From an uncultured bacterium (GTDB taxonomy: Bacteria; Acidobacteriota; HRBIN11; JAKEFK01), in the NCBI GenBank assembly GCA_963837395.1, contig CAWINI010000004.1, positions 2,699,484 to 2,763,483 of the forward strand: a stretch of DNA of 64,000 nt. Reading direction: 5' to 3'. Both the position numbers and the translations under genes were made by a program. The notes under the pieces were generated by a model. That model was not told the DNA's origin, made no database searches, and saw only the letters and a list, made by a program, of their open reading frames with translations. Shown in pieces: positions 1 to 64,000 of this stretch. Positions within the stretch are counted from its first letter, which is position 1. Every line of letters starts with the position of its first letter.

Positions 1-210
1 CAGATTTAGCCGGTCAAATTCCTTAAGAGTCATATCTCGATCTGACTGGCGTTGGGGAAAAATTGGCTCGGGAAGTTTAAGCGGTTCCGCAGCGTCTCCA
101 GTAATGGGAGTTGGCGCTGGTTTCAATAGCATCTCTTGAAGCTGTTGATTAAGCCTGAACCGCGCTGAAGAACCGGCGTTCTCTTGGTTTCGAGGTAGAT
201 TTTCCTGCAT
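1..210 (-). CDS. 5' part of a gene that runs off the window start (hypothetical protein, first ~70 codons)
   Basis: Minus-strand ATG at 210 preceded by GGAGG (218-222, 7-nt spacer); the frame stays open to position 1; no recognisable domain in this fragment. Confidence 0.35.
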   Translation of the reverse strand, partial: MQENLPRNQENAGSSARFRLNQQLQEMLLKPAPTPITGDAAEPLKLPEPIFPQRQSDRDMTLKEFDRLNL

Positions 211-339
211 GATGCATCCTCCGAGAATTGAAGTCAGTTGAATACTATGTTTTATAGCTCTTAATATGAATTAGAGGACTTATGAAAGTCATACCGTTAA
301 GATTATGTTAAGAACTAATGATAATTCTTTGTTTAATTA

Positions 340-1371
340 TTACCAGAGCTTTTTACGAGGCTCTTCTCCCAATCGTTTTGAGACTATAACCGATTGCTCA
401 TATAACTCATCTGCTTTCTGAATATCACCCCGATTATATGCAGCAATCGAAAGATTATACAACGCAAGTGCCTCGCGTGAACCATCCCCGATTTCTCGTG
501 CAAGGGACAGCGATTCTTCCCAATACGGAACAGCCTGTGGTTCGCGGCCTGACGAACTAAATAAGAAGCCGAGGTTTATTAAGGCATTGGCTTGATCTGC
601 CTTATCTCCGGTTTGGCGCGCAATATCTAAGGCTTCTGCGTATTTCTTTTCTGCTTCGGAACGGTTGCCTGCTCCCATTAATGCATATGCCTGGCGAAGA
701 AGATCACCACTTTGGTGCGGCTTTTGTATTGGAGTATCTTCTTTTATCTCTTCAGATTTTACGTCTGGTGCAACTTTTTCTCCTTCCGCCAGCGCCACTG
801 AAATTTCCTTCATCGCACCTGTTTGAATTTCAAATCCTTTGGTCTGGCTTCGATATCCTTGCAGCTGAATTTGCAGCAGATGCTTGCCGTTTAAGATGGA
901 TACATTTTCAAGATTCGTAACACCAAGCTCACGGCCATCCAGCCGAACCGTTGCGCCGGTTGGTGTGGAACGCACAGTTAGCATCGCAAGGCTTCCACGC
1001 TTTTCAGATTCAAACAACTTGATAATTTTTTGCGAAACCAAATCTTCATTTATTTTGTAATCAGGATTCCACTCGATCAGCTTGCGAAATGCAGACTGCG
1101 CTTTCGCTTGTTCGTTGCGATTAAATTCAGCTTGACCTAACAAATCGTAACTTTTTTCAATGATCGATTGTTCATCTTTTATCAAAGTTCGTTGCTTGGA
1201 TTCATTTTCAATCGATTGTATTAATCTTTCTAACATTGGTATAGATTGGTCTTGCTGTCTTGATTCAAACTTCTGCTGTGCTTCCGAAAATCGATCGTTC
1301 CAATCTTTAGATTGTGCATGAACCACAATCGCTGCGAATAAAAATAAAGCTGCAAGCCGAAATCGATTCAC
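340..1371 (-). CDS. secreted TPR-repeat protein with a central PEGA domain
   Basis: N-terminal signal peptide (MNRFRLAALFLFAAIVVHAQ); PEGA-like beta domain (LTVRSTPTGATVRLDGRELGVTN...GYRSQTKGFEIQ); TPR-like C-terminal repeats (LGFLFSSSGREPQAVPYWEESLSLAREIGD...ALYNLSIAAYNRGD); 2-nt gap to the downstream kinase gene. Confidence 0.7.
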   Translation of the reverse strand: MNRFRLAALFLFAAIVVHAQSKDWNDRFSEAQQKFESRQQDQSIPMLERLIQSIENESKQRTLIKDEQSIIEKSYDLLGQAEFNRNEQAKAQSAFRKLIEWNPDYKINEDLVSQKIIKLFESEKRGSLAMLTVRSTPTGATVRLDGRELGVTNLENVSILNGKHLLQIQLQGYRSQTKGFEIQTGAMKEISVALAEGEKVAPDVKSEEIKEDTPIQKPHQSGDLLRQAYALMGAGNRSEAEKKYAEALDIARQTGDKADQANALINLGFLFSSSGREPQAVPYWEESLSLAREIGDGSREALALYNLSIAAYNRGDIQKADELYEQSVIVSKRLGEEPRKKLW

Positions 1372-1373
1372 AA

Positions 1374-4229
1374 TTATTCCTCGAATAGTTGCGCTGAATT
1401 GTCTTCAATAATGGCGTGTAATGATTTTTCGGTTCCAGCTGAAAAATTAATCCTGGCAGTTTTTTCTCTTCCTAACTTTTCCCAGAACACTCGAATCTGT
1501 TTTACTCCTGCTTGAACTGGATACTTGAAAATTGGCGCGGTATCGATCTGTTCTCCTTCAACAAATAGTGTGCAATTACTGGGTTGTGCCGTTAATGTTA
1601 ATTGAGCCATCGGCGGAACCTTTATAATGGTCGATTCACCAGTCTTAATTTCGACACGTTCAGTTTGACGGATATAAGCTTCTTGAATCGAATTGCTAAC
1701 GATCATCACCTGGTAGCTTCCAGGTTTTAAACTCGATGAATCTTTTTCATCGGAGTTGAACAGAAGTGTTTTGTTTAGAAAAACTGAAATCGCAAAGTCT
1801 CCTTGATAAACCAGAGTACCTGGTTTTGCAGGAATCGCAGTTAGATCGAGCGCCGGTAAGTCTGATGTTTCTTCATTGATGATGAAAGTTGCAGGCTGAT
1901 AGTCTGCCATCTTCAATTCAAGTTGATGCGTTTGTCCGGCATGCAATTCCAAATCTGCCGGAGTTTTTAATCCTGTATCTTGTTGATCAATAAAAATAGA
2001 AGCACCATCAGGATTACTGCGAACAGTGAAATGTCGCAGCTCAGGCTGCTGCACAACTGTGTCCTGGGTCTGCAAATTTGAATTTGGTGCATCACTTTCA
2101 AACGAAGAATTTGGTGGCGGATCCGCAATTATTTGAGTTTGTGCCGGAGAAGTCTGTGCAGGGGATTGATTTTTATTTGTTGGAATTTGCTGTTGAACAA
2201 TTAACGGCGGTTGTTTATAGATCAGAAAATAATATGTGGCTGCAGCTCCGCCTAGAATCAAAAAAAATAAAGCCGCAATCCAACCTGCATAGCTTTTTGA
2301 TTCAGGTTCAACATACTCCTCAATATGTTCATCTTCAGCCGAAACCGGTACGTACATTGGTGCGGTTGGAGCAGGACGGATCGGTTGATCAAACGCAGAA
2401 AGAAATTCTTGCGTGTTCTGAAAACGTTTTGATGGATCTTTTTCCAGTGCTCTCAAAATGATTGACTCCAGTTGCGGACCAACGTGACAAAATTGCGATG
2501 GCCGCGGCGGAGGAGTATGCAGATGCGCATACATCATGCTGGCCGGAGTCCTGGCATCAAATGGAGCGCGTCCGGTCACCATTTCATAAAGAATGATTCC
2601 GGCTGAATACAAGTCGGCTCTGTGATCCGAACCTTGTTCCTTGAATTGTTCCGGTGCCATATAACGCGGAGTGCCTACCATCATTCCGGTTTGAGTTAAG
2701 TGTCCTGCTTCAGCAGAAAACGAAATGCCGAAATCCATCATCATTGCACGTCCGGTTCGATCGATCATGATGTTTTGCGGTTTCAAATCTCGATGAATGA
2801 TTCCTTGACTGTGCGCTGCACCCAGCGCATTTAATACCTGCCGCATAATTTCAATTGTTTGTTGTTCAGGCAGCGACCCCTGGAGATGAAGTATTTCGGA
2901 AAGCGTTTGCCCTTCGACGAATTCCATGGACACATAATGAACGCCGCCGGCTTCACCGATATCATATAGACGGCAAACATTTGGATGCGCGACTTTACGC
3001 GCCAAAATTACTTCCCGTTTCAAACGATTTAGATTCGTTTCATTACTGACCAGTTCGCGGTTCAAGGTTTTGATCGCAACTGAAATATCAAGCATTCGAT
3101 CTGTCGCTTTAAATACTGTTCCCATTCCGCCTTCGCCGATGCGTTTCTCAATCAAATACCGGTTCGCAAAAAATGAACCGGGTGTTGGTGAAGCCGGAGC
3201 AGTCCAGGCTGGCGAATGCACGGTTGGTGTCAATGAACTTTCGATCTTATTCAAATGATCAATTACTTCCTTCATTGATGCATGACGATTCTCACGTAAT
3301 TTCGCCATGGCCCTGGCAACGAAGTAATCCAATTCCGGTGGAAAAGGACCACAATCCGCATGCGATGACAATGGCCGCGCATTCTCATTCAGATGTTTGT
3401 ACATGAAACCCTGCGGCGTATTGGATGTAAAAGGCAGCCTTCCGGTCAGCATGTGATACAAAGTGACACCAAGCGAATAGATGTCTGCGCGCTGATCGAT
3501 ATCTTCGTCTTCGCTAAGCTGGCCACAAAGCTCAGGACTTACATATTCCAACTTTCCGATAAACATATTTGTGCGCGTAAATCGTTGAGTTTCTTTTGCT
3601 GTAGGACGCGCAATTCCGAAATCGATAACTTTTGTAGTTTCCACTCCTGATTCTGTTTGTACTAAAAACAAATTGTCTGGTGAAAGATCGCGATGGATAA
3701 TCCCTTTTTGATGTGCTGCCTCAAGCCCCATCGCAGCTTCGCGGATAATTCGTAAGGCATGCTGGATTGGAATATGCTGAATTCTTTGAATCCGTTGCAA
3801 CGCGGTTTCACCCCGCAGAAATTCCAGCACCATAAAAAATTGATTGTTTTCCAATGTACCGAATTCATAAAGTTCAACGAGATTTGGATGGCGAAGTTTC
3901 GCCAAGGTTTTTGCTTCACGAATAAATCGATTCACAAAATCTTGCGTCTCCGCAAGTTGGGTTTGAATCAGTTTAATGGCTCGTTGTTCATCTAAATAGA
4001 TGTGGCGCGCTCGATAGACCGCTCCCATTCCACCGCGGCCGATCCTTTCGAGAATTTCGTATTCACGAATACGCGTGCCAATCCACTGATCAGTAGGGGA
4101 CTCCACAATTAGCTCCTGATTGAGGCTATTATATTGCACGAAATGAAAGTTCTCCTCCTTATCAAGGGGGAGATGAAGAGGGGGTTGGAATATTTTCAAT
4201 TTCCAACCACCCCTTGCCCCCTCCTTCAT
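1374..4229 (-). CDS. transmembrane Ser/Thr protein kinase with two tandem catalytic domains and C-terminal PEGA domains
   Basis: Domain 1: GRGGMGAVY, AIK, HRDLSPDN, DFGIAR, SPE. Domain 2: GEGGMGTVF, VAIKTL, HRDLKPQN, DFG, APE. All catalytic motifs intact. One TM helix (WIAALFFLILGGAAATYYFLIY), an S/T/P/Q linker and two PEGA-like domains. The long N-terminal extension of this ORF is the reverse translation of intergenic hairpins; a likelier start is GTG at 4106 with upstream CAGGAG. Confidence 0.85.
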   Translation of the reverse strand: MKEGARGGWKLKIFQPPLHLPLDKEENFHFVQYNSLNQELIVESPTDQWIGTRIREYEILERIGRGGMGAVYRARHIYLDEQRAIKLIQTQLAETQDFVNRFIREAKTLAKLRHPNLVELYEFGTLENNQFFMVLEFLRGETALQRIQRIQHIPIQHALRIIREAAMGLEAAHQKGIIHRDLSPDNLFLVQTESGVETTKVIDFGIARPTAKETQRFTRTNMFIGKLEYVSPELCGQLSEDEDIDQRADIYSLGVTLYHMLTGRLPFTSNTPQGFMYKHLNENARPLSSHADCGPFPPELDYFVARAMAKLRENRHASMKEVIDHLNKIESSLTPTVHSPAWTAPASPTPGSFFANRYLIEKRIGEGGMGTVFKATDRMLDISVAIKTLNRELVSNETNLNRLKREVILARKVAHPNVCRLYDIGEAGGVHYVSMEFVEGQTLSEILHLQGSLPEQQTIEIMRQVLNALGAAHSQGIIHRDLKPQNIMIDRTGRAMMMDFGISFSAEAGHLTQTGMMVGTPRYMAPEQFKEQGSDHRADLYSAGIILYEMVTGRAPFDARTPASMMYAHLHTPPPRPSQFCHVGPQLESIILRALEKDPSKRFQNTQEFLSAFDQPIRPAPTAPMYVPVSAEDEHIEEYVEPESKSYAGWIAALFFLILGGAAATYYFLIYKQPPLIVQQQIPTNKNQSPAQTSPAQTQIIADPPPNSSFESDAPNSNLQTQDTVVQQPELRHFTVRSNPDGASIFIDQQDTGLKTPADLELHAGQTHQLELKMADYQPATFIINEETSDLPALDLTAIPAKPGTLVYQGDFAISVFLNKTLLFNSDEKDSSSLKPGSYQVMIVSNSIQEAYIRQTERVEIKTGESTIIKVPPMAQLTLTAQPSNCTLFVEGEQIDTAPIFKYPVQAGVKQIRVFWEKLGREKTARINFSAGTEKSLHAIIEDNSAQLFEE

Positions 4230-4240
4230 AAGGAGGGGGA
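4184..4240. promoter_or_regulatory. two back-to-back perfect hairpins in the kinase/SDR divergent leader (GGTTGGAA-N10-TTCCAACC and CCCCCTCCTT-cat-AAGGAGGGGG)
   Basis: Reverse-complement arms read directly from the sequence; the second stem contains an AAGGAGG Shine-Dalgarno-like motif. Confidence 0.5.
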
Positions 4241-4270
4241 ACGGACGGATGAAGTGCTTATTATTTAGAT

Positions 4271-4969
4271 ATGCAACTAAATGGACGAACAGCTTTTGTT
4301 ACCGGTGCAAACCGTGGAATAGGATTCGAAGTTTGTAAACAACTCGGCGAAGAAGGCGCCAGAATAATCATGGGCGTTCGCGATCCATTGCATGCCAAGG
4401 ATCAACTTGATGATCTAAGCAAGTCAGGAATTGATGCCACTGTTGTGCGGATTGATGTTTCTGATTCTGATTCGATCCATGAAGTAACATCATCAAAGCT
4501 TGAACGCGTTGATATTTTGGTCAATAATGCAGCAGTGCTGGATCGAGCCAGGAATATTTTTTCACTGGAAGATGATGAATTCGAAAAAATCATCCGTACC
4601 AATTTGATTGGGGCTGCATTACTTGCAAAGCATTTTGGTGAACAGATGAAAAAACATGGCTGGGGCAGAATCGTAAATGTTTCATCCGGCATGAGTTCGA
4701 TTTCTGCTGGTTTGGGTGCAGATTCGCCAGCATATCGCATTTCGAAAGTAGCGTTAAATGCATTAACCATTACACTGGCTGAAGCATTAAGCGGCAGCGG
4801 TGTTCTGGTGAATTCAGTTGATCCTGGATGGGTTCGCACTGAAATGGGAGGAAAATCTGCAACACGTTCGGTGCAGCAAGGAGCGTATTCCATTGTATGG
4901 GCTGCATTGCTTCCTGATAATGGTCCAACTGGCGGATTTTTTTACGATGGTAAGTCTTCTTCGTGGTAG
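4271..4969 (+). CDS. short-chain dehydrogenase/reductase (SDR family oxidoreductase)
   Basis: TGANRGIGFE Rossmann motif, NNAAV, catalytic Y-x3-K (SPAYRISK); 232 aa. Confidence 0.85.
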   Translation: MQLNGRTAFVTGANRGIGFEVCKQLGEEGARIIMGVRDPLHAKDQLDDLSKSGIDATVVRIDVSDSDSIHEVTSSKLERVDILVNNAAVLDRARNIFSLEDDEFEKIIRTNLIGAALLAKHFGEQMKKHGWGRIVNVSSGMSSISAGLGADSPAYRISKVALNALTITLAEALSGSGVLVNSVDPGWVRTEMGGKSATRSVQQGAYSIVWAALLPDNGPTGGFFYDGKSSSW

Positions 4970-4990
4970 CCTTTTAAGCCACATCTAATT

Positions 4991-6364
4991 ATGAAATCTT
5001 TAAATCTCCAGGAAATTCTTTCTGAAGCTTCTCGCGCACGCAATGAGTATGAAGATTATTTGCGCGAACTTGTTGAAATTCCCACGATCTCAAATGATCC
5101 GGAGCGAAAAGAAGATATAAGTCGATGCGCTTCGCGTGCAACGGAATTGATTCGGCAAATCGGCGGCGAAGCATCTATACTTCATTCACAAAATGGAACA
5201 CCATTCGTACATGGAATATTTTCTGCAGATACAAAATATCCAACTGTTTCTGTTTATAACCACCTGGATGTAATTCCGGCTTCAAAAGAAACGGAGCCAT
5301 GGAAGACTGAACCATTCGTATTTACGAAAAATGGCGATACTTATTTCGGACGTGGCACTACTGATGATAAAGGTCCGGCGCTAACTGCATTATTCAGTGC
5401 CAGAATGGCGCGAAAATTTGAACTTCCGATCAACATTCAATTTTTATGGGAATGCGAAGAAGAAGTCGGCTCACCTCACTTTGAAGAGATTCTTCGCAAA
5501 GCCGCACGAAAAGCGCGAACTAATTCGGTTGTTGTCTCTGATACGATGTGGTTATCAAGAAAAAGACCAACAATCACTGCTGGTTTGCGCGGATTTTTGG
5601 GTGTGCGTTTCGTATTGGAAACAGCAGGTACAGATCAACATTCCGGTGATGTTGGAGGCGCCGCACGAAATCCGATCGGTGAGTTAATGGCGCTTGTCAC
5701 TGAAATTTATAATCCACGCTCTGGGGAAATTCATATTCCCGGATTCTATAAAGATGTAATATCGCCAACTAAAAGTGAATTGAAAGATTTTTTAGATTCC
5801 GGATTTACGGCTGCGTGGTTCAAGAAAACTTATGGTTTGAAATCTATGCGTGTAGATGATTCGCTTGAAATCATGAAACGCATTTGGGCTAAACCAACTT
5901 TTGAAATCCATGGTGTCACCGGCGGTTACAATGGTCCTGGATTGAAGTCGATAGTACCGCCTTCCGCTGAAGTGAAAGCATCATTCCGATTGGCACCAGG
6001 TCAGGACCCTCAAAAAATCGTGAAACTTCTTTGTGATTTTGTAAGCAAGAAAAGTCCTGATGTTAAAGTGCATGTTCATCCAGGATCGGCTGCATATTTA
6101 ACGCAAAAAACGAGTCCGCTAGCTGATGCTGCAAAAAAAGCGGTGCTTTTTGCGTTTGGCAAAGAACCTGTTTTTGTGCGTGAGGGTGGATCAATTGGAT
6201 CAGTAATATCGATGCAAAAAATTCTAAAGTGCCCGGTAATGTTTCTTGGACTTTCCCTACCCGAACATGGATATCATGCACCAAACGAAAATTTCGATTG
6301 GCATCAAGCCTCACGCGGCATGGCTGCGTTTCTGGAATATTTCAATCAGCTTTCGAAGCCTTAG
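4991..6364 (+). CDS. M20 family metallopeptidase/dipeptidase (ArgE/DapE/CPG2-like)
   Basis: HLDVIP, GRGTTDDKG and EEEVGS metal-binding motifs; 457 aa typical of M20 dipeptidases. Confidence 0.85.
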   Translation: MKSLNLQEILSEASRARNEYEDYLRELVEIPTISNDPERKEDISRCASRATELIRQIGGEASILHSQNGTPFVHGIFSADTKYPTVSVYNHLDVIPASKETEPWKTEPFVFTKNGDTYFGRGTTDDKGPALTALFSARMARKFELPINIQFLWECEEEVGSPHFEEILRKAARKARTNSVVVSDTMWLSRKRPTITAGLRGFLGVRFVLETAGTDQHSGDVGGAARNPIGELMALVTEIYNPRSGEIHIPGFYKDVISPTKSELKDFLDSGFTAAWFKKTYGLKSMRVDDSLEIMKRIWAKPTFEIHGVTGGYNGPGLKSIVPPSAEVKASFRLAPGQDPQKIVKLLCDFVSKKSPDVKVHVHPGSAAYLTQKTSPLADAAKKAVLFAFGKEPVFVREGGSIGSVISMQKILKCPVMFLGLSLPEHGYHAPNENFDWHQASRGMAAFLEYFNQLSKP

Positions 6365-6444
6365 TAAGCGACTTCCGGTCCGCAATTATTTTTTTGAGCA
6401 GGCTAAAAGCCTGCGGCCCGTAATGCAGGCCAAGGCCGCGCTCC

Positions 6445-7332
6445 TTATTTTTCGAACAAAAATTTCAACGCTTCCGGCAAACGCTTTCGCCAGGCATCAG
6501 GACCATGTTGTGCACCTTCTTCTCGCACTAATTTCACTTTCGTATCAGGCGATTGTTTTTTAATGATGCTTACCAAAAGTTCCTGATTTTTCTTACCTTC
6601 GTTATTGAATGCTTCTTCATCAGTCTCTTTGGTACCTGCGCCGATGTGAACTTTGCCTGGCCATTGCAAAGGCTTTTTAGCATCTTCAAGCAATTCATAT
6701 TCTTGACCGATCCAGAGCGGAGTGCTTTCCAACATTAATCTTCCAAAATAACCAGGCTTCGCAATAACCGTGTACAGCGCACTAACACCACCATAGGAAA
6801 ATCCGCCAATACCAGTGTCTTGGGGGCCTGACTTGATCCGATAATTTTGTTTTAAACGCGGGATGACTTCATTGATCAAGAAATCAGGATATTTTTTGCC
6901 CTGAGGATTGGGTGGTTCCGGTTTATAAGTATGATCAGGCAAAAAGCCTGCATCAGGATATGGAAGAAATTCATTGGCTCGATCCACGATTTCATTTTTG
7001 GTTTTATCAGTGCATGCACCATTATCAATTCCAACCACAATCATCTGCGGAAGCTCATCCTTCTTATAAAGATCAAAAACAACTTCTTCGATCCTTAATC
7101 CAGGACCTGCAGAATCAAACACCATCAATCCATCGTTGAAATAAAACACCGGATATTGTCGATCCAGGTTTTTATCATCGTGATATCCCGGTGGAAGCAA
7201 AACGCGTATAGTTCTTGTATTTCCAAATACTTTGCTGGTCAGCTCAAAGGTTTCAATATTTTTGGAGCTTGGGGTATCACAAAAAGCGATAATCGGCAAA
7301 AGAGTGAGGATTGCAACAATTAAGTTTTTCAT
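6445..7332 (-). CDS. secreted esterase (putative-esterase / enterochelin-esterase-like alpha/beta hydrolase)
   Basis: Signal peptide; GFSYGG nucleophile-elbow motif; 295 aa. Confidence 0.7.
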   Translation of the reverse strand: MKNLIVAILTLLPIIAFCDTPSSKNIETFELTSKVFGNTRTIRVLLPPGYHDDKNLDRQYPVFYFNDGLMVFDSAGPGLRIEEVVFDLYKKDELPQMIVVGIDNGACTDKTKNEIVDRANEFLPYPDAGFLPDHTYKPEPPNPQGKKYPDFLINEVIPRLKQNYRIKSGPQDTGIGGFSYGGVSALYTVIAKPGYFGRLMLESTPLWIGQEYELLEDAKKPLQWPGKVHIGAGTKETDEEAFNNEGKKNQELLVSIIKKQSPDTKVKLVREEGAQHGPDAWRKRLPEALKFLFEK

Positions 7333-7358
7333 AGATCGTTTGACTTCGTCTGTGTGAT

Positions 7359-9422
7359 TTAGGTTGGCATTGGCTTTTTCGATTGAACCAATAGTAATAG
7401 AAAAACGATCGTGTAACAGATGGCCACAACTGCAGTCAGCATGTTATAACCGAAAGCCATACTAGTGTACTCAAGAGCGCCGCCGGCGGTGGCCCCGATC
7501 AAATTCCATCCGAACAAATGTTCAGCCACAGGTTGATTCCGAAACGTTACGCTGAAAATCAAATTCGCAAAATAAATCGGTGAGAATGTGAATAACGAAG
7601 CAAAAACAAAACGGAGCCATGGCTGTTGGATTTTTAACAATCCTGATAATGGAAAAATGAATGCAGCAGCGCAGAAAACAAGCAGCAGCGCGTATGCTAT
7701 CCACAACACACGCTGGCTATTTTCAAATAATGTAGCAGTCCAGTTTGCAATTAAAACCAGAACCAAAATTCCTAAAAATACTAACGAATTGTTGATCCAG
7801 GTTGTACCAAATAAAAGGCTGAATTGAATTACGCTTTTTGTTTCAAGCAGCAAGAACGCGGTTCCCATGAGAAAGAATGCAAGCTTTAAAGGCAAATTTT
7901 CGGATGTTGAAACTGAACGACTGGAACGCTGAACCAGAATCATCAATAAAATCGACAAAATTGCCAGGGTGCTAATTGCTCCTAGATAAATATCAGGAAT
8001 GCCTTTGACTTTGAGATACGGAAAAGGCCAATCATCGGTTGCCGGCTCGATCGCATCTGTGTTCGAACTTGCATTGCCCTCAACATGTTTGCCAACCAGT
8101 AACACGGCGAAAGAATAACGTTGAAGAATTGTTTTTGCATATCTTCCAGTCGCGCCATGAATCATGATTTGCAGTTTCTCGATCAACCATGGTTTGCGAT
8201 ATTGATTGTAGAAAAGTAGATCACCGTCATCGCTGAGCAGTGAGTAAGCACGGCGTATTGAGTCGGTAGTGTAGATGTAATTTTCCAATCGTAATTGAGA
8301 CATCGGACTCACTTTCACCAGCGAGTCTGTCAGAGCAAAAACAATCAGATTGTAACAATTGCTGGTGTTGGTCATAAATGATCGCGCATCATCAATGACC
8401 AAATGGACTCGCGGATCATCATAAGGTTTTGCGGGATGATGTTTCTTGCCAAGCATTGCAATTACAGGATCGATTTCTACGGCATCGACATGTTCTACGC
8501 CATTCATTAATGCGGCAGCAACATCATTCCCGGAACCCGATCCAATGATCAAAACATTTTTGTACGCAGGAAGATTTTGTTTTTTGCGTTCACCATAGGG
8601 GCTGGAGTAAAAAGCACGACGAATTTCTTCGGCGTTATTCATGTTCTGGTGATAAACACCATTCACAAAAATCTGATGGGGTGTTTTCGTATCAATTGTG
8701 TATTCCACTTTTTGATACGGTGACCAGTGAACCTCCATGGTTCCAGCGAAGTTCGGATCGGATAAAAGTTTGGAATCTTGATTCCATGCAACCCATGCAA
8801 TGAGTCCCAACAAAGGCACCACGGCCAGTTTGTTTTTGAGATTGTTTTGTACCGCAACAAATAAAGGGATCAACGCTAAAAACCAGGTCCACGCCGGAGC
8901 ATGAAGCCAGCTTATCAACATGAATGTCAGGATCCCGGTGCAAGATCCGGAAATGTCCAGGGTATATGCTTTTAATGGTGGGAATAACGAAAAAAGTTTT
9001 GCAGTTCGCTGTGAAATGAATGCAAAAATCAGAACAATGGAAAAAAACCAGAGAGCAAAAGTCAGCCAGCTGATTTCTTCTTGTTTTACCGGAGTTGCAG
9101 TGTAAAAAATTTCTCCGCCGACTTCACCAAGTCCGCGGCCAAATCCAGGAACTGCAGGACGTTTCCAATAAAGGAACGCGACAAGTGCAACAATAAGAAC
9201 TATCGCAATTTGAAAAACGCGATCCGAAGATTTTGGTGAAAGTCGATGATGGAATACAAATCCGCAACCCATTCCCACAAAAACTGCGAGCAAAACAAGA
9301 TTCGGAAAATAACCAAGGTTCCAAATGTTTCCCGCAAGATAACGGATGAGAATGAGCTCTAAAAATAAGGTAAGAAATCCGAGCAGGAAAAGTTTTGCTG
9401 AGTTGTTATTTACGGCAGTCAT
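7359..9422 (-). CDS. polytopic membrane protein with an embedded spermidine-synthase-like aminopropyltransferase domain
   Basis: Multiple N- and C-terminal TM helices; central VLIIGSGSGNDVAAAL...VDAVEIDPVI...VIDDARSF aminopropyltransferase motifs; start overlaps the upstream decarboxylase stop by 17 nt. Confidence 0.75.
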   Translation of the reverse strand: MTAVNNNSAKLFLLGFLTLFLELILIRYLAGNIWNLGYFPNLVLLAVFVGMGCGFVFHHRLSPKSSDRVFQIAIVLIVALVAFLYWKRPAVPGFGRGLGEVGGEIFYTATPVKQEEISWLTFALWFFSIVLIFAFISQRTAKLFSLFPPLKAYTLDISGSCTGILTFMLISWLHAPAWTWFLALIPLFVAVQNNLKNKLAVVPLLGLIAWVAWNQDSKLLSDPNFAGTMEVHWSPYQKVEYTIDTKTPHQIFVNGVYHQNMNNAEEIRRAFYSSPYGERKKQNLPAYKNVLIIGSGSGNDVAAALMNGVEHVDAVEIDPVIAMLGKKHHPAKPYDDPRVHLVIDDARSFMTNTSNCYNLIVFALTDSLVKVSPMSQLRLENYIYTTDSIRRAYSLLSDDGDLLFYNQYRKPWLIEKLQIMIHGATGRYAKTILQRYSFAVLLVGKHVEGNASSNTDAIEPATDDWPFPYLKVKGIPDIYLGAISTLAILSILLMILVQRSSRSVSTSENLPLKLAFFLMGTAFLLLETKSVIQFSLLFGTTWINNSLVFLGILVLVLIANWTATLFENSQRVLWIAYALLLVFCAAAFIFPLSGLLKIQQPWLRFVFASLFTFSPIYFANLIFSVTFRNQPVAEHLFGWNLIGATAGGALEYTSMAFGYNMLTAVVAICYTIVFLLLLVQSKKPMPT

Positions 9423-10821
9423 TCAATAGTTGTACCAGCGCGGTCACATCTTTTTCAGTCGTTCTATAGTTTGTAATGCATGCACGCAGCGCTGCGGATG
9501 AATCAGGCAATCGGATCATTGAAATCCATGCTTTTCCACTGGCAAGCACCCGTTGAAGCAAAGTATTTATCCATTCAGGATTGTTACCGTCCGGACGTGA
9601 CGCATCCACAAAGCAAACTGTGGGAAGGGGTGTGTCATTTACAATCTTCCATCCGGAACCTGCAAGTTCAATTCGCAGTAAATCTCCTAATTTCCATTGG
9701 TGACGTATTGTATCTTCATAACCTTTCCAACCGGAACATGCTAAAGTCAAAAACAACTTTAGTCCAATAAAGCGTCGCGACCATTGCATTGAATGCGAAT
9801 AAGGATCAACAAAATCCAGCCCTGCGCCTTCTTTCGGCATATAATCCGTTGTGATTCTACATGTTTCACTCAAAATTTCAGGATGTCTTGTCAGGAACAT
9901 TCCTGCCCCCATCGGAACCGATAGCCACTTGTGTGCATCGAAAGTGATTGAATCGGAACGTTCAATGCCGCGCAAGACTTCTCTTCCTTCCGGTAACAGA
10001 ATCGCGGCACCACCCCATGCAGCATCGGTGTGAAACCACAATTTTTGTTCAGCGGCAATGTCATGCAATGTCATCAGATCATCGATGATTCCTGCACCGG
10101 TGGTTCCTGCTGTTGCAACAATCATGAATGGATCGAATCCTTCTTGTCGATCTTTTGTTATCAATTCGCGGAGCTTGCCAGGATCCATCTGAAGATTTTC
10201 ATTGACCGGAACTTCGCGCGCTGCATTCGTTCCTATTCCACTAAAACGAGCCGCTTTCAAAAATGAATGATGACTTTGCGCAGAAACATAAATCACCGGT
10301 TGAGCTGATAGTGCCCGCACACCCTCTCGCGCAAATTCAGGAAATGCATGAACCAGGGCTGTTAATACGGAAGTGTGATTTGCTTCCGCACCACCGGAAC
10401 AAAAAGTTCCATCTGCTTGATCAGGTGGATATCCAAATCGGATTCCAAATTCTCGAATCATATAATTTTCCGCTTCGGCTGCAAACGGATTGTGACTCCA
10501 GGCTGCCATTTGCGGATTTAGCGCTGCAACCAATGAATCTGCTGCGATGCTCATTGATGATGGCGCGGGATTAAATAAGCCGTAATACATCGGATGCGGT
10601 GTATGCACCTGATATTTCCGCATGCCTTCTACAACTTTTGTAATTGCTTCACCAGGTTTTAACGGCTGCGAAAAATCAAAACTTCGTACGAACTTCCGGA
10701 TGTTTTCAGGTTCCAGCGGAGGCGATACCGGAAGCATATGAACTTGATTGATGTAATCTTCTATTGCTGCAATCAAATCTTTCCAAAGTTGATTTCTCGC
10801 GGATTCATCTAACAACAACAT
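9406..10821 (-). CDS. PLP-dependent group II amino-acid decarboxylase (DABA/aromatic/glutamate decarboxylase family)
   Basis: DAHKW PLP-lysine motif; 471 aa; fold-type I decarboxylase signatures (SGGAEANHT, FHTDAAWGG). Confidence 0.85.
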   Translation of the reverse strand: MLLLDESARNQLWKDLIAAIEDYINQVHMLPVSPPLEPENIRKFVRSFDFSQPLKPGEAITKVVEGMRKYQVHTPHPMYYGLFNPAPSSMSIAADSLVAALNPQMAAWSHNPFAAEAENYMIREFGIRFGYPPDQADGTFCSGGAEANHTSVLTALVHAFPEFAREGVRALSAQPVIYVSAQSHHSFLKAARFSGIGTNAAREVPVNENLQMDPGKLRELITKDRQEGFDPFMIVATAGTTGAGIIDDLMTLHDIAAEQKLWFHTDAAWGGAAILLPEGREVLRGIERSDSITFDAHKWLSVPMGAGMFLTRHPEILSETCRITTDYMPKEGAGLDFVDPYSHSMQWSRRFIGLKLFLTLACSGWKGYEDTIRHQWKLGDLLRIELAGSGWKIVNDTPLPTVCFVDASRPDGNNPEWINTLLQRVLASGKAWISMIRLPDSSAALRACITNYRTTEKDVTALVQLLNDCRK

Positions 10822-10933
10822 AACCTGAGAATTTTACCGCAAAGATGCAGAATATCTGGCACTGTTCGCGAAAAGCCAGGTGGCTCTTTACAACGTCTGC
10901 AACTGAATTTACTGTTGTGCCAGGAGGTAGAGT

Positions 10934-11350
10934 ATGACAGTACTTTCACAATTTTCCCTGGTTCTGGAAGTTCCACCTGCAGAACCGCAAGAAGCATCAC
11001 GACACTTCGCATCAAAATTGTCGGTAGAAACAGATCCATCCGATGTAATGCTGGATCTGCAACGTGGTCAAACAGGCTTCATCATAGTTGATGTTCGTAG
11101 TACGGATGATTTTGAAGAATGTCATGTTGAAGGTGCAATTGGTTTTCCGTATCGACAAATCAATGCAGAAACAGTTACACGTTTACCAAAAGATAAATTG
11201 ATTGTGGTCTATTGTTGGGGACCTGGCTGCAACGCTTCCACAAAAGCGGCACTTCGATTGAGCACACTTGGATATTCAGTAAAGGAAATGATTGGCGGTT
11301 TAGAATACTGGAAAAGAGAAGGCGGCAATCTAACCGGTAAAACCGTTTAG
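10934..11350 (+). CDS. single-domain rhodanese (sulfurtransferase)
   Basis: Catalytic-loop motif VVYCWGPGCNAS and a conserved rhodanese C-terminal motif. Confidence 0.75.
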   Translation: MTVLSQFSLVLEVPPAEPQEASRHFASKLSVETDPSDVMLDLQRGQTGFIIVDVRSTDDFEECHVEGAIGFPYRQINAETVTRLPKDKLIVVYCWGPGCNASTKAALRLSTLGYSVKEMIGGLEYWKREGGNLTGKTV

Positions 11351-11354
11351 CCGG

Positions 11355-11597
11355 TTAGGTTGTTTTTCGAGATCCAGCTACAAGAACAACAATTCCACCA
11401 ACTACAAGCAAACCTCCAAGAATTGGCGGAAGTGGAATTGTTTTCTTCTCTTCTTTTGTTGCTTCAATTGGACCGATATCAATGATCTTTTCTTTCTTTG
11501 TGAAAGAGATCCCTCCATATGCAAATGCGATAATCCCTAAGACGATCAAAATTATGCCCAGTATTTTCATAGGCATAATTCTTACAGATTGCCTCAA
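11355..11597 (-). CDS. small two-TM membrane protein (DUF-type)
   Basis: 80 aa; two hydrophobic helices flanking a K/E-rich loop. Confidence 0.45.
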   Translation of the reverse strand: MRQSVRIMPMKILGIILIVLGIIAFAYGGISFTKKEKIIDIGPIEATKEEKKTIPLPPILGGLLVVGGIVVLVAGSRKTT

Positions 11598-11804
11598 TAA
11601 GTGTCTGTCGTTTTCACGAGTTATCTAATGTCCCACAAACTACTACAAAATTAGTCTTCTAAACCCATAGCGACGATTATGTCTCGTTGTAAGACGAAAA
11701 CAAACTCCAGACTGGCTTAAGACAGCCCAAATATCCCCAAAATGTCCCCGGTTGAGTAAAGTCTGAGCAATCATTTTTCGCCGAATGGCTCGCTAGAAGG
11801 CATT

Positions 11805-11820
11805 TGGCACAGACTGTGCT
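11805..11820 (+). promoter_or_regulatory. candidate sigma-54 (-24/-12) promoter TGGCAC-N5-gTGCt
   Basis: TGGCAC at 11805-11810 and TGC at 11817-11819, giving the correct GG/GC spacing; about 40 nt upstream of the ATG at 11861. Confidence 0.3.
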
Positions 11821-11860
11821 TTGCGGGGAGCTGAGTTAAAAAAACACTTGGAGTTCAACG

Positions 11861-12673
11861 ATGAAGAATATGCGTTTTAGAGTTGTTACCCCTTTACTGA
11901 TGTTAGCTATGATTTTAACCTTCACAATTCCTGTTGCTCGCGCACAAGAGGACGTTGATCGTCCGCTCGTGTTTCAAGCTGCAGGTTCAATTATCGGAGC
12001 AATTCAGGGCACAGTAGATGCTTTTCGCGCTGAGCTGGGAGACCCGAACAATGGAAATAATCCGGGACCGCTGGCGGATGGTCGCCGCGAAATTAACTGG
12101 GATGGCGGAGGCTCGGATGCTACTACAGCTCCAGTAACACCGTTTAACGTATTTTTAAATACGCGCGGTGCACAGTTCAGCACACCGGGAATCGGTTTAT
12201 CACAAGCGCCGGTAACTGGTGGTGCGCAGGGCGGTCTGGTTGTGCTCTTGAACAATCCAAATTACGCCAACATCTTTAGTACTTTCAGCCCGCTGCGCTT
12301 GTTTACTCCAGTAGGAAGCAAAATCACAGAAGGACAATTTTTCGTGCCTGGCACAAATGGAGCAAATCCAGCAGCAGTGCGTGGCTTCGGCGCAGTTTTC
12401 ACAGATGTTGATAAGCCGGATGGTGATAAATCAGTCAAGCATAGCACTACGATCGAGTACTTTGACGCTCAAGGCAAACTGCTTTTCACCGCGCTGGTTC
12501 CATCTTCGCCTGGTGATGGTGGTCTATCCTTCTACGGTATTGTGTTTAAGAATCCCCTTATCGCTAGCGTGAGGATCAAGACTGGAGACGCCAAACCCGG
12601 GGCAAATGATGGCAAGAAAGATGTCGTAATGATGGATGATTTCATCTACGGCGAACCACAACAACTTCAGTAG
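11861..12673 (+). CDS. secreted hypothetical protein (Gly/Pro/Asn-rich, no recognisable domain)
   Basis: Clear signal peptide (MKNMRFRVVTPLLMLAMILTFTIPVARAQ); AGGAG-like RBS (tggagttcaacgATG). Confidence 0.6.
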   Translation: MKNMRFRVVTPLLMLAMILTFTIPVARAQEDVDRPLVFQAAGSIIGAIQGTVDAFRAELGDPNNGNNPGPLADGRREINWDGGGSDATTAPVTPFNVFLNTRGAQFSTPGIGLSQAPVTGGAQGGLVVLLNNPNYANIFSTFSPLRLFTPVGSKITEGQFFVPGTNGANPAAVRGFGAVFTDVDKPDGDKSVKHSTTIEYFDAQGKLLFTALVPSSPGDGGLSFYGIVFKNPLIASVRIKTGDAKPGANDGKKDVVMMDDFIYGEPQQLQ

Positions 12674-12737
12674 TCATCTTCCAAAAGCTAACATGTGAAT
12701 TACGGAGGTCCGCAGAAAATAACTGCGGGCCTCTGTT

Positions 12738-13076
12738 TTATAGTTCCGGAAATTGATTGGACAATTTCTTCGGAGCGGTATTTAACCATGCCGCAACCAG
12801 TGCTTTCCTCACACTACTTTTTTTTGCAGCACGCAACGAAACTTTGGTAGCACCGCGACGTCCCCATCCTCCTTTGATTGGTGCAAAAATTTTTGGTTCG
12901 GAGTGAGTGAACATAGTTTGCTGTTCCGGAGTTAATTTGACCATGCCCCAATCATCATCAGGCCAGAGCGTCGCAAAAATTTTTCCGCGAACACGAAAAT
13001 CTGGATGATTCATGTGCGAACTTTCAACCGCTTCGGGAAGATCAAGTGCTAATTTTCGAAACTCATCTGCAGTCAT
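12738..13076 (-). CDS. YjbR/MmcQ-family small protein
   Basis: MTADEFRKLALDLPEAVE...RVRGKIFATLWPDD pattern; the longer ORF form (to 13175) would overlap the ankyrin gene by 92 nt, so the internal Met at 13076 is preferred. Confidence 0.6.
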   Translation of the reverse strand: MTADEFRKLALDLPEAVESSHMNHPDFRVRGKIFATLWPDDDWGMVKLTPEQQTMFTHSEPKIFAPIKGGWGRRGATKVSLRAAKKSSVRKALVAAWLNTAPKKLSNQFPEL

Positions 13077-13083
13077 CCCGAAT

Positions 13084-14625
13084 TTACCAGGCGTCTCCTT
13101 GTTTGTATCTTTCAGCTGGAAGTAAATCAAGCACCTTCTGAAATTCTGCTTTTGTAACATCATCCATAGGCACATTTTTAAGGTGATTGTAAGCCAACCT
13201 CCAGGCTGTAATGTGGTTATTGTCCATCAAGGAAGAATCTGCTTTTCGATCAAGCAAAAACTGAACTGCATCTAAATTGCCTTGTTCCGCTGTATTCATT
13301 AGTGCAGTTCTTCCCTTATTGTCTGCAATGTTTACATTAGCTCCAGCCGAAGTAAGTGTTTTTATATCTTCGACATGGTTTCTATCAGAAGCTTGAATGA
13401 GCGCCGTCTTACCATCCTTATCCTTTAGATCGAGATCTGCACTTTTGATCATTGCATCTTTCGCTGCCACAAAGGCATCAGGTGCTATGAAGTGCGGGGC
13501 ATCAAACAGATCCATAATCGCAGTTTTGCCATTTTTGTCTTGTAGATTTAAGTCTGCACCTTTATCTACCATTGCCTTAACCGATTCACCATCGACTGAC
13601 TTGCTTGCTTCCATCAATGCTGTGCGTCCATCCTTATTCATAATGTCAGGATTTTTGGATCGTTTAATCATCTCTTTTACTGCAGTTGGATCTGCGGGAG
13701 TTCCAGGAAAACCTTTCCGCAATGAAAGCATCAATGCTGTGTCTCCGTTTTTATCTTGCAAGTCGGGATCGCTGCGTCTTGCCAATGCTCTAATCACTTC
13801 TGGATTTCCTTTATCGATGGCTTCCATTAATGCCGTTTTGCCGTTCTCATCCTGCATATCGAAACCGGGATTGTGTCTCAACAATTCTCTTACTGAACGG
13901 CCATCTCCTTTGTTCACTGCTTCCATTAAAGGAGTGCGGCCATGATCATCAGGAATACTTGCATCAGCACCTTTTTGTAGCAAAGTTGTTGCGGCGTTGG
14001 AATGGCCATGTTTAACTGCATTCATCAAAGCAGTATTGCCATTTGCATCAATACTGTCCATGACGTTTGGACGATACTGCAACAGAGTTTCCACACTGTG
14101 ATTCAAACCCAGACTCGCTGCCTGCGACAGGGCTGTCTGACCATTTGAATCCTTTACAGTTACGTCTGCATTAAATCTTTTTACCAATGTTTCCATCGCT
14201 GTTTTATTACCGGACGTGGCCGCAAGCATTAAAGCAGTTTTGCCATTCACATCTTTGGAATTTACATTAGCGCCTTTCTTAAGAAGCTCTTCCATTTTCT
14301 TAGTATCATTTTTGAGAGTTGCATCTCTAAATTGATCATCGACTGTTTTCCCTATGTTTGATGTCGCTGTTGGAATTGCTGCCACATGGGGAGATGACAC
14401 AATCTGCGATTGGCGTGCGAAAGAACTCAACGACTGTTCAGCCATTTTTGCTTGAGCTCCACTCTTGGAAAGATTCGTGGATTTGGAATCTGTATCAGAT
14501 ACAGGAGCTTGTGGACTTGAATCCGTTGGAAGATTCTGATCTGACTGAACCTTTTCGGTATTAATTTCAGAATCCGTTGAGTTGGAAATGTTTTTAGTTC
14601 CGATAGGCGGTGTGGTGATGGACAT
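13084..14625 (-). CDS. ankyrin-repeat protein (about 11 ANK repeats) with an S/T-rich low-complexity N-terminus
   Basis: Repeated G-TALM-A...G......LL..GA..N motifs throughout; no signal peptide. Confidence 0.85.
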   Translation of the reverse strand: MSITTPPIGTKNISNSTDSEINTEKVQSDQNLPTDSSPQAPVSDTDSKSTNLSKSGAQAKMAEQSLSSFARQSQIVSSPHVAAIPTATSNIGKTVDDQFRDATLKNDTKKMEELLKKGANVNSKDVNGKTALMLAATSGNKTAMETLVKRFNADVTVKDSNGQTALSQAASLGLNHSVETLLQYRPNVMDSIDANGNTALMNAVKHGHSNAATTLLQKGADASIPDDHGRTPLMEAVNKGDGRSVRELLRHNPGFDMQDENGKTALMEAIDKGNPEVIRALARRSDPDLQDKNGDTALMLSLRKGFPGTPADPTAVKEMIKRSKNPDIMNKDGRTALMEASKSVDGESVKAMVDKGADLNLQDKNGKTAIMDLFDAPHFIAPDAFVAAKDAMIKSADLDLKDKDGKTALIQASDRNHVEDIKTLTSAGANVNIADNKGRTALMNTAEQGNLDAVQFLLDRKADSSLMDNNHITAWRLAYNHLKNVPMDDVTKAEFQKVLDLLPAERYKQGDAW

Positions 14626-14679
14626 ACTTTCCTCCTGCTAACTAAGACGTGTGCAAGAGAAAGTGAACGGAGATTAAAG

Positions 14680-14752
14680 TGAGCCTGACGAGATTCGAAC
14701 TCGTGACCTCCTGAATGCCATTCAGGCGCGCTCCCAACTGCGCCACAGGCCC
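14680..14752 (-). tRNA. tRNA-Ala (anticodon GGC)
   Basis: Hand-folded cloverleaf: acceptor GGGCCUG/CAGGCUC, D-stem GCGC/GCGC, anticodon stem CCUGA/UCAGG with loop AUGGCAU (identical to the E. coli tRNA-Ala GGC loop), T-loop UUCGAAU, discriminator A. CCA is not encoded. The acceptor stem shows G2.U71 and G3:C70. Confidence 0.8.
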
Positions 14753-14851
14753 ATGCATGAAACGGGAAATAGATTATATCGATTCAAAACATCTAATTCA
14801 AAACAACTCTGCTCCATTTCCATCTGCAGCGGAGAAAGGGAGCAGGGGAGA

Positions 14852-16765
14852 TTAGGTTTCTTGTGGATTGATCGCGGCTTCGTTAATCCAGATTTCCTTT
14901 TCATATTTCTTGCGGAGCATCGCGCGATATCCCTGAATGAATGTGCTTTGCTTTTGCGATAAAAGCTGTTCGCGAATCGAATCTTTCTCCTTCGCAAATT
15001 CAGCCGGACTAAAATCTTTCCTATCTTTCAACTGAAACACGACTACATTATTTTCGTTTTTTACCGGACCGCTAATCTCACCAACTTTCATTGAGAACGC
15101 TTTATCGTTCACTTCTTTTGCTTGACCCAGGTCACCCATGTAACCACTTTTCGTAAATTCATCGCTGGTCTTTACAGTGAGTTTGGCTGTGTCCGCGGCA
15201 GCTTTTAGATCTGTAGCGGTTCCAATGGCATCATAAAACTTCTTCGCCTGTTCCATCGTGATTTCAGTTGCTTTCTCATGTTTGTATTTTTGAGTTGCTT
15301 TGGTTTGTACTTTTTCAAAAGGCTGAATTTCTGATCCGCGAGTATCCAGAAGTTGAATGACTGCGTAATCTTGAAAAACTTTAACGGGTTCACTTATTTC
15401 GCCTTTCTTCAAGTCAAATGCAGCATTGCGAAATGCGGGACTTAATCCGGCAATATCCTGATCTTTTGAAAAGAAGTCTGTAGTCTTTAGTTCGACAAGT
15501 TGAATCTTAGCAATTTCGGCCATCGATTTTTTGTTCTTTGTAATTTCTTCGTGCAATTTCTTAGCTTGCTCTTCCGCGGCTTTCATCGCTTGAGGTTCCG
15601 ATAACTCGCGATAAATTTGATCTTTTACCAGTGCAAACTCCGGCTGAAAAGCCGGTTGTTTGCCAAGCGATTGAATGATGTGATAACCGAATTGCGTTTT
15701 TACCGGATCGCTAATTTGATTTGTCTGCAGTTCAAATGCAGCTTTTTCGAATTCCGGAACCATTTGGCCGCGTCCGAAAAATCCTAAATCGCCGCCATTT
15801 TCTTTTGAACCAGGATCCTCAGAATATTCTTTTGCCAGTTCCTCAAAGTTTGCTCCACCTCTAAGTTTTGCCACTAATTCTTGCGCTTGTTTTAACACTG
15901 CCGCATCATCTTTGCTTTCACCGGTTTTCAGTAGAATGTGACGTGCATGTACTTGCTCAGGACGCCCGAAGCGTTCTTTATTCTGGTCGTAATATTCTTT
16001 GAGCTTTGATTCTGGAATTTGAACCTTATTCTTCTCCGATGTATGGGATACCCATAGGTATTGTACTTTCCGCTGCTCACCGGTTTGAAAATCATTCTTA
16101 TGGGCATCGTAATAAGCGCGAACTTCTTCCGGTGTTGGATTCAAATCTTTCATCGCAGGAGCAACATCAAACTTTACATAATCAATTTTTGCGGTGAGTT
16201 TCTGTTTTTTGTACTGATCTTCTACTTCAGAATCACTAACCAGCATTCCTGCAGTTAATAAATCGTTGTACTTGGTGATGATGATGTCATCTCGAACTGT
16301 TTTTTCAAATTGATCTACATTCATTTTGAATGCTACATCGATAATCCGTTCGTATTCTTGCATTCCTACGAATTGGCCATTTCTTTTCAAAAATTCGTAT
16401 TGCAGAATTTCGTTTTGTACTTCTTCATCCGTGGTTATGATTCCAGCTTTTTTTGCTTCACGCAATATTAACTTCCGATCTACGAGACTTTGAATTGCTT
16501 GCTGGCGGAAGAAAGCTAACACCTGTGGGCTTAATTCTCCGCCCTGCTGTTTATACATTTCTTCCTGTTGACGGCGTATGGAGTCAACGGTGTGTTGAAA
16601 TTCAGTGAAGCCGATTTTTTCATCGCCAACAGCTGCCATGCTGGATGATGGATCGTGACGATTTACGCTGGCGAAATTGCCGGCATAAAAAGCGATGAAA
16701 ACTATAACTACTGTCCAAAGTACAACTTTGATCAGCGTTTTGCGTGAGCGAATACTATCTAACAT
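14852..16765 (-). CDS. periplasmic chaperone / parvulin-type peptidyl-prolyl isomerase (PpiD/SurA-like)
   Basis: N-terminal TM anchor and a parvulin PPIase domain ([15 protein letters not shown]...[17 protein letters not shown]). Start placed at ATG 16765 (GAGG 5 nt upstream) rather than the ORF-track start at 16852, which would overlap nadB by 58 nt. Confidence 0.8.
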
Positions 16766-16794
16766 ACATGCCTCAATTAATATTTGTGTATTTA

Positions 16795-18342
16795 TTAAAG
16801 CTGGGTAAGCTCGATCTGGCCGTTGCGTAAGATTGAATGGAAACCGTTCCATTCCGGATTCCGGGAAGGATAATCTTCGCGGAAATGTGAACCGCGGCTT
16901 TCTCGGCGTTGCAGCGCGAATGAACCCATTAATTTAGAACATTCAAGAAGATTAATCAATTCCAATTCTGCAACACTGGTCGGATCAAAAATCGGCGTAT
17001 CTTGAAGAAATTCCAACGCTTGTTTGATTCCTGTTTCGTTTCGGATCAGGCCAAGATATTTCCAGTTGTTTGATTGTAACCGAGCTCTGAGCTGCTCGGG
17101 ATTTGTTCGCAGATATCCGATCGTTAATGGATCCGGTTCAAACGATTGCGGGATAGCAAATGATCGTTTAATCATGTTTTCACCGCAACGGGCTCCATAA
17201 ACAAGTCCTTCCAAAAGTGAATTACTGGCCAAACGATTCGCACCATGCACACCGTTACATGCAACTTCACCCGCAGCAAATAGTCCGGTGATTGAGGTCT
17301 CACCATCTAATCCGGCACGAACACCACCCATCCAATAATGAGCACTCGGACTAACTGGAATTAGATCTTGCGCCAGATCCAATTCATAACCTTGCAAAAA
17401 TTGGTGGATGTTTGGGAAACGGCTATAAAGTTTTTTGCGCGAAATTCCGGTTGCATCCAGATAAACCCATGAACTGCCGGTAGAATTCATTTCACTGACA
17501 ATCGCGCGGCTAACGATATCACGCGGTGCGAGATCAGCCATCGGGTGATACTTTTTCATGAATGCTTTGCCTTCCGTATTTTTCAAAGTTGCACCTTCAC
17601 CGCGAAGCGCTTCTGTTAACAAAAACCGCGGAGCTCCGGAAAAATGAAATGCAGTTGGATGGTATTGGAAGAATTCAATATCCATCATCTCCGCGCCGGC
17701 CCGCATTGCCATTGCAACACCATCGCCAGTTGCAGCAGGAGGATTTGTTGTATGGCTATAGATTTGTCCGGCACCGCCGGTTGCAAGCAGAACCGTTCGC
17801 GCAAGAACGGCACTCCTTTCACCCGATTCTTGATCCATAATAACCACACCACATGCACGTCTATCCTGAATAATCAAATTCACCGCAGGGCGATACGGAA
17901 TTATTTCAATGCCTGAAGTTTGTTGAACCCAATTTAGAAGTGCGCGAACAATTTCTTTTCCTGTGGCATCACCAGCATGCAGAATTCGATTTTGGGAATG
18001 AGCTCCTTCGCGCCCAAAAACAAACCTTCCATCTTTCTGATCAAATTGAGCGCCCCAATTTACCAGTTCTTCAATTCGTTGTGGACCCTCTTCAACTAAT
18101 ATGCGGACTGCTGGTTCATAACAAAGTTCATCACCAGCATTCAAAGTATCTTGCAAATGAAATTCAACCGTATCCCCTTCTTGCATTGCTGCAGCAATAC
18201 CGCCCTGGCAACGCGTGTTACTTTCCCATGGATCTCCTTTGCAAAAAACTTTCACCGATCCGTGTTTAACTAATTCCAGAGATGCGCGCAGTCCGGCAAT
18301 TCCTGATCCAACAACAATGTAATCGCAACTTTCGATCTTCAT
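16795..18342 (-). CDS. nadB: L-aspartate oxidase
   Basis: FAD-binding [12 protein letters not shown]; fumarate-reductase/succinate-dehydrogenase flavoprotein fold; [10 protein letters not shown]-terminal motif; 515 aa. Confidence 0.85.
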
Positions 18343-18363
18343 TTTGAGATTCTGACTTTGTAC

Positions 18364-19104
18364 TTAGACGCCAAGCGACAGACGATTCGCTAGAGATTGG
18401 GGAAGTCCGGCTTTCAAAATTTTACCCTGAGCTCTTGGCACCGAATATTCCACTCTCTTAAATGTAAGTGTTCTTCGTTCAGAATCGTACATTGCGAAGC
18501 TTGCGAGAGGATTTTTATCGCGGGGCTGGCCTACGGATCCTGGATTGATCAAATATTTAAAGCCGTTCACCAGTTCAACTTTTACTCTTTCGGCATTCGG
18601 ACGGAAAGTATATAAACGCTGATTGCTAACAGCATAGATAACTGGCAGATGGGTGTGTCCAAAAAAACAAATCCTAAAATCCATTACTTGAAAAACTTCG
18701 TAGGCATCGTAATCGCTGAAAATGTATGCATCTTCATCAATTGGTGTGCCATGCGAAACCATAATCTGACTATCAACCATTAAAGGTCCTTGCGGAAGAC
18801 GAATTAAATAAGAGCGATTCTCCGGAGTTAGTTTCTTTCGAGTCCACAATGCTGAAGTCACTGCCGCTTTATTAAAGTTGTCACCTGATTCCAGGCCTGA
18901 TGCGACCTTATCGTGATTTCCACGAATAACGACTGCTTGCCTAAATTTGCGAATGATATCGATGATTTGATTCGGATTTGCGCCGTAACCAACGAGGTCA
19001 CCTAAAACCAGAATACGATGAAATTTCTTTCGCTTTACGTTTGCTAGAACGGCAGAAAGCGCTTCGAGATTTGAATGGATGTCGCTAATGATCAGATATT
19101 TCAT
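18364..19104 (-). CDS. metallophosphoesterase (calcineurin-like, YfcE/MJ0936 type)
   Basis: DIHSN, GDLVGYG and GNHD metal-ligand motifs. Confidence 0.8.
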   Translation of the reverse strand: MKYLIISDIHSNLEALSAVLANVKRKKFHRILVLGDLVGYGANPNQIIDIIRKFRQAVVIRGNHDKVASGLESGDNFNKAAVTSALWTRKKLTPENRSYLIRLPQGPLMVDSQIMVSHGTPIDEDAYIFSDYDAYEVFQVMDFRICFFGHTHLPVIYAVSNQRLYTFRPNAERVKVELVNGFKYLINPGSVGQPRDKNPLASFAMYDSERRTLTFKRVEYSVPRAQGKILKAGLPQSLANRLSLGV

Positions 19105-19175
19105 ACAGTCTTGAACTTAGGCCTAGGGGGGACAGTCACTATACCAAATCGGTACCACCAAATCAAACAAAACTC

Positions 19176-19251
19176 GATGCTGGATGCTAGATGCCTGATG
19201 CTTGGAAAAACGTTCGCAGTACCTAGCATCTAGCATCTAGCATCCGGCATC
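19176..19251. repeat. 76-nt imperfect palindrome whose arms are four tandem GATGCTN heptads, in the MPE/coaD divergent promoter region
   Basis: Left arm gatgctggatgctagatgcctgatgctt; right arm tagcatctagcatctagcatccggcatc (its reverse complement is gatgccggatgctagatgctagatgcta); 20-nt spacer containing AACGTT. Confidence 0.6.
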
Positions 19252-19271
19252 GTATAAAATTGCGAGACATT

Positions 19272-19772
19272 ATGAAACGGGTGGCGGTTTATCCAGGAAC
19301 CTTCGATCCCATTACAAATGGTCACATTGATTTGATTAATCGTGCGCTTGAATTTGTGGATGAGTTGATCATTGCGATTCTGGTAAATTCCGAAAAAAAA
19401 CCACTTTTTTCTGTGCGTGAGCGGATTCAATTAATCAAAAAAGTACTTCCAGAAAATAAACGGATCCGCATCGAACAGTTTGATGGATTGCTTGTTGATT
19501 ACGCCACAAAAGTTGGAGCCCGAATGATTTTGCGCGGGCTTCGTGCAGTCAGTGATTTCGATTATGAATTTCAGATGGCGTTGATGAATCGCAGGCTTCA
19601 AGGACAAATCCAAACGGTATTTTTGGTGCCTGCAGAACAATATTCGTACGTTAGTTCGAGGCTTGTAAAGGAAATTTCCAATCTTGGTGGGACAGTTAAA
19701 GGATTAGTGCCACCAATAGTTGAAAAAAGAATGAAAGAAAAACTTCATCGGATGAAAGGGACAAAAACATGA
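19272..19772 (+). CDS. coaD: phosphopantetheine adenylyltransferase
   Basis: VAVYPGTFDPITNGHIDLINRA nucleotidyltransferase motif; the ORF-track start at 19260 is TTG, and the ATG at 19272 matches canonical CoaD N-termini. Confidence 0.9.
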   Translation: MKRVAVYPGTFDPITNGHIDLINRALEFVDELIIAILVNSEKKPLFSVRERIQLIKKVLPENKRIRIEQFDGLLVDYATKVGARMILRGLRAVSDFDYEFQMALMNRRLQGQIQTVFLVPAEQYSYVSSRLVKEISNLGGTVKGLVPPIVEKRMKEKLHRMKGTKT

Positions 19773-20947
19773 GGCTTACAAATCGCATTCAAAATATTAC
19801 AGAATCACCAACCATCGCGATTAGTTCGCGTGCATCTGCGATGAAGGCATCAGGAATTGATGTCATTGACTTTAGCGCAGGTGAACCTGATTTTCCAACC
19901 CCTGAAAATGTGAAGAACAAAGGGATTGAAGGAATCAAAACAAATTTTACAAAGTACACTCCTACTGCCGGAATTAAAAAGCTCCGTGAAGCTGTTGCTG
20001 CACGTTATGAGAAAAAATATGGACAACCAATCCGCGCTGAAGAAGTAATTTTAACCAATGGCGGAAAACAAGCTCTTTATAATTTGATGTGCAGTCTGGT
20101 GCAGGAAGGTGATGAGGTTTTGATTCCCGAACCTTACTGGGTAACATTTCCGGATCAAGTGCGATTAGCAGGCGGCACACCGGTCTTTGTTTCAACGAAG
20201 CCGGAAGAATCGTTCTTAATTCGGGCAGAGGAGATTGAAAAAAAGATTACACCGCGTTCACGTGTGTTGATTTTGAATAGTCCCAACAATCCTTCCGGTG
20301 CTGTAATTCCGCGGGATACGATGCAAGAGATCGTCCGATTATGTGCGCGAAAAAATCTAAGTTTGATTTTCGATGAATGCTATGACTGTTTTGTATTTCC
20401 TCCACATCAGCATACTTCACCGATGCATTTCTTTCCGGAAGCGCGAGAGTTTACTTTTGTTGTAAACACATTTTCAAAAGTGTACGCAATGACCGGGTGG
20501 CGTCTTGGATTCGCAATTGGACCGGCAGAGGTAATTTCTGCTTGCGATAAATTGCAAAGTCATACTACATCCAATCCCTCATCGATCAGCCAGTGGGCAG
20601 CTCTGGAAGCATTGGCAGGCGATCAAAGTTCAATTCAACTAATGTATGACGAATATTTGCGGCGACGACAATTTATTATGGAAGAAGCTTCAGCGATGCC
20701 CGGCGTTCGTTGCAATGAACCGATGGGAGCATTTTATTTGTTTCCAAATATTCAACCGCATCTAGGCAAAGATCTTCCTGATTCTGTGGCTTTTTGTAAA
20801 AAACTATTGGAAGAATGCCACGTAGGAACTGTCCCTGGTTCTGCTTTTGGAGTGGAAGGACATTTTCGAATTTCTTATGCTACATCTATGGAGAATTTGA
20901 AGGAAGGCTGCAAACGGATCCACGAATTTTTGGAAAGTAGATTATAA
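19769..20947 (+). CDS. class I/II pyridoxal-phosphate aminotransferase (aspartate aminotransferase-like)
   Basis: NPSGAV; SKVYAMTGWRLG with the PLP lysine; 392 aa; 4-nt overlap with coaD. Confidence 0.85.
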   Translation: MRLTNRIQNITESPTIAISSRASAMKASGIDVIDFSAGEPDFPTPENVKNKGIEGIKTNFTKYTPTAGIKKLREAVAARYEKKYGQPIRAEEVILTNGGKQALYNLMCSLVQEGDEVLIPEPYWVTFPDQVRLAGGTPVFVSTKPEESFLIRAEEIEKKITPRSRVLILNSPNNPSGAVIPRDTMQEIVRLCARKNLSLIFDECYDCFVFPPHQHTSPMHFFPEAREFTFVVNTFSKVYAMTGWRLGFAIGPAEVISACDKLQSHTTSNPSSISQWAALEALAGDQSSIQLMYDEYLRRRQFIMEEASAMPGVRCNEPMGAFYLFPNIQPHLGKDLPDSVAFCKKLLEECHVGTVPGSAFGVEGHFRISYATSMENLKEGCKRIHEFLESRL

Positions 20948-20974
20948 GGTAGCTGACTAAAGTTCACGCTCCAT

Positions 20975-21712
20975 ATGTCCATCAAAAACTTTTTTCTATC
21001 AATCTTCAGGTTCTTTTTTCATGTCATCGGTTTGATGATTGTTGGTGCACTCAGCACGTTCATCGCTTTGCGTTTTTTTACAACAGGTGATGAAGTGGTT
21101 GTTCCGAATTTAAAAGGCAAGGCACCGGTGGAGGCAATCAAACTGTTAACAGATAAAGGACTGCAGCTAAAAATTTTGCCACAAAAAAGATTTGATAAAG
21201 AAATTCCGGCAGAGCATATCATTTCGCAAGAACCCGTTGCCGATACCCGCATCAAAACCGGACGAAGTGTGGAAGTGTATATGAGCCTTGGCCCTGAAAA
21301 AATTGTTGTACCTGATCTGACCGGACAAACCACGCGCGTTGCGACGTTGACTCTGGATCAATATAAACTTTCACCAGGAAAAATCGTTTACGTCACATCT
21401 CCTGGTGCTGAATCCGATGCAGTATTAGCGCAATTTCCTTTGCCCGGAACTGTCGTTACTGATGTTCGCGTTGTAAATATTTTGGCGAACAACAGTATGT
21501 ATGTAAATCCAAGATCTTTTGTTATGCCTGATGTAATTGGAAAACCGGTTGATGAAGTAAACTCCTTTTTCAAGGATGCCGGGCTTCGTGTTAGTTCCTC
21601 GCAACCGATTGATTATCCTGGAATCGCTCCCGGAACTGTTGTAAAGCAATCTCCACCTGCTGGATACAAAGTCAGCAGCAATACTCCAATCAGTTTATAC
21701 TTTAGCAAGTAA
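20975..21712 (+). CDS. membrane-anchored protein with three PASTA domains and no kinase or PBP domain
   Basis: One N-terminal TM helix, then three repeats of the PASTA pattern (VVVPNLKGKAPVEAIKLL..., IVVPDLTGQTTRVATLTL..., FVMPDVIGKPVDEVNSFF...). Confidence 0.8.
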   Translation: MSIKNFFLSIFRFFFHVIGLMIVGALSTFIALRFFTTGDEVVVPNLKGKAPVEAIKLLTDKGLQLKILPQKRFDKEIPAEHIISQEPVADTRIKTGRSVEVYMSLGPEKIVVPDLTGQTTRVATLTLDQYKLSPGKIVYVTSPGAESDAVLAQFPLPGTVVTDVRVVNILANNSMYVNPRSFVMPDVIGKPVDEVNSFFKDAGLRVSSSQPIDYPGIAPGTVVKQSPPAGYKVSSNTPISLYFSK

Positions 21713-21716
21713 AGCT

Positions 21717-22388
21717 ATGGAAAAACGGATTGCACCATCGATTCTGTCAGCAGATTTTGCGCACCTTGCCGATCAAATAGAAATGGTTGAATCAGCAGGC
21801 GCAGACATGATCCATGTGGATGTGATGGATGGACATTTCGTGCCAAACATTACAATTGGTCCGGTTGTTGTTGAATGGATCCGTAAAGCCACGAATTTGC
21901 CATTAGATGTGCATCTGATGATCGAAAATTCAGATCGCTACATTGAAGCATTTGTAAAAGCTGGTGCGAATTTAATTTCAGTACATTTTGAAGCGAACAC
22001 GCATCTAAATCGCACTCTTCAACTGATCCATTCCTTAAACTGCAAGGCAGGTGTGGTGCTGAATCCAAGTAGTCCGGTAGATTGGCTTAGCGATTCGCTA
22101 TCTTACTTAGATTTCGTACTTCTAATGAGTGTTAATCCTGGTTTTGGCGGACAAAAATTTTTGCCGCATGTATTGCGCAAAGTGCAATATCTCCGATCGA
22201 TGCGAAGTGATTTGGGACAACATTTTGCAATCGAGATCGATGGCGGAATTGGACTGAATAATTTGAAGCAAGCTTTCGATGCAGGCTCAGATTGGATTGT
22301 GGCAGGATCGGCCATTTTTCAGAGTTCGGATCCAAGAGATACAGTTAAGAAAATGAAGCAAATCGCCCAGGAGTCCGAATCGGCGTGA
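21717..22388 (+). CDS. rpe: ribulose-phosphate 3-epimerase
   Basis: SILSADFAHLADQI...MIHVDVMDGHFVPNITIGP motif; 223 aa. Confidence 0.9.
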   Translation: MEKRIAPSILSADFAHLADQIEMVESAGADMIHVDVMDGHFVPNITIGPVVVEWIRKATNLPLDVHLMIENSDRYIEAFVKAGANLISVHFEANTHLNRTLQLIHSLNCKAGVVLNPSSPVDWLSDSLSYLDFVLLMSVNPGFGGQKFLPHVLRKVQYLRSMRSDLGQHFAIEIDGGIGLNNLKQAFDAGSDWIVAGSAIFQSSDPRDTVKKMKQIAQESESA

Positions 22389-22415
22389 AATCGATTTCCA
22401 GAGTTCGAGTGCGTT

Positions 22416-22823
22416 ATGCCGAAACGGACACAAATGGGTGTCGTTTATCACAGCAATTTTCTGGTTTATTTCGAAGTTGGTCGAACCGATTATTTTCGAC
22501 AATTCGGTTTTACTTATCGTGACTTAGAAAAGGACGGCATATTCATGCCGGTTACTGAATCCTATTGCCGCTACGACCGATCCGCTTATTATGATGACGA
22601 GCTCGACATCGTCACCACTCTTGAAATGATGTCCCGCCTGAAATTGCGGTTTAACTATGATGTATTTCGGAATTCAAATGAAAAAATTGCAGAAGGCTAT
22701 ACAATGCACGTACCGGTGAATTCTTCTGGAAAACCGTGTAAAATACCTGCCGCTTATCTTGCCGCGTTTCCTGTGAAAGAAAATGCGCGGGAATCCGGCA
22801 ATCCTCAGAGAGTTGGGAACTAA
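22416..22823 (+). CDS. acyl-CoA thioesterase (4HBT/YbgC hot-dog fold)
   Basis: VVYHSNFLVYFEVGRTDYFRQ hot-dog catalytic region; 135 aa. Confidence 0.8.
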   Translation: MPKRTQMGVVYHSNFLVYFEVGRTDYFRQFGFTYRDLEKDGIFMPVTESYCRYDRSAYYDDELDIVTTLEMMSRLKLRFNYDVFRNSNEKIAEGYTMHVPVNSSGKPCKIPAAYLAAFPVKENARESGNPQRVGN

Positions 22824-22826
22824 ACT

Positions 22827-22895
22827 TCAGTACCGAGTACTGAGTACTGAGTTCTGAGTTTTTACTCAGTACTCAGCACTCATTGCTCAGTACTA
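22827..22895. repeat. palindromic element made of GAGTACT(G/A) heptads; a member of a dispersed repeat family (second copy at 57666-57710)
   Basis: ccgagtactgagtactgagtt (22833-22853) against ccgagtactgaatactgagtt (57679-57699), one mismatch; the arms are reverse complements (ctgagt...actcag) around a TTTTT loop. Confidence 0.55.
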
Positions 22896-22902
22896 ATTTA
22901 AT

Positions 22903-23868
22903 ATGAACATAGTTGTAACCGGTGCGGCTGGTTTTATTGGCTCACATCTTTGTCAGAGTTTGATTTCGAAAGGACATAAAGTTACGGGTGTCGATTCATT
23001 TCTTGATTATTACCCGCGCTGGATCAAAGAAATGAATCTGGTAGAAATAAAAAGTAATCCTTCATTCCGTTTTATCGAAAAAAATATTTTGGAAATTAAT
23101 TGGCTTGATCTGCTCGATGGTATTGACGTCATCTATCATCTGGCCGCTCAGGCGGGAGTAAGGGCTAGCTGGGGGGAGAGTTTCCTTATTTATACCAAAA
23201 ACAATATTGAAGCGACGCAATTGATGCTTGAGGCGTCTAAAGATAGAAAGCTCAAAAAGTTTGTTTTCGCCTCTACGTCATCGATCTACGGTGATGCATA
23301 CGATATTCCGATGAAAGAGGATTCAGTCGTTAGACCGGTTTCACCGTATGGAGTGACAAAACAAGCTGCGGAGGGTCTGTGCTACTTATATTGGAAGAAT
23401 CATGGTGTTCCTTGCGTTTCGCTGCGTTATTTCACAGTATATGGACCCAGGCAACGGCCTGATATGGCTTTTTATAAATTTATTCTTGCGTTGATAGAAA
23501 ACCGCGCTTTAACGATCTTCGAAGATGGCAATCAAACCAGAGACTTTACCTTTGTTGATGATATAGTTGCCGGCACCGAACTCGCCTCACAAAATGGAAT
23601 TGAAGGACGTACATATAATCTTGGCGGTGGCAGCCAGTTGTCCGTGAATGATGTCCTAAAAATCCTTGGCGAAATCGCTGGCAAACAGGTTCAGGTGAAT
23701 TTTGCAGAGAAACAAAAAGGCGATATGCGAGATACGTTTGCATCGATAGAAAAAGCAAAGCAGGATCTAAAGTATGTTCCGAAAGTGAACTTACATGAAG
23801 GCTTATCGCGAGAATATCGTTGGCTTGCTGATTTACATAGCAGGGGATTGAGCTACAAAGTGAGTTGA
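22903..23868 (+). CDS. NAD-dependent sugar-nucleotide epimerase/dehydratase (extended SDR)
   Basis: TGAAGFIGSHL, Y-x3-K (YGVTKQAAE); 321 aa. Confidence 0.85.
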   Translation: MNIVVTGAAGFIGSHLCQSLISKGHKVTGVDSFLDYYPRWIKEMNLVEIKSNPSFRFIEKNILEINWLDLLDGIDVIYHLAAQAGVRASWGESFLIYTKNNIEATQLMLEASKDRKLKKFVFASTSSIYGDAYDIPMKEDSVVRPVSPYGVTKQAAEGLCYLYWKNHGVPCVSLRYFTVYGPRQRPDMAFYKFILALIENRALTIFEDGNQTRDFTFVDDIVAGTELASQNGIEGRTYNLGGGSQLSVNDVLKILGEIAGKQVQVNFAEKQKGDMRDTFASIEKAKQDLKYVPKVNLHEGLSREYRWLADLHSRGLSYKVS

Positions 23869-23880
23869 AGGGAACGACAG

Positions 23881-24696
23881 ATGAGTAAGAAATATTTGAT
23901 AATTCTAGCTGCACTGTTACTGGTTTTGGGATGCGGAGGGCCAAAGCACGCTGAGTTGGATCCAAACAAGCAAAACGATAAAGAATTGTACGAAACTGGC
24001 GAACGTGAAATGAAAGATCAAAATTATGATAAAGCGCGAGCCGCATTCAAACTCGTATTCGATAATTTTCCGAAAAGTGATTATCGCATTCTTGCTAAGT
24101 TGAATTACGCAGAAAGTTTTTACAAAGATGGAGGCGAAGCCAATTACATTCTTGCTATTCAGGAATATCAAGATTTCATTACATTGTTTCCCTTCAGTCC
24201 AAAAGCTGCGTATGCGCAATATCAAATTGGCGCTTGTTATTATCAGATGATGGAAAAGCCGGATCGTGATCAAACCAATACTAGAAAAGCCCTGGATGAA
24301 TTTCGTAAGGTGATCGATGGTTATCCGAATGGCGAATATTACAAGTCGGCATATGACCGATTAATAGAATGTTATCAAAAGCTTGCCGAACACGAATTTC
24401 TGATTGCTCGTTATTATAATCGCACCGGGAAACATATTGCGGCTGTAGAACGGTTGAAAGAATTACTTCAAAAATATCCGGAGAGTGTGCATACGGCTGA
24501 ACAGTATTATTATCTAGCTCATTCGTTGGAAGAACTTTCTCAAGGTCCGGAAAGCTGTGTTTACTATAGTAAGATCGTAGAAAAGTGGCCTGATTCAGAA
24601 TATTCTTCAAATGCACGTGAAGGCGCGAGCCGTGTTTGTAGCGGCGAAGCGCAAACCCAAACGCAAACTCAAACCCAAACGCAACCTTCAAATTAG
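23881..24696 (+). CDS. bamD: outer-membrane protein assembly lipoprotein BamD-like (TPR)
   Basis: Lipobox LVLGC; TPR-like repeats of BamD/YfiO type; C-terminal (TQ)6 tail. Confidence 0.7.
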   Translation: MSKKYLIILAALLLVLGCGGPKHAELDPNKQNDKELYETGEREMKDQNYDKARAAFKLVFDNFPKSDYRILAKLNYAESFYKDGGEANYILAIQEYQDFITLFPFSPKAAYAQYQIGACYYQMMEKPDRDQTNTRKALDEFRKVIDGYPNGEYYKSAYDRLIECYQKLAEHEFLIARYYNRTGKHIAAVERLKELLQKYPESVHTAEQYYYLAHSLEELSQGPESCVYYSKIVEKWPDSEYSSNAREGASRVCSGEAQTQTQTQTQTQPSN

Positions 24697-24861
24697 CTAT
24701 GTTTACCGTCTTTAGCGACGCTAAAGTGTCGTCTTATTGCTACAAGTATCGCTTGACAAGTGTAATACTTCTTGTGATAGTGTTATTCGATGCGAACCTC
24801 AAATGATTGAGGTTTGTGTCAAAATGGAATTAGTCAACGCATTCAGACAAGGGAGCGGAAA

Positions 24862-26112
24862 ATGACGAAAGCCTGGCTAAAACTTTTGTTTGGCTTTATG
24901 GCTTGCTTTTTCCTCATCAGCTATGGCACCTGCATTGCGCAGACAGAAGGGGATACTCAAACTCAGGGAACTCAGCAGGTGGAACCACAAGCAACTCAAG
25001 AGGAGACTCAGTCGGCGCAGCAACCCAGCACAGAGGCAAGCCCGCAACCAAAATCCGGTGAACTTCCACCTCCGCTTGAAGCGGAAATGGTGGTCGCCGA
25101 ACATTGGTCCAAAAACCCATTTCCACGCACCGTCGCTGCAGGCGCGCGTGTACATATCGTAGAACGTGGCGATACTTTATGGGACTTAGCGCAACGTTAC
25201 TACCAAAATCCATTTTTGTGGCCTCAAATCTGGGACGCAAATAAATATATTCCTAATGCTCATTGGATTTACCCTGGTGATCCGGTGATCATTCCACCAT
25301 TGACTCCGATCAGCGAACAAATGATCGCTCAGGAAGCACAACCTCCTGGACCGGAAGGAGAAGTTCCTGGTGGACCTGGAGGGGGTGCGCCCGGTGAAAA
25401 ACTTTATCCAATTGCACTCGATGTTGATTTATATTGCAGTGGCTTGATTGTCCCTGACACCGGTGGTTGGAGAGTTAAAATCATTGGCAATGAAGAAAAT
25501 AATTACAAAGTCGCACTATCGACTTTTGATATTGTTTATTTGAATCAAGGCGAAGCAGATGGTATCTCGCCCGGAGACGAATTTACAATCCTTCAGCACG
25601 TTCGCAAAATATTTCATCCGATAACTGGCGAATCTCTTGGTGACTATATAGTCCAAACAGGAAGACTCAAAGTTGTAGCAACACAGGAAAAAACTTCCAC
25701 TGCGCAAATTACATACGCCTGTGATGCGACTTTAGTTGGAGATTATTTAGTACCATTTGAGCCCAAAGAAGTTCCAAATCTCACCGATCTTCCTCCAGTA
25801 GATCGTTTCAGTTTGGAAAGGCCGAATCAGAAGGGATACGTCGTATTTGCAAAAGATGATCTCACCTCACTTGGTGATAACAACGAAGTGCAGATCGATG
25901 TTGGAGCTGCTGATGGTATTACAGTTGGAACACGCTTGATTGTTTACAGAAATCAAACTTCAGGCTATGAAAATACCGGTTTTGAACGGGACATTCCAAG
26001 ACGTGTTCTGGGTGAGATGGTAGTATTTTCCGTGCAAGACTCTACAGCTACTGGTCGGATCATACAGATGTACGACTTCGTCATGCAAGGAGATATGGTA
26101 GAGGTACGTTAG
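24862..26112 (+). CDS. secreted LysM-domain protein with two C-terminal beta-rich repeats
   Basis: Signal peptide; Q/T/E-rich linker; LysM (HIVERGDTLWDLAQRYY...PGDPVIIPP); start placed at ATG 24862 (GGGAG-N6-ATG) rather than the ORF-track start at 24814. Confidence 0.8.
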   Translation: MTKAWLKLLFGFMACFFLISYGTCIAQTEGDTQTQGTQQVEPQATQEETQSAQQPSTEASPQPKSGELPPPLEAEMVVAEHWSKNPFPRTVAAGARVHIVERGDTLWDLAQRYYQNPFLWPQIWDANKYIPNAHWIYPGDPVIIPPLTPISEQMIAQEAQPPGPEGEVPGGPGGGAPGEKLYPIALDVDLYCSGLIVPDTGGWRVKIIGNEENNYKVALSTFDIVYLNQGEADGISPGDEFTILQHVRKIFHPITGESLGDYIVQTGRLKVVATQEKTSTAQITYACDATLVGDYLVPFEPKEVPNLTDLPPVDRFSLERPNQKGYVVFAKDDLTSLGDNNEVQIDVGAADGITVGTRLIVYRNQTSGYENTGFERDIPRRVLGEMVVFSVQDSTATGRIIQMYDFVMQGDMVEVR

Positions 26113-26136
26113 CATTTTTCGTGCTGTAATTCCTTA

Positions 26137-26172
26137 AACGGGCGGGCAAAAACACCCGCCCGTTTGTTTTTG
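26137..26172 (+). terminator. rho-independent terminator after the LysM gene
   Basis: AAACGGGCGGG-caaaaaca-CCCGCCCGTTT followed by GTTTTT. Confidence 0.75.
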
Positions 26173-26249
26173 GTGAATTTCCCTGTGAACCTTTGACGAG
26201 CATCTGAGCCATATGTTATTCTCAAGTCCATTGAATCGAGGGGTCTTTT

Positions 26250-28353
26250 ATGTCCACGTATGAAAAGCTTGGGGGTTATTTACTCTTCGAGAAACTAAGC
26301 GAGGACAAATTTTCAAATGACTTTCTTGCCGGGCAAATCTCAGGCTCTCAAATTCAGCAGATCTGCATCCTCAAACGTTTTGATCCTGCACTTGCAATAC
26401 TTCCCGATTTTATTCAGAACTTAAATCAAGAATACGAAGCAGTTAAAACTCTTTCTAATCCAAACATCATCAAACCGATATCTTTACTTCAGGATAAAAA
26501 AGAATACGCTGCAGTTTTCGATTTTGTGGAAGGAAAGACGCTACGAACTGTTTTAACAAAGTGCGGACAGGATGGATATCCATTTACCGTAGATCATGCT
26601 CTGCTTGTTGCCAGCCGGTTATGCACAGCCTTGGAATACCTTCATTCCAAGAAATTTAACGATCAGCGTTTGATGCATGGTTATGTTTCACCAGAAACAA
26701 TACTCGTAACTTATGATGGCGAAATTCGCCTTCAATATTTAGGCCTTGCACATGCTTTACTGAAATTTTCCGCAGGGAAAGAAAAATTATTTCACGATTA
26801 CAAAAGTTATCTATCTCCCGAAGTGATTGAAAATGAGAAATGGGGCCGGCCCAGTGATACTTATGGAGCGGGATTGGTTTTATATGAAATGCTCACCGGC
26901 GAAGTGTTAGATCGAACGCTGGATTTGGATGACACAATTGAAAAAGCTTTGATGAATTCAAATTCCGGTGATAAAGAACCCTTGCCTGATGATTTAAAAA
27001 AGCTTTTACGTCAAGCGCTTGCACCCGAAGCTCCATCAAGATTTTCTTCCATTGCTGATATGCGGAAAGCTTTGGATATGTTGTTGTTCTCAAGCGAATT
27101 TTCACCGACTACTTTTAATCTTGCATTTTTTATGCATTCCGTTTTTCGCGAAAATATTGATGAAGAATCAAAGAAAATTGCACTGTACAAGAAGACTGAT
27201 TTTTCAGCACACTTAAAAGAAGAGCCGCTACCTCCGGGGCCGGTTCCTGCAGCTCCAATCAAAAAAACCGTACCAGTTGGTGCAACAGTTGCAACGCAAA
27301 TTGTTACTCAATATGTTCCACAACCAGCTCCAGTCCATCATGTCGAACGCGAGCATCGTGCGCCTGCGCCTATGCATCAGCCAGTTTCAAAACAAGAGAT
27401 GTTTGAAACACCGGAGGAGAAGGAAAAATCAAAAGTTCCACTTCTTGCAGGTGCGTTATTAATTGTCGCTGTAGTCGCAGCAATCATTTACTTCTTTAGT
27501 TTGAAATCTACAAAAATTACAACAGCTCAAATTCCGCAGCAACTTCCGTCGCAAGTATTAACACCAGATCAAATCAAGGCGCAGGAAGCAGAACGAAAAC
27601 ATTTGGAAGAAGAAGCCATCAAAGCTCAAGAAGAAGCGCGGAAAAAAGATGAAGAGTTAAAGGCTTTGCAAGCAAAACTGGATGCACTTGTAAAAGCGCA
27701 ACAAGACCAAGCGAAGAAAAAGGTAGAAGATCTGACTGAAAAGCCGCCGAAGGTAGATCCGGCGGCAATCCGCAAGCTACAACTGGAAGCAAAAAAGTTG
27801 GAAGAAGAAAAGAAGCAGCAACAAGCATTGGCTGAACAAAAGTTAAAAGAGGCTCAATCAACGCCTTCCGCAGTTCAACCGGCTGCAAATGACACTACTG
27901 AGACGCCTGTAAACACGGCTCAGGCGGGTCAAGTTGTTCCAGCTTCAAACAATATTGGTGGTGATCAAAATATTCAACCAGATGAAGTGAAGCCGATTGA
28001 AACAGAGCAGCCACAACCGGAACCTGAACCGGAAAAGCCGGCAGTGGTGGAAGGTCAGGTTGTGGGCACTGGCTCCCGATGTGGTGAAACCGGAAATTGT
28101 AAGTCGAGTCAATCCTGCATATCCACGGATGGCGCAACAAAAGAAAGTAGAAGGAACGGTGATCATCAGCGTATTAATTTCTGAACATGGAGATGTGGCC
28201 GATGTCCGTGTTCTGCGGGAGGCCGGTGGATCCAGCGGTTTGAATGAAGCAGCTATGGCTGCAGTCCGAAAATGGAAGTTTCGTCCCGCCGTCAAAGAAG
28301 GAAAGCGCGTCAAAGTTTGGATGACCTATCCTATCGTTTTTAAACTTCAGTAG
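26250..28353 (+). CDS. pseudokinase-TM-coiled-coil-Pro-rich-TonB_C fusion protein (frameshifted in this assembly at about 28075)
   Basis: N-terminal kinase fold with degenerate motifs (no GxGxxG, HGY in place of HRD, YLG in place of DFG, but ILK, SPE and DxxxxG retained); TM VPLLAGALLIVAVVAAIIYFFSL; K/E coiled coil; QPQPEPEPEKP spacer; the TonB C-terminal domain (VNPAYP...SSGL..AA..AV.KWKF.P) continues in the +1 frame from about 28078 to 28353. Confidence 0.75.
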
Positions 28354-28432
28354 CAGGCAGAAAAAGATAAACGCAATTCTAAATATCTTTGTATTTCTCT
28401 CTTTTTGATTTCTTTAAGTTCTTTGCGGTGGC

Positions 28433-31400
28433 TTATTGAACTAAAGCTTGCGCTTCTTCGAATTTCGCGGAGAGGACTGTCGAAACACCTGGTTCAGCCA
28501 TAGTAACGCCATAGAGCTGATCTGCAGCTTCCATGGTTCCTTTTTGGTGCGTAACAATAATAAATTGAATGTGCTGTTTCATTTCAGAAATCAATGAGGT
28601 GAAGCGATTAATATTCGCATCATCCAGCGCTGCATCGACTTCATCCATTACGCAAAACGGACTCGGTGTGTATTGAAATAACGCCATCAAGAATGCAATG
28701 CCGCTTAACGCCTTTTCACCACCGCTAAGCAAATTCACATTCTGTAAACGTTTTCCGGGCGGCTGTACATGAATATCGATTCCGCTATCATGAACATTTT
28801 CGGGATCGATCAAAACCATTTCAGATTTGCCTCCATTAAACAACCGTTGGAAGAAACTTTGAAAATGATTTTGAACTGCATCAAAGGCTTCACGGAATCG
28901 GCGGAGCGAAGTTTCATCAATTCTCTTTATTGTTTCCAACAACGTTTCTATTGAAACCTTTAAGTCTTCATATTGAGTTTTCAAGAAACGGTGCCGTTCT
29001 TCCATCTGCACATATTCATCCAGAGCTAGCTCATTGATCGATCCAAGTCTGTCGATGCGTGCTTCGGTTTCTTGCATCCGTGTGCGCAATTCTTCATCGT
29101 TTAATTGAACAAGTTCTGATTCAGGAAGTTGAAGTTCGTTCAGTTCAATTCCGATTTCTTCGCGGCAACGCTGAATTAAATCTTCCTGTTGAGTTTCAAC
29201 GCGGGTTTTATCAATTTCGCTAGCAGTACGTTCTTGTCGTACCTGTTCAAGATGTTGGCGTGAATCCTGAACACCACGATCGTGCTCTGTCATCTCGGAA
29301 GAGAGTTGTTCTTTTTGAGCTTCACGCAATGCGATCGCTTGTTTCTGCTCATCACGCCGATGCAATAATTCGAGTTGCTGTGTCTCAAGCTGCTCACACA
29401 TCGATCCGGTTTCAACAATTTCTTGTTCACGCTGATTGACCAATTGTTTGTTTTCATGAATCGAATTTTGAACTGTTTGTGCTTGCTGACTTAAGCGATC
29501 AATTTCTGCTAAGGCTGCGCGATCGCGTTCTTTCAGTTCTGCTATTTGAATCCGTGAATCATGAACGTGTGATTGCAGTTCTGATTGTTCATGCTTCAGA
29601 ATTTCTAACTGCTGCTCAGCTTGCTGGAATTCAAGCTCACATTGTTCTCTCCTGGTCGTTTCTTCTTGCAGTTGCAACAAAAATTGCTCCGCGCGAGCAT
29701 GAACAGACTCGCGCTCATTCGTGAACTGGTCGATTTCAGCCTGTAATCCGGCAATTATGTTGGATTCGCGTCCGAGCTCTTTTTCCAGCTGATCTATTTC
29801 CATTTTGACCATCATGCGGTCTTTATTTTTCGAATCGCGAACTTCGCCAATTCTCACCAGCTCACGATTCGACACATCAAGACGATCTTGAATTCCACGG
29901 ACCTGGTTTTCCAAATCAGCAAGATGTTGTTCGACGCGTTCCATCTCAATACTGAATTCCTTCTTCTGTCTTTGGATCGCGATCAATCCAGGCATGTCAT
30001 CTGACTTCGCACCACCGGCATAAACCGTTGGCGATAAAATCACATCACCTTGAACAGTAACAAATTGATAATCGGGATAGCGTTTGATCAGACCTTGAGC
30101 GGAATCCAGATTGTCTACCAAAACTGCAGATTGCATGAACGGTGCTACCGCTGGAAGAGCTTCATCACGAATCGCTACATTTTCACGCAAGCTTCCGATT
30201 ACACCGATTTCATTGCGCAGATCATCAGGTAAAGCTGGCGGCTGCAGATCATGACCATTCTTGATTACGAATCCGCAATAACCGAGGCCTTCTTGTTTCA
30301 GAAAATCGATCGATGCCAGTGCATTTGATTCTTCATTTACGATTAAGTAGTTCAATTTGTCTGCAAGAAAATTTTCAACTGCCGTTTCATATCTGGGATC
30401 GGTTTGAATGAAGTCCATCATCACTCCCAGAGTTTTTGCGGTAGGTTGATTCAGAAGATTGCGGGCTGATTCGTTGTAAAACTTGGATGAGTGCTGTTGT
30501 GCATCCAGCTTTTGCAATTCGCCGCGAAGTTCTTGTTGGCGTTTGAATGCATTTTGAATTTGAGCCTGTAACGCATCCCATTCAACTTTGTATTGATCGC
30601 ATCTTTGATGAATATCAGCCTTTGTTGTATCCAGGTATCCTAATTCTTCGTCGATTTGACCTGCTGAAGACCGTTTTAGTCCGAAATTTGTTGAGAATTG
30701 CTCCTGAGTTTTTAGGGCATTTTCCAATTCAATTTCTTTCTTCTGGGTAAACTCCACAAGGTGTTCGTGATGTGTATGAAGACGGGTTTGCTCATTCTTC
30801 AATTGGGCTGAGCTGGAAAGTAATTCCAGGATATCTTTCCGCAGCTGTTGCACGCGTAGTTCAAGATTGTTTACCTCAGTTGATTTTTGTTCCAACTGGG
30901 AAAACATCTGTGTATGTTGTTGAATTAATTCATCAGTGCGCAATTTTAATTGCGTTTCTTCTTCTGATTTTGATTCGCGAATTTGCTGAAGATTGATTTC
31001 TTCTTCCGCCAGTCGTTGAATTTCAGCTTCTTTCTCACGGATACCATTCCTTAAATCTTCAATCCGCTGCCGTTTAGCTTGAAGGTTGCTCTGGTTTTCC
31101 TGGATTTGCATTTCGTGGTGATGCAAATTGGATTGGTCCTGATATAACTGACTTTCCAGTTCTGTGAAGCGCAGCTTCATCTCATTCAGCACTAATTCAC
31201 GTTGTTGCAGATTTTGCAGCGCCGCTTGTTCTTCTTCAAATTTCTGTGCGAGCTTTGCTTCGATTCGCTCGCACTCCTCTTTGATTTGATGGAATTTACG
31301 ATTGAATATGATCCGCTGCATGATCGATTTTTCTTCTTTTAACATTTGATAACGTCTCGCTTTTGCTGCCTGACGTTTCAAACTGGAAAGTTGCTTTTCA

Positions 31401-31990
31401 ACTTCAACCAGAATGTCTTGAACGCGTTCCAGTTGAATTTGATTGTCGGCAAGTTTCAATTGTGCGGCTCGTTTTTTATGTTTGAATTCTGCAACCCCCG
31501 CAACTTCTTCAATCAATGCTCTGCGTTCAATCGGTTTCGATTCGAAAAGAAAATTAATGCGGCCTTGTTCCAGTATGGAATATGCAAGCGGATCAAATCC
31601 TTCATTTAAGAAAAAGGCGTGAATGTCTTTAAGGCGGCAAATCTCTCCGTTCATCTCATACTGGCTTTCGCCGGATCGGAAAAGCCGGCGGGCAATCGAA
31701 ACTTCTGTGGCAGCGGGTGCATCTTTTTCCGTTTTCCAGAATAAGGTGACTTGCGCCATGTTTAAGGCCTTGCGATTCCTGGATCCAGTAAAAATCACTT
31801 CTTCCATCTTGTCGGAACGCAAGGATTTGGCGCTCTGTTCGCCGAGAACCCAATTTAGAGCATCAACAACGTTGCTTTTTCCGCAGCCATTCGGGCCGAC
31901 GACAGAAGTGATTCCAGGAAAGATCTTAAGGATGGTTTTTTCGCAAAAAGACTTAAAACCAAGAATTTCGATTCTATCTAGAAACAGCAT
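28433..31990 (-). CDS. smc: chromosome segregation protein SMC
   Basis: Walker A GPNGCGKSN at the N-terminus, long coiled coils, hinge, C-terminal signature LSGGEK and Walker B; 1185 aa. Confidence 0.9.
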   Translation of the reverse strand: MLFLDRIEILGFKSFCEKTILKIFPGITSVVGPNGCGKSNVVDALNWVLGEQSAKSLRSDKMEEVIFTGSRNRKALNMAQVTLFWKTEKDAPAATEVSIARRLFRSGESQYEMNGEICRLKDIHAFFLNEGFDPLAYSILEQGRINFLFESKPIERRALIEEVAGVAEFKHKKRAAQLKLADNQIQLERVQDILVEVEKQLSSLKRQAAKARRYQMLKEEKSIMQRIIFNRKFHQIKEECERIEAKLAQKFEEEQAALQNLQQRELVLNEMKLRFTELESQLYQDQSNLHHHEMQIQENQSNLQAKRQRIEDLRNGIREKEAEIQRLAEEEINLQQIRESKSEEETQLKLRTDELIQQHTQMFSQLEQKSTEVNNLELRVQQLRKDILELLSSSAQLKNEQTRLHTHHEHLVEFTQKKEIELENALKTQEQFSTNFGLKRSSAGQIDEELGYLDTTKADIHQRCDQYKVEWDALQAQIQNAFKRQQELRGELQKLDAQQHSSKFYNESARNLLNQPTAKTLGVMMDFIQTDPRYETAVENFLADKLNYLIVNEESNALASIDFLKQEGLGYCGFVIKNGHDLQPPALPDDLRNEIGVIGSLRENVAIRDEALPAVAPFMQSAVLVDNLDSAQGLIKRYPDYQFVTVQGDVILSPTVYAGGAKSDDMPGLIAIQRQKKEFSIEMERVEQHLADLENQVRGIQDRLDVSNRELVRIGEVRDSKNKDRMMVKMEIDQLEKELGRESNIIAGLQAEIDQFTNERESVHARAEQFLLQLQEETTRREQCELEFQQAEQQLEILKHEQSELQSHVHDSRIQIAELKERDRAALAEIDRLSQQAQTVQNSIHENKQLVNQREQEIVETGSMCEQLETQQLELLHRRDEQKQAIALREAQKEQLSSEMTEHDRGVQDSRQHLEQVRQERTASEIDKTRVETQQEDLIQRCREEIGIELNELQLPESELVQLNDEELRTRMQETEARIDRLGSINELALDEYVQMEERHRFLKTQYEDLKVSIETLLETIKRIDETSLRRFREAFDAVQNHFQSFFQRLFNGGKSEMVLIDPENVHDSGIDIHVQPPGKRLQNVNLLSGGEKALSGIAFLMALFQYTPSPFCVMDEVDAALDDANINRFTSLISEMKQHIQFIIVTHQKGTMEAADQLYGVTMAEPGVSTVLSAKFEEAQALVQ

Positions 31991-32152
31991 ATTCCCACTA
32001 TATCCCGTGGTACCTCAAAAAGTCGCCACAAAGTATAGCATGTGGGATAAGTGGCAGCAAGCAATTTTGATCACAATGTATATAGTAGAATGATGTTATT
32101 AGAGATATGGGGCCTTCAGATAAGCATGAAATTCCGGCTAGGTGATTGCTTT

Positions 32153-32181
32153 TTGACAGGTTGTCGGGATTACATTACAAT
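32153..32181 (+). promoter_or_regulatory. sigma-70-type promoter TTGACA-N17-TACAAT upstream of ilvE
   Basis: Exact consensus -35 (32153-32158) and a near-consensus -10 (32176-32181) with a 17-nt spacer. Confidence 0.5.
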
Positions 32182-32246
32182 TGCGACAGAGCTTGCTATA
32201 AGTCCGTTGGATGGCCAAAACAAGAGAAAAGGAGTTTATAAAAACC

Positions 32247-33227
32247 ATGGCTTTTGAAGGTAGATCGGACAAGATCTGGTACAACGGAAGGTTTGTCGAT
32301 TGGGATGATTGCAAGATTCACATTGCCTCCCATGTAATCCACTATGGTTCAGCTTTATTTGGCGGAATGCGTTGTTACAAAACGAAACAAGGTTCAGCTG
32401 TTTTCCGGATGCAAGATCACACAAGGCGTTTGATTGATTCTTGCAAGATTTACCGGATGGAGCCGGAATTTTCGCAGGAAGATTATAATGAAGCGATTCT
32501 GGAAACAATCCGGATAAATCGGATGAAAGAATGTTATGTTCGTCCGATCGTTTATCGTGGTTATCACAGTCTTGGCGTTAATCCATTTCCATGTCCAATT
32601 GATTCCGCAATTCTGGTTTGGGAATGGGGAAAATATCTTGGTGAAGAAGCACTGGAGAAAGGTGTTGATGTTTGTGTTTCTTCCTGGAATAGAATGGCTC
32701 CAAATACTTTTCCTGCGATGGCTAAAGCAAGCGCTAATTACATGAATTCGCAGTTGATTCGCATGGAAGCAATTATCGGTGGATTTGTAGAAGGAATTTC
32801 ATTAGATCCATCCGGTCATGTTAGCGAAGGCAGCGGAGAAAATGTATTCCTGGTTTGGAGAGGCAAGGTTTATACACCAAATCTTGCTTCCAGTATTTTA
32901 TCTGGAATTACCCGCAATACAGTTATGACTCTTGCCGAAGATCTCGGTTATGAAGTAGTGGAAGATGCGATTCCGCGTGAACTTTTATACATTGCAGACG
33001 AAGTTTTTATGACCGGAAGCGCAGCTGAAATTAGTCCCATCCGATCGATTGATAAAATTAATATCGGAAACGGCAAACGAGGTCCGGTTACGGAGAGAAT
33101 TCAAAGGGAATTTTTTGCAATTATTACCGGTGAAAAACCGGATCGCCACGGATGGTTAACTCAGGTTTATTCTGATGAGCGCGAATCTGAGGCGGTTCCA
33201 GCTGCAAACGTAGCGCACGGAAAATAG
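32247..33227 (+). CDS. ilvE: branched-chain amino acid aminotransferase
   Basis: Class IV aminotransferase; N-terminus MAFEGRSDKIWYNGRFVDWDDCKIHIASHVIHYGSALFGGMRCY aligns with E. coli IlvE from residue 1 (the ORF-track start at 32211 adds 12 residues); AAGGAG upstream. Confidence 0.85.
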   Translation: MAFEGRSDKIWYNGRFVDWDDCKIHIASHVIHYGSALFGGMRCYKTKQGSAVFRMQDHTRRLIDSCKIYRMEPEFSQEDYNEAILETIRINRMKECYVRPIVYRGYHSLGVNPFPCPIDSAILVWEWGKYLGEEALEKGVDVCVSSWNRMAPNTFPAMAKASANYMNSQLIRMEAIIGGFVEGISLDPSGHVSEGSGENVFLVWRGKVYTPNLASSILSGITRNTVMTLAEDLGYEVVEDAIPRELLYIADEVFMTGSAAEISPIRSIDKINIGNGKRGPVTERIQREFFAIITGEKPDRHGWLTQVYSDERESEAVPAANVAHGK

Positions 33228-33297
33228 TTGATTGACACGAGGAGGATTCAGCTTCTCCAAACGTTTATGGGAGAAGTAGTCCTGGAGGATTTCGCAT

Positions 33298-34493
33298 ATG
33301 CATATTAACGATCTGTTGAAGATCGCAACGGAGAAGGGGCCTCAGATCTTCATCTTAAAGTCGGTTCGCATCCGGTATTACGTATCACCGGCGAACTGGT
33401 GCCTCAGGTTGATTTAAAGCGGTTAATGCAGGAAGACACCATAGCCATGGCTTTCAGCATTATGAATAACCGCCAGAAGCAAAAATTCAAAGATCATCTG
33501 GAGATCGATATTGCTTACAGCGTTCCAGGGCTGGGCCGTTTCCGCTGCAACATTTTTCAGCAGCGCGGAACTGTAGGTCTTGTTCTGCGCGTCATTCCTG
33601 TAAAAATTCTAACAGTTCGTGAGCTATTACTGCCACTTGTTCTGGAAAAAATTTCCATGGAACAGCGTGGTTTGATCCTTTGCACAGGAACTACCGGTTC
33701 CGGCAAATCCACAACTCTTGCCGCGCTGATCGATTACATCAACGCACATCGTAAAGCGCATATCATCACGATTGAGGATCCAATCGAATTCCTGCATCGC
33801 GATAAAAAGAGTTTGATCAATCAACGCGAAGTTGAAGTTGATACTAAAAGCTTTTCCGGCGCACTTCGATCCGCATTACGTCAAGATCCTGATGTAATTC
33901 TGGTCGGTGAAATGCGTGATTATGAAACGATTGAAACTGCTATTACCGCGGCTGAAACAGGCCATTTAGTTCTCAGCACGCTCCATACGTTGGATGCCAC
34001 TGAAACCATCAACCGTATTATTGCGGTATTTCCGCCGCATCAGCAAAAGCAAATCCGATTGCAGCTAGCTCAAGTATTGAAAGCTGTTGTTTCTTTGCGC
34101 CTTTTGCCAAAAGCGGATGGTCATGGACGTGTACCGGCAACGGAAGTTCTGGTTTCAACCGCCTTGATCCGCGACTACATTATTAACAAAGAAAAAACGC
34201 GGCATATCCCGGATGCAATTTCCCAGGGGCTTTCGCAATACGGCATGCAAACGTTTGATCAATCGCTGTATTCCTTGTTGAAGAAGAACATGATTACGTA
34301 TGAAGAAGCATTGCTGTGGGCAACGAATCCGGAAGAATTCAAATTGCGGCTGCAAGGTATTTCTTCAACGAGCGGCATGACCCAGGAACAAATCGAAGAG
34401 TTCTCTTTCCGCGGTGATACCGCCGGAAAAGATTCCGTAGATTCAGGCGGAGGAATTGGGGACGAATTCCCCATGGACGAACTCGAACGATAG
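33298..34493 (+). CDS. pilT: type IV pilus retraction ATPase PilT (frameshifted at 33336-33339 in this assembly)
   Basis: Walker A GTTGSGKST and the PilT C-terminal region. The N-terminal 13 codons (MHINDLLKIATEK, GGAGG RBS) are in another frame and rejoin the main ORF (33399..) after a one-base deletion in a G4 run, restoring ASDLHLKVGSHPVLRITGE. Confidence 0.8.
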
Positions 34494-34508
34494 GATCTCT
34501 GCGTTTTT

Positions 34509-34961
34509 GTGGTGAATCCTGCAAGGGAACGAGCTATATACTATTTGGCTCGTTTTGCGCGAACCTCCAAACAAGTCGCCGATTATCTCGCACGAAAACA
34601 ATTTACACCTGATCAAATTCAAGATGCGCTGTCTTATCTGACAGAACACCGGTATCTGAATGACGATTCCTTTGCCGAATCTTTCATTCGTGACAAGATC
34701 AATCACAAAGATGGGCCATTCAAAATCAAACAGATGCTTTTTCAAAAAGGCATTGCTCCTGAAACTTCAGACCGTTTGATTGCCGAACTCTATCCTGCTG
34801 AAATTCAGCAAGAGAATGCTGCCCTTTTGATGCAGCAAAAATTACGGAATGCCGGACCTGCTTCGAAACTCGGACGATTGCAGAGAGAAAAGCTGTTCCG
34901 GTTTGTTGCTTCCCGTGGCTTCAACCGGTATGTTATTATTCAAGCCTTTAAATCGCTGTAA
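34509..34961 (+). CDS. recX: recombination regulator RecX
   Basis: Three-helix-repeat RecX pattern (YLARFARTSKQVADYLARK...ALSYLTEHRYLNDDSFAESFI); 150 aa; immediately upstream of alaS. Confidence 0.8.
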   Translation: MVNPARERAIYYLARFARTSKQVADYLARKQFTPDQIQDALSYLTEHRYLNDDSFAESFIRDKINHKDGPFKIKQMLFQKGIAPETSDRLIAELYPAEIQQENAALLMQQKLRNAGPASKLGRLQREKLFRFVASRGFNRYVIIQAFKSL

Positions 34962-34986
34962 GATTTAACCGCAAAGACGCAAAATC

Positions 34987-37629
34987 ATGAAAACGAACGA
35001 CATCAGGAAAACATTTCTTAACTTTTTTGAACAGCGTGGGCATACCATCGTTCCGTCTTCATCGCTTATTCCTTATGGTGATCCGACTCTGTTGTTCACA
35101 AATGCAGGAATGAATCAATTCAAGAATGTTTTTCTTGGAATTGAAAAGCGTGATTACTTTAGAGCGACATCCTGCCAGAAGGTTTTGCGTGCTGGCGGTA
35201 AACATAATGATCTGGAAAATGTTGGAAAGACCGCGCGGCATCACACTTTTTTTGAGATGCTCGGAAATTTTTCATTCGGTGATTATTTCAAGAAAGACGC
35301 AACAGTCTGGGCATGGGAACTTGTAACTCAGGGCTACAAAATGGATCCGGAACGACTGTGGATTTCAATCCATCATTCGGATGATGAAGCTTTTGAATGC
35401 TGGAACAAACAGGTGGGAGTTCCTGCTGAACGGATCGTACGACTCGGTGACAAAGATAATTTTTGGGCTATGGGTGAAACAGGCCGATGCGGGCCTTGTT
35501 CTGAAATCTATTACGATCAGGGTCCTGAATTCGGCTGCGGGCGCGCTGAATGCAATCTGGAATGTGATTGCGGACGTTACACCGAATTCTGGAATCTTGT
35601 CTTCATGCAATTCAACCGAAATGAAAAAGGAGAGCTGACTCCTCTTCCAAAACCTTCGATTGATACCGGCTTAGGCCTGGAACGTCTTGCAGCTTTGCTT
35701 CAACGCGTACCAAACAACTTTGAAATTGATTCCATTTTCCCGCTGATTCAATTTGGTTCAGAGTTGTCAGCGGTTCAATATCATGCTTCAGAAGCAACTG
35801 ATGTTGCATTGAAAGTTCTTGCCGATCATTCACGTGCCGCAACATTTTTGATTTCCGAAGGTATCACACCTTCAAACGAAGGGCGTGGTTATGTTTTGCG
35901 GAGGATCATCCGCCGCGCGTTACGTTATGGACGCACTTTGCATTTTCACGATCCATTTTTATTCAAAATGACCGGCAACGTTATTGATTTGATGCAAGAC
36001 GTGTATCCGGAGTTAATTCCAGCACGCGAATATGTTTCATTAGTTTGCAAATCGGAAGAAGAAAAATTCAAGTCCGTTGTAGAAAATGCGACTACGCAAC
36101 TGGAATCGCTTTTTGATCAAGCAGAAAAAGAAAAACGCAAAGCCATAACTGGCAAGGAAGCATTCAAGCTTTACGATACCTTTGGGTTGCCGCTAGATTT
36201 CGTTCAGGAAATGGCGAATGAAAGAAATTTCGAAGTCGATACCAACGGCTATGAAGAAGAAATGGAAAAGCAGCGAAAAACTGCTCGCGCTGCCTGGAAA
36301 GGTGATACTGCTTTTGAAGCTCAAGAAGTTTATCGAAATTTGAGTCAAACATTTCAGACCGCATTTACGGGTTATTCTTCGATCCGTGAAACGGAGTGTG
36401 AGATTCTTCAGATCCTGATCGATTATCAAACTGCTGGAAAAATTTCACAAGGTGAAAAGGGCGAAATCATTCTGAACAAAACCTGTTTTTACGCGGAATC
36501 CGGCGGACAACTTGGTGATCGCGGTGAATTAATCGGAGAATCAGGAAAAGCACATGTTGTTGATACGCAAGTCCCAGTTCCAGGATTGATTGTTCACAAA
36601 GTTGAAGTCACTCACGGGTCATTTGAAACCGGATCATTCGTAGATGCTGTAGTGGACCCTTCTTTTCGAGCATCAGTTCGCAAAAATCACACCGCCACTC
36701 ATGTTTTGCATGCGACCCTCAGGCAGCAATTTGGTGAGCACGTGAAGCAATCCGGATCGCTAGTTGCACCCGATCGGTTGCGTTTTGATTTCACCCATTA
36801 CGGCGGTTTGAAAGAAAGTGACATCCGTGATCTAGAACATCATGTGAATGCGCGGATCCTTTCGAATCACCTTGTGAATACTAAAGTAACAACGGTAGAA
36901 GAAGCAATGGAACAAGGTGCAATGGCGTTGTTTGGTGAAAAGTATGGTGACCACGTACGCATGGTTACAATCGGTGATTTCAGTAAAGAATTGTGCGGCG
37001 GCACACATGTTGGAGCAACAGGTGAAGTTGGCGCATTCTTAATTGCAAAAGAATCGAGCACTGCTGCTGGAATTAGAAGGATCGAAGCGATTACCGGAAA
37101 CGGAGCTCTTGATTACATACAACAAGAACGCAAATTGATTCACGATTTGACTTCATCATTGAAAATTTCCCAAGATGATTTGCTTCAACGCATTCAAGAA
37201 TTGGTGGATCGCAACAAAAAACTGGAAAAGGAAATTGAACGTCTGAAGTCAAAAGAATTTCAAACAGCAACAGATTCATCTTTAGTTCGCGAACAAAAGC
37301 TTGAAAATGATCAGCGCATCTTTATTCGCGTGTTTGAAGAAGCAGATCCGGATCAGCTTGGTAATTTTGTAGATGAAACATTCCGTGGGGGAAAATTCGC
37401 AGGGGTTGTGGCAGCTTCAGCTTCAACGGGCGCTATAGCAGTCCGTGTTAGTGAAGCGAATGATGCTTCTAAACTATTACGGAACTATTTTGCCCCCGAA
37501 TTTGGTGGCGGAGGCGGAGGCCGAAAAGACTTCGCTAAGGGAGGCCTCAAAAAGACAAAAGACCTGTCGCCTGCCAGCTTTGCCGATACCCTTCTAAGAT
37601 TAGCAACTCAATACTTTTCCGAGCGATAA
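34987..37629 (+). CDS. alaS: alanine--tRNA ligase
   Basis: Class II aaRS motifs (FTNAGM, HHTFFEMLGNFSFGDYFK), editing-domain HTATH and CGGTH zinc motifs, C-terminal GGGGG DHHA1 domain; 880 aa. Confidence 0.95.
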   Translation: MKTNDIRKTFLNFFEQRGHTIVPSSSLIPYGDPTLLFTNAGMNQFKNVFLGIEKRDYFRATSCQKVLRAGGKHNDLENVGKTARHHTFFEMLGNFSFGDYFKKDATVWAWELVTQGYKMDPERLWISIHHSDDEAFECWNKQVGVPAERIVRLGDKDNFWAMGETGRCGPCSEIYYDQGPEFGCGRAECNLECDCGRYTEFWNLVFMQFNRNEKGELTPLPKPSIDTGLGLERLAALLQRVPNNFEIDSIFPLIQFGSELSAVQYHASEATDVALKVLADHSRAATFLISEGITPSNEGRGYVLRRIIRRALRYGRTLHFHDPFLFKMTGNVIDLMQDVYPELIPAREYVSLVCKSEEEKFKSVVENATTQLESLFDQAEKEKRKAITGKEAFKLYDTFGLPLDFVQEMANERNFEVDTNGYEEEMEKQRKTARAAWKGDTAFEAQEVYRNLSQTFQTAFTGYSSIRETECEILQILIDYQTAGKISQGEKGEIILNKTCFYAESGGQLGDRGELIGESGKAHVVDTQVPVPGLIVHKVEVTHGSFETGSFVDAVVDPSFRASVRKNHTATHVLHATLRQQFGEHVKQSGSLVAPDRLRFDFTHYGGLKESDIRDLEHHVNARILSNHLVNTKVTTVEEAMEQGAMALFGEKYGDHVRMVTIGDFSKELCGGTHVGATGEVGAFLIAKESSTAAGIRRIEAITGNGALDYIQQERKLIHDLTSSLKISQDDLLQRIQELVDRNKKLEKEIERLKSKEFQTATDSSLVREQKLENDQRIFIRVFEEADPDQLGNFVDETFRGGKFAGVVAASASTGAIAVRVSEANDASKLLRNYFAPEFGGGGGGRKDFAKGGLKKTKDLSPASFADTLLRLATQYFSER

Positions 37630-37666
37630 TCTTACCTAAGTGCACCAGATAAAGGCACTTAGCCCG

Positions 37667-37696
37667 TTGACAGCAGGGCTGCCGGAATGTTAAGAT
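37667..37696 (+). promoter_or_regulatory. sigma-70-type promoter TTGACA-N17-TTAAGAT upstream of the SLT gene
   Basis: Consensus -35 at 37667-37672, 17-nt spacer, A/T-rich -10. Confidence 0.4.
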
Positions 37697-37764
37697 TTAG
37701 CCGCTTGATGAACTCAGCAATAGTTTTGGGGACTTGTGTCTCTAGTTCGATGGGGCTCTAAATA

Positions 37765-38475
37765 ATGCTCACAGCATTTCGAAAGCTGGCAGTGCTGACT
37801 TTGTTAATCTGGGCCGGAACTGCTTGCGCGAATTCTGTTCTTTGGAAATTAGATGACAAAGGACGGAAAGTCTTCTACAACAACCCGTCAAAAACAAGAC
37901 TAAAGCTGACCGATTCTGGCGAAGTTTGGCTTGGATATTCCAACAGAGTTGAAGAATACTCCGAGCTGATCAATACGATTTCTCAACGTCATGGCGTAGA
38001 TCCTGAGCTGGTAAAAGCAGTCATTCAAGTTGAATCGAACTACAATGATCGTGCTGTGTCGCATAAAGGCGCATGCGGGTTAATGCAGTTGATGCCGGCA
38101 ACAGCAGCCAGATATGGAGTTCAATCCATATTTGAACCAGCTCAAAACATCGATGGTGGCGTTCGTTATTTAAGAGACCTTCTTGAATTGTTTAACAGTG
38201 ATGTCCGGCTTAGCGTTGCTGCCTATAACGCGGGTGAAAATCGCGTTCAGCGTATCAATGACATTCCGGACTTTATCGAAACCCAAAACTATGTAAGAAA
38301 AGTAATGGCTCTCTATCGTGGTGATATGAAATATACGCCGTACGGTGGTGGCACCGCGCGGATTAGAAACGTAACTTACTACAAGTTCGTTGATAGCAAA
38401 GGTGTCACCCATTATTCGGCGTCGCCTGTTGCTTTCCCCAATGCCACAAAAGTGAGCTTCTCCTATTCATGGTAA
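37765..38475 (+). CDS. lytic transglycosylase (SLT domain) with signal peptide
   Basis: VIQVESNYNDRAVSHKGACGLMQLMPATA...AAYNAGENRV family-1 lytic transglycosylase motifs. Confidence 0.8.
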   Translation: MLTAFRKLAVLTLLIWAGTACANSVLWKLDDKGRKVFYNNPSKTRLKLTDSGEVWLGYSNRVEEYSELINTISQRHGVDPELVKAVIQVESNYNDRAVSHKGACGLMQLMPATAARYGVQSIFEPAQNIDGGVRYLRDLLELFNSDVRLSVAAYNAGENRVQRINDIPDFIETQNYVRKVMALYRGDMKYTPYGGGTARIRNVTYYKFVDSKGVTHYSASPVAFPNATKVSFSYSW

Positions 38476-40581
38476 AAGGCCCCGCATCCTTTGACCAGGG
38501 GCTGTTTTTGATGCACTTGCACAAAGGAAAGGAATACTTCGAACAGAATCAATTTCAAAAAGCTCGTGAAGAGCTGGAAGCAGCATACCATCTGCGTCCG
38601 CAAGACGAGAAAGTCCTGAATATGCTCGGGATGACCTATTTCAAACTAGAAATGCTGCCTCAGGCTGAAGAAATGTACACGGCGCTAACAGCCAATAATC
38701 CCGATGTTTATACCTTACAAAGCAATCTTGGTTTAATTCGGCTGAAACTAGACAAGCTTGAAAAGGCCGAAGATTCGCTCAACCGTGCGCTCGAACTTCA
38801 ACCTTCAAATCCGAAAGCGCATTTTTATCTTGGACTCTTATACGAAAAGATGGACAAGCTGGACAAGGCATTATTCCATTTCGAGCAAGCTCATGCAGAT
38901 AAAATGATTCAAAAAGTTAAGCACAAATTGGAAGAAGTGAAATCCAAAGAATACACTTTACTTCCATTCACAGTTGTAGAAGTGCTGGATGACGAAACTT
39001 CCATTCCGGTGCAAACAGAAGCAATGTTTCAAACAAGTGTTGCGCCTCTGCCGGTAGATGAACCAACACCGATTCATCAAGAAGAAAAGCTTCAGATTAA
39101 GGATGAGGAAATTGCTTCCGCAGCTGCAGAGAGTGAATGGGTAGAAGGTGGATCAAGCACAGGCAAGATGAGACGTCACGATGTAATGGAAGCGATGGAT
39201 CAAAGAGAAGAAGAGGAAGAGCTTGTAGAAGACGCTGAAAGTGAAGAAGAGGTGGTAAAAGAAGAAGCAGTCATTGATGACGAAACTCGCCCTCCGATGG
39301 ATGTAAGTGAATCGGAATCACACGATGAAATGAAATCAGATGATGCGTCTGAAGGAATCAATTCAACTGCAGCATCATTATTCATTCCTGATGAAATGGC
39401 TGCAGATATTTCGCAATTTTTGGCTCAGAGCCGTGATGATGAGCCTGTCAATGAGGAAAATTTTGTAAAGGAACCGCCTGGAGAAGCAACGGTTGAAGAA
39501 AATCATGTATTGGTTGCTACGGTGGAATCTCCATTTGAAGAACCTCCTGAGGAATTAAGCAAAATTCCAACTCCGGAAGAAGTAGAAAATGCTGTTGCAG
39601 AGATGGAACAAAAAGATGATGAACCGGTTGATGAGCAGCGCGAAATACCTCCTGCAAAGGAACCTCCTTCAGAACGTCCTCCATATGAAGAGCCACCTAC
39701 GGAGCAAGTACCGGTAGAAGAACCGGTTGAAGAACCGCCAGTTCAAGCACCGCAAGAAGAAATTGCAACTAGCGATCCGTTTGGTCCGGATGTAATCAAT
39801 GATTCAGTTGAGAAATCATTTGCAGCTGCCATTCGTCCGGATCCACACAGCGCTAGGACAATTGAACATACAATTTCAATGGATCCAGTTGAACATGTTG
39901 TTCATCCAGTTAAAACGCAAGAGCTTTATCAGCCTGCAAATTTGGATCAATTTTCGCGTGATCGATATTATGTCCAACCATTAATTGGAGCAGATCGATT
40001 CCTTTTGATCGATCCACATCTACTTGAAATAATAATTTCCGACAGACTCATCGTTCGAAAAGGAACGATCTCCAGTTTTACCGGCAATCTTTCATTTGAG
40101 CCCTGGCAGAAAGATGATCAGACTCTGCCTTTAATACAAGTTAGTGGCGCAGGAATTTTATTTTTAGCGGAAAGGCGTCAGGATATTTACTTGATTTCAC
40201 TGAACAATGAAACCTTGTTTGTGGAATCGAATCATATTCTTGTAGTTCAATCCGCTTTAAAAGTCGAACCTCACTTTTTCGTAAAGACTCCTTCCGATGA
40301 TAATTTTGCAATGGTTAAAGTATCAGGTAGAGGAACACTTGCTCTTACCTGTCATTCAAAACCTTTGACTCTGAATGTCTACGATGCAATGCCAGCAAAT
40401 ATTCCGGCAGATGCATTGATTGCCTGGTCCAGGACGACTGACATGTGACATTCTGGCTGACCCGGATCTTAACAAGATCATGATGTCAGGCGAAGGCACA
40501 ATCCTGTTGCGATTTACCGGCAGCGGCGATGTCGTGGTTGAGCAAGGCAGTCTCTGGGGCGAACGCCGCACCAAGAAGTAA
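38469..40581 (+). CDS. TPR-repeat protein with a ~300-residue polyacidic linker and a C-terminal AIM24-like (DUF124) domain (frameshifted near 40416-40448 in this assembly)
   Basis: N-terminal TPRs; E/D-rich low-complexity region; AIM24-like beta domain. The last 44 codons (DILADPDLNKIMMSGEGTILLRFTGSGDVVVEQGSLWGERRTKK, carrying the conserved GeG...GpG..vq ending) are in the +1 frame after the apparent stop at 40448; 7-nt overlap with the SLT gene. Confidence 0.65.
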
Positions 40582-40682
40582 TCTCCGCAATTCCGACTTG
40601 CCATCGTTTTTCTTCATACATTTTCATTGACTTGATTCATCAAACTGGCTACCCTTGAAAAGGGCTCAGTTTTATTTTTTTC

Positions 40683-42083
40683 ATGAAGAAGTATTTTCTA
40701 CTGTTATTCCTTCTAATTTTGTCGAAATCTTCTTCCGCCCAAGAGACGGTTTTTCCAAATCCTGCCAGATTCCCAATGCCTGAAGCTTACAAATCCAACG
40801 TAGATTTCTGGATGCGCGTTTACGGTGAATGGGAGGATGACAAGCTGGTGATTCATGATTCCAAAAACATGAACATCATTTTTGAAATCCAGGATATGCC
40901 TGATGAAAATAGCCTGTTATGGTCCGCTGCACGCGCTGGAATAAGCAAGCGTGTCGATTATTTCAAATCTATCTTGCGACAGCTTCAGTCCGATCCCGCC
41001 AATGCGGAGCTTTCCGATGATCATCGAAAAGTTTTTGCACTGTACAAAAATATTTATGACCCTGAAAAATTCAGTAAAGCTGCTGAAAATATTCGCGTGC
41101 AACAAGGAATCAAAGATCGTTTTGAGCAGGGTTTATCGCGCATGCATTTATATTTGGATGAAATCAAGAAAGCACTTCGCGAAGAAGGCGTGCCGGAAGA
41201 AATTGCCTACCTTCCGTTGGTTGAATCTTCATTTAACAATCAGTCACTTTCAAAAACGCGTGCTGCAGGAATCTGGCAATTCATGCCCGCAACTGCACGA
41301 ACTTATGCTATGAAAGTAAATTCAGATATTGATGAACGATTAGATCCGTATGTGGCAACGCGTGCGGCTGCGCGTTATCTAAACAGAAGTTATCAGATGT
41401 TTGGAAACTGGCCAGTTGCAATTATGTCTTACAATCACGGCCAGCAAGGAATCCGAAATGCGATAAATTCATTAGGTACCAGCGATTTCATAACGATAGT
41501 TACACGGTATGACGGAAGATACTTTGGTTTTGCATCAAGAAATTTTTATGCGGAATTCCTTGCAGCTTGCAAAGTGATGGATCAGGCAGACAAGTATTTC
41601 AAGAAAATTGATTACGCAAAAGCTCAATCACATGATTCCATCACGCTTTCCAGATCACTGTATGCCTCTTCATTAATTGATCATTCTTCAATAACACGCG
41701 AAGAACTTCGAACCCTGAATCCAGCATTACAATCCAGTGTAATTTTTTCAAAAAGACCGATCCCTGCCGGCTATGAACTCAGGTTGCCAGCAGGACGTTA
41801 CAAAGACCTGATTTCCTTCATCGCCCAGGTTCGCGGAGCTGAACCACAACAAACCACGCAACCAAAACTAGCTGCTGCGAAAATTACACCGGCAACAAAC
41901 AAAGTTGCGAAAAGCACCCCCCCAGGCTCAAAATGTTCGCAATCTTATGTCGTTCGGAAAGGTGATACGTTGTTTTCTATTTCCAGGAGATTTTCTTCCA
42001 GTATCGCAGAAATCCAAAATGCCAACGGTCTGAATCATAGCCGTATTATGCCAGGACAAAAGCTGCGCATTCCAATCTGCTAA
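40683..42083 (+). CDS. mltD: membrane-bound lytic murein transglycosylase D-like (SLT catalytic domain plus C-terminal LysM)
   Basis: Signal peptide; LPLVESSFNNQSLSKTRAAGIWQFMPATAR...SYNHG catalytic region; C-terminal LysM (YVVRKGDTLFSISRRF...GQKLRIP). Confidence 0.8.
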   Translation: MKKYFLLLFLLILSKSSSAQETVFPNPARFPMPEAYKSNVDFWMRVYGEWEDDKLVIHDSKNMNIIFEIQDMPDENSLLWSAARAGISKRVDYFKSILRQLQSDPANAELSDDHRKVFALYKNIYDPEKFSKAAENIRVQQGIKDRFEQGLSRMHLYLDEIKKALREEGVPEEIAYLPLVESSFNNQSLSKTRAAGIWQFMPATARTYAMKVNSDIDERLDPYVATRAAARYLNRSYQMFGNWPVAIMSYNHGQQGIRNAINSLGTSDFITIVTRYDGRYFGFASRNFYAEFLAACKVMDQADKYFKKIDYAKAQSHDSITLSRSLYASSLIDHSSITREELRTLNPALQSSVIFSKRPIPAGYELRLPAGRYKDLISFIAQVRGAEPQQTTQPKLAAAKITPATNKVAKSTPPGSKCSQSYVVRKGDTLFSISRRFSSSIAEIQNANGLNHSRIMPGQKLRIPIC

Positions 42084-42826
42084 TGCCCTCCGCTAAAACA
42101 GAAGCGTTCGTTCTACGCACTTATCGACTCGCTGAAAACGACAAGATAGCAATTTTGTTTACGCGCGATCATGGAAAAATCCGTTTTGTAGCCAAAGGCG
42201 CCAGAAAAATGAAGAATCGTTTTGGTGCTGCTCTGGAAGTGTTAACCCATCTTCACATCTCCTTCTTTGAAAAACCAAATCGCGATCTGCAAATTCTCGA
42301 TCATGCCGAAATCCTGTTCTCGCCTCACATGCGTGAAGGAGCTTCCCGTACCCATTTCTACCTGTTTTATTTTGCAGAACTAATTCATGAATTCTTTCCC
42401 GATCATGAGAAAAATGTCAAAGCTTTTCGCATGCTGTTAAACATCGAAACAGCATTGAAAAATAAGCAAAATCTCGAGTATGTGGCACGCTATCTTGAAT
42501 TGCATTTGCTGCACTCTCAAGGTATCCTTTCCAGTGTTACATTCTGTTCAGGATGTAACCGCCCCTTTGAGTCTCTCCAGGAACGTCGGTACCTGGGTAC
42601 AGGGACCGAAATCTTTTGCAAACGATGCCGTACTGCGGAGAGTTATGCATTGTCGGTTCCTCTTGTAAAAAATATCGACAGTTTTGAAAAAGGGGCATTG
42701 GATTGGGCGAAAACTCTGCCAGCTCCAGTGATGCAAGAGCTCGGTTCGTTAAATCAAATGTTGATTCAACGATTCCTGGGCAAAGAATTGCAATCCTATC
42801 GGTTGAAAAAACATCTGGCAGAATAG
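42083..42826 (+). CDS. recO: DNA repair protein RecO
   Basis: N-terminal OB-fold pattern (EAFVLRTYRLAENDKIAILFTRDHGKIRFVAKGARK) and a C-terminal Cys cluster (CSGC...CKRC); TAATG stop/start overlap with mltD. Confidence 0.85.
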   Translation: MPSAKTEAFVLRTYRLAENDKIAILFTRDHGKIRFVAKGARKMKNRFGAALEVLTHLHISFFEKPNRDLQILDHAEILFSPHMREGASRTHFYLFYFAELIHEFFPDHEKNVKAFRMLLNIETALKNKQNLEYVARYLELHLLHSQGILSSVTFCSGCNRPFESLQERRYLGTGTEIFCKRCRTAESYALSVPLVKNIDSFEKGALDWAKTLPAPVMQELGSLNQMLIQRFLGKELQSYRLKKHLAE

Positions 42827-42827
42827 T

Positions 42828-42887
42828 GTAGGGGCGACCGGAAGGTCGCCCTGTTAATTGGAAGGGCGAGCTTCCGCTCGCCCCTAC
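42828..42887. promoter_or_regulatory. nested GC-rich palindromes between recO and glyQS: outer GTAGGGGCG/CGCCCCTAC arms enclosing two mirror-image hairpins (GGGGCGACC-ggaa-GGTCGCCC and GGGCGAGC-ttcc-GCTCGCCC)
   Basis: Reverse-complement relationships read directly; several mutually exclusive foldings are possible (two small hairpins or one ~24-bp stem). Confidence 0.5.
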
Positions 42888-42902
42888 GCATTTAAATAGC
42901 TT

Positions 42903-45817
42903 ATGACTTTCCAGGATTTAATATTCTCGTTACAACAATTTTGGGCAAAACAAGGTTGTATTATTCAACAACCTTACGATATTGAAGTGGGTGCCGGGAC
43001 AATGCATCCTGAAACATTTCTGCGCGTGCTTGGACGCGATCCTTATAAGGTAGCGTACGTGCAGCCGAGCCGGCGGCCTGCCGACGGCCGTTATGGTGAA
43101 AATCCTAATCGCCTTTATAAACATCATCAATGTCAAGTCATTTTGAAACCCTCACCAAGCGATGTTCAAGATTTGTATCTTGATAGTCTGCGTTCGTTTG
43201 GAATCGATCCTTCGAAACACGATATCCGTTTTGAAGAAGATAATTGGGAATCTCCAACTTTGGGTGCATGGGGAATCGGCTGGCAGGTTCTTTTAGATGG
43301 TTTGGAAATCACGCAGTTCACTTATTTTCAGCAAGCAGGTGGAATCGATCTGTCCCCTGTTTCTGCAGAAATTACTTATGGCCTGGAAAGAATCACCGCG
43401 ATGTTAACTTCAAAAGAAAGTATCTATGACATCGAATGGGTCGAAGGATATACATATGGCCAGGTCCGTCTTGCAGAAGAACAGCAATTCTCAAAATATT
43501 CTTTCGAACTTGCGGATATCGAGTTACATTCTCAATTGCTTTCACAATACGAAGCGGAAGCAAAAAGAATGATTGAAGCAGGACTTTTTCTTGTAGCTTA
43601 CGAATATTGCCTCAAGTGTTCGCATGTTTTTAATGTTTTAGAAGCTCGCGGTGCAATCAGTGTAACTGAAAGAACTGGAATTATTGCACGCATCCGGAAT
43701 TTGGTTTGCCAGGTTGCACAACAGTACACCGGAGGTGCCTTTCAAATGCCTGAGCTTCTTTTCGAAATCGGTTGTGAAGAAATTCCTGCGGAAGATCTAA
43801 TTCGATTACCGGAAGAATTAAAACAATCAGCTCAAAAGTCATTTGAGACAAATCGTATTCAGTATTCCGACGTAAGAGCTTTCGCTACTCCGCGAAGATT
43901 GACTCTGGTGGCGGATCTCCAAGTAATGCAACAGGATCTAAAGGAGCAGCGCACTGGACCCGCTCGCAAAGTTGCTTTTGATGCCGCCGGAAATCCAACT
44001 TCAGCTGGATTAGGCTTTGCAAAAAGTGCCGGACTGCCATTTGAAAAACTCGGCATCAAATCTACCCCCAAGGGTGAATATCTGGTTGCTGAAATTTTGG
44101 TAGCTGGCCGCAAAACCCGGGATGTTCTGATAGAAATAATTCCAGCAATTACCAAAGGACTTTCATTTCGCAAGTTTATGAAATGGGGTTCTGAGGATTT
44201 TTCTTTCGGACGTCCTATTCGAAATTTAGTATTGCTTTTCGATAATGAAATAATTCCGCTTACTATCGCAGGCGTTTCTTCAAGCCGCTTCACGTTCGGT
44301 CATCGTTTCATGGGAAAAAACAAAATAGAAGTTGATAGCTTTGGACAATATAGAAAAACACTTGAAGAAAATGGGGTGATACTTGCGTTTGAAGATCGAT
44401 CAGATCGGATCCAACATCAACTTCATGACCATTCGGTGAAAGCAAATAGTGCATTGCGCGAAGATAAAGAATTATTGGAGATAATGGCGAATGAAGTCGA
44501 ATATCCGGAAGTTCTCACCGGAACATTCCCCGAAGAATTCCTGAAGCTGCCGCAAGAAATTTTGATCAATGCCATGCGGAAACATCAAAAATATTTTTGT
44601 GCTACCGATGCTGCAGGCAATTTACTTCCTGTTTTTTTTACAGTGCTTAATATCCATGCTACAGATCCTGAACTGATCCGAAAAGGACACAAACGTGTGT
44701 TGATGGCGCGGCTGCGTGATGCAGAATTCTTCTGGCGTGAGGATTTGAAATCGGATCTGATTACACTTCAAAATAAGCTGAGCCGTGTTACGTACCACGA
44801 GAAACTCGGTTCGTATACCGAGAAAGTAAGCCGGATGCTAAGAATATCGGATGAAATCATTAAACAGACAAAGCTTGAAGAAATTAGTCCGAAACTTCGA
44901 AAACTGATTCAAATGAGCAAGGCAGATCTGGTGACCTTGATGGTTGGAGAATTTCCTGAGTTGCAAGGAATTATGTCCGGATTGTTTGCCCGCGAAATGA
45001 AATTGCCGGAAGAAGAATGGCAAGCTCTTTATGATCAGTATTTGCCGGCTTCCGCTGAAGGCAGCATGCCTCGAAATCTGTTGGGAGCTTTCTTATCGCT
45101 AATTGATCGGATTGAAATTCTTACATCAGGTTATGTGTTAAACATGATTCCAACTGGTTCTCGCGATCCATATGCTTTGCGCCGTGCAGCTACAGCTGTA
45201 ATCCGAATCCTTTTGGATTTTCGATTAAAAATGGATCTGCGGCCGATCATCGATCAGGTATTCACCCTGTACAATCTCAAAACGAAACTCAGCCGTGATG
45301 AGATGCTGCATGGAGTAATGGAGTTATTGGAAGCGCGATTTAGATTTTTGATGGAACAGCGCGGAATTGCCCACGATTATTTAAATGCAATTTTGACTGT
45401 TGGGTCCGGAATTTTTCTGGATGCATTTAATCGGGCAAATGCACTCTGGTCGAAGAATCAATCTGAAGATTTGAAAACTCTGGCTCGATGCTTTAAAAGG
45501 ATCAATAATATTATTTCCGGCCAGCCTGATCATCAAATTGATCCGGAAAAACTGACTGAGGATGGAGAAAAAAGATTGAATCAGGTGTTTACGGATATGG
45601 AATTCCGGGTCAGTCAGTTAATTCAGGAAGGGCAATATCTCGATGCGCTGGACATTATGGTTACTCTCGGTTCCAGGAGATCGATAATTTTTTTGATGAA
45701 GTGCTGGTGATGGCTGAGGATGAACAATTGCGCAACAATCGCATAGCATTGCTGCAAAAAATCAGTCATTTATATCGTAAAATTGCAGATTTTTCGCAGC
45801 TGCAGATTGAAATGTAA
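42903..45817 (+). CDS. glyQS: fused glycine--tRNA ligase alpha+beta subunits (frameshifted near 45673 in this assembly)
   Basis: N-terminal GlyQ ([19 protein letters not shown]...) fused to GlyS. The C-terminal GlyS tail ([45 protein letters not shown]) lies in the -1 frame beyond the apparent stop at 45710; restoring one C in the CC run at 45673-45674 rejoins the frames. Confidence 0.85.
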
Positions 45818-45823
45818 GAGAGC

Positions 45824-45865
45824 GTCCGCGTAGGCGGACATTGAAGATCGCGGACTTTAGTCCGC
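45824..45865. promoter_or_regulatory. mirror-image hairpin pair GTCCGC-gtag-GCGGAC / GCGGAC-ttta-GTCCGC upstream of ppdK
   Basis: Read directly; same architecture as the recO/glyQS element; followed by an AAGGAAGGA RBS and the ppdK ATG at 45882. Confidence 0.45.
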
Positions 45866-45881
45866 TAAAGGAAGGATCGTT

Positions 45882-48578
45882 ATGAGTGAGAAACACATTT
45901 ATTTTTTTGGTGAAGGCAAAGCAGAAGGCACGGGCCAGATGAAAGATTTACTTGGAGGCAAGGGTGCTGGTCTGGCTGAAATGACAAATCTTGGCATTAA
46001 TGTTCCGCCGGGTTTCACAATTACAACACGAGTTTGCACGCTCTTTTATGAAAACGGTGGAAAGGTAACAGAAAGCCTGGTGGAAGATCAGAAGAAAAAT
46101 TTGCAACGTTTAGAAAAAGTATTGGTTAAAAAACTTGGAGATCCTGAAAATCCTTTGCTGGTTTCAGTGCGCTCTGGTGCAAAATTTTCGATGCCCGGAA
46201 TGATGGATACGATTTTAAACCTTGGCTTGAATGATCGAACCGTTGAAGGATTGGCCAAGCTTACGGACGACCGGCGTTTTGCACTGGATAGTTATCGGCG
46301 TTTCATTCAAATGTTTGGAAACGTAGTGCTGAATATTGCAAAGGAAAAATTTGAAAAACAACTTTCCGCAGTAAAGCAAGAAAAAAACGTAAAGTTGGAT
46401 ACTGAATTAAAATCTGAGGATTGGACTGAAGTGATTCGCAGATTTAAAGATGTCGTCCGGCAAGAAACAGGAAAAGATTTTCCTCAAGATCCGCAAGTGC
46501 AACTCGACATGGCTCGCGATGCGGTGTTTCAATCCTGGAATAACGACCGTGCGCGCTATTATCGAAAACAAAATAAGATTCCTGATGATCTTGGGACGGC
46601 AGTAAATGTGCAGGCCATGGTTTTCGGAAACATGGGAGATAAGTCCGCAACCGGTGTAGGCTTCACCCGAAATCCATCAACAGGCGAATCGCAATTCTAT
46701 GGTGAGTATTTAACGAATGCTCAAGGTGAAGATGTTGTTGCAGGTATCCGCACACCGAAAGCGATTACAGGATTAAAACAGGACATGCCGGCTGCATTTG
46801 AACAGTTAGTGGATATCACATCGCGTTTGGAAAAACATTATCGCGATGTGCAAGACTTCGAATTCACAATCGAAAATGAACGGCTGTTCATGCTGCAAAC
46901 GCGAACCGGCAAACGCACCGCAGCAGCCGCTGTGAAAATTGCGGTAGATATGGTGAATGAAGGATTGATTACCAAAGAGGAAGCTGTGTTGCGGATCGAT
47001 CCCGCACAATTAGATCAGTTGCTGCATCCCATCATTGATCCATCGCAAAAAGTAGATGTGGCTGCAACCGGACTTCCTGCATCACCCGGCGCTGCAACTG
47101 GTGTGATTGCATTTACTGCAGATGAAGCGGTTGAAGTTGTTGAGAGAGACAAGTTGCCGGTGATTTTGGTGCGTGAAGAAACAGTTCCCGATGATATTCA
47201 TGGAATGGATGTCGCGAAGGGTATTTTGACAGCACGCGGCGGCATGACCAGTCATGCAGCAGTAGTTGCCAGAGGAATGGGCAAACCATGTGTAGCCGGT
47301 TGTGAATCGCTTCAAATTGATGAACAAAATCGAACACTACGGATCGGCGACAAAGTAGTAAAAGACGGTGAATACATCACCCTTGATGGTGGAAAAGGTC
47401 ACGTTATTATTGGAAAGGTGAAATTGCAGGATGCGGAGTTAAGCGGCGAATTCGGGATTTTAATGAGTTGGGCGGATGAATTTCGAAAACTTAAGGTTCG
47501 CGCAAATGCTGATATTCCCCGAGATGCTCAAGTAGCAAGACGTTTTGGCGCACAAGGGATCGGCCTTTGCCGTAGTGAACATATGTTTTTTGATCCCGAA
47601 CGTATTCCGGTAATTCAGGAAATGATTCTGGCTCGCGACGCAGATGAACGGAAACCAGCGCTGCAAAAAATCAAAGAATGGCAGCGTTCTGACTTTATCG
47701 GTTTGTTCCGCGAAATGAATGGATTTCCCGTAACCGTTCGGTTGCTTGATCCGCCATTGCATGAATTTTTACCACGCCGTGAAGAATTAATGCTGGACAT
47801 TGCGCATCTAAAATCGCAGTCACGCCTGGACGCTGAAAAGAAAAAGGATTTAGTTCGCAAAGAAGCTTTATTAAAGCGTGTGAGTGAACTTCATGAAATG
47901 AATCCAATGTTAGGACATCGTGGTTGCCGTTTAGGTTTGACTTATCCTGATATTTCAGAAATGCAAATCGAAGCGATTTGTGAGGCCGCTGCAGAAGTTC
48001 AAAAAGATGGCGTGCGTTGTACGCCGGAAATCATGATTCCATTGGTAGGAATTGCAGAAGAGTTCCGTCTGGCGAAAAAGCAGGTTGATGAAGTTGCCGA
48101 ACGCGTCTTCACTAAACTCGGAATTCGAGTTTTGTATCTTACCGGAACGATGATTGAGTTACCCCGTGCAGCTTTGATCGCGGATGAAATCGCGCGCGAA
48201 GCCGAATTCTTTTCGTTTGGTACAAATGATCTGACGCAAACCACTTACGGATTCTCGCGCGATGATATCGGCAAATTTTTGCCGAAATATGTTGACATGA
48301 AAATTTTGCAGAAAGATCCATTTGTCACCATTGATCGAAAAGGTGTCGGACAGCTGATGAAGACTGCGGTAGAAAAAGGACGTTCAGCGCGTGGTGATTT
48401 GAAGCTGGGAATTTGTGGTGAACATGGCGGAGATCCTGAATCGGTGGAGTTCTGTCATTCACTGAAATTGAATTACGTAAGCTGTTCACCGTTTCGGGTT
48501 CCAATCGCACGCTTAGCGGCAGCACAAGCGGCGTTAAAAGAAAAAGGTGCGGGCGATCTTTCCAAGGCCCAACTGTAA
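45882..48578 (+). CDS. ppdK: pyruvate, phosphate dikinase
   Basis: PEP-utilising-enzyme motifs (GGMTSHAAVVARGMGKPCV phospho-His region; C-terminal TIM-barrel motifs NDLTQ and GICGE); 898 aa. Confidence 0.9.
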   Translation: MSEKHIYFFGEGKAEGTGQMKDLLGGKGAGLAEMTNLGINVPPGFTITTRVCTLFYENGGKVTESLVEDQKKNLQRLEKVLVKKLGDPENPLLVSVRSGAKFSMPGMMDTILNLGLNDRTVEGLAKLTDDRRFALDSYRRFIQMFGNVVLNIAKEKFEKQLSAVKQEKNVKLDTELKSEDWTEVIRRFKDVVRQETGKDFPQDPQVQLDMARDAVFQSWNNDRARYYRKQNKIPDDLGTAVNVQAMVFGNMGDKSATGVGFTRNPSTGESQFYGEYLTNAQGEDVVAGIRTPKAITGLKQDMPAAFEQLVDITSRLEKHYRDVQDFEFTIENERLFMLQTRTGKRTAAAAVKIAVDMVNEGLITKEEAVLRIDPAQLDQLLHPIIDPSQKVDVAATGLPASPGAATGVIAFTADEAVEVVERDKLPVILVREETVPDDIHGMDVAKGILTARGGMTSHAAVVARGMGKPCVAGCESLQIDEQNRTLRIGDKVVKDGEYITLDGGKGHVIIGKVKLQDAELSGEFGILMSWADEFRKLKVRANADIPRDAQVARRFGAQGIGLCRSEHMFFDPERIPVIQEMILARDADERKPALQKIKEWQRSDFIGLFREMNGFPVTVRLLDPPLHEFLPRREELMLDIAHLKSQSRLDAEKKKDLVRKEALLKRVSELHEMNPMLGHRGCRLGLTYPDISEMQIEAICEAAAEVQKDGVRCTPEIMIPLVGIAEEFRLAKKQVDEVAERVFTKLGIRVLYLTGTMIELPRAALIADEIAREAEFFSFGTNDLTQTTYGFSRDDIGKFLPKYVDMKILQKDPFVTIDRKGVGQLMKTAVEKGRSARGDLKLGICGEHGGDPESVEFCHSLKLNYVSCSPFRVPIARLAAAQAALKEKGAGDLSKAQL

Positions 48579-48654
48579 TGACTCACCACAATGGCACAAA
48601 GGCTACGAAGATATTTTTAATTAATAAAATTAACTTTGTGTACTCTGTGCCTTT

Positions 48655-49335
48655 GTGGTGAAATCTCAGATGTTATTAAAGGATGGAATTTTCCGTTTAG
48701 AACTCATTCCCACACTTCATGGTTTTACAACCCGCGAGTGGGGCAATCTTGGGTATGGAAAAAATCCGGGAGATCCGGATGTCACGGCAAACCGTGAGCG
48801 GCTATTTGCGGCTTTAAACGTTCGTGATCGAATCCACATCCAGCCGAAACAAGTTCACTCCGCAACTGTCATTGATGCGAATCAATTTGTTCCAGGCCAG
48901 GAAGCTGATGCATCTTTCGCCAATTCATCTCAGCATCTGCTTTCGGTATTAACCGCGGATTGTGTTCCGATTCTGTTTTATCATGCCGATGGTGTGGTTG
49001 CCGCTACACATGCCGGTTGGCGCGGGCTATTGAATGAAATAATTCCAGCGACTTTAAAAGCGCTTCCCCAAAATCCAGTCGCTGTTCTTGGTCCGGCTAT
49101 TGGGAAATGTTGTTATGAAGTCGGTGAAGAACTGGCAAAAGATTTTTCGGATCGATTCGGTGAGAGTGTTGTAGATCGCAATTACGAAAAACCGCATATC
49201 GATCTAGTAGGTTCAGCAATTCAGCAGCTTCAACAAGGTGGAGTTTCGGAATTAGAAGCCGCTCATTTTTGTACTAAATGCCACCCCGATTTATTCTTCT
49301 CATACAGACGCGATGGTTCTTCGGCCGGCAGATGA
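48655..49335 (+). CDS. pgeF: YfiH/PgeF family purine-nucleoside phosphorylase / peptidoglycan editing factor (DUF152)
   Basis: LTADCVPILFY...ATHAGWRG and C-terminal CTKCHPDLFFSYRRDG motifs. Confidence 0.8.
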   Translation: MVKSQMLLKDGIFRLELIPTLHGFTTREWGNLGYGKNPGDPDVTANRERLFAALNVRDRIHIQPKQVHSATVIDANQFVPGQEADASFANSSQHLLSVLTADCVPILFYHADGVVAATHAGWRGLLNEIIPATLKALPQNPVAVLGPAIGKCCYEVGEELAKDFSDRFGESVVDRNYEKPHIDLVGSAIQQLQQGGVSELEAAHFCTKCHPDLFFSYRRDGSSAGR

Positions 49336-49340
49336 GTTTT

Positions 49341-49428
49341 ATAGGAATAGAGGATTGAGGATAGAGAAGAGAGGATAGAAAGGGTCGCAATCCTCAATTT
49401 TCTATCTTCTATCCTCGATCCTCTCTTC
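49341..49428. repeat. complex palindromic element built from GAGGATAGA-like heptads at the pgeF/dinB convergent junction (likely bidirectional terminator)
   Basis: attgaggat (49354-49362) pairs with atcctcaat (49390-49398); gaagagaggat (49366-49376) pairs with atcctctcttc (49418-49428). Confidence 0.5.
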
Positions 49429-50605
49429 AGATGGCTCTCTGATTATTTTTCTTCAGCAACACACTTTGGCCCGCAGTCACTGAATCAAATCCGAAACGAT
49501 CGCGAACAGAATCAACGTGTTCATGTAATATGCGCGCTTTAACATCAGCGTCATTTGGAAATAATTCGAATTGTCCGGTCTCAGGCTCAAAATGGGAAAG
49601 ATGAATTCCGATCAAACGGATCCTGACACGGCGCTGCCAATTCTTTTGCAAAAGATCCATTGCTGCGCGAAAAACACCTTCATCTAAATTAGTAGCAACA
49701 TCCAGCGTTGTAGCACGCGAAACACGTTTTAAATCGGTGTATCGAAGTTTCAATGTGACAGTCCTGGCTTTACGATGTGTTTTGCGCAATTCATTACAAG
49801 CCTTTTCCACCAGCATGTGTAACATCGCCGCAAGATATTCTTCATTAACTGTATCTTCTTCAAGAGTTAATTCGCGGCTGATCGATTTAGATCCGTTATC
49901 AACGATACCTAACATTTCACTATCAATTCCGCGTGCACGTTTGGATAGTGCAGTTCCATTCACTCCAAAAACTGCTTGCATCAAATCGGCAGGCACTGCA
50001 GCAAGTTCACCAATCGTAGCAACGCCCATGTCCTGTAATTGCGTTTCCATTTTTTCGCCGATTCCAGGAAGTGAGCGGATCGGTAATGAACGAAGAAAAG
50101 ATTCTTCGTATCCAGGAAGAATAAATAAGAAGCCGTTCGGTTTCGCAAAATCAGAAGCTACTTTTGCCATTAAGCGATTGCGTGCAACACCGATAGAAGC
50201 ATTTAAATGAACTTCATTTTGAATCGCCGTACGAATTCTTTCGGCAGCTGCAGCTGCGGAACCATAAAGACGTTCGCAGCCATACAAATTAATGTAAGCT
50301 TCATCAATGGATACCCATTCAACTTCAGGTGAGTATCGTTCCAGAATGCGTGCAACACGATCGGAATATTCCGCGTAGGCATCATAATGTGCAGGAACAA
50401 AAATTAAGTTCGGACAAAGTTTGCGGGCATGATAGCTTGGCATTGCAGATTTCACACCAAACTTGCGTGCTTCATAGGATGCAGATGCAACAACACCCCT
50501 GCCTGTAGGATCTCCACCCACCGCTACGGCTTTGCCCCGCAGCGCCGGATTTAGAAGCTCCTCCACCGCTACAAAAAATGCATCCATGTCTACGTGAACT
50601 ATCAT
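49427..50605 (-). CDS. dinB: DNA polymerase IV (Y-family translesion polymerase)
   Basis: IVHVDMDAFFVAVE start and a conserved Y-family S-x-D-E catalytic motif; 92 nt downstream of lexA on the same strand. Confidence 0.85.
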   Translation of the reverse strand: MIVHVDMDAFFVAVEELLNPALRGKAVAVGGDPTGRGVVASASYEARKFGVKSAMPSYHARKLCPNLIFVPAHYDAYAEYSDRVARILERYSPEVEWVSIDEAYINLYGCERLYGSAAAAAERIRTAIQNEVHLNASIGVARNRLMAKVASDFAKPNGFLFILPGYEESFLRSLPIRSLPGIGEKMETQLQDMGVATIGELAAVPADLMQAVFGVNGTALSKRARGIDSEMLGIVDNGSKSISRELTLEEDTVNEEYLAAMLHMLVEKACNELRKTHRKARTVTLKLRYTDLKRVSRATTLDVATNLDEGVFRAAMDLLQKNWQRRVRIRLIGIHLSHFEPETGQFELFPNDADVKARILHEHVDSVRDRFGFDSVTAGQSVLLKKNNQRAI

Positions 50606-50697
50606 ATTGTTTTAAACATAAGGACTTTAAACTCAAAAAACCACCTTATGTAGTAGTATTATCGACAGATATCCACAATTAGTTGCTACGAGCCGAA

Positions 50698-51306
50698 TTA
50701 ATATTTCCTTAAAATTCCAATGACTATTCCCTGGATTGTGATCCGATCCGATGGATAACTGATCGGTTTCATGTCCGGATTTGCCGGTTGTAACCGGATC
50801 ATCCCGCCGCGTTCCCGATAAAATTTTTTCAACGTCGCTTCCTCACCATCGATCAAAGCAATTACCATTTCACCATTTTCAGCAGTCTTACGATCTTCCA
50901 CCATCACATAATCACCATCTCGAATCTGTTCATCGATCATTGAATTTCCGCGCACCTGAAGTACGTAAGTCCTACCTCTGGTCTTCACCATATCTGCGGG
51001 AACTGAAATGACTTCATCGATAGTGATCGCTTCAATCGGTCGACCAGCAGCAACATAGCCAAGAAGCGGAACTTCCGATCCATGTGTTTCGGATTCAACA
51101 GGAATGAGCTCAATGGATCTGCTTGAGTAATGTTTTCGCCGGATCAGCTTTTTCTCTTTTAAATGAGTCAAATGTTTATGAACGGTGGCCAGCGAGGTAT
51201 AGCCAAAATGTTCTCCAATTTCTTCCAGCGTTGGAGAATAACCATTGGTCTGAATAAATCGATCGATAAAATTCAGAATTTGTTTTTGAGTTTTTGTTAA
51301 ATACAA
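50698..51306 (-). CDS. lexA: LexA repressor
   Basis: N-terminal winged HTH (LTKTQKQILNFIDRFIQTNGYSPTLEEI), AAG cleavage site, S24 peptidase Ser/Lys motifs (GNSM...K); TTG start with AGGAGG RBS. Confidence 0.85.
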   Translation of the reverse strand: MYLTKTQKQILNFIDRFIQTNGYSPTLEEIGEHFGYTSLATVHKHLTHLKEKKLIRRKHYSSRSIELIPVESETHGSEVPLLGYVAAGRPIEAITIDEVISVPADMVKTRGRTYVLQVRGNSMIDEQIRDGDYVMVEDRKTAENGEMVIALIDGEEATLKKFYRERGGMIRLQPANPDMKPISYPSDRITIQGIVIGILRKY

Positions 51307-51331
51307 ATGAGCTCCTCCTTTGGTTTTTCCA

Positions 51332-51355
51332 GGGGCGGATCGAAAAATCCGCCCC
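51332..51355. promoter_or_regulatory. perfect hairpin/palindrome GGGGCGGAT-cgaaaa-ATCCGCCCC in the lexA 5' leader, just downstream of a TTGATT-N17-TATGCT promoter-like element on the lexA strand
   Basis: 9-bp perfect arms, 26 nt upstream of the lexA start. Confidence 0.5.
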
Positions 51356-51400
51356 TTAAAGCATAGGCGAAGAAAAAGCGAAAATCAAGAAGCTCTTTTA

Positions 51401-51450
51401 ACGCCGAGTACGCCGAGCTAATTAATAAAAATTCTCGGCGATCTCGGCGT
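51401..51450. promoter_or_regulatory. 17-bp-arm inverted repeat ACGCCGAGTACGCCGAG-N16-CTCGGCGATCTCGGCGT (each arm a CGCCGAG tandem) in the lexA / coiled-coil-gene divergent region
   Basis: Arms are reverse complements except for the central TA/AT; AT-rich 16-nt spacer; about 70 nt upstream of the + strand gene at 51522. Confidence 0.55.
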
Positions 51451-51521
51451 TGAAAAAAGTTGTCAGCCTGCATTACTATTGATTGGGGAAAAAAGGGGAG
51501 ACATTTTTTGAGGAGATTTAG

Positions 51522-52193
51522 ATGCGTGAAGAGTATGAAGAAAAGTCCTTTAACCCTTTGAAGTTCGGAGTTCTGGCTGCGGCAATCGTAGCTGTGATTG
51601 TTACCTTCCTTTTGTATTTCAACTCTTATCGCGAAACCAGGGATCAGCAAGCTTTGGAAAAGTCGGCAATGCAAGAAGAAATTACCAAGCTAAAAAAAGA
51701 TAAAAGTGAACTGGAGTCTAAGTTGGAAACGCTTGATAAAGCATCGAAGTCAAGCGCAGAAAGTTTAGAAAAACAGCTTAAATCCAGGGATTCACAGATT
51801 AGCAATGTGAAACGAGAAATGGAATCAGATAGCAAAGCAGCTGACGCAAAAATCGCACAAATCAAGAAAGAGAAGGAAGCAGTTGCATCGGATCTGGCGC
51901 AATTGAAAAAAGATTTTGATGATCTGAGTGTAGAGAAAAAGAAAGCATTGGATCAAGTTACAAAGCTACAAAATGATATCAAGATGGTGCGTCAGGAATC
52001 GGATCGGAATGCGAAAGAAATGAAAGTGATGCGCGATAAGTTAAACAAGATAGATGAAGGTGATCGCGCTGCTGCGGATGCAATGGTGGAACAATTGGCT
52101 ACGGCTCGGCAGGAATTAAAAAGCGAACGTGCAGCGCGCCAGAAATTGGAACAAGAATTGACTCAATTACGCGGACAACAACCTCCGCAATGA
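51522..52193 (+). CDS. membrane-anchored coiled-coil protein (hypothetical)
   Basis: One N-terminal TM helix (FGVLAAAIVAVIVTFLLYF) followed by ~190 residues of heptad-rich K/E/L coiled coil; divergent from lexA. Confidence 0.6.
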   Translation: MREEYEEKSFNPLKFGVLAAAIVAVIVTFLLYFNSYRETRDQQALEKSAMQEEITKLKKDKSELESKLETLDKASKSSAESLEKQLKSRDSQISNVKREMESDSKAADAKIAQIKKEKEAVASDLAQLKKDFDDLSVEKKKALDQVTKLQNDIKMVRQESDRNAKEMKVMRDKLNKIDEGDRAAADAMVEQLATARQELKSERAARQKLEQELTQLRGQQPPQ

Positions 52194-52203
52194 TGAATTG
52201 GGA

Positions 52204-52395
52204 TTAGACGACTTTTTCTACTTTGCCGGAGCGAAGGCAGCGAGAGCACACTTTTAATGTCTTCACTGATGCACCAATTTTCACTTTCGCTTTATGAAGG
52301 TTCGGCTTCCATCGGCGATTTGTGACGTTATGGGCATGGCTGACGTTGTGCCCTTTCAGTGATCCTTTTCCGCAAATATCACATTTGTAAGCCAT
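52204..52395 (-). CDS. rpmB: 50S ribosomal protein L28
   Basis: 63 aa, MAYKCDICGKGSLKGHNVSHAHNVTNRRWKPNL...KSGKVEKV, near-identical pattern to bL28 of B. subtilis. Confidence 0.85.
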   Translation of the reverse strand: MAYKCDICGKGSLKGHNVSHAHNVTNRRWKPNLHKAKVKIGASVKTLKVCSRCLRSGKVEKVV

Positions 52396-52552
52396 TTTGT
52401 ATTATTACTCCTCAGTCTGGACACAAGCTCTTAGGCCGGTTAGACGATTTTTGGGGAACGCAGAATATAACATAATCCGCTATTCCCGGCAACTCTCTAC
52501 CGATTCTTAGGCGAGATAGGGTAAGCTTTGCATGCAAGGTGAAGGAGACTCT

Positions 52553-52915
52553 ATGCCGACGCATTTAAAAGGACCATCGATTATTAAGGCAGCCGGAAAC
52601 AAACCGAAAGTGATTGAAGAATTCATTGGACGCGTAAATTCTGGAACTGCCGGTGTTAGCATTGCTCGAATGAAAAATCCGCAAGGATGGATTGAACCTG
52701 GGCAAACACCGGAGTTCGAAGAATTTACAGTGGTTTTGCGCGGAATGCTGAAAGTTCAATCACAATCCGGAACGATTGAAGTTCGCGCAGGTGAGGCGGT
52801 GATTTCACATAAAGGAGAATGGGTTCAATACAGCACACCTGAATCTGATGGCGCTGAGTATATTGCGATTTGCCTTCCAGCGTTTTCTATGGAAACTGTT
52901 CATCGAGACGAATGA
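52553..52915 (+). CDS. small cupin-fold protein
   Basis: About 120 aa beta-rich; AAGGAG RBS 6 nt before ATG 52553 (the ORF-track start at 52532 is less likely); its stop overlaps the next start (ATGA at 52912-52915). Confidence 0.55.
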   Translation: MPTHLKGPSIIKAAGNKPKVIEEFIGRVNSGTAGVSIARMKNPQGWIEPGQTPEFEEFTVVLRGMLKVQSQSGTIEVRAGEAVISHKGEWVQYSTPESDGAEYIAICLPAFSMETVHRDE

Positions 52916-54060
52916 CAAGATCTGAACGACTAATCGACTTCCGTTTCGTTCTGATAGTTTTTTTGATTTCCAGAATTGCTCTTGAAATTGTCGGAATTCT
53001 TTCCGCATTTTATTTTCCGCCGGCTCAAGCCGTATTCAAAATTCGTGATTTGCAATATCACACTCGCCAATCTTTGCCGCAGGAAATGTGGGCGCGTTGG
53101 GATTCTGAATGGTATCTGCTGATTGCAGATCATGGCTACGCTTCCTACGAATATTTTAAGGACGCTGGCGGCGGAAGATATTTACAACAAGACTCTTCAA
53201 AGTTTTTTCCAGCATATCCGATTGCTATTCGCACCTTAACATTCATCACTGGAAACAGTGTGCTCTCAGGCATTCTTATTTCAAATGTTTGTGCGTTGCT
53301 ATTCTTATATTTCTTTCTTCGTCTTGCTTCAAAATTCATGAGCACTGAAAATGCTGTCAATGCTGCAATTTTGTATGTTGTCTTTCCAACAAGTTTGTTT
53401 TTGAGCGCAATTTATGCTGAGGCGATGTTCCTTGCGGCAATTGTTGCTGCGTTTCTTTTCATAGAGGAACGAAAAATTTGGCCCGCCTTGCTTGCCTGTG
53501 CAATTGCAGTTCTTACACGCCCTCAGGGTGCACTTGCGCTTCCGGCGCTTGCATGGCTTGCATGGCAAAAGTTTGAGGCTCGGCGGATCATTGCAACAGC
53601 TGGAATTATTGCTGCTGTTTGTATTCCGCTTGCCGGATATTTGATGTACATCGATAACACTTTCGGATCAATGTCGTGGATTTCACAAAGCCAAACCTAC
53701 TGGCGCGGTGAAATGAAATATCCGTTTTATGCATTTGTACGGTTCTTTCAAAATACGATTGCGATTCATGGTCAACACAATTCGATGATCGATTTCACAT
53801 TTGCTATTGTTCAAATCATTGTGCTGATCTTCTCCTTCCGCAGAATTCCTTTGCCGTACACTTTGTATAGTTTGATTGTCTTATTATTCCCGTTAAGCAG
53901 CTCGCTGTTTTCTTTTTCCAGACTCTGTCTCGCGAATTTTCCCTTCTTTCTTGTATTACCTCCGCTGCTAGGGCGCTGGAATCTGCCTGTTCAAATTTTT
54001 TGCGCAATCATTCTGGCGTTTTTTATGGCAGCGTTTGCGAATTGGTTCTGGGTCGCTTAG
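52912..54060 (+). CDS. polytopic GT-C-type glycosyltransferase (PIG-V / mannosyltransferase-2-like)
   Basis: More than 8 TM helices; WDSEWYLLIADHGY...FFPAYP motif resembling PIG-V (GT76); translationally coupled to the cupin gene. Confidence 0.55.
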   Translation: MTRSERLIDFRFVLIVFLISRIALEIVGILSAFYFPPAQAVFKIRDLQYHTRQSLPQEMWARWDSEWYLLIADHGYASYEYFKDAGGGRYLQQDSSKFFPAYPIAIRTLTFITGNSVLSGILISNVCALLFLYFFLRLASKFMSTENAVNAAILYVVFPTSLFLSAIYAEAMFLAAIVAAFLFIEERKIWPALLACAIAVLTRPQGALALPALAWLAWQKFEARRIIATAGIIAAVCIPLAGYLMYIDNTFGSMSWISQSQTYWRGEMKYPFYAFVRFFQNTIAIHGQHNSMIDFTFAIVQIIVLIFSFRRIPLPYTLYSLIVLLFPLSSSLFSFSRLCLANFPFFLVLPPLLGRWNLPVQIFCAIILAFFMAAFANWFWVA

Positions 54061-55406
54061 TGGGACTCTGTGTCCTTGTGGTTGTTATAAAACGATGACC
54101 TTTTGAAAATAAATCTGTAGGTTATCTCAGACAACCGTTGTGGAACTTCCACAAATTGATTGTGCAACATTTGTGAAACTTTAAAATGACCATCGCGCGG
54201 AATCATCCCTGTTCCAACCTGGATCACCATAAAAAGATTCCAGATGATAAAAAAGATCGAAACTACCGGCACGAGTTTCGATTGCCAATGCGAATAAAGT
54301 GCAGCCAACCCAAATGTAAAAACGATTATGCAGCTAATTAAGTAACGAAGCCCGAATCCAGATCCACCTTGCCAGGTGTCGGCACAAATTACGAAATAAA
54401 ACTGTAAAAGAAACACCAGCACCAGAAGCCAAAGACTTTTTTCAGTTTTTATCAAAGAGAAAAATCCGATAATGCACAAAACGATTACCGGTGTCCAAAG
54501 AAATAAACCATGATAAGTTGAAAAAAGCACAGGAAGAAAATATTTACCGTTCCAAAAAAGTTTACCTTCTAAGTTTCCGGTTGAGTATGGATTGAGTTTA
54601 CCGTTTAGTACCCACCATATGCAGAGCTGAGGAATAAACATCAAAAAGGCAGCAGCAAGGCAAACCAGTTTCAAACGGATTTGTTTGCGATCAAACACCG
54701 GGATTACAAGAAAGAGTGCATCTTGCCATCGCACGATTGCAGCCAAACCACCAACAATGCCGATTAAGAACCATGCGGACACAGAATCTTTGTTACGAAG
54801 TTTGTACCATGTAAACACAAACAAGCTTGTTGTGAAAATGGAAGTTGCATGCGACATCGGTGGAGTAACATACATGTAGTAGACTGCGTGCGCTCCGAAC
54901 CACAGAGTCAGCACAGCCCAAAAAGAGATCCAGGCTGAAAAGAAATCGCGCAGGATTCTGTATTGCAGAAGAAATCCAAGAAAGCCGTAAAGTGCACTCG
55001 CAAAGCAAATCGCAAGCACATATGGAAATGAAAATCCATCTGCCGGATAGTTGTGTGTCGCTTTCACATACAAATCCGCAGCCGCAAAAAATGGTGCCCA
55101 CAAAATCGCACATCCAATCGGCGCATCATTGCGAGCATAGCCAGTGGAATTCAAACGATCGATGAATGCCTTTTTGAAATTCTGTTGTTTTGTTGGAGCG
55201 AGATTGTAAAGGTACTGGTATTCATTTTGAAAATTCAGATCGTGATCTTTCCAAACTGATCGAAGGTATGCGTAATATTGGATTTCATCTCCGCTGTAGA
55301 TTCGCGGGGTGAGAAGAATTAAGGAAACAACAAAGATTAAAACTAAAGCGAGGAAACCGCGTTCTGTAAATAAAAATCCGGCTGGATGGCGTTCCGCCTT
55401 TACCAT
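54057..55406 (-). CDS. GT-C glycosyltransferase of the PMT/ArnT (GT39/GT83) type
   Basis: N-terminal DE-containing loop (YSGDEIQYYAYLRSV), more than 10 TM helices; stop codon overlaps the stop of the convergent gene (TTAG at 54057-54060). Confidence 0.7.
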   Translation of the reverse strand: MVKAERHPAGFLFTERGFLALVLIFVVSLILLTPRIYSGDEIQYYAYLRSVWKDHDLNFQNEYQYLYNLAPTKQQNFKKAFIDRLNSTGYARNDAPIGCAILWAPFFAAADLYVKATHNYPADGFSFPYVLAICFASALYGFLGFLLQYRILRDFFSAWISFWAVLTLWFGAHAVYYMYVTPPMSHATSIFTTSLFVFTWYKLRNKDSVSAWFLIGIVGGLAAIVRWQDALFLVIPVFDRKQIRLKLVCLAAAFLMFIPQLCIWWVLNGKLNPYSTGNLEGKLFWNGKYFLPVLFSTYHGLFLWTPVIVLCIIGFFSLIKTEKSLWLLVLVFLLQFYFVICADTWQGGSGFGLRYLISCIIVFTFGLAALYSHWQSKLVPVVSIFFIIWNLFMVIQVGTGMIPRDGHFKVSQMLHNQFVEVPQRLSEITYRFIFKRSSFYNNHKDTESH

Positions 55407-56899
55407 TTTGTGGAATAAATCAGAACATACTCTTTGCCAAGCAACGGTACTTGATACTCAAGTTTGAACCGTGGATCGTTTGCTAGCAGTTGCTGACGTG
55501 GTTTGGTAACGATATCGGTATTAATCACGATGTAGTCAGGCTTTCGTGTTGAAAGATATTGGATCATCTTTTCATTGATTCCATCGCCTTTTTCGCGATA
55601 TTCCTTGCTTTGCAAATTCAGCCATCCCGAAAAATCTACGAGTTTGCGCTGCGCAAAATATGGAATCACTCCAATTTCTTCAGACGCGAAAGTCGATAAT
55701 GCGGGCGTATTATTTTTCAGCCATAACCCTGCTTCTTTATATGCAGGATAAGCGGTCAACTTTTGATCGCTGCGTGTTTGATCGTAATAGTAAATATTCA
55801 GTAAGAAATAGAAAAAGAAGCAGACCATCACTGTCCCGAACATAAAGAATTGCGACCATTTCGGTGATCTGAAATATTTTTCAGAAACCATTTTCAGGTA
55901 AGTCATTGAAAACAATCCAATGAACGGCAATAGATGAACGTAGTAGCGGCGATTATCAAGAAATGGTCCATAAAAAAACATACAGAAGGTTACCCAGATA
56001 AATAAAAACATGAAACGTGGAAGACGTTCTCGAATTTGTGAAAGTGCCGATATGACTGAAGCTATGATCAATATTGGAAAAAACAGAATCAAGATACCGC
56101 CAAGAAAATGTGGAATTTTCCGGAGCGCCCACGGATTTAATTTTGCACTTCCGGAACTTGGAAGCAGGGTTGAATGCGTTCCAATATAAGCAAACCAGAG
56201 AGCAGGTAAGGCAATCATTACAATTAAACGGACAAACGCGTCTTTCCAACGAAATTCATCATTTCGGTGATCGATATACAAATGATTCAAATACAACAAT
56301 CCCGCAAATAGCGCACCTTCATATCGCGTAAGGATTGCTAACCCAAGAAAGACATAAGTCCAGATTGATTGTGGATGAAACAAATATGTATACAGCGATA
56401 GCAACAGCAGGAATGTGAACAATGTGAAGTCTTGTGGTCCTGCGCTCAGAATCGCTTCGAGCGGAGATGCTGCCCACACTAACGCACTGGTGAAAGCGAT
56501 AAATGGATTCGATGTAATTCGGAAGGCAATCAAAAATAACAATACAGTTGTTGCTAAACTGAATCCAAGATTCACGAACTTCGCTGTAACGAGCGCGCTT
56601 TCTTGAAACAAAAAATGTTGAGCAGCAAGAATGAACGTTAGTAAGGGAGTTGCAGCATGCGAGATTTCGCCTGGATTAAAACTAAAGCCATTGCCTTCAG
56701 CAAGATTTCGAGCATACACATGGAACACGTAAGCGTCATCATAGGTTAAGTAGTAATCTCCAAAAAATAAGAAGTGAATGATGAGTGATAATGCGATTGT
56801 GCCTGTAATGAGCCAGCGGGATTGACTTAGAATCTCTGCTGCGGTTGCTTCCTCTTCTGGATGGAATACTGTTTTCTTAAAAGGAATAATTTCGGTCAT
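55400..56899 (-). CDS. GT-C glycosyltransferase, ArnT / 4-amino-arabinose-transferase-like (PMT_2 family)
   Basis: YDDAYVFHVYARNLAEGNGFSF loop motif typical of the ArnT/PMT_2 family; more than 10 TM helices; overlaps its neighbours by 7 nt and 4 nt. Confidence 0.75.
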   Translation of the reverse strand: MTEIIPFKKTVFHPEEEATAAEILSQSRWLITGTIALSLIIHFLFFGDYYLTYDDAYVFHVYARNLAEGNGFSFNPGEISHAATPLLTFILAAQHFLFQESALVTAKFVNLGFSLATTVLLFLIAFRITSNPFIAFTSALVWAASPLEAILSAGPQDFTLFTFLLLLSLYTYLFHPQSIWTYVFLGLAILTRYEGALFAGLLYLNHLYIDHRNDEFRWKDAFVRLIVMIALPALWFAYIGTHSTLLPSSGSAKLNPWALRKIPHFLGGILILFFPILIIASVISALSQIRERLPRFMFLFIWVTFCMFFYGPFLDNRRYYVHLLPFIGLFSMTYLKMVSEKYFRSPKWSQFFMFGTVMVCFFFYFLLNIYYYDQTRSDQKLTAYPAYKEAGLWLKNNTPALSTFASEEIGVIPYFAQRKLVDFSGWLNLQSKEYREKGDGINEKMIQYLSTRKPDYIVINTDIVTKPRQQLLANDPRFKLEYQVPLLGKEYVLIYSTKW

Positions 56900-57627
56900 A
56901 CTTTGATCATTACGTGATTCGTATTTGAATATTTACTAAAACGAAGACGGAAAATTGTTTGGATAGCTTTAAAAATTTCAGAGCGCGAGATTTTTGATTT
57001 TCCGGCCCGGCGTTCAACAAATATGATTGGAGTTTCAGCGACTCTGAGATTTCTTTTCGCAGCACGAAATAAAATTTCGACCAAATAGGAATATCCTTCA
57101 GCCATTACAGTTTCGAAATCCAGCTCTTCTAATGCACGGTTTTGATATAAACGGAATCCGGAAGTGCAATCGGAAGGTTGTAGTGAAAGAACCAAGTGAG
57201 CCATTGAGTTGGCTATTCTGCTGATCAAGATCCGGACCCAACTCCAATTTTGGGTCGCGCCACCTGGAACATAACGTGAACCAATTACTAAGTCTGCATT
57301 TTTGGATGTTTGGATTATTTCCGGGATATGAACAGGATTATGCGAAAAGTCAGCATCCATGGTGATTGCGGCGTCATAACCTTGATCCATGGCATAACGG
57401 AAGCCAGCTGAATAGGCTGTGCCTAATCCCAGTTTTTTTGCGCGACGTAGAACCTGTACCCGACGCTGTCCTCCGAATTGATCGTCGATTGCAGCCGCTG
57501 TACCATCCGGAGAGCCATCATCGATCACAAGAACATCGACCGGTTCAGGCAGATCTAAAATCGCTTTAACCAGGGGAATGATGTTTTCCCTCTCGTTATA
57601 GGTAGGAATTAAAACCAGTGTTTTCAT
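56896..57627 (-). CDS. GT2 polyprenyl-phosphate sugar synthase (Dpm1 / ArnC / GtrB-like)
   Basis: LVLIPTYNEREN...VLVIDDGSPDGT...DADFSHNP GT-A motifs; 243 aa. Confidence 0.85.
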   Translation of the reverse strand: MKTLVLIPTYNERENIIPLVKAILDLPEPVDVLVIDDGSPDGTAAAIDDQFGGQRRVQVLRRAKKLGLGTAYSAGFRYAMDQGYDAAITMDADFSHNPVHIPEIIQTSKNADLVIGSRYVPGGATQNWSWVRILISRIANSMAHLVLSLQPSDCTSGFRLYQNRALEELDFETVMAEGYSYLVEILFRAAKRNLRVAETPIIFVERRAGKSKISRSEIFKAIQTIFRLRFSKYSNTNHVMIKV

Positions 57628-57665
57628 CGAAATACAGCATAATTCAATGCATTAGTATAGCATTT

Positions 57666-57710
57666 AGAGTATTGAGTTCCGAGTACTGAATACTGAGTTA
57701 TCCGGAACTG
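57666..57710. repeat. second copy of the GAGTACTGA heptad-palindrome family, in the GT2 / zinc-ribbon divergent region
   Basis: ccgagtactgaatactgagtt at 57679-57699; flanking inverted arms AGTTCCG/CGGAACT. Confidence 0.45.
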
Positions 57711-57748
57711 ATATAATTGCTGAAGTCTTTAAACTTTGGGGAGAGTTC

Positions 57749-57907
57749 ATGGCAAAAACAGTTACGGGGAAAGTTGGTGACAAGGTTGTTGAGAGTGGGA
57801 ATTACATTTGTATGAACTGCGGACATTATCAATTTTTCGAAGCACATGATGATTTCGAAGATTGTACGTCATGCGGGGAACCGGATATTGTCTGGGAATT
57901 GGAGTGA
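57749..57907 (+). CDS. 52-aa CxxC...CxxC zinc-ribbon protein (not in the ORF track because it is under 60 aa)
   Basis: ATG 57749 with GGGGAGA RBS; MAKTVTGKVGDKVVESGNYICMNCGHYQFFEAHDDFEDCTSCGEPDIVWELE; two CxxC pairs. Confidence 0.5.
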   Translation: MAKTVTGKVGDKVVESGNYICMNCGHYQFFEAHDDFEDCTSCGEPDIVWELE

Positions 57908-57908
57908 A

Positions 57909-58574
57909 TCAAACTCCAAATAACAGTAAGATTAGTCCGATTGCGAGCAGCACGAATATCGCACCAAAACCTAACCAAATATAGATTTCGTATCCACCTT
58001 TTTCTTTAATTTCAAGAGGAGCGGACGCACTTACTTCCTCTTCTACCTTTGGTGTTTCTGCTTTTGGTTTTGGTGGTTCAGGTGCAACTTCTTCAGCAGG
58101 TGGATCTGGAACAGCTGGCGGTGGTGGTGGTGGTGGCTCAACTGCGGCAGGTTGCGGTGGTTCTTTCTCATGTTCCGCTGTGCCCGTTCGTTGACCCAAA
58201 TTGGGTTCTGTTCCTGAAGGACGTCGCAATAATGCAGCTTCAGGCGGCATAGCCTCCATGATTGTAGCACCAGGTTCGCCCTCAAATCTGATTCGATAGG
58301 GCGCGATTGTAACAACATCCATAGCGTTTAGCGGATATTTTTCCTTGGCGACAATTGGTGCACCGTTTAACAGCGTGCCATTCGTGCTTCCGAGATCCGT
58401 TACGTAATAACTGTCGTTTTCCAAAAGGAACGCAGCGTGTGATCCTGAAATTTCCGGCCGGTTAAAATGGAGATCGTTTCCTGGTTTACGTCCGATTGTG
58501 ATTCGAGGTCGATCAAACGAAATTTCCTGGTGAGAGTTATCGATGTCAGATTCAATAATCAGCCTGGCTGGCAT
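57909..58574 (-). CDS. FHA-domain protein with a Pro-rich linker and C-terminal TM anchor
   Basis: FHA core (ITIGRKPGNDLHFNRPEISGSHAAF...SYYVTDLGSTNGTLLNG); PPPPPPPAVPDPP; C-terminal helix IWLGFGAIFVLLAIGLILLLF. Confidence 0.8.
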   Translation of the reverse strand: MPARLIIESDIDNSHQEISFDRPRITIGRKPGNDLHFNRPEISGSHAAFLLENDSYYVTDLGSTNGTLLNGAPIVAKEKYPLNAMDVVTIAPYRIRFEGEPGATIMEAMPPEAALLRRPSGTEPNLGQRTGTAEHEKEPPQPAAVEPPPPPPPAVPDPPAEEVAPEPPKPKAETPKVEEEVSASAPLEIKEKGGYEIYIWLGFGAIFVLLAIGLILLLFGV

Positions 58575-58746
58575 AGTGGGTATGGTACCGCTACATTCTT
58601 AATTCGTAAAGTAGTTCATTTTATGGTTCAACCGCGCATAAACTGATCTGGAATCTAAACAAGTTTACGATTAATATTCGTATTTCATTTCTTCTTGACT
58701 CTGGCTGACTAAATCCCAAGGTAATCATTTCACCATAAACCGAGTT

Positions 58747-59724
58747 CTATTTTAACCCGACCAACCAGCCGCCTTCCTGACCGTTAGAACGAATTACGTA
58801 AGTCCCTCTTAGATTTCTACCTTCCATCTTTCCAACAAAATCTACCGCGCGCCCATCTTTTTCAGTCATTGAAAACTCGACTGGGAATGATGATGTCTTT
58901 CGATATTGACCAAAAACTTGAAACATCCCGATCGTTTTTCTGAATTCATTTTTGAATCCGCCGCTTCCACCAAGATCCATTCTCCACACTAATGTAGCTG
59001 TGCCTGATATGGAACTTCCTTGCTGCCGCAGTTTTAGATCCAGATCCAGAGTAGACTCGCGAATGTTGGAATAAAGTTTATTGTCCATTGTTCCGCTCCA
59101 GGTGCCCTCAACTTTTGCTACTCTGGCAGGAAGTCCAAAACTTAATGAAAGCAGTTTCGATTTTTGATCTGCGGGGACAGTATTTAAAAAATCAACGGCG
59201 TAATAACGTCCGCCGCTTTGATCATTTCCAACAGCGTAAAAATTTTCGATCTGTTCGAAAACGAGACCACCTGAAGCTACAATTCCAGTATCTTCAGGAC
59301 TTTTTACTTGAACAAAAGTGCGATAGTACGACCACAACAACATTTGCCACCATTTTGCCAATTCCTCTAATTCAACTCCGCGCTGATTTAATTTGCTGTA
59401 GGCATAAGTATCTTCAGACAAAACTCGCAACAACGGCGATTTCGTACCATCAACTGCTCCATCCGCAAAAAGCGAATAGGCATTATCTTGATTCGAGATT
59501 GTTACCTGGGCATCTGGATTGGATTGAAAATAAGTAACAGCGTTGTTCAGATTTTTCGCAACTATTTCGGCTCGCTCACGACTGCTTCCTGCATCATCTT
59601 TTGCCACCAAAACCAAAAGTGGACCTATGTTTGTTTCAACCGAATATTCATTAAAACCGAGAGGCGTTGCATATGGTTTTGCTACAAACGAAAGTCTGAA
59701 CACTTCCTGCGGGTTTTCAATCAC
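58747..59724 (-). CDS. hypothetical soluble protein, translationally coupled to the upstream 2xFHA gene
   Basis: 325 aa; no TM helix or signal peptide; no recognisable motif; 8-nt overlap with the 59717..61306 gene. Confidence 0.55.
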   Translation of the reverse strand: MIENPQEVFRLSFVAKPYATPLGFNEYSVETNIGPLLVLVAKDDAGSSRERAEIVAKNLNNAVTYFQSNPDAQVTISNQDNAYSLFADGAVDGTKSPLLRVLSEDTYAYSKLNQRGVELEELAKWWQMLLWSYYRTFVQVKSPEDTGIVASGGLVFEQIENFYAVGNDQSGGRYYAVDFLNTVPADQKSKLLSLSFGLPARVAKVEGTWSGTMDNKLYSNIRESTLDLDLKLRQQGSSISGTATLVWRMDLGGSGGFKNEFRKTIGMFQVFGQYRKTSSFPVEFSMTEKDGRAVDFVGKMEGRNLRGTYVIRSNGQEGGWLVGLK

Positions 59725-61306
59725 AGGAGGTGCCCGGCAAAATTATGAAGTCCATTGTATTTTTTGTCCGCATATTATTGATTCGAACTGTAACCGGAAC
59801 CTTAAGCCCCTCGTCAGGAATGTTATCTGCAGGACTCGGAACTGTGGCAATAATGTCATCACCATCCACCCGAGTACCAGCGAGATCGCCGCCGAATAAC
59901 ACACTCGTGGATTGACCGGGCATATTCGTTTTGATTCGCACTTCAGATCCAACTCCGCCTGAAAGGGGATTCATATTTTGAATGCGAGGGGCAATCAGCA
60001 CTTTGAAATTGATTCGCGAAAGAACATCTTTTTCGCCCATCACCAGAATTTCTGAATCGGTTTCCGCACCAGAAAGATTGGGAAAATCAGGTAATTTTAT
60101 TTCCAAACCCTCTTTATCGCGCTTTAAGACAAATGCATCTTGATCCAAAATCTTTACAGCTTTCACATCTTCAGGATCAAAGCTTCCCTGAACATGAATT
60201 AAATCCCCAGTACTCCCTTTTTCAGGACTCGCTAAGGGTGGCGTTAATGAACCTTTTCCCCAAATGAAAAATATGATCAGACCTAAAACTGAAAGCCCCA
60301 ATACTATTCCGCCGATAGCTCCAAGTGAATATCCACGGCGGACTTCTGGTAGTTGAACAGGAACTTCTTCTCTTTCTTCAACAGCGACTGCACTTTCTGC
60401 AGCTTCTTCTTCAGATTTTTTCTCTGCCGCTTCAGCACCTTCTGCAGCAGACTCTGCACCTTCTCCGGCAGCAGCCTCTTCAGCGATTTTTTCTCCTTCT
60501 TTCGCAGCAGCATCCGTTACTTCTTTTGATTGCAATTTACCCGGTGTGCTGTCGGTCATTTGCATATCTTCCAGCTTTGATAACAATGCTTCCGCGGGAT
60601 TGCTGAAGATGAGAATTACAGGAGCTGAGCTTGATTGTTGTCCGAATCGAATTTCATCACGGTCACGCAATCTGCGACTTCCACTGATCCGCTCATCGTT
60701 GATGAAAGTTCCATTGGCACTGTTTAAATCTTTAATGAAAGCACCAGACCATGACAATGAGAGTTCAGCATGTCTGCGTGAAACGCTGGGATGTTCGATG
60801 ACGATATCAACACCGCTTGTTCTGCCGGAAATCAGAGTTGTGCCTTCAGTCAGCTCATACTGTTTTCCATTTTCCGGGCCGCCCATCAAAATGACTCTCG
60901 GTTTTTCGGCCGTGCTGGTTTGCCAGGAACCGAGAACTTCCATGACCATCTGTCGCGCAACCTGAACTGTTGCCCCAGAATCGATCCCCAAAACGTTGAT
61001 GCCTGTGGAAAAATACAGATCGAAGGTTTGAATTCTAATCAGATCGCTGTCGCTAAGAAGCTTTTTTTCACCAGCCACCAGGCGCTCACCATTGAGAAAA
61101 GTTCCATTGATGGAACCTCGATCGATCAAGTAGTAGTTGTCGTTTTCTTTTTCGATTTGGGCGTGGTATCCCGAGACGGACGCCATCGGGAGTTGAATAT
61201 CATTCTCTTTTAATCGGCCGATAGTAATTAACGGCTGATCAAACTCATAGCTGTAATCCTTAGTCCCGCCCTCGGTGAGCTGGGCTTTTACGACCAACTT
61301 GATCAT
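59717..61306 (-). CDS. membrane protein with two N-terminal FHA domains, an acidic Ala/Glu-rich linker, one TM helix and a ~180-aa extracytoplasmic domain
   Basis: FHA1 (ITIGRLKENDIQLPMASVSGYHAQI...YYLIDRGSINGTFLNG); FHA2 (TLISGRTSGVDIVIEHPSVSRRHAEL...FIKDLNSANGTFIND); TM LGAIGGIVLGLSVLGLIIFFIW. Confidence 0.8.
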   Translation of the reverse strand: MIKLVVKAQLTEGGTKDYSYEFDQPLITIGRLKENDIQLPMASVSGYHAQIEKENDNYYLIDRGSINGTFLNGERLVAGEKKLLSDSDLIRIQTFDLYFSTGINVLGIDSGATVQVARQMVMEVLGSWQTSTAEKPRVILMGGPENGKQYELTEGTTLISGRTSGVDIVIEHPSVSRRHAELSLSWSGAFIKDLNSANGTFINDERISGSRRLRDRDEIRFGQQSSSAPVILIFSNPAEALLSKLEDMQMTDSTPGKLQSKEVTDAAAKEGEKIAEEAAAGEGAESAAEGAEAAEKKSEEEAAESAVAVEEREEVPVQLPEVRRGYSLGAIGGIVLGLSVLGLIIFFIWGKGSLTPPLASPEKGSTGDLIHVQGSFDPEDVKAVKILDQDAFVLKRDKEGLEIKLPDFPNLSGAETDSEILVMGEKDVLSRINFKVLIAPRIQNMNPLSGGVGSEVRIKTNMPGQSTSVLFGGDLAGTRVDGDDIIATVPSPADNIPDEGLKVPVTVRINNMRTKNTMDFIILPGTSCD

Positions 61307-61346
61307 AGGGTTTTAAGAAAGGAGCATAGCACAAATTCTTAGTGAC

Positions 61347-61919
61347 TCAGCGGTTTAATTCTAGCAATTGGCAAAGCAAATGGATGATCATTCCATGAAC
61401 TTCCTGAATTCGTGGAGTGGACTGGTGCGGCACAATAAGCGCAGCATCGCATAGCAGCATTGCACGTCCGCCATCCCGGCCTAGAAGACCAACCGTCTGG
61501 CATCGCTTATCCCGAGCCATTTTCAAACCCTCTACAATGTTAGTAGAGTTTCCGCTGGTCGAAATGGCAATTGCAAGATCTGATGGATCCGCAAGGGTCT
61601 CGATTTGTTTGGCGAAAATGGAATCGAAACCTTCATCATTGCTTATGGCAGTCAGTAAGGATGTATCGGTATGCAGCGCATGAGCACGCATTCCGATCGG
61701 GGAATTTTCGACCCTATGCATGAGTTCGGCAGCAAAATGTTGGGCATCTGCTGCTGAACCACCATTTCCAAAAATCAATACCTTCCGTTTTTGATTTCGA
61801 ACTTCTTTGAGCAGTTCATAAACCTGGAGCATGTTGTCCATGTTCTTGTTGAAAAACTCCCGTTTTAAATCAAGGGAAGCTTCAACGGAGCTTCTGATAA
61901 AATTTTCAGCGTCACTCAT
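61347..61919 (-). CDS. gmhA: D-sedoheptulose-7-phosphate isomerase (phosphoheptose isomerase, SIS domain)
   Basis: IFGNGGSAADAQHFAAEL...ISTSGNS...QEVH motifs collinear with GmhA; 190 aa. Confidence 0.85.
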   Translation of the reverse strand: MSDAENFIRSSVEASLDLKREFFNKNMDNMLQVYELLKEVRNQKRKVLIFGNGGSAADAQHFAAELMHRVENSPIGMRAHALHTDTSLLTAISNDEGFDSIFAKQIETLADPSDLAIAISTSGNSTNIVEGLKMARDKRCQTVGLLGRDGGRAMLLCDAALIVPHQSTPRIQEVHGMIIHLLCQLLELNR

Positions 61920-62974
61920 ATGATTAGCATCGCATCGCCATAGCTATAAAATCGATAGCCTTCGTTCACAGCATGTTCATAAGCTTTACGGATGTGTGTA
62001 TATCCGCCAAAAGCTGCAACCAGCATTAAAAGCGATGACTTTGGAAGATGAAAGTTCGTAATGAGACCGGAAGTAATTAGGAATTTGTAGCCGGGGTAGA
62101 TGAATAGCCCTGTGCTTCCTTGAAGTTCACCGGTAGCAGCGATGCTTTCAATGGTACGAGTTGTTGTTGTGCCTACAGCAATGACGCGGCGCGCATTCTG
62201 AATTTTTTTCCAGGCAGCTGATGAACAAAAATAAGTCTCCGGATGGAGGCTGTGTTTTCGTATGTCGTTGCTTTTCACCGGACGGAATGTTCCGGGTCGT
62301 ACATGCAATGTAATTCGCGCAGTTTGAATACCACGTTCGCGAAGATCATTCAGGATTTTGCGAGTAAAGTGAAGGCCGGCTGTTGGTGCTGCAATCGAAC
62401 CACGAATTTTAGCGTAAATAGTCTGATATCGTTTTTGATCCATCGAATCTGGTTCGCGTTTGATATAAGGCGGAAGTGGAAGATTTCCATGCGAACTCAG
62501 TAGCTGATCGACATCATCTTGAAATCGCAAGATACGTCCGACAGTTGAAAGCGATAAAACTTCCGCTTTGATTCCATTTTCGAATTGTACTTGATCTCTC
62601 GGACGAAATTTCTTTCCTGGATATACCAGAGCATCCCAACAATTCTTTTCTGTTTCATGAATCAACAACACTTCACCGCGATCCGATTGCAATCGCGATG
62701 GAATCACTCGAGTGTTGTTTAAAACAATGAGGTCATCTTTTTGTAATAACTTTGGCAGGTCTAAAAAATGTTTGTCCGAAATTTTTCCTGTGATGCGATC
62801 AAGTCGTAACAATCGCGAAGTGTCGCGTTTCTTTAATGGGTATTGTGCGATTCGATCCGCTGGGAGCTCATAATCATAAGAATTCAAATCGAATAGATTG
62901 TCAGACAGAGGCCCGGCCTCCGCTCCCGGCTTCCGCGAGGCCGGGCCTCGATCGGTCTGTGCTGTTGCTTTCAT
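61916..62974 (-). CDS. queA: S-adenosylmethionine:tRNA ribosyltransferase-isomerase
   Basis: [16 protein letters not shown] and VGTT motifs; 352 aa; 4-nt overlaps with both gmhA and ruvB. Confidence 0.9.
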
Positions 62975-64000
62975 TTTTCAAACAAGCTTTGCTGATAATT
63001 CGATTTGGCTGGTGTAAGTCCAAAGTGTTTATAGGCATTTAGCGTCACAATGCGGCCTTGCGGAGTACGATTTAAGAAACCGATTTGCATCAGGTAAGGC
63101 TCATAAATATCTTCCAATGTGGATTTTTCTTCCGATGTCGCTGCTGCCAGCGCGCTTACACCAACAGGACCGCCATTAAACTTTTGGATAATTGTTAGTA
63201 ATAATTTTCGATCGACTTCATCCAATCCTAAATGATCTACTTCCAGCATCTCCAATGCTTTCATCGCAACCGAGTGAGTGATTACGCCATCGGCTTCGAC
63301 TTGCGCAAAATCGCGAACGCGACGCAAAAAGCGATTTGCAATTCGCGGCGTTCTTCGTGAACGCATCGCGATCTCGCGGATCCCTTCTTCTTCAATCGGA
63401 ATATTTAGAATGCGCGCAGACCGGGTAAGAATCTTGTAAATATCATCAACGCTGTAATAATCCAGAGTGTGCCGGATTAAGAAGCGATCGCGTAACGGCT
63501 TTGTGAGTGATCCTGCACTGGTTGTAGCACCAATCAAAGTGAAAGGTGGCAAATTAATTCGGAGTGTGCGCGCGGATGGGCCTTGTCCGATAATAATATC
63601 CAGTTTGTAATCTTCCATTGCTGGATACAACACTTCTTCAATTGCTGAATTTAACCGGTGAATTTCATCAATGAACAAAACTTCTTTCTCTTGAAGGTTC
63701 GTTAACAGAGCAACCAGATCTCCGGCACGTAAAATCACAGGCCGGAAGTTGTTTTGATACTACTTCCCATTTCATGAGCAACGATGTTGGCGAGAGTAGT
63801 TTTGCCCATTCCGGGAGGACCCATCAGCAGAATATGATCCAAAGCATCGTTGCGCTGTTTAGCGGCTTGAATTGCAACCTGCAAGTTCTTGCGCACTTTT
63901 TCCTGACCGACGTATTCAGCAAATGTTTTTGGACGAAGATGAGCTTCTTCTTTTAATTCTTCGCCACTCGGTGGGCTAAAAACGATCCGTTCCGCCTTGT
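62971..64000 (-). CDS. ruvB: Holliday junction branch-migration ATPase RuvB (runs off the window end; frameshifted at about 63740-63745 in this assembly)
   Basis: C-terminal part ([14 protein letters not shown]...[10 protein letters not shown]...sensor and winged-helix regions) is at 62971..63738. The Walker A part ([30 protein letters not shown]) is in another frame upstream; restoring one G in the GG run at 63740-63741 (plus strand) rejoins them as [13 protein letters not shown]. Confidence 0.85.

Follow-up and report, generated by a model that had tools for sequence, protein, structure and literature searches.

Three overlapping genes on the minus strand form an operon that probably serves glycosylation with lipid-linked mannose outside the cytoplasm, its GT-C enzymes decorating an envelope polysaccharide or glycolipid. 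One GT2 and two predicted GT-C enzymes are encoded in this operon, and a third putative GT-C gene lies tail-to-tail with it. The features, numbered within the window (the whole 64-kb stretch of DNA that was analysed), are as follows:

52204-52395, minus strand: rpmB (L28), directly upstream of the cupin gene
52553-52915, plus strand: small cupin gene, 120 aa
52912-52915, plus strand: cupin/PIG-V-like junction, ATGA start/stop overlap
52912-54060, plus strand: predicted PIG-V-like GT-C gene, 382 aa
54057-54060: convergent stops, TTAG common to TAG (PIG-V-like gene, plus) and TAA (449-aa gene, minus)
54057-55406, minus strand: predicted 449-aa GT-C gene, PMT_2/ArnT-like core
55400-55406, minus strand: 499-aa/449-aa junction, ATGGTAA, 7-nt overlap
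55400-56899, minus strand: predicted 499-aa AftB-like GT-C gene, family profile match to AftB
56896-56899, minus strand: GT2/499-aa junction, ATGA, 4-nt overlap
56896-57627, minus strand: GT2 gene, 243 aa, first gene in the operon
57628-57748: intergenic stretch 5′ of the GT2 gene, between it and a divergent 52-aa zinc-ribbon ORF

Gene arrangement and conservation

The five genes are real and not chance ORFs, since independent gene calls on other contigs gave the same lengths and orthologues of all five proteins occur in related contigs (59-100% identity). The first-pass annotation had read these genes, the ATGA and ATGGTAA overlaps and the TTAG at 54057-54060 directly from the sequence, and every structural detail and coordinate was correct; its inventory did not mention rpmB beside the cupin gene. 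The cupin start has a GGAG Shine-Dalgarno sequence 7 nt upstream, and translation from a second possible ATG, at 52532, would lengthen the protein to 127 aa. Nothing else 5′ of the three overlapping minus-strand genes is non-coding, which makes 57628-57748 the presumed place of the operon promoter; no sigma-70-like site was found within it. Terminator-like hairpins were not enriched (6 observed vs 6.0 expected from shuffled sequence). BamD is also encoded in the window, which marks the organism as diderm.

Seven related Acidobacteriota loci, all from one narrow clade, were compared. The genes for GT2, the 499-type GT-C and a GT-C of ~440 aa lie side by side in an identical order at each of the seven, so that the conserved unit is one GT2, one AftB-like GT-C and one 449-type GT-C. 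Since one narrow clade accounts for all seven loci, their shared gene order speaks only weakly for a functional link. The PIG-V-like gene and the cupin gene are absent from two of the loci (L003 and L009), and in a further two (L002 and L011) the PIG-V-like gene is inverted and lies behind a YCII gene. Their tie to the operon is one of adjacency alone and both are missing from two lineages; they are best described as accessory. Identity of the cupin to its counterparts in L002, L010 and L011 is 82-92%, higher than that of the neighbouring genes. Its own matches are weak (Cupin_2, 3.6e-4; EutQ, 2e-3; PDB 2pyt, 0.01), and its membership in the glycosylation system is uncertain.

The overlap of the convergent stops is present as TTAA in L010, a relative of 85-96% identity, and absent in relatives more distant than this. 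With the PIG-V-like gene and the cupin gene accessory, and absent or differently arranged elsewhere, the TTAG overlap is a lineage-specific, local by-product of rearrangement and not a functional feature. For the same reason, the proposal of the first-pass annotation that one donor feeds three transferases would apply to this lineage only: its core of a GT2 and two GT-C enzymes holds across the loci, and the third GT-C is not a general feature.

The GT2 synthase and its partners

The GT2 belongs to PF00535 (2e-29) and its best match in the PDB is the Dol-P-Man synthase of P. furiosus (PfDPMS, 5mlz; E = 9.5e-33, 116.8 bits), to whose catalytic domain it is 38% identical over 220 aligned positions. 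Matches to ArnC and the GtrB-like sll0501 are far lower (~44 bits, ~1e-10), and chondroitin synthase reaches only 30 bits. Thus a processive synthase is ruled out, and the earlier assignment to the polyprenyl-phosphate-sugar synthases stands. Of the earlier wording 'Dpm1/ArnC-like', the resemblance to DPM1/Ppm1 is retained and that to ArnC is not (116.8 vs ~44 bits).

Residues kept with respect to PfDPMS comprise E12, D37, the DXD motif with its downstream His in DADFSH at 91-96, R118, R132, S136 and, as the Arg and Lys of the A-loop, R206 and K212. In the alignment, all of the PfDPMS residues that bind metal and GDP (D91, R202, K208, E12 and D39) are retained, as are its contacts to mannose O2 and O3 (D89, H94 and L69; D91, H96 and L68 in the GT2). 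The triad that holds the acceptor phosphate, Arg117/Arg131/Ser135, described as 'conserved in bona fide DPMSs', is found as R118, R132 and S136. Among the positions that differ, K178, which contacts mannose O4 and O6, is replaced by S180, F177 by Y179, and Q93 of DADLQH by S95 of DADFSH. None of the NCBIfam equivalogs reaches its cutoff, the best being PpgS (70 bits vs 370). Taken together, the GT2 is most likely a polyprenyl-phosphate mannose synthase of the DPM1/Ppm1 type, and mannose, drawn from GDP-mannose, is its predicted sugar.

The protein has no hydrophobic segments and hence no transmembrane domain. When its transmembrane domain is removed, PfDPMS can still locate to the membrane and keeps its activity, and in mycobacteria Ppm1/D2 likewise suffices for activity with no transmembrane domain.

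The ArnC/ArnT pathway for Ara4N is not indicated, given that the ArnC equivalog NF007986 is matched at 48.4 bits where the cutoff is 529 and that no ArnA- or ArnB-like gene was found among ORFs of at least 150 aa in the 64-kb window; the first-pass annotation had likewise argued against Ara4N modification of lipid A. The window contains no GDP-mannose genes. Flippase candidates, sought as ORFs of 70-200 aa with three or more hydrophobic segments, are likewise absent from it, and no flippase gene (GtrA, SMR or MATE) was found in the orthologous loci.

Polytopic glycosyltransferases

The 499-aa protein, which has no Pfam match, is laid out in its AF2 model (pLDDT 77) as a polytopic domain of ~380 aa followed by a C-terminal alpha/beta periplasmic domain of ~115 aa. 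GT-C enzymes make up the whole of the first 19 Foldseek matches to the model (E down to 5e-7, TM 0.5-0.59). The profile of its family matches the transmembrane domain of AftB (9dlf) with an E-value of 3.7e-22 over AftB residues 36-392, and AftB is the sole solved sequence relative of this family. D54-D55, R192 and R318 align with D61-D62, R221 and R372 of AftB, of which D62 is catalytic and both arginines are essential; D54 and D55 are present in 19/19 family sequences. By homology, therefore, this is a predicted GT-C enzyme related to mycobacterial AftB. It had been described as an ArnT/PMT-type GT-C, of which the GT-C part is upheld and the ArnT/PMT likeness gives way to AftB.

The 449-aa protein is likewise a GT-C enzyme as judged from its AF2 model (pLDDT 90.2), which retrieved ALG12, ArnT, STT3, PglB, Pmt4, Emb and PimE in Foldseek. 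PMT_2 is matched below threshold by this protein (20.4 bits vs 26.1), but 11/24 homologues do match it. D40 is found in 24/24 family members and E41 in 22/24, with D54, D56 and R226 also invariant. Homologues at 34-38% identity lie in polysaccharide clusters with GT4, GT2 and methyltransferase genes (3/3 contexts).

For the 382-aa protein the match to PF04188 (PIG-V) is marginal and partial (23.0 bits vs a gathering cutoff of 22.4, residues 60-211), and that to PMT_2 is again below threshold (20.5 bits vs 26.1). PF04188 is found in 20/22 homologues, with a best E-value of 1.1e-9. The family has an invariant W-D64-S-E66-W loop motif and R203, D64 and E66 occurring together in 22/22. Both this family and that of the 449-aa protein align with the AftB-like family in hhalign at 95% probability. 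The PF04188 and PMT_2 matches, with hhalign, point to a PIG-V/Gpi18-like GT-C. A homologue of 55% identity adjoins a Wza-type exporter. PIG-V proteins (PF04188) are Dol-P-Man-dependent mannosyltransferases; the family presumably corresponds to CAZy GT76.

All three families share invariant acidic residues after the first TM helix and an Arg, likewise invariant, that lines up with R221 of AftB. Top matches in fold searches with the 499-aa and 449-aa models were exclusively GT-C enzymes. The earlier view of the three polytopic proteins as GT-C enzymes and not transporters is thus borne out, by Foldseek for these two and by PF04188 and hhalign for the 382-aa protein. Neither a PF02366 PMT domain nor a MIR domain was found by Pfam in the cluster proteins, and the sequence profiles of the GT-C families matched neither ArnT in the PDB nor PimE (9dm5).

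Donor and acceptor

In the proposed mechanism, the soluble GT2, probably located at the membrane surface, would load a polyprenyl phosphate at the cytoplasmic face with mannose from GDP-mannose. To cross the membrane, the resulting polyprenyl-phosphate-mannose would need a flipping factor encoded outside the cluster. The 499-aa and 449-aa enzymes may then use the lipid-linked mannose in the periplasm, at two different positions or in two different steps, on an envelope glycoconjugate that would most likely be a polysaccharide or glycolipid. In this lineage, the PIG-V/Gpi18-like GT-C, with the cupin, probably uses this donor too, to add a further decoration.

That the acceptor is a glycan or glycolipid and not a protein is weakly favoured by the polysaccharide clusters in which distant relatives of the 449-aa protein are found (3/3 contexts). 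The first-pass annotation had also offered protein O-mannosylation, in which Ser/Thr of secreted or membrane proteins would receive mannose from polyprenyl-P-mannose, as with actinobacterial Pmt and streptococcal GT-C enzymes; of its two proposals this is now the weaker, and we regard it as improbable. The weak PMT_2 matches of the 449-aa and 382-aa proteins and the presence of Pmt4 among the Foldseek matches would agree with it, and in streptococci Ser/Thr-rich regions are glycosylated by GT-C enzymes that depend on a GtrB-type synthase (PMC12041528). However, those PMT_2 matches are below threshold, PF02366 and MIR are missing, the Pmt matches in Foldseek rank under ALG12, ArnT, STT3 and AftB, and the 499-aa protein is closest in sequence to AftB, whose substrate is a polysaccharide. 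Decoration of the lipid A or core of LPS in the manner of ArnT or RgtA-D would be a special case of envelope glycan mannosylation and does not contradict it. The host is diderm, ArnT is among the top structural matches of both modelled GT-C proteins (499-aa and 449-aa), and RgtE, a GT2, with several Rgt GT-C enzymes sets a precedent for one donor serving several transferases. With no lpx, waa or kdt genes nearby, the ArnC equivalog far under its cutoff, ArnA and ArnB missing from the window and no ArnT match from the GT-C profiles in the PDB, we consider this particular acceptor unlikely.

The 499-aa enzyme need not consume the GT2 product, by analogy with AftB, which itself takes a pentofuranose donor. 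It might instead take a polyprenyl-P-pentofuranose made elsewhere in the genome, leaving only the 449-aa enzyme to use the product of the GT2. Besides AftB being the sole solved relative, several 499-aa orthologues are called 'arabinofuranosyltransferase' in JGI naming, and a distant homologue, P0024, adjoins a HAD-UbiA polyprenyl-phosphoribose synthase fusion of the PRP-PPPRS type. Against this, P0024 is merely 26% identical, the 499-aa gene overlaps both the GT2 stop (ATGA) and the next gene in an order kept in 7/7 loci, and no UbiA, HAD or DprE genes were found either within the window or flanking the orthologous loci. Such a division of donors therefore seems very unlikely, and a mannose donor shared by both periplasmic enzymes is the preferred reading.

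Comparison with known systems

The scheme of a polyprenyl-phosphate-sugar synthase with GT-C transferases is well known; the combination of parts found here is unusual. In mycobacteria and corynebacteria, Ppm1 supplies several GT-C mannosyltransferases (PimE, MptA/B/C and Pmt). The likeness lies in a DPM1-like GT2 domain without transmembrane segments of its own that would make polyprenyl-P-mannose for several extracytoplasmic GT-C consumers. Unlike that system, there is no Ppm2/Lnt-like membrane partner beside the GT2, the GT-C enzymes are not PimE or Mpt orthologues, the synthase and GT-C genes lie within one operon, and the host is a diderm acidobacterium and not an actinobacterium. DPM2/DPM3-like small membrane subunits, as go with DPM1, are also lacking here, and the bacterial carrier would be polyprenol, not dolichol. 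The 382-aa protein passes the PF04188 threshold of PIG-V/Gpi18 (GPI mannosyltransferase II) marginally, but bacteria have no GPI anchors and its acceptor would thus differ. The cluster proteins differ from PMT (GT39) in having neither PF02366 nor MIR.

Gtr-type and GT136 pentofuranose systems carry out three-component periplasmic glycosylation, and RgtE supplies RgtD and RgtF. These share their logic with the scheme proposed for the operon, in which a cytoplasmic polyprenyl-P-sugar synthase serves GT-C enzymes that modify a completed glycan or lipid A on the far side of the membrane. In contrast to the Gtr systems, no GtrA, MATE or SMR flippase is present in the cluster or window; in contrast to the membrane-anchored GtrB and ArnC, the synthase is of the DPM1 type without a transmembrane domain (44 vs 117 bits); and in contrast to three-component systems generally, two GT-C genes are fixed in the operon.

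AftB, a terminal beta-(1->2) arabinofuranosyltransferase (GT-C_A; 9dlf/9dlh) which we take to be CAZy GT89, resembles the 499-aa protein in carrying a periplasmic domain C-terminal to the polytopic one and in the motifs DD...RNL.GNG..FN.GE, L.RPE and YG.L.P...AK. Identity in the structural alignment is merely ~16%, however, and the C-terminal domain is much shorter (~115 aa), its likeness to that of AftB being one of layout. Moreover, the partner gene is a hexose-type GT2 and not the UbiA/DprE decaprenyl-P-arabinose pathway, and the acceptor cannot be mycobacterial arabinan. To our knowledge, the only role described for AftB to date is in the mycobacterial cell wall, with decaprenyl-P-arabinofuranose as its donor. 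It is a tentative possibility that an AftB-type GT-C has here been re-coupled to a DPM1-type polyprenyl-P-mannose synthase, while distant relatives keep the HAD-UbiA phosphoribose donor module. If so, a single GT-C family would have exchanged its donor module in nature, which would suggest that a mannosylated envelope glycolipid or lipoglycan, as yet undescribed, exists outside the Actinobacteria.

Gene layout, neighbourhood and conservation

The five genes of the cluster lie where the first-pass annotation had placed them:

52553-52915, plus strand, cupin protein
52912-54060, plus strand, 382-aa polytopic protein (PIG-V-like)
54057-55406, minus strand, 449-aa polytopic protein
55400-56899, minus strand, 499-aa polytopic protein
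56896-57627, minus strand, 243-aa GT2 protein

Its description of the junctions was likewise borne out in the window sequence, with one addition. An ATGA joins the cupin stop to the start of the 382-aa gene, and another ATGA joins GT2 to the 499-aa gene in the same way. The 499-aa stop overlaps the 449-aa start in ATGGTAA. Where the two strands converge, the stop codons TAG and TAA have the tetranucleotide TTAG (54057-54060) in common. Independent gene calls on other contigs gave the same gene lengths and orthologues exist at 59-100% identity for each of the five proteins; therefore, these are real genes. In a terminator search intended to explain the stop overlap, terminator-like hairpins were no commoner than in shuffled sequence. 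The converging transcripts probably have overlapping 3′ ends.

Seven related Acidobacteriota loci were compared with the window: L001 (identical to it), L010 (85-96%), a JGI contig (79%), L002 and L011 (about 77%), L009 (64%) and L003 (61% identical). The GT2, 499-aa and ~440-aa genes are contiguous, in one order and on one strand, in all seven, and gene overlaps, wherever present, are the same ones. The PIG-V-like gene is missing from L003 and L009, and the cupin from these two loci and the JGI contig. Since the operon genes are kept in 7/7 loci while the PIG-V-like gene and the cupin vary, the functional core is one synthase and two GT-C enzymes; an accessory module is made up of the cupin and the third GT-C.

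The PIG-V-like genes of L002, L011 and the JGI contig are co-oriented with the operon and lie beyond an inserted YCII gene. In the 77-79% relatives this YCII-family gene separates the PIG-V-like gene from the operon; it was seen at L002 12836-13234 and in the JGI contig of 43085 bp. The insertion, together with the inversion of the PIG-V-like gene relative to the window, marks a recent local rearrangement. The cupin of L002 converges on the PIG-V-like gene, so that start/stop coupling is absent there. The tail-to-tail 4-nt stop overlap is confined to close relatives of the window, with TTAA as the L010 version; the TTAG overlap arose locally, through rearrangement.

The names of the nearest NCBI MAG proteins point to an uncultured Acidobacteriota source. 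The neighbourhood is made up of ordinary chromosomal housekeeping genes (among them RuvB, QueA, a SIS protein, FHA proteins, rpmB, LexA, DinB, PPDK, GlyQS and AlaS). Both the first-pass annotation and the L001 gene calls had overlooked rpmB (ribosomal protein L28, 63 aa; 52204-52395, minus strand); in two of the loci, L003 and L009, it directly follows the glycosylation operon. In the window it lies between the cupin and a gene (51522-52193, plus strand) for a 223-aa protein that begins with a single transmembrane anchor and continues as a long coiled coil rich in Lys and Glu. The latter gene adjoins LexA in all related loci and no family could be assigned to its product. Divergent from GT2 is a 52-aa CxxC...CxxC zinc-ribbon ORF (57749-57907, plus strand), kept at 63-88% identity across all related loci and weakly matching DUF1451, whose stop is 1 nt from the end of the convergent FHA gene. 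An FHA-domain gene at 58747-61306 (minus strand) corresponds to one ORF of 825-859 aa in relatives but is divided in the window, by a frameshift near 59717-59735, into ORFs of 529 and 325 aa (the tblastn match leaves frame -3 for frame -1 at residue 533); this reflects either a pseudogene/frameshift or an assembly error. Further away, a 951-aa protein (1374-4229, minus strand) has two Ser/Thr kinase domain matches and a PEGA domain and is followed by a PEGA-TPR protein (340-1371, minus strand), whilst a second kinase lies at 26250-28184. With its kinases and FHA genes, this is a signalling-rich neighbourhood. The window also encodes a fused glycyl-tRNA synthetase alpha and beta (935 aa; 42903-45710, plus strand) and a 513-aa protein (13084-14625, minus strand) that is nearly all ankyrin repeats (Ank_2 at 5e-59), a kind uncommon in free-living bacteria.

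The predicted GT2 synthase

The GT2 protein carries a PF00535 domain (2e-29), and no hydrophobic segment was found in it. Its closest solved relative in a PDB search is the Dol-P-Man synthase of Pyrococcus furiosus, PfDPMS (E 9.5e-33, 116.8 bits), compared with about 44 bits each for ArnC and the GtrB-like sll0501 and about 30 bits for processive synthases. Over 220 aligned positions, GT2 and the catalytic domain of PfDPMS are 38% identical. The PfDPMS residues described in PMC5526996 were transferred to GT2 by alignment.

PfDPMS residues and their aligned counterparts in GT2
E12: E12
D39: D37
L69: L68
DADLQH 89-94: DADFSH 91-96
R117: R118
R131: R132
S135: S136
R202: R206
K208: K212
Q93: S95 (substituted)
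F177: Y179 (substituted)
K178: S180 (substituted)

The acceptor-phosphate triad, which according to the PfDPMS authors is conserved in bona fide DPMSs (PMC5526996), is intact in GT2. PfDPMS keeps both its membrane association and its full activity when residues 230-352 are deleted, and mycobacterial Ppm1/D2 makes polyprenyl-P-mannose even when its membrane partner is missing (PMC3485146). With these precedents, the missing transmembrane domain is no argument against GT2 activity. We therefore predict with high confidence that GT2 is a polyprenyl-P-sugar synthase. On the similarity to PfDPMS, the retained residues and the same precedents, the predicted sugar is, with moderate confidence, mannose, which would make GT2 a DPM1/Ppm1-type polyprenyl-phosphate mannose synthase.

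NCBIfam yielded no equivalog for any of the five cluster proteins (for GT2, none at cutoff), and the sub-threshold matches to PpgS, AglJ, ArnC, LA_3751/2 and AZOBR_p60025 were not taken as names. The cupin is only weakly similar to EutQ/Cupin_2.

The three GT-C proteins

The 499-aa protein has no Pfam match, and PDB searches with single sequences gave no match for it and nothing useful for any of the three polytopic proteins. Of the three family profiles only that of the 499-aa protein, built from 19 homologues, matched the PDB, and it matched one solved protein, the transmembrane domain of mycobacterial AftB (E 3.7e-22); the 449-aa and 382-aa profiles found no match. The family and AftB have in common the motifs DD...RNL.GNG..FN.GE, L.RPE and YG.L.P...AK. 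In AftB the DD motif supplies the catalytic residue, D62, and mutation of R221 or R372 abolishes function (PMC12041299). These three residues align with D55 (conserved in 19/19 family members), R192 (19/19) and R318 (17/19). The first 19 Foldseek matches of the AlphaFold model (pLDDT 77, pTM 0.79) are all GT-C proteins (STT3, ArnT, ALG9, ALG12, PglB, AftB, DPY19, PIG-M, Pmt and AftA), AftB giving the lowest rmsd values among them. Its C-terminus is formed by an alpha/beta domain (about 115 aa) whose predicted location, from the analogy with AftB, is the periplasm. Close orthologues are rare, with about 22 clusters at >=58% identity among 5.8 billion proteins searched; narrow search patterns and closer alignment found one species-representative genome carrying them.

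The 449-aa protein gave a confident model (pLDDT 90.2) matching ALG12, ArnT, STT3, PglB, Pmt4, ALG9, Emb and PimE. PMT_2 is sub-threshold in the window's protein and matched by 11 of 24 homologues, and all members of the family share D40, D54, D56 and R226. The 382-aa protein is barely above the PIG-V gathering threshold (23.0 vs 22.4 bits), and PF04188 is matched by 20/22 of its homologues; in its family a W-D-S-E-W loop motif is invariant and R203 nearly so (21/22, with one Lys). Moreover, profile-profile comparison joins the three families at an Arg-containing segment, TRxEG / TRPQG / VRWQD, with probabilities of 95%, 95% and 44%. The folds of the 499-aa and 449-aa proteins, the profile comparison and the Pfam families thus uphold the earlier assignment: all three are GT-C transferases and not transporters.

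Donor, acceptor and relation to known systems

A distant homologue of the 499-aa protein (P0024, 26% identical) adjoins a 557-aa HAD-UbiA fusion on another contig, ERZ25068043 ctg12649 (L004 10001-13288). The fusion has the PRP-PPPRS architecture, which makes undecaprenyl-P-ribofuranose in pentofuranose three-component systems (PMC11127046), and this locus is probably an undescribed pentofuranose-adding system. The donor module of the window lineage is the DPM1-type GT2, joined to the 499-aa gene by the ATGA overlap; hence the adjacent donor module varies inside the AftB-like family.

We propose that GT2 would transfer mannose from GDP-mannose to polyprenyl phosphate at the cytoplasmic face, and that an unlinked factor would flip the product over the membrane. 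The two operon GT-Cs, each employing a loop-1 Asp and a conserved phosphate-binding Arg, would then place mannose on two positions, or in two steps, of an envelope glycoconjugate, to which the PIG-V-like enzyme may add a lineage-specific decoration. No flippase candidate was found in the cluster or the 64-kb window. The 223-aa neighbour was ruled out for this role, having a single transmembrane anchor and then coiled coil, as was the 52-aa ORF, a soluble zinc ribbon, as a DPM2/DPM3-like membrane partner. The FHA genes were also rejected as members of the system: their neighbourhood is kept only within a narrow clade and a functional link is not evident.

The rival readings concern the acceptor and the donor. 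Protein O-mannosylation would have the GT-Cs act on protein. The 449-aa homologues (34-38% identity) found within large GT4/GT2/methyltransferase polysaccharide clusters in 3/3 contexts and a 55% homologue of the PIG-V-like protein adjoining a Wza-type exporter weakly favour a glycan or glycolipid acceptor instead. Modification of lipid A or its core is a further alternative, and a mixed-donor cluster would mean that the enzymes draw on different donors; searches of the 64 kb found no GDP-mannose, ArnA/B or UbiA genes.

If the assignments of a mannose synthase and its GT-C partners hold, polyprenyl-phosphate-mannose-dependent periplasmic glycosylation, a chemistry known mainly from the cell envelope of Actinobacteria and the ER of eukaryotes and archaea, reaches uncultured Acidobacteriota. 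They would also provide a compact three-gene operon for studying an AftB-like GT-C with a hexose donor, helping to define donor-specificity determinants of GT-C enzymes, which include anti-tubercular drug targets, and a first entry point to envelope glycoconjugates in a phylum plentiful in soil and difficult to cultivate. Less usual here are the flippase gene absent from the window, a DPM1-type synthase that lacks a transmembrane domain and belongs to a diderm outside the Actinobacteria, and the coupling of an AftB-like GT-C to such a synthase. A tentative idea, which we consider rather unlikely, is that donor modules were swapped within the AftB family and that an acidobacterial mannoglycolipid is made. 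By itself this is a routine predicted glycosylation locus and none of the sequence evidence requires a new mechanism. Known examples of the same scheme, in which a lipid-linked sugar synthase is paired with GT-C transferases, are actinobacterial Ppm1 with PimE, Mpt and Pmt, RgtE with RgtD and RgtF, and GtrB with the Gtr* and GT136 systems (PMC11127046).

What the first reader, a model, noticed from the sequence alone, without database searches (positions are those of the whole stretch)
57909..61306. Membrane FHA module: 2xFHA-TM-periplasmic protein, coupled unknown protein, and FHA-Pro-rich-TM protein
Three FHA (phospho-Thr-binding) domains lie on two membrane proteins of opposite topology-anchor type, flanking a translationally coupled 325-aa protein with no detectable motif. 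The first protein places two FHA domains and an acidic Ala/Glu linker in the cytoplasm and a 180-aa domain outside. This is reminiscent of YscD/EssB-type FHA gatekeepers of secretion machines, or of FhaA-type cell-wall regulators. The second protein tethers an FHA domain to the membrane through a polyproline spacer. With the kinases and pseudokinase in the same window, this is a plausible phospho-dependent transmembrane signalling or assembly scaffold whose output protein (the 325-aa ORF) is uncharacterised.
Basis: partly seen in the sequence, partly recalled or inferred. Interest (0 to 1): 0.65.

Follow-up and report, generated by a model that had tools for sequence, protein, structure and literature searches.

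The report
Two-gene membrane FHA scaffold, one gene frameshifted
The "three-gene" module is really two conserved genes of an uncultured Acidobacteriota bacterium: an 853-residue membrane protein that a one-base indel has split into two reading frames, and a small tail-anchored partner, which together probably form a phosphothreonine-reading membrane scaffold of unknown output.

Summary
The three FHA domains, both membrane anchors, the acidic linker and the proline-rich spacer are real. The "translationally coupled 325-aa unknown protein" is not a separate gene. In 22 full-length relatives (831-932 aa, 40-97% identity), ORF1 and ORF2 form one protein. The window has one extra base at 59733-59735 compared with a relative whose DNA is 94% identical. 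ruvB, 4 kb away, also carries a one-base indel, so an assembly error is the likely cause.

The restored 853-aa protein has these parts: FHA, conserved helix, FHA, disordered acidic linker, one TM, two Ig/TIG domains, a new alpha/beta domain, and an 8-stranded calycin-like barrel. About 500 residues lie outside the membrane.

It is followed by a tail-anchored FHA protein in nearly all Acidobacteriota loci and in a Candidatus Schekmanbacteria genome. The other neighbours (queA, a GmhA-like gene, GT2/GT-C genes) are conserved only within the lineage. The kinases lie 30-56 kb away and are not conserved neighbours. No secretion-system genes are nearby.

Best reading: a multivalent pThr-dependent scaffold, comparable to Rv1747 or FhaA/FhaB, that couples Hanks-kinase signalling to a periplasmic head domain. 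This is an uncharacterised variant of a known kind and of moderate interest.

The parts
58747..61306 (-). One gene for an approximately 853-aa bitopic FHA-FHA-TM-TIG-TIG-alpha/beta-barrel protein. In the window it reads as ORF1 (59717-61306) plus ORF2 (58747-59724) because of a frameshift.
   Evidence: 22 full-length relatives of 831-932 aa cover both ORFs as one protein. tblastn of the relatives gives two HSPs in frames -1 and -2 that join at about 59727-59735.
59731..59737 (-). Frameshift site. There is one extra base in 'TTGCCGGGCACC' compared with 'TTGCCCGG-AGC' in L002 (94% nt identity). ORF1 therefore stops at the TGA at 59717-59719, and ORF2 seems to start at the GTG at 59722-59724.
61007..61306 (-). 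FHA domain 1 (residues 1-100), cytoplasmic. G30 R31 S45 H48 N67 are invariant.
60923..60976 (-). Inter-FHA segment 'GATVQVARQMVMEVLGSW' (residues 111-128). It is almost entirely invariant across the family and is predicted to be helical. It is a candidate partner- or membrane-binding motif, and the invariant T113 is a candidate phospho-site.
60602..60898 (-). FHA domain 2 (residues 137-235), cytoplasmic. G161 R162 S176 H179 N198 G199 are invariant.
60335..60550 (-). Acidic Ala/Glu-rich linker (residues ~253-324). It is disordered (pLDDT about 30) and poorly conserved (19% identity in the 8 most distant relatives).
60257..60331 (-). Single transmembrane helix (residues ~326-350), preceded by RR on the cytoplasmic side.
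59741..60235 (-). Two periplasmic Ig-like beta-sandwich (IPT/TIG-type) domains (residues ~358-522). The 924-935-aa relatives have a third copy, so this looks like a stalk of variable length.
   Evidence: AF2 model. PF01833 TIG is found in relatives. The extra repeat is visible in the alignment.
59116..59703 (-). New alpha/beta domain (ORF2 residues ~8-203; conserved LGFNEY, SSRERAE, WWxMLL and P..TG motifs). It matches no Pfam, NCBIfam or PDB entry.
58753..59106 (-). C-terminal 8-stranded antiparallel beta-barrel (ORF2 residues 207-324). It is weakly similar to FABP, NanoLuc and de novo barrels (calycin-like).
57909..58574 (-). Tail-anchored FHA partner (221 aa). Layout: FHA 25-90, invariant T104..E107 and G121-T122 motifs, Pro-rich spacer ~138-180, C-terminal TM 194-221.
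61347..61919 (-). SIS_2 / GmhA-like isomerase gene. It lies immediately upstream of the big FHA gene in all 16 Acidobacteriota loci that include upstream DNA, but not in Schekmanbacteria.
57749..57907 (+). Conserved 52-aa CxxC...CxxC zinc-ribbon ORF, convergent with the small FHA gene.

Best explanation
SHOWN. The locus has two genes, not three.

Gene 1 is an approximately 853-aa bitopic inner-membrane protein. Its reading frame is broken in this assembly by a single extra base. From the cytoplasm outward it has: two canonical phosphothreonine-binding FHA domains joined by an almost invariant helix, a disordered acidic linker, one TM helix, a stalk of two Ig/TIG domains, and a head made of a previously undescribed alpha/beta domain plus an 8-stranded calycin-like barrel.

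Gene 2 is a tail-anchored protein. Its FHA domain is held at the inner face of the membrane by a Pro-rich spacer. The pair is conserved across Acidobacteriota and in Candidatus Schekmanbacteria.

INFERRED. The pair works as a multivalent adaptor that reads pThr. Hanks-type Ser/Thr kinases encoded elsewhere phosphorylate Thr residues on a partner, or on the pair's own conserved linker motifs. The three membrane-proximal FHA domains bind these pThr sites. That binding clusters or recruits the complex, as in Rv1747 and FhaA. This controls where and when the periplasmic head sits; the head is held 8-12 nm out on the Ig stalk and binds an envelope ligand. Alternatively, ligand binding by the head could change the clustering.

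A link to envelope glycan assembly is possible. The hints are the GmhA-like, GT2/GT-C, DegT/NTP-transferase and Wzy_C neighbours and one relative fused to a Wzz-like GNVR domain. This link is the weakest step.
For: One gene:
- Two partial relatives of ORF2 read through from the ORF1 C-terminus.
- A search with the repaired periplasmic region gave 22 full-length proteins of 831-932 aa at 92-100% coverage, aligned.
- The window differs from L002 by a single extra base at the junction.
- The gene is in one frame in 11 other loci.
- The ORF2 part shows the same ratio of synonymous to non-synonymous changed codons as the ORF1 part (39:11 against 70:16), so it has not decayed.
- ruvB, 4 kb away, has a second 1-nt indel.

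Architecture:
- Pfam FHA x2 and x1.
- TM segments.
- AF2 models with pLDDT 85 for the head and 75 for the full length.
- TIG is detected in relatives.
- The barrel resembles FABP-type barrels.

pThr competence: the GR/SxxH/NG columns are invariant.

Pairing:
- The small FHA gene follows the big one in L001-L004, L006-L012 and L021/L022, with a 4-nt overlap in L006.
- The Schekmanbacteria partner is also an FHA domain with a C-terminal TM.

Conservation pattern: in the 8 most distant relatives the cytoplasmic FHA block is 65-71% identical, the head 45-53%, the stalk 33-41% and the linker 19%.

Superfamily: FHA-TM-TIG(2-3)-alpha/beta is a recurrent architecture. Of 64 distant relatives, 44 have TIG and 30 have FHA. 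A few carry Pkinase, Zn-ribbon or GNVR domains instead of, or alongside, FHA. One relative lies next to a Pkinase-TPR gene.

Precedent: in Rv1747, tandem FHA domains bind pThr in the protein's own linker (PMC3138270).
Against: - No kinase, phosphatase or enzymatic output is encoded next to the pair in this lineage.
- No ligand or partner is identified.
- The glycan link rests on neighbours that differ between lineages and are absent in Schekmanbacteria.
- One locus (L013) lacks the small partner.
- That the frameshift is an assembly error is inferred. It was not shown from reads.
Confidence: 0.6

Rival explanations
1. The split is real. This strain carries a genuinely frameshifted gene (a recent pseudogene), or expresses it as two polypeptides with ORF2 re-initiating at the overlapping GTG.
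For: The sequence as given has the frameshift, and a GTG lies 8 nt upstream of the ORF1 stop. Some other loci also show breaks: L001 is fragmented, and the small FHA gene is shifted in L003/L004.
Against: ORF2 has no signal peptide or TM, so a separately made head domain would be stranded in the cytoplasm. 22 relatives are intact. The ORF2 part shows no relaxation of selection. A housekeeping gene (ruvB) in the same 4 kb is also hit by a 1-nt indel in a C/G run, which is typical of assembly error. The other broken loci come from visibly error-rich contigs; queA is also split in L001 and L003.
Confidence: 0.12
2. Programmed +1 ribosomal frameshifting joins ORF1 and ORF2.
For: A +1 shift within a 23-nt window would restore the full protein.
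Against: The shift is not conserved: the closest relative and all the others are in frame. There is no known +1 slippery or stop-codon context at CCG GGC ACC. ruvB has an unrelated indel nearby.
Confidence: 0.01
3. The big protein is an SctD/YscD-, TagH- or EssC-like structural FHA component or gatekeeper of a secretion or motility machine (T3SS, T6SS, T7SS, Glt).
For: PF16697 Yop-YscD_cpl hits (77.5 and 35.9 bits). There are weak NCBIfam hits to TagH and GltG. The FHA-TM-periplasmic layout resembles SctD and GltG.
Against: The PF16697 hits lie under stronger FHA hits. TagH scores 74.7 against a cut-off of 120, and GltG 64.7 against 650. No YscD periplasmic domain or ring-building motif is detected. 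No secretion or motility genes occur in the window half examined or in about 12 related loci. Residues implicated in pThr binding are absent from the EssC FHA domains (PMC4925161), but they are invariant here.
Confidence: 0.07
4. It is a FhaA/FhaB(FipA)-type regulator of peptidoglycan synthesis and cell division: two adjacent FHA proteins, one of them small and membrane-anchored.
For: A large FHA protein and a small membrane-anchored FHA protein are encoded side by side, as with Rv0020c/Rv0019c. The best NCBIfam hit of ORF1 is FhaB_Rv0019c (94.4 bits). FhaA coordinates envelope biogenesis (PMC11898655).
Against: The scores are below the cut-off (94.4 and 43.3 against 125), and the hits cover only the FHA domain. 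No pknA/B, pstP, rodA or pbpA genes are adjacent. The domain order and the large periplasmic region have no counterpart in FhaA or FhaB.
Confidence: 0.15

Closest known systems
Mycobacterium tuberculosis Rv1747 (ABC exporter with two N-terminal FHA domains)
   Same: Tandem cytoplasmic canonical FHA domains are joined by a linker and tethered to the membrane. In Rv1747 both FHA domains bind pThr sites in the protein's own linker, and phosphorylation by PknF activates it (PMC3138270). Multivalency of this kind could also apply here.
   Different: There is no ABC transporter domain here. The membrane part is a single TM helix followed by a periplasmic region of about 500 aa. No kinase is in the operon. 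A second, tail-anchored FHA protein is encoded alongside.
Mycobacterial FhaA (Rv0020c) / FhaB-FipA (Rv0019c)
   Same: A large and a small FHA protein are encoded next to each other, and the small one is membrane-anchored. They act as pThr adaptors for envelope biogenesis (PMC11898655).
   Different: The NCBIfam FhaB model scores below its cut-off. There is no kinase/phosphatase/RodA/PbpA operon. The small protein here is tail-anchored, with FHA N-terminal and TM C-terminal. The big protein has two FHA domains and a large periplasmic part.
T3SS SctD (YscD/PrgH)
   Same: An N-terminal cytoplasmic FHA-fold domain, one TM helix, and a multi-domain periplasmic region. The Pfam Yop-YscD_cpl model scores above its own cut-off.
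   Different: The FHA domains here keep all the pThr-binding residues. No Yop-YscD_ppl or ring-building motifs are found. No T3SS genes are nearby.
T6SS TagH/Fha and Myxococcus GltG
   Same: They are FHA-containing accessory proteins of trans-envelope machines and give weak NCBIfam hits.
   Different: The scores are far below the cut-offs (74.7 against 120; 64.7 against 650). No T6SS or Glt genes are in any locus.
Uncharacterised FHA-TM-TIG(2-3)-alpha/beta proteins of Acidobacteriota (e.g. Vicinamibacteria HWW93505.1) and Candidatus Schekmanbacteria MBI2571938.1
   Same: They share the same periplasmic alpha/beta domain after TIG repeats. The Schekmanbacteria protein has the same two-FHA architecture and the same tail-anchored partner.
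   Different: Most distant members have one FHA domain, often lack the C-terminal barrel (their matches cover profile positions ~8-240 only), and have no small partner.

Membership tests
FHA domain (PF00498) | HMM score above the gathering cut-off | tested here: met
   ORF1 scores 134.5 bits over 2 stretches and ORF3 scores 62 bits, against a cut-off of 20.7.
FHA domain (PF00498) | Canonical pThr-binding residues (Gly-Arg, Ser-x-x-His, Asn-Gly loops) | tested here: met
   G30 R31 S45 H48 N67, G161 R162 S176 H179 N198 G199 and G28 R29 S43 H46 N65 G66 are invariant. Actual pThr binding could not be tested.
T3SS SctD / YscD | Periplasmic YscD-type ring-building domains | tested here: not met
   No Pfam hit in residues 355-853 at E<=1. 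Foldseek against PDB finds only barrel-like hits.
T3SS SctD / YscD | Encoded within a T3SS gene cluster | tested here: not met
   The neighbours are ruvB, queA, a GmhA-like gene, GT2 and GT-C-like genes. The same holds in L003, L007 and others.
T6SS TagH (TIGR03354) | Score above the curated cut-off of 120.25 | tested here: not met
   74.7 bits (ORF1) and 59.2 bits (ORF3).
GltG (NF033760) | Score above the curated cut-off of 650 | tested here: not met
   64.7 bits.
FhaB/FipA Rv0019c (NF049868) | Score above the curated cut-off of 125 | tested here: not met
   94.4 bits (ORF1) and 43.3 bits (ORF3); only the FHA domain is covered.
FhaB/FipA Rv0019c (NF049868) | Operon with pknA/pknB, pstP, rodA and pbpA | tested here: not met
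   None of these is found within the locus or the related loci.
Rv1747-type FHA-regulated ABC exporter | Two N-terminal FHA domains joined by a linker | tested here: met
Rv1747-type FHA-regulated ABC exporter | ABC ATPase and permease domains; adjacent cognate kinase | tested here: not met
   No ABC Pfam hit. No adjacent kinase.
IPT/TIG domain (PF01833) | HMM hit or Ig-like beta-sandwich after the TM | tested here: inconclusive
   The window ORF1 itself gives no TIG hit at E<=1. Orthologues do: 50 bits in L006, and 44 of 64 distant relatives. The AF2 model shows two beta-sandwiches at 358-522.
Calycin (lipocalin/FABP-like) barrel | 8-10-stranded antiparallel barrel with significant structural similarity | tested here: inconclusive
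   An 8-strand barrel is modelled at pLDDT of about 90. Foldseek gives E = 4e-4 to 1e-2, and TM-scores normalised to the target are 0.4-0.7. A ligand pocket was not examined.
Anti-phage defence systems (PADLOC) | Match to any defence-system model | tested here: not met
   No hit at E<=0.01.

The most novel reading that the evidence does not exclude
The two-FHA protein and its tail-anchored FHA partner define a new, phylum-spanning class of phosphothreonine-gated trans-envelope scaffold. Its head, a previously undescribed alpha/beta domain plus a calycin-like barrel carried on an Ig-domain stalk, binds a lipid-linked or outer-envelope ligand. This would couple Hanks-kinase signalling directly to envelope glycan or outer-membrane assembly in Acidobacteriota and Schekmanbacteria. 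The alpha/beta domain would be a new extracytoplasmic sensor or binding domain that also occurs on kinases and zinc-ribbon proteins.
Probability: 0.25. Interest if true: 0.6.

Novelty: new variant of a known kind. Interest (0 to 1): 0.35.

Why it matters
Most work on bacterial FHA proteins concerns Actinobacteria and secretion systems. This family would be an example from Gram-negative Acidobacteriota, which are abundant in soil and hard to culture. In it, three canonical pThr readers sit at the inner membrane and are physically joined to a large periplasmic module that no library describes. If the scaffold model holds, it offers a tractable entry point into how Hanks kinases control envelope processes in these phyla, and it defines a new extracytoplasmic domain family.

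There is also a practical lesson. The most intriguing element of the original finding, an orphan 'output' protein, was created by a single-base indel.

Tried and rejected
- **ORF2 as an orphan gene.** Pfam and NCBIfam gave nothing, and a first homology search gave only 6 short hits. The alignment then showed read-through from ORF1, so ORF2 is not a separate gene.
- **Strain variants at the junction.** An exact-pattern scan of metagenome contigs around the junction found nothing.
- **Extra ~125 nt between the two genes.** It matches no Rfam family, is not repeated in the window, and folds no better than shuffled sequence (z = +1.08).
- **Promoter and terminator scan.** It found nothing above chance.
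- **Defence-system hypothesis.** PADLOC gave no hit.
- **Secretion-system and FhaB/TagH/GltG membership.** Rejected on curated cut-offs and on gene context (and the neighbour scans).
- **Literature.** No paper in the library holds both 'FHA domain' and 'TIG domain', or FHA together with Acidobacteria and the membrane terms.
- **Kinase link.** No kinase lies in the flanks of related Acidobacteriota loci.
Full report
**What is at the coordinates**

Three minus-strand ORFs occupy 57909-61306:
- ORF1, 59717-61306, 529 aa.
- ORF2, 58747-59724, 325 aa, with a GTG start that overlaps the ORF1 stop by 8 nt.
- ORF3, 57909-58574, 221 aa.

Pfam finds two FHA domains in ORF1 (E=1.7e-39) and one in ORF3 (E=7.3e-17). 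It finds nothing in ORF2, and NCBIfam adds nothing above any curated cut-off. A hydropathy scan gives one TM segment in ORF1 (~325-354) and one at the very C-terminus of ORF3 (194-221).

**ORF2 is not a gene of its own**

A homology search with ORF2 returned only six proteins. In the alignment, two of them (P0001 at 88% identity and P0005 at 52%) start with sequence that matches the C-terminus of ORF1 ('...VPVTVRINN..DFIILPEAPV..PQEVF...') and read straight into ORF2. The two frames overlap in a 23-nt window around 'TTGCCGGGCACCTCC'.

I repaired the frame and searched with the TM-plus-periplasmic part. This returned 22 full-length proteins of 831-932 aa at 92-100% query coverage, from 96% down to 40% identity over that region. 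They align end to end with the 853-aa reconstruction.

At the DNA level the window is 94% identical to contig L002, which encodes the 852-aa P0007 (96% identical in the search). Within the gene the only gap is one extra base at the junction: window 'TTGCCGGGCACC' against L002 'TTGCCCGG-AGC'. tblastn of relatives onto the window gives two HSPs in frames -1 and -2 that meet at 59727-59735. The gene is in a single frame in 11 other loci.

The ORF2 part shows the same excess of synonymous changes against L002 as the ORF1 part (39 synonymous to 11 non-synonymous changed codons, against 70 to 16). It has therefore not drifted as a pseudogene would.

**Error or mutation?**

ruvB, 4 kb away, is also broken by a one-base indel in a C/G run: 'TCCGGCCTGTGA' where 'TCCGGCCCTGTGA' would give ...[13 protein letters not shown].... 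Two single-base indels at CCGG-type runs within 4 kb, one of them in a housekeeping gene, point to assembly error. I could not check reads.

A real split is unlikely to be functional, because ORF2 has no signal peptide or TM and would be left in the cytoplasm. Programmed +1 frameshifting is excluded in practice, because the shift is not conserved and has no known slippery context.

**Architecture of the restored protein**

AlphaFold models were made for the full-length protein using P0007 (pLDDT 75) and for the ORF2 part alone (pLDDT 85). They give this layout:

| Residues | Element |
|---|---|
| 1-100 | FHA1 |
| 115-128 | helix |
| 137-235 | FHA2 |
| 237-252 | helix |
| 253-331 | disordered acidic linker |
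| 332-348 | TM helix |
| 358-437 and 442-522 | two Ig-like beta-sandwiches |
| ~540-725 | alpha/beta domain |
| 734-851 | 8-stranded antiparallel barrel |

Orthologues and distant relatives score for IPT/TIG in the sandwich region. The 924-935-aa relatives carry a third TIG copy, so this part looks like a stalk of variable length.

All three FHA domains keep the GR / SxxH / NG residues, and these columns are invariant across the family. By contrast, residues implicated in pThr binding are absent from the EssC FHA domains (PMC4925161).

The cytoplasmic block is the most conserved part: 65-71% identity in the eight most distant orthologues. The head follows at 45-53%, the stalk at 33-41% and the linker at 19%. 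The inter-FHA segment GATVQVARQMVMEVLGSW is almost entirely invariant.

**The partner**

ORF3 orthologues share an FHA domain, invariant T104..E107 and G121-T122 motifs, a Pro-rich spacer and a C-terminal TM. The small gene follows the big one in L001-L004 and L006-L012, with a 4-nt overlap in L006.

It also follows in a Candidatus Schekmanbacteria genome (MBI2571938.1). There the partner again has an FHA domain with a C-terminal TM, although every other neighbour differs. One locus (L013) lacks the partner. More distant single-FHA relatives also lack it.

**Context**

The family is rare. It occurs in 3 of 185,579 species genomes, all labelled Acidobacteriota or uncultured, and in 9 metagenome loci.

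Within Acidobacteriota the order is ruvCAB, queA, a SIS/GmhA-like gene, the big FHA gene, the small FHA gene. queA and the SIS gene lie directly upstream in all 16 loci that include upstream DNA. Downstream there is usually a polyprenyl-phosphate-sugar-synthase-like GT2 and two GT-C-like membrane proteins. In L006 and L013 the downstream genes are instead DegT, CYTH, an NTP-transferase and APH.

None of these neighbours is present in Schekmanbacteria. They are best read as lineage synteny that carries a loose glycan theme.

The window's Pkinase genes are 30-56 kb away. No kinase lies within +/-10 kb in related Acidobacteriota loci. One distant relative (P0042) does sit next to a Pkinase-TPR gene.

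**The wider domain family**

A profile of the ORF2 region searched against 1.84 billion representative proteins found 69 proteins. The distant ones carry the alpha/beta domain at the C-terminus after TIG repeats. Of 64 scanned, 44 have TIG, 30 have FHA, 2 have a protein kinase domain, 2 have zinc ribbons, and 1 has a Wzz-like GNVR domain. FHA-TM-TIG(2-3)-alpha/beta is therefore a recurrent, undescribed architecture. No paper in the library mentions FHA and TIG domains together.

**Mechanism**

What is shown: a bitopic protein with two canonical FHA domains inside and about 500 aa outside, paired with a tail-anchored FHA protein.

What is inferred: the three membrane-proximal FHA domains bind pThr sites made by Hanks kinases encoded elsewhere. 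These sites may be on partners or on the pair's own conserved Thr motifs. Binding clusters or recruits the complex, by analogy with Rv1747, whose tandem FHA domains bind pThr in its own linker (PMC3138270), and with FhaA/FhaB (PMC11898655). This would control a periplasmic head held out on an Ig stalk. The calycin-like barrel suggests a small hydrophobic or lipid-linked ligand. A role in envelope glycan assembly is possible but weakly supported.

**Rejected or down-weighted readings**

- Secretion-system gatekeeper: there are no such genes nearby, TagH and GltG score far below their cut-offs, and the FHA domains are canonical.
- FhaB membership: the score is below the cut-off and the operon is wrong.
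- Defence system: no PADLOC hit.
- RNA element or repeat in the unusually long spacer between the two genes: nothing found.

**Verdict**

The supposed mystery protein is a frameshift artefact. What remains is an uncharacterised variant of the membrane-tethered FHA scaffold with a new periplasmic domain, conserved across phyla and of moderate interest.

Noticed in passing
window 63735-63745 (ruvB, minus strand, 62971-64000): ruvB is split into two frames at 63741. One C seems to be missing in 'TCCGGCC(C)TGTGATT'. Like the FHA-gene indel, it lies at a CCGG-type G/C run, which suggests systematic assembly error.
   Followed up: yes
window 57749-57907 (+): A 52-aa CxxC...CxxC zinc-ribbon ORF is convergent with the small FHA gene, with the two stop codons abutting. 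It is conserved at 67-69% identity in the same position in L003, L007 and L009. Function unknown.
   Followed up: partly
window 58600-58735: The spacer between the big and small FHA genes is 172 nt here, against 39 nt in L002 and 3-42 nt or an overlap in other loci. The extra ~125 nt are unique in the window, match no Rfam family, and have no stable fold.
   Followed up: partly
window 340-4229 (-): A 951-aa protein with two Pkinase stretches plus a PEGA domain sits next to a TPR/PEGA protein. It is 54 kb from the FHA module.
   Followed up: no
window 20975-21712 (+) and 26250-28184 (+): One protein consists of three PASTA repeats with no kinase domain. Another, of 644 aa, has a weaker Pkinase match (86 bits) and may be a pseudokinase.
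   Followed up: no
window 54057-57627 (-) and 52870-54060 (+): A GT2 resembling polyprenyl-phosphate-sugar synthases is followed by a 499-aa multi-pass membrane protein with no family match, and by two GT-C/PMT_2-like proteins. This gene set is conserved downstream of the FHA pair in most Acidobacteriota loci.
   Followed up: partly
window 13084-14625 (-); 38469-40448 (+); 42903-45710 (+): A 513-aa ankyrin-repeat protein, a TPR + AIM24 fusion, and a fused alpha-beta glycyl-tRNA synthetase.
   Followed up: no
L003 12620-13292; L004 12599-13271: The small FHA genes of these two long-contig MAGs are shifted between frames inside the Pro-rich region, so the called 163-aa products lack the TM. The cause is probably also indel error.
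   Followed up: partly
L021 4935-6959; L024 8323-10206: TonB-dependent receptor genes lie next to the family members in Schekmanbacteria (P0033) and beside a single-FHA relative (P0042). This may hint at an outer-membrane connection.
   Followed up: no
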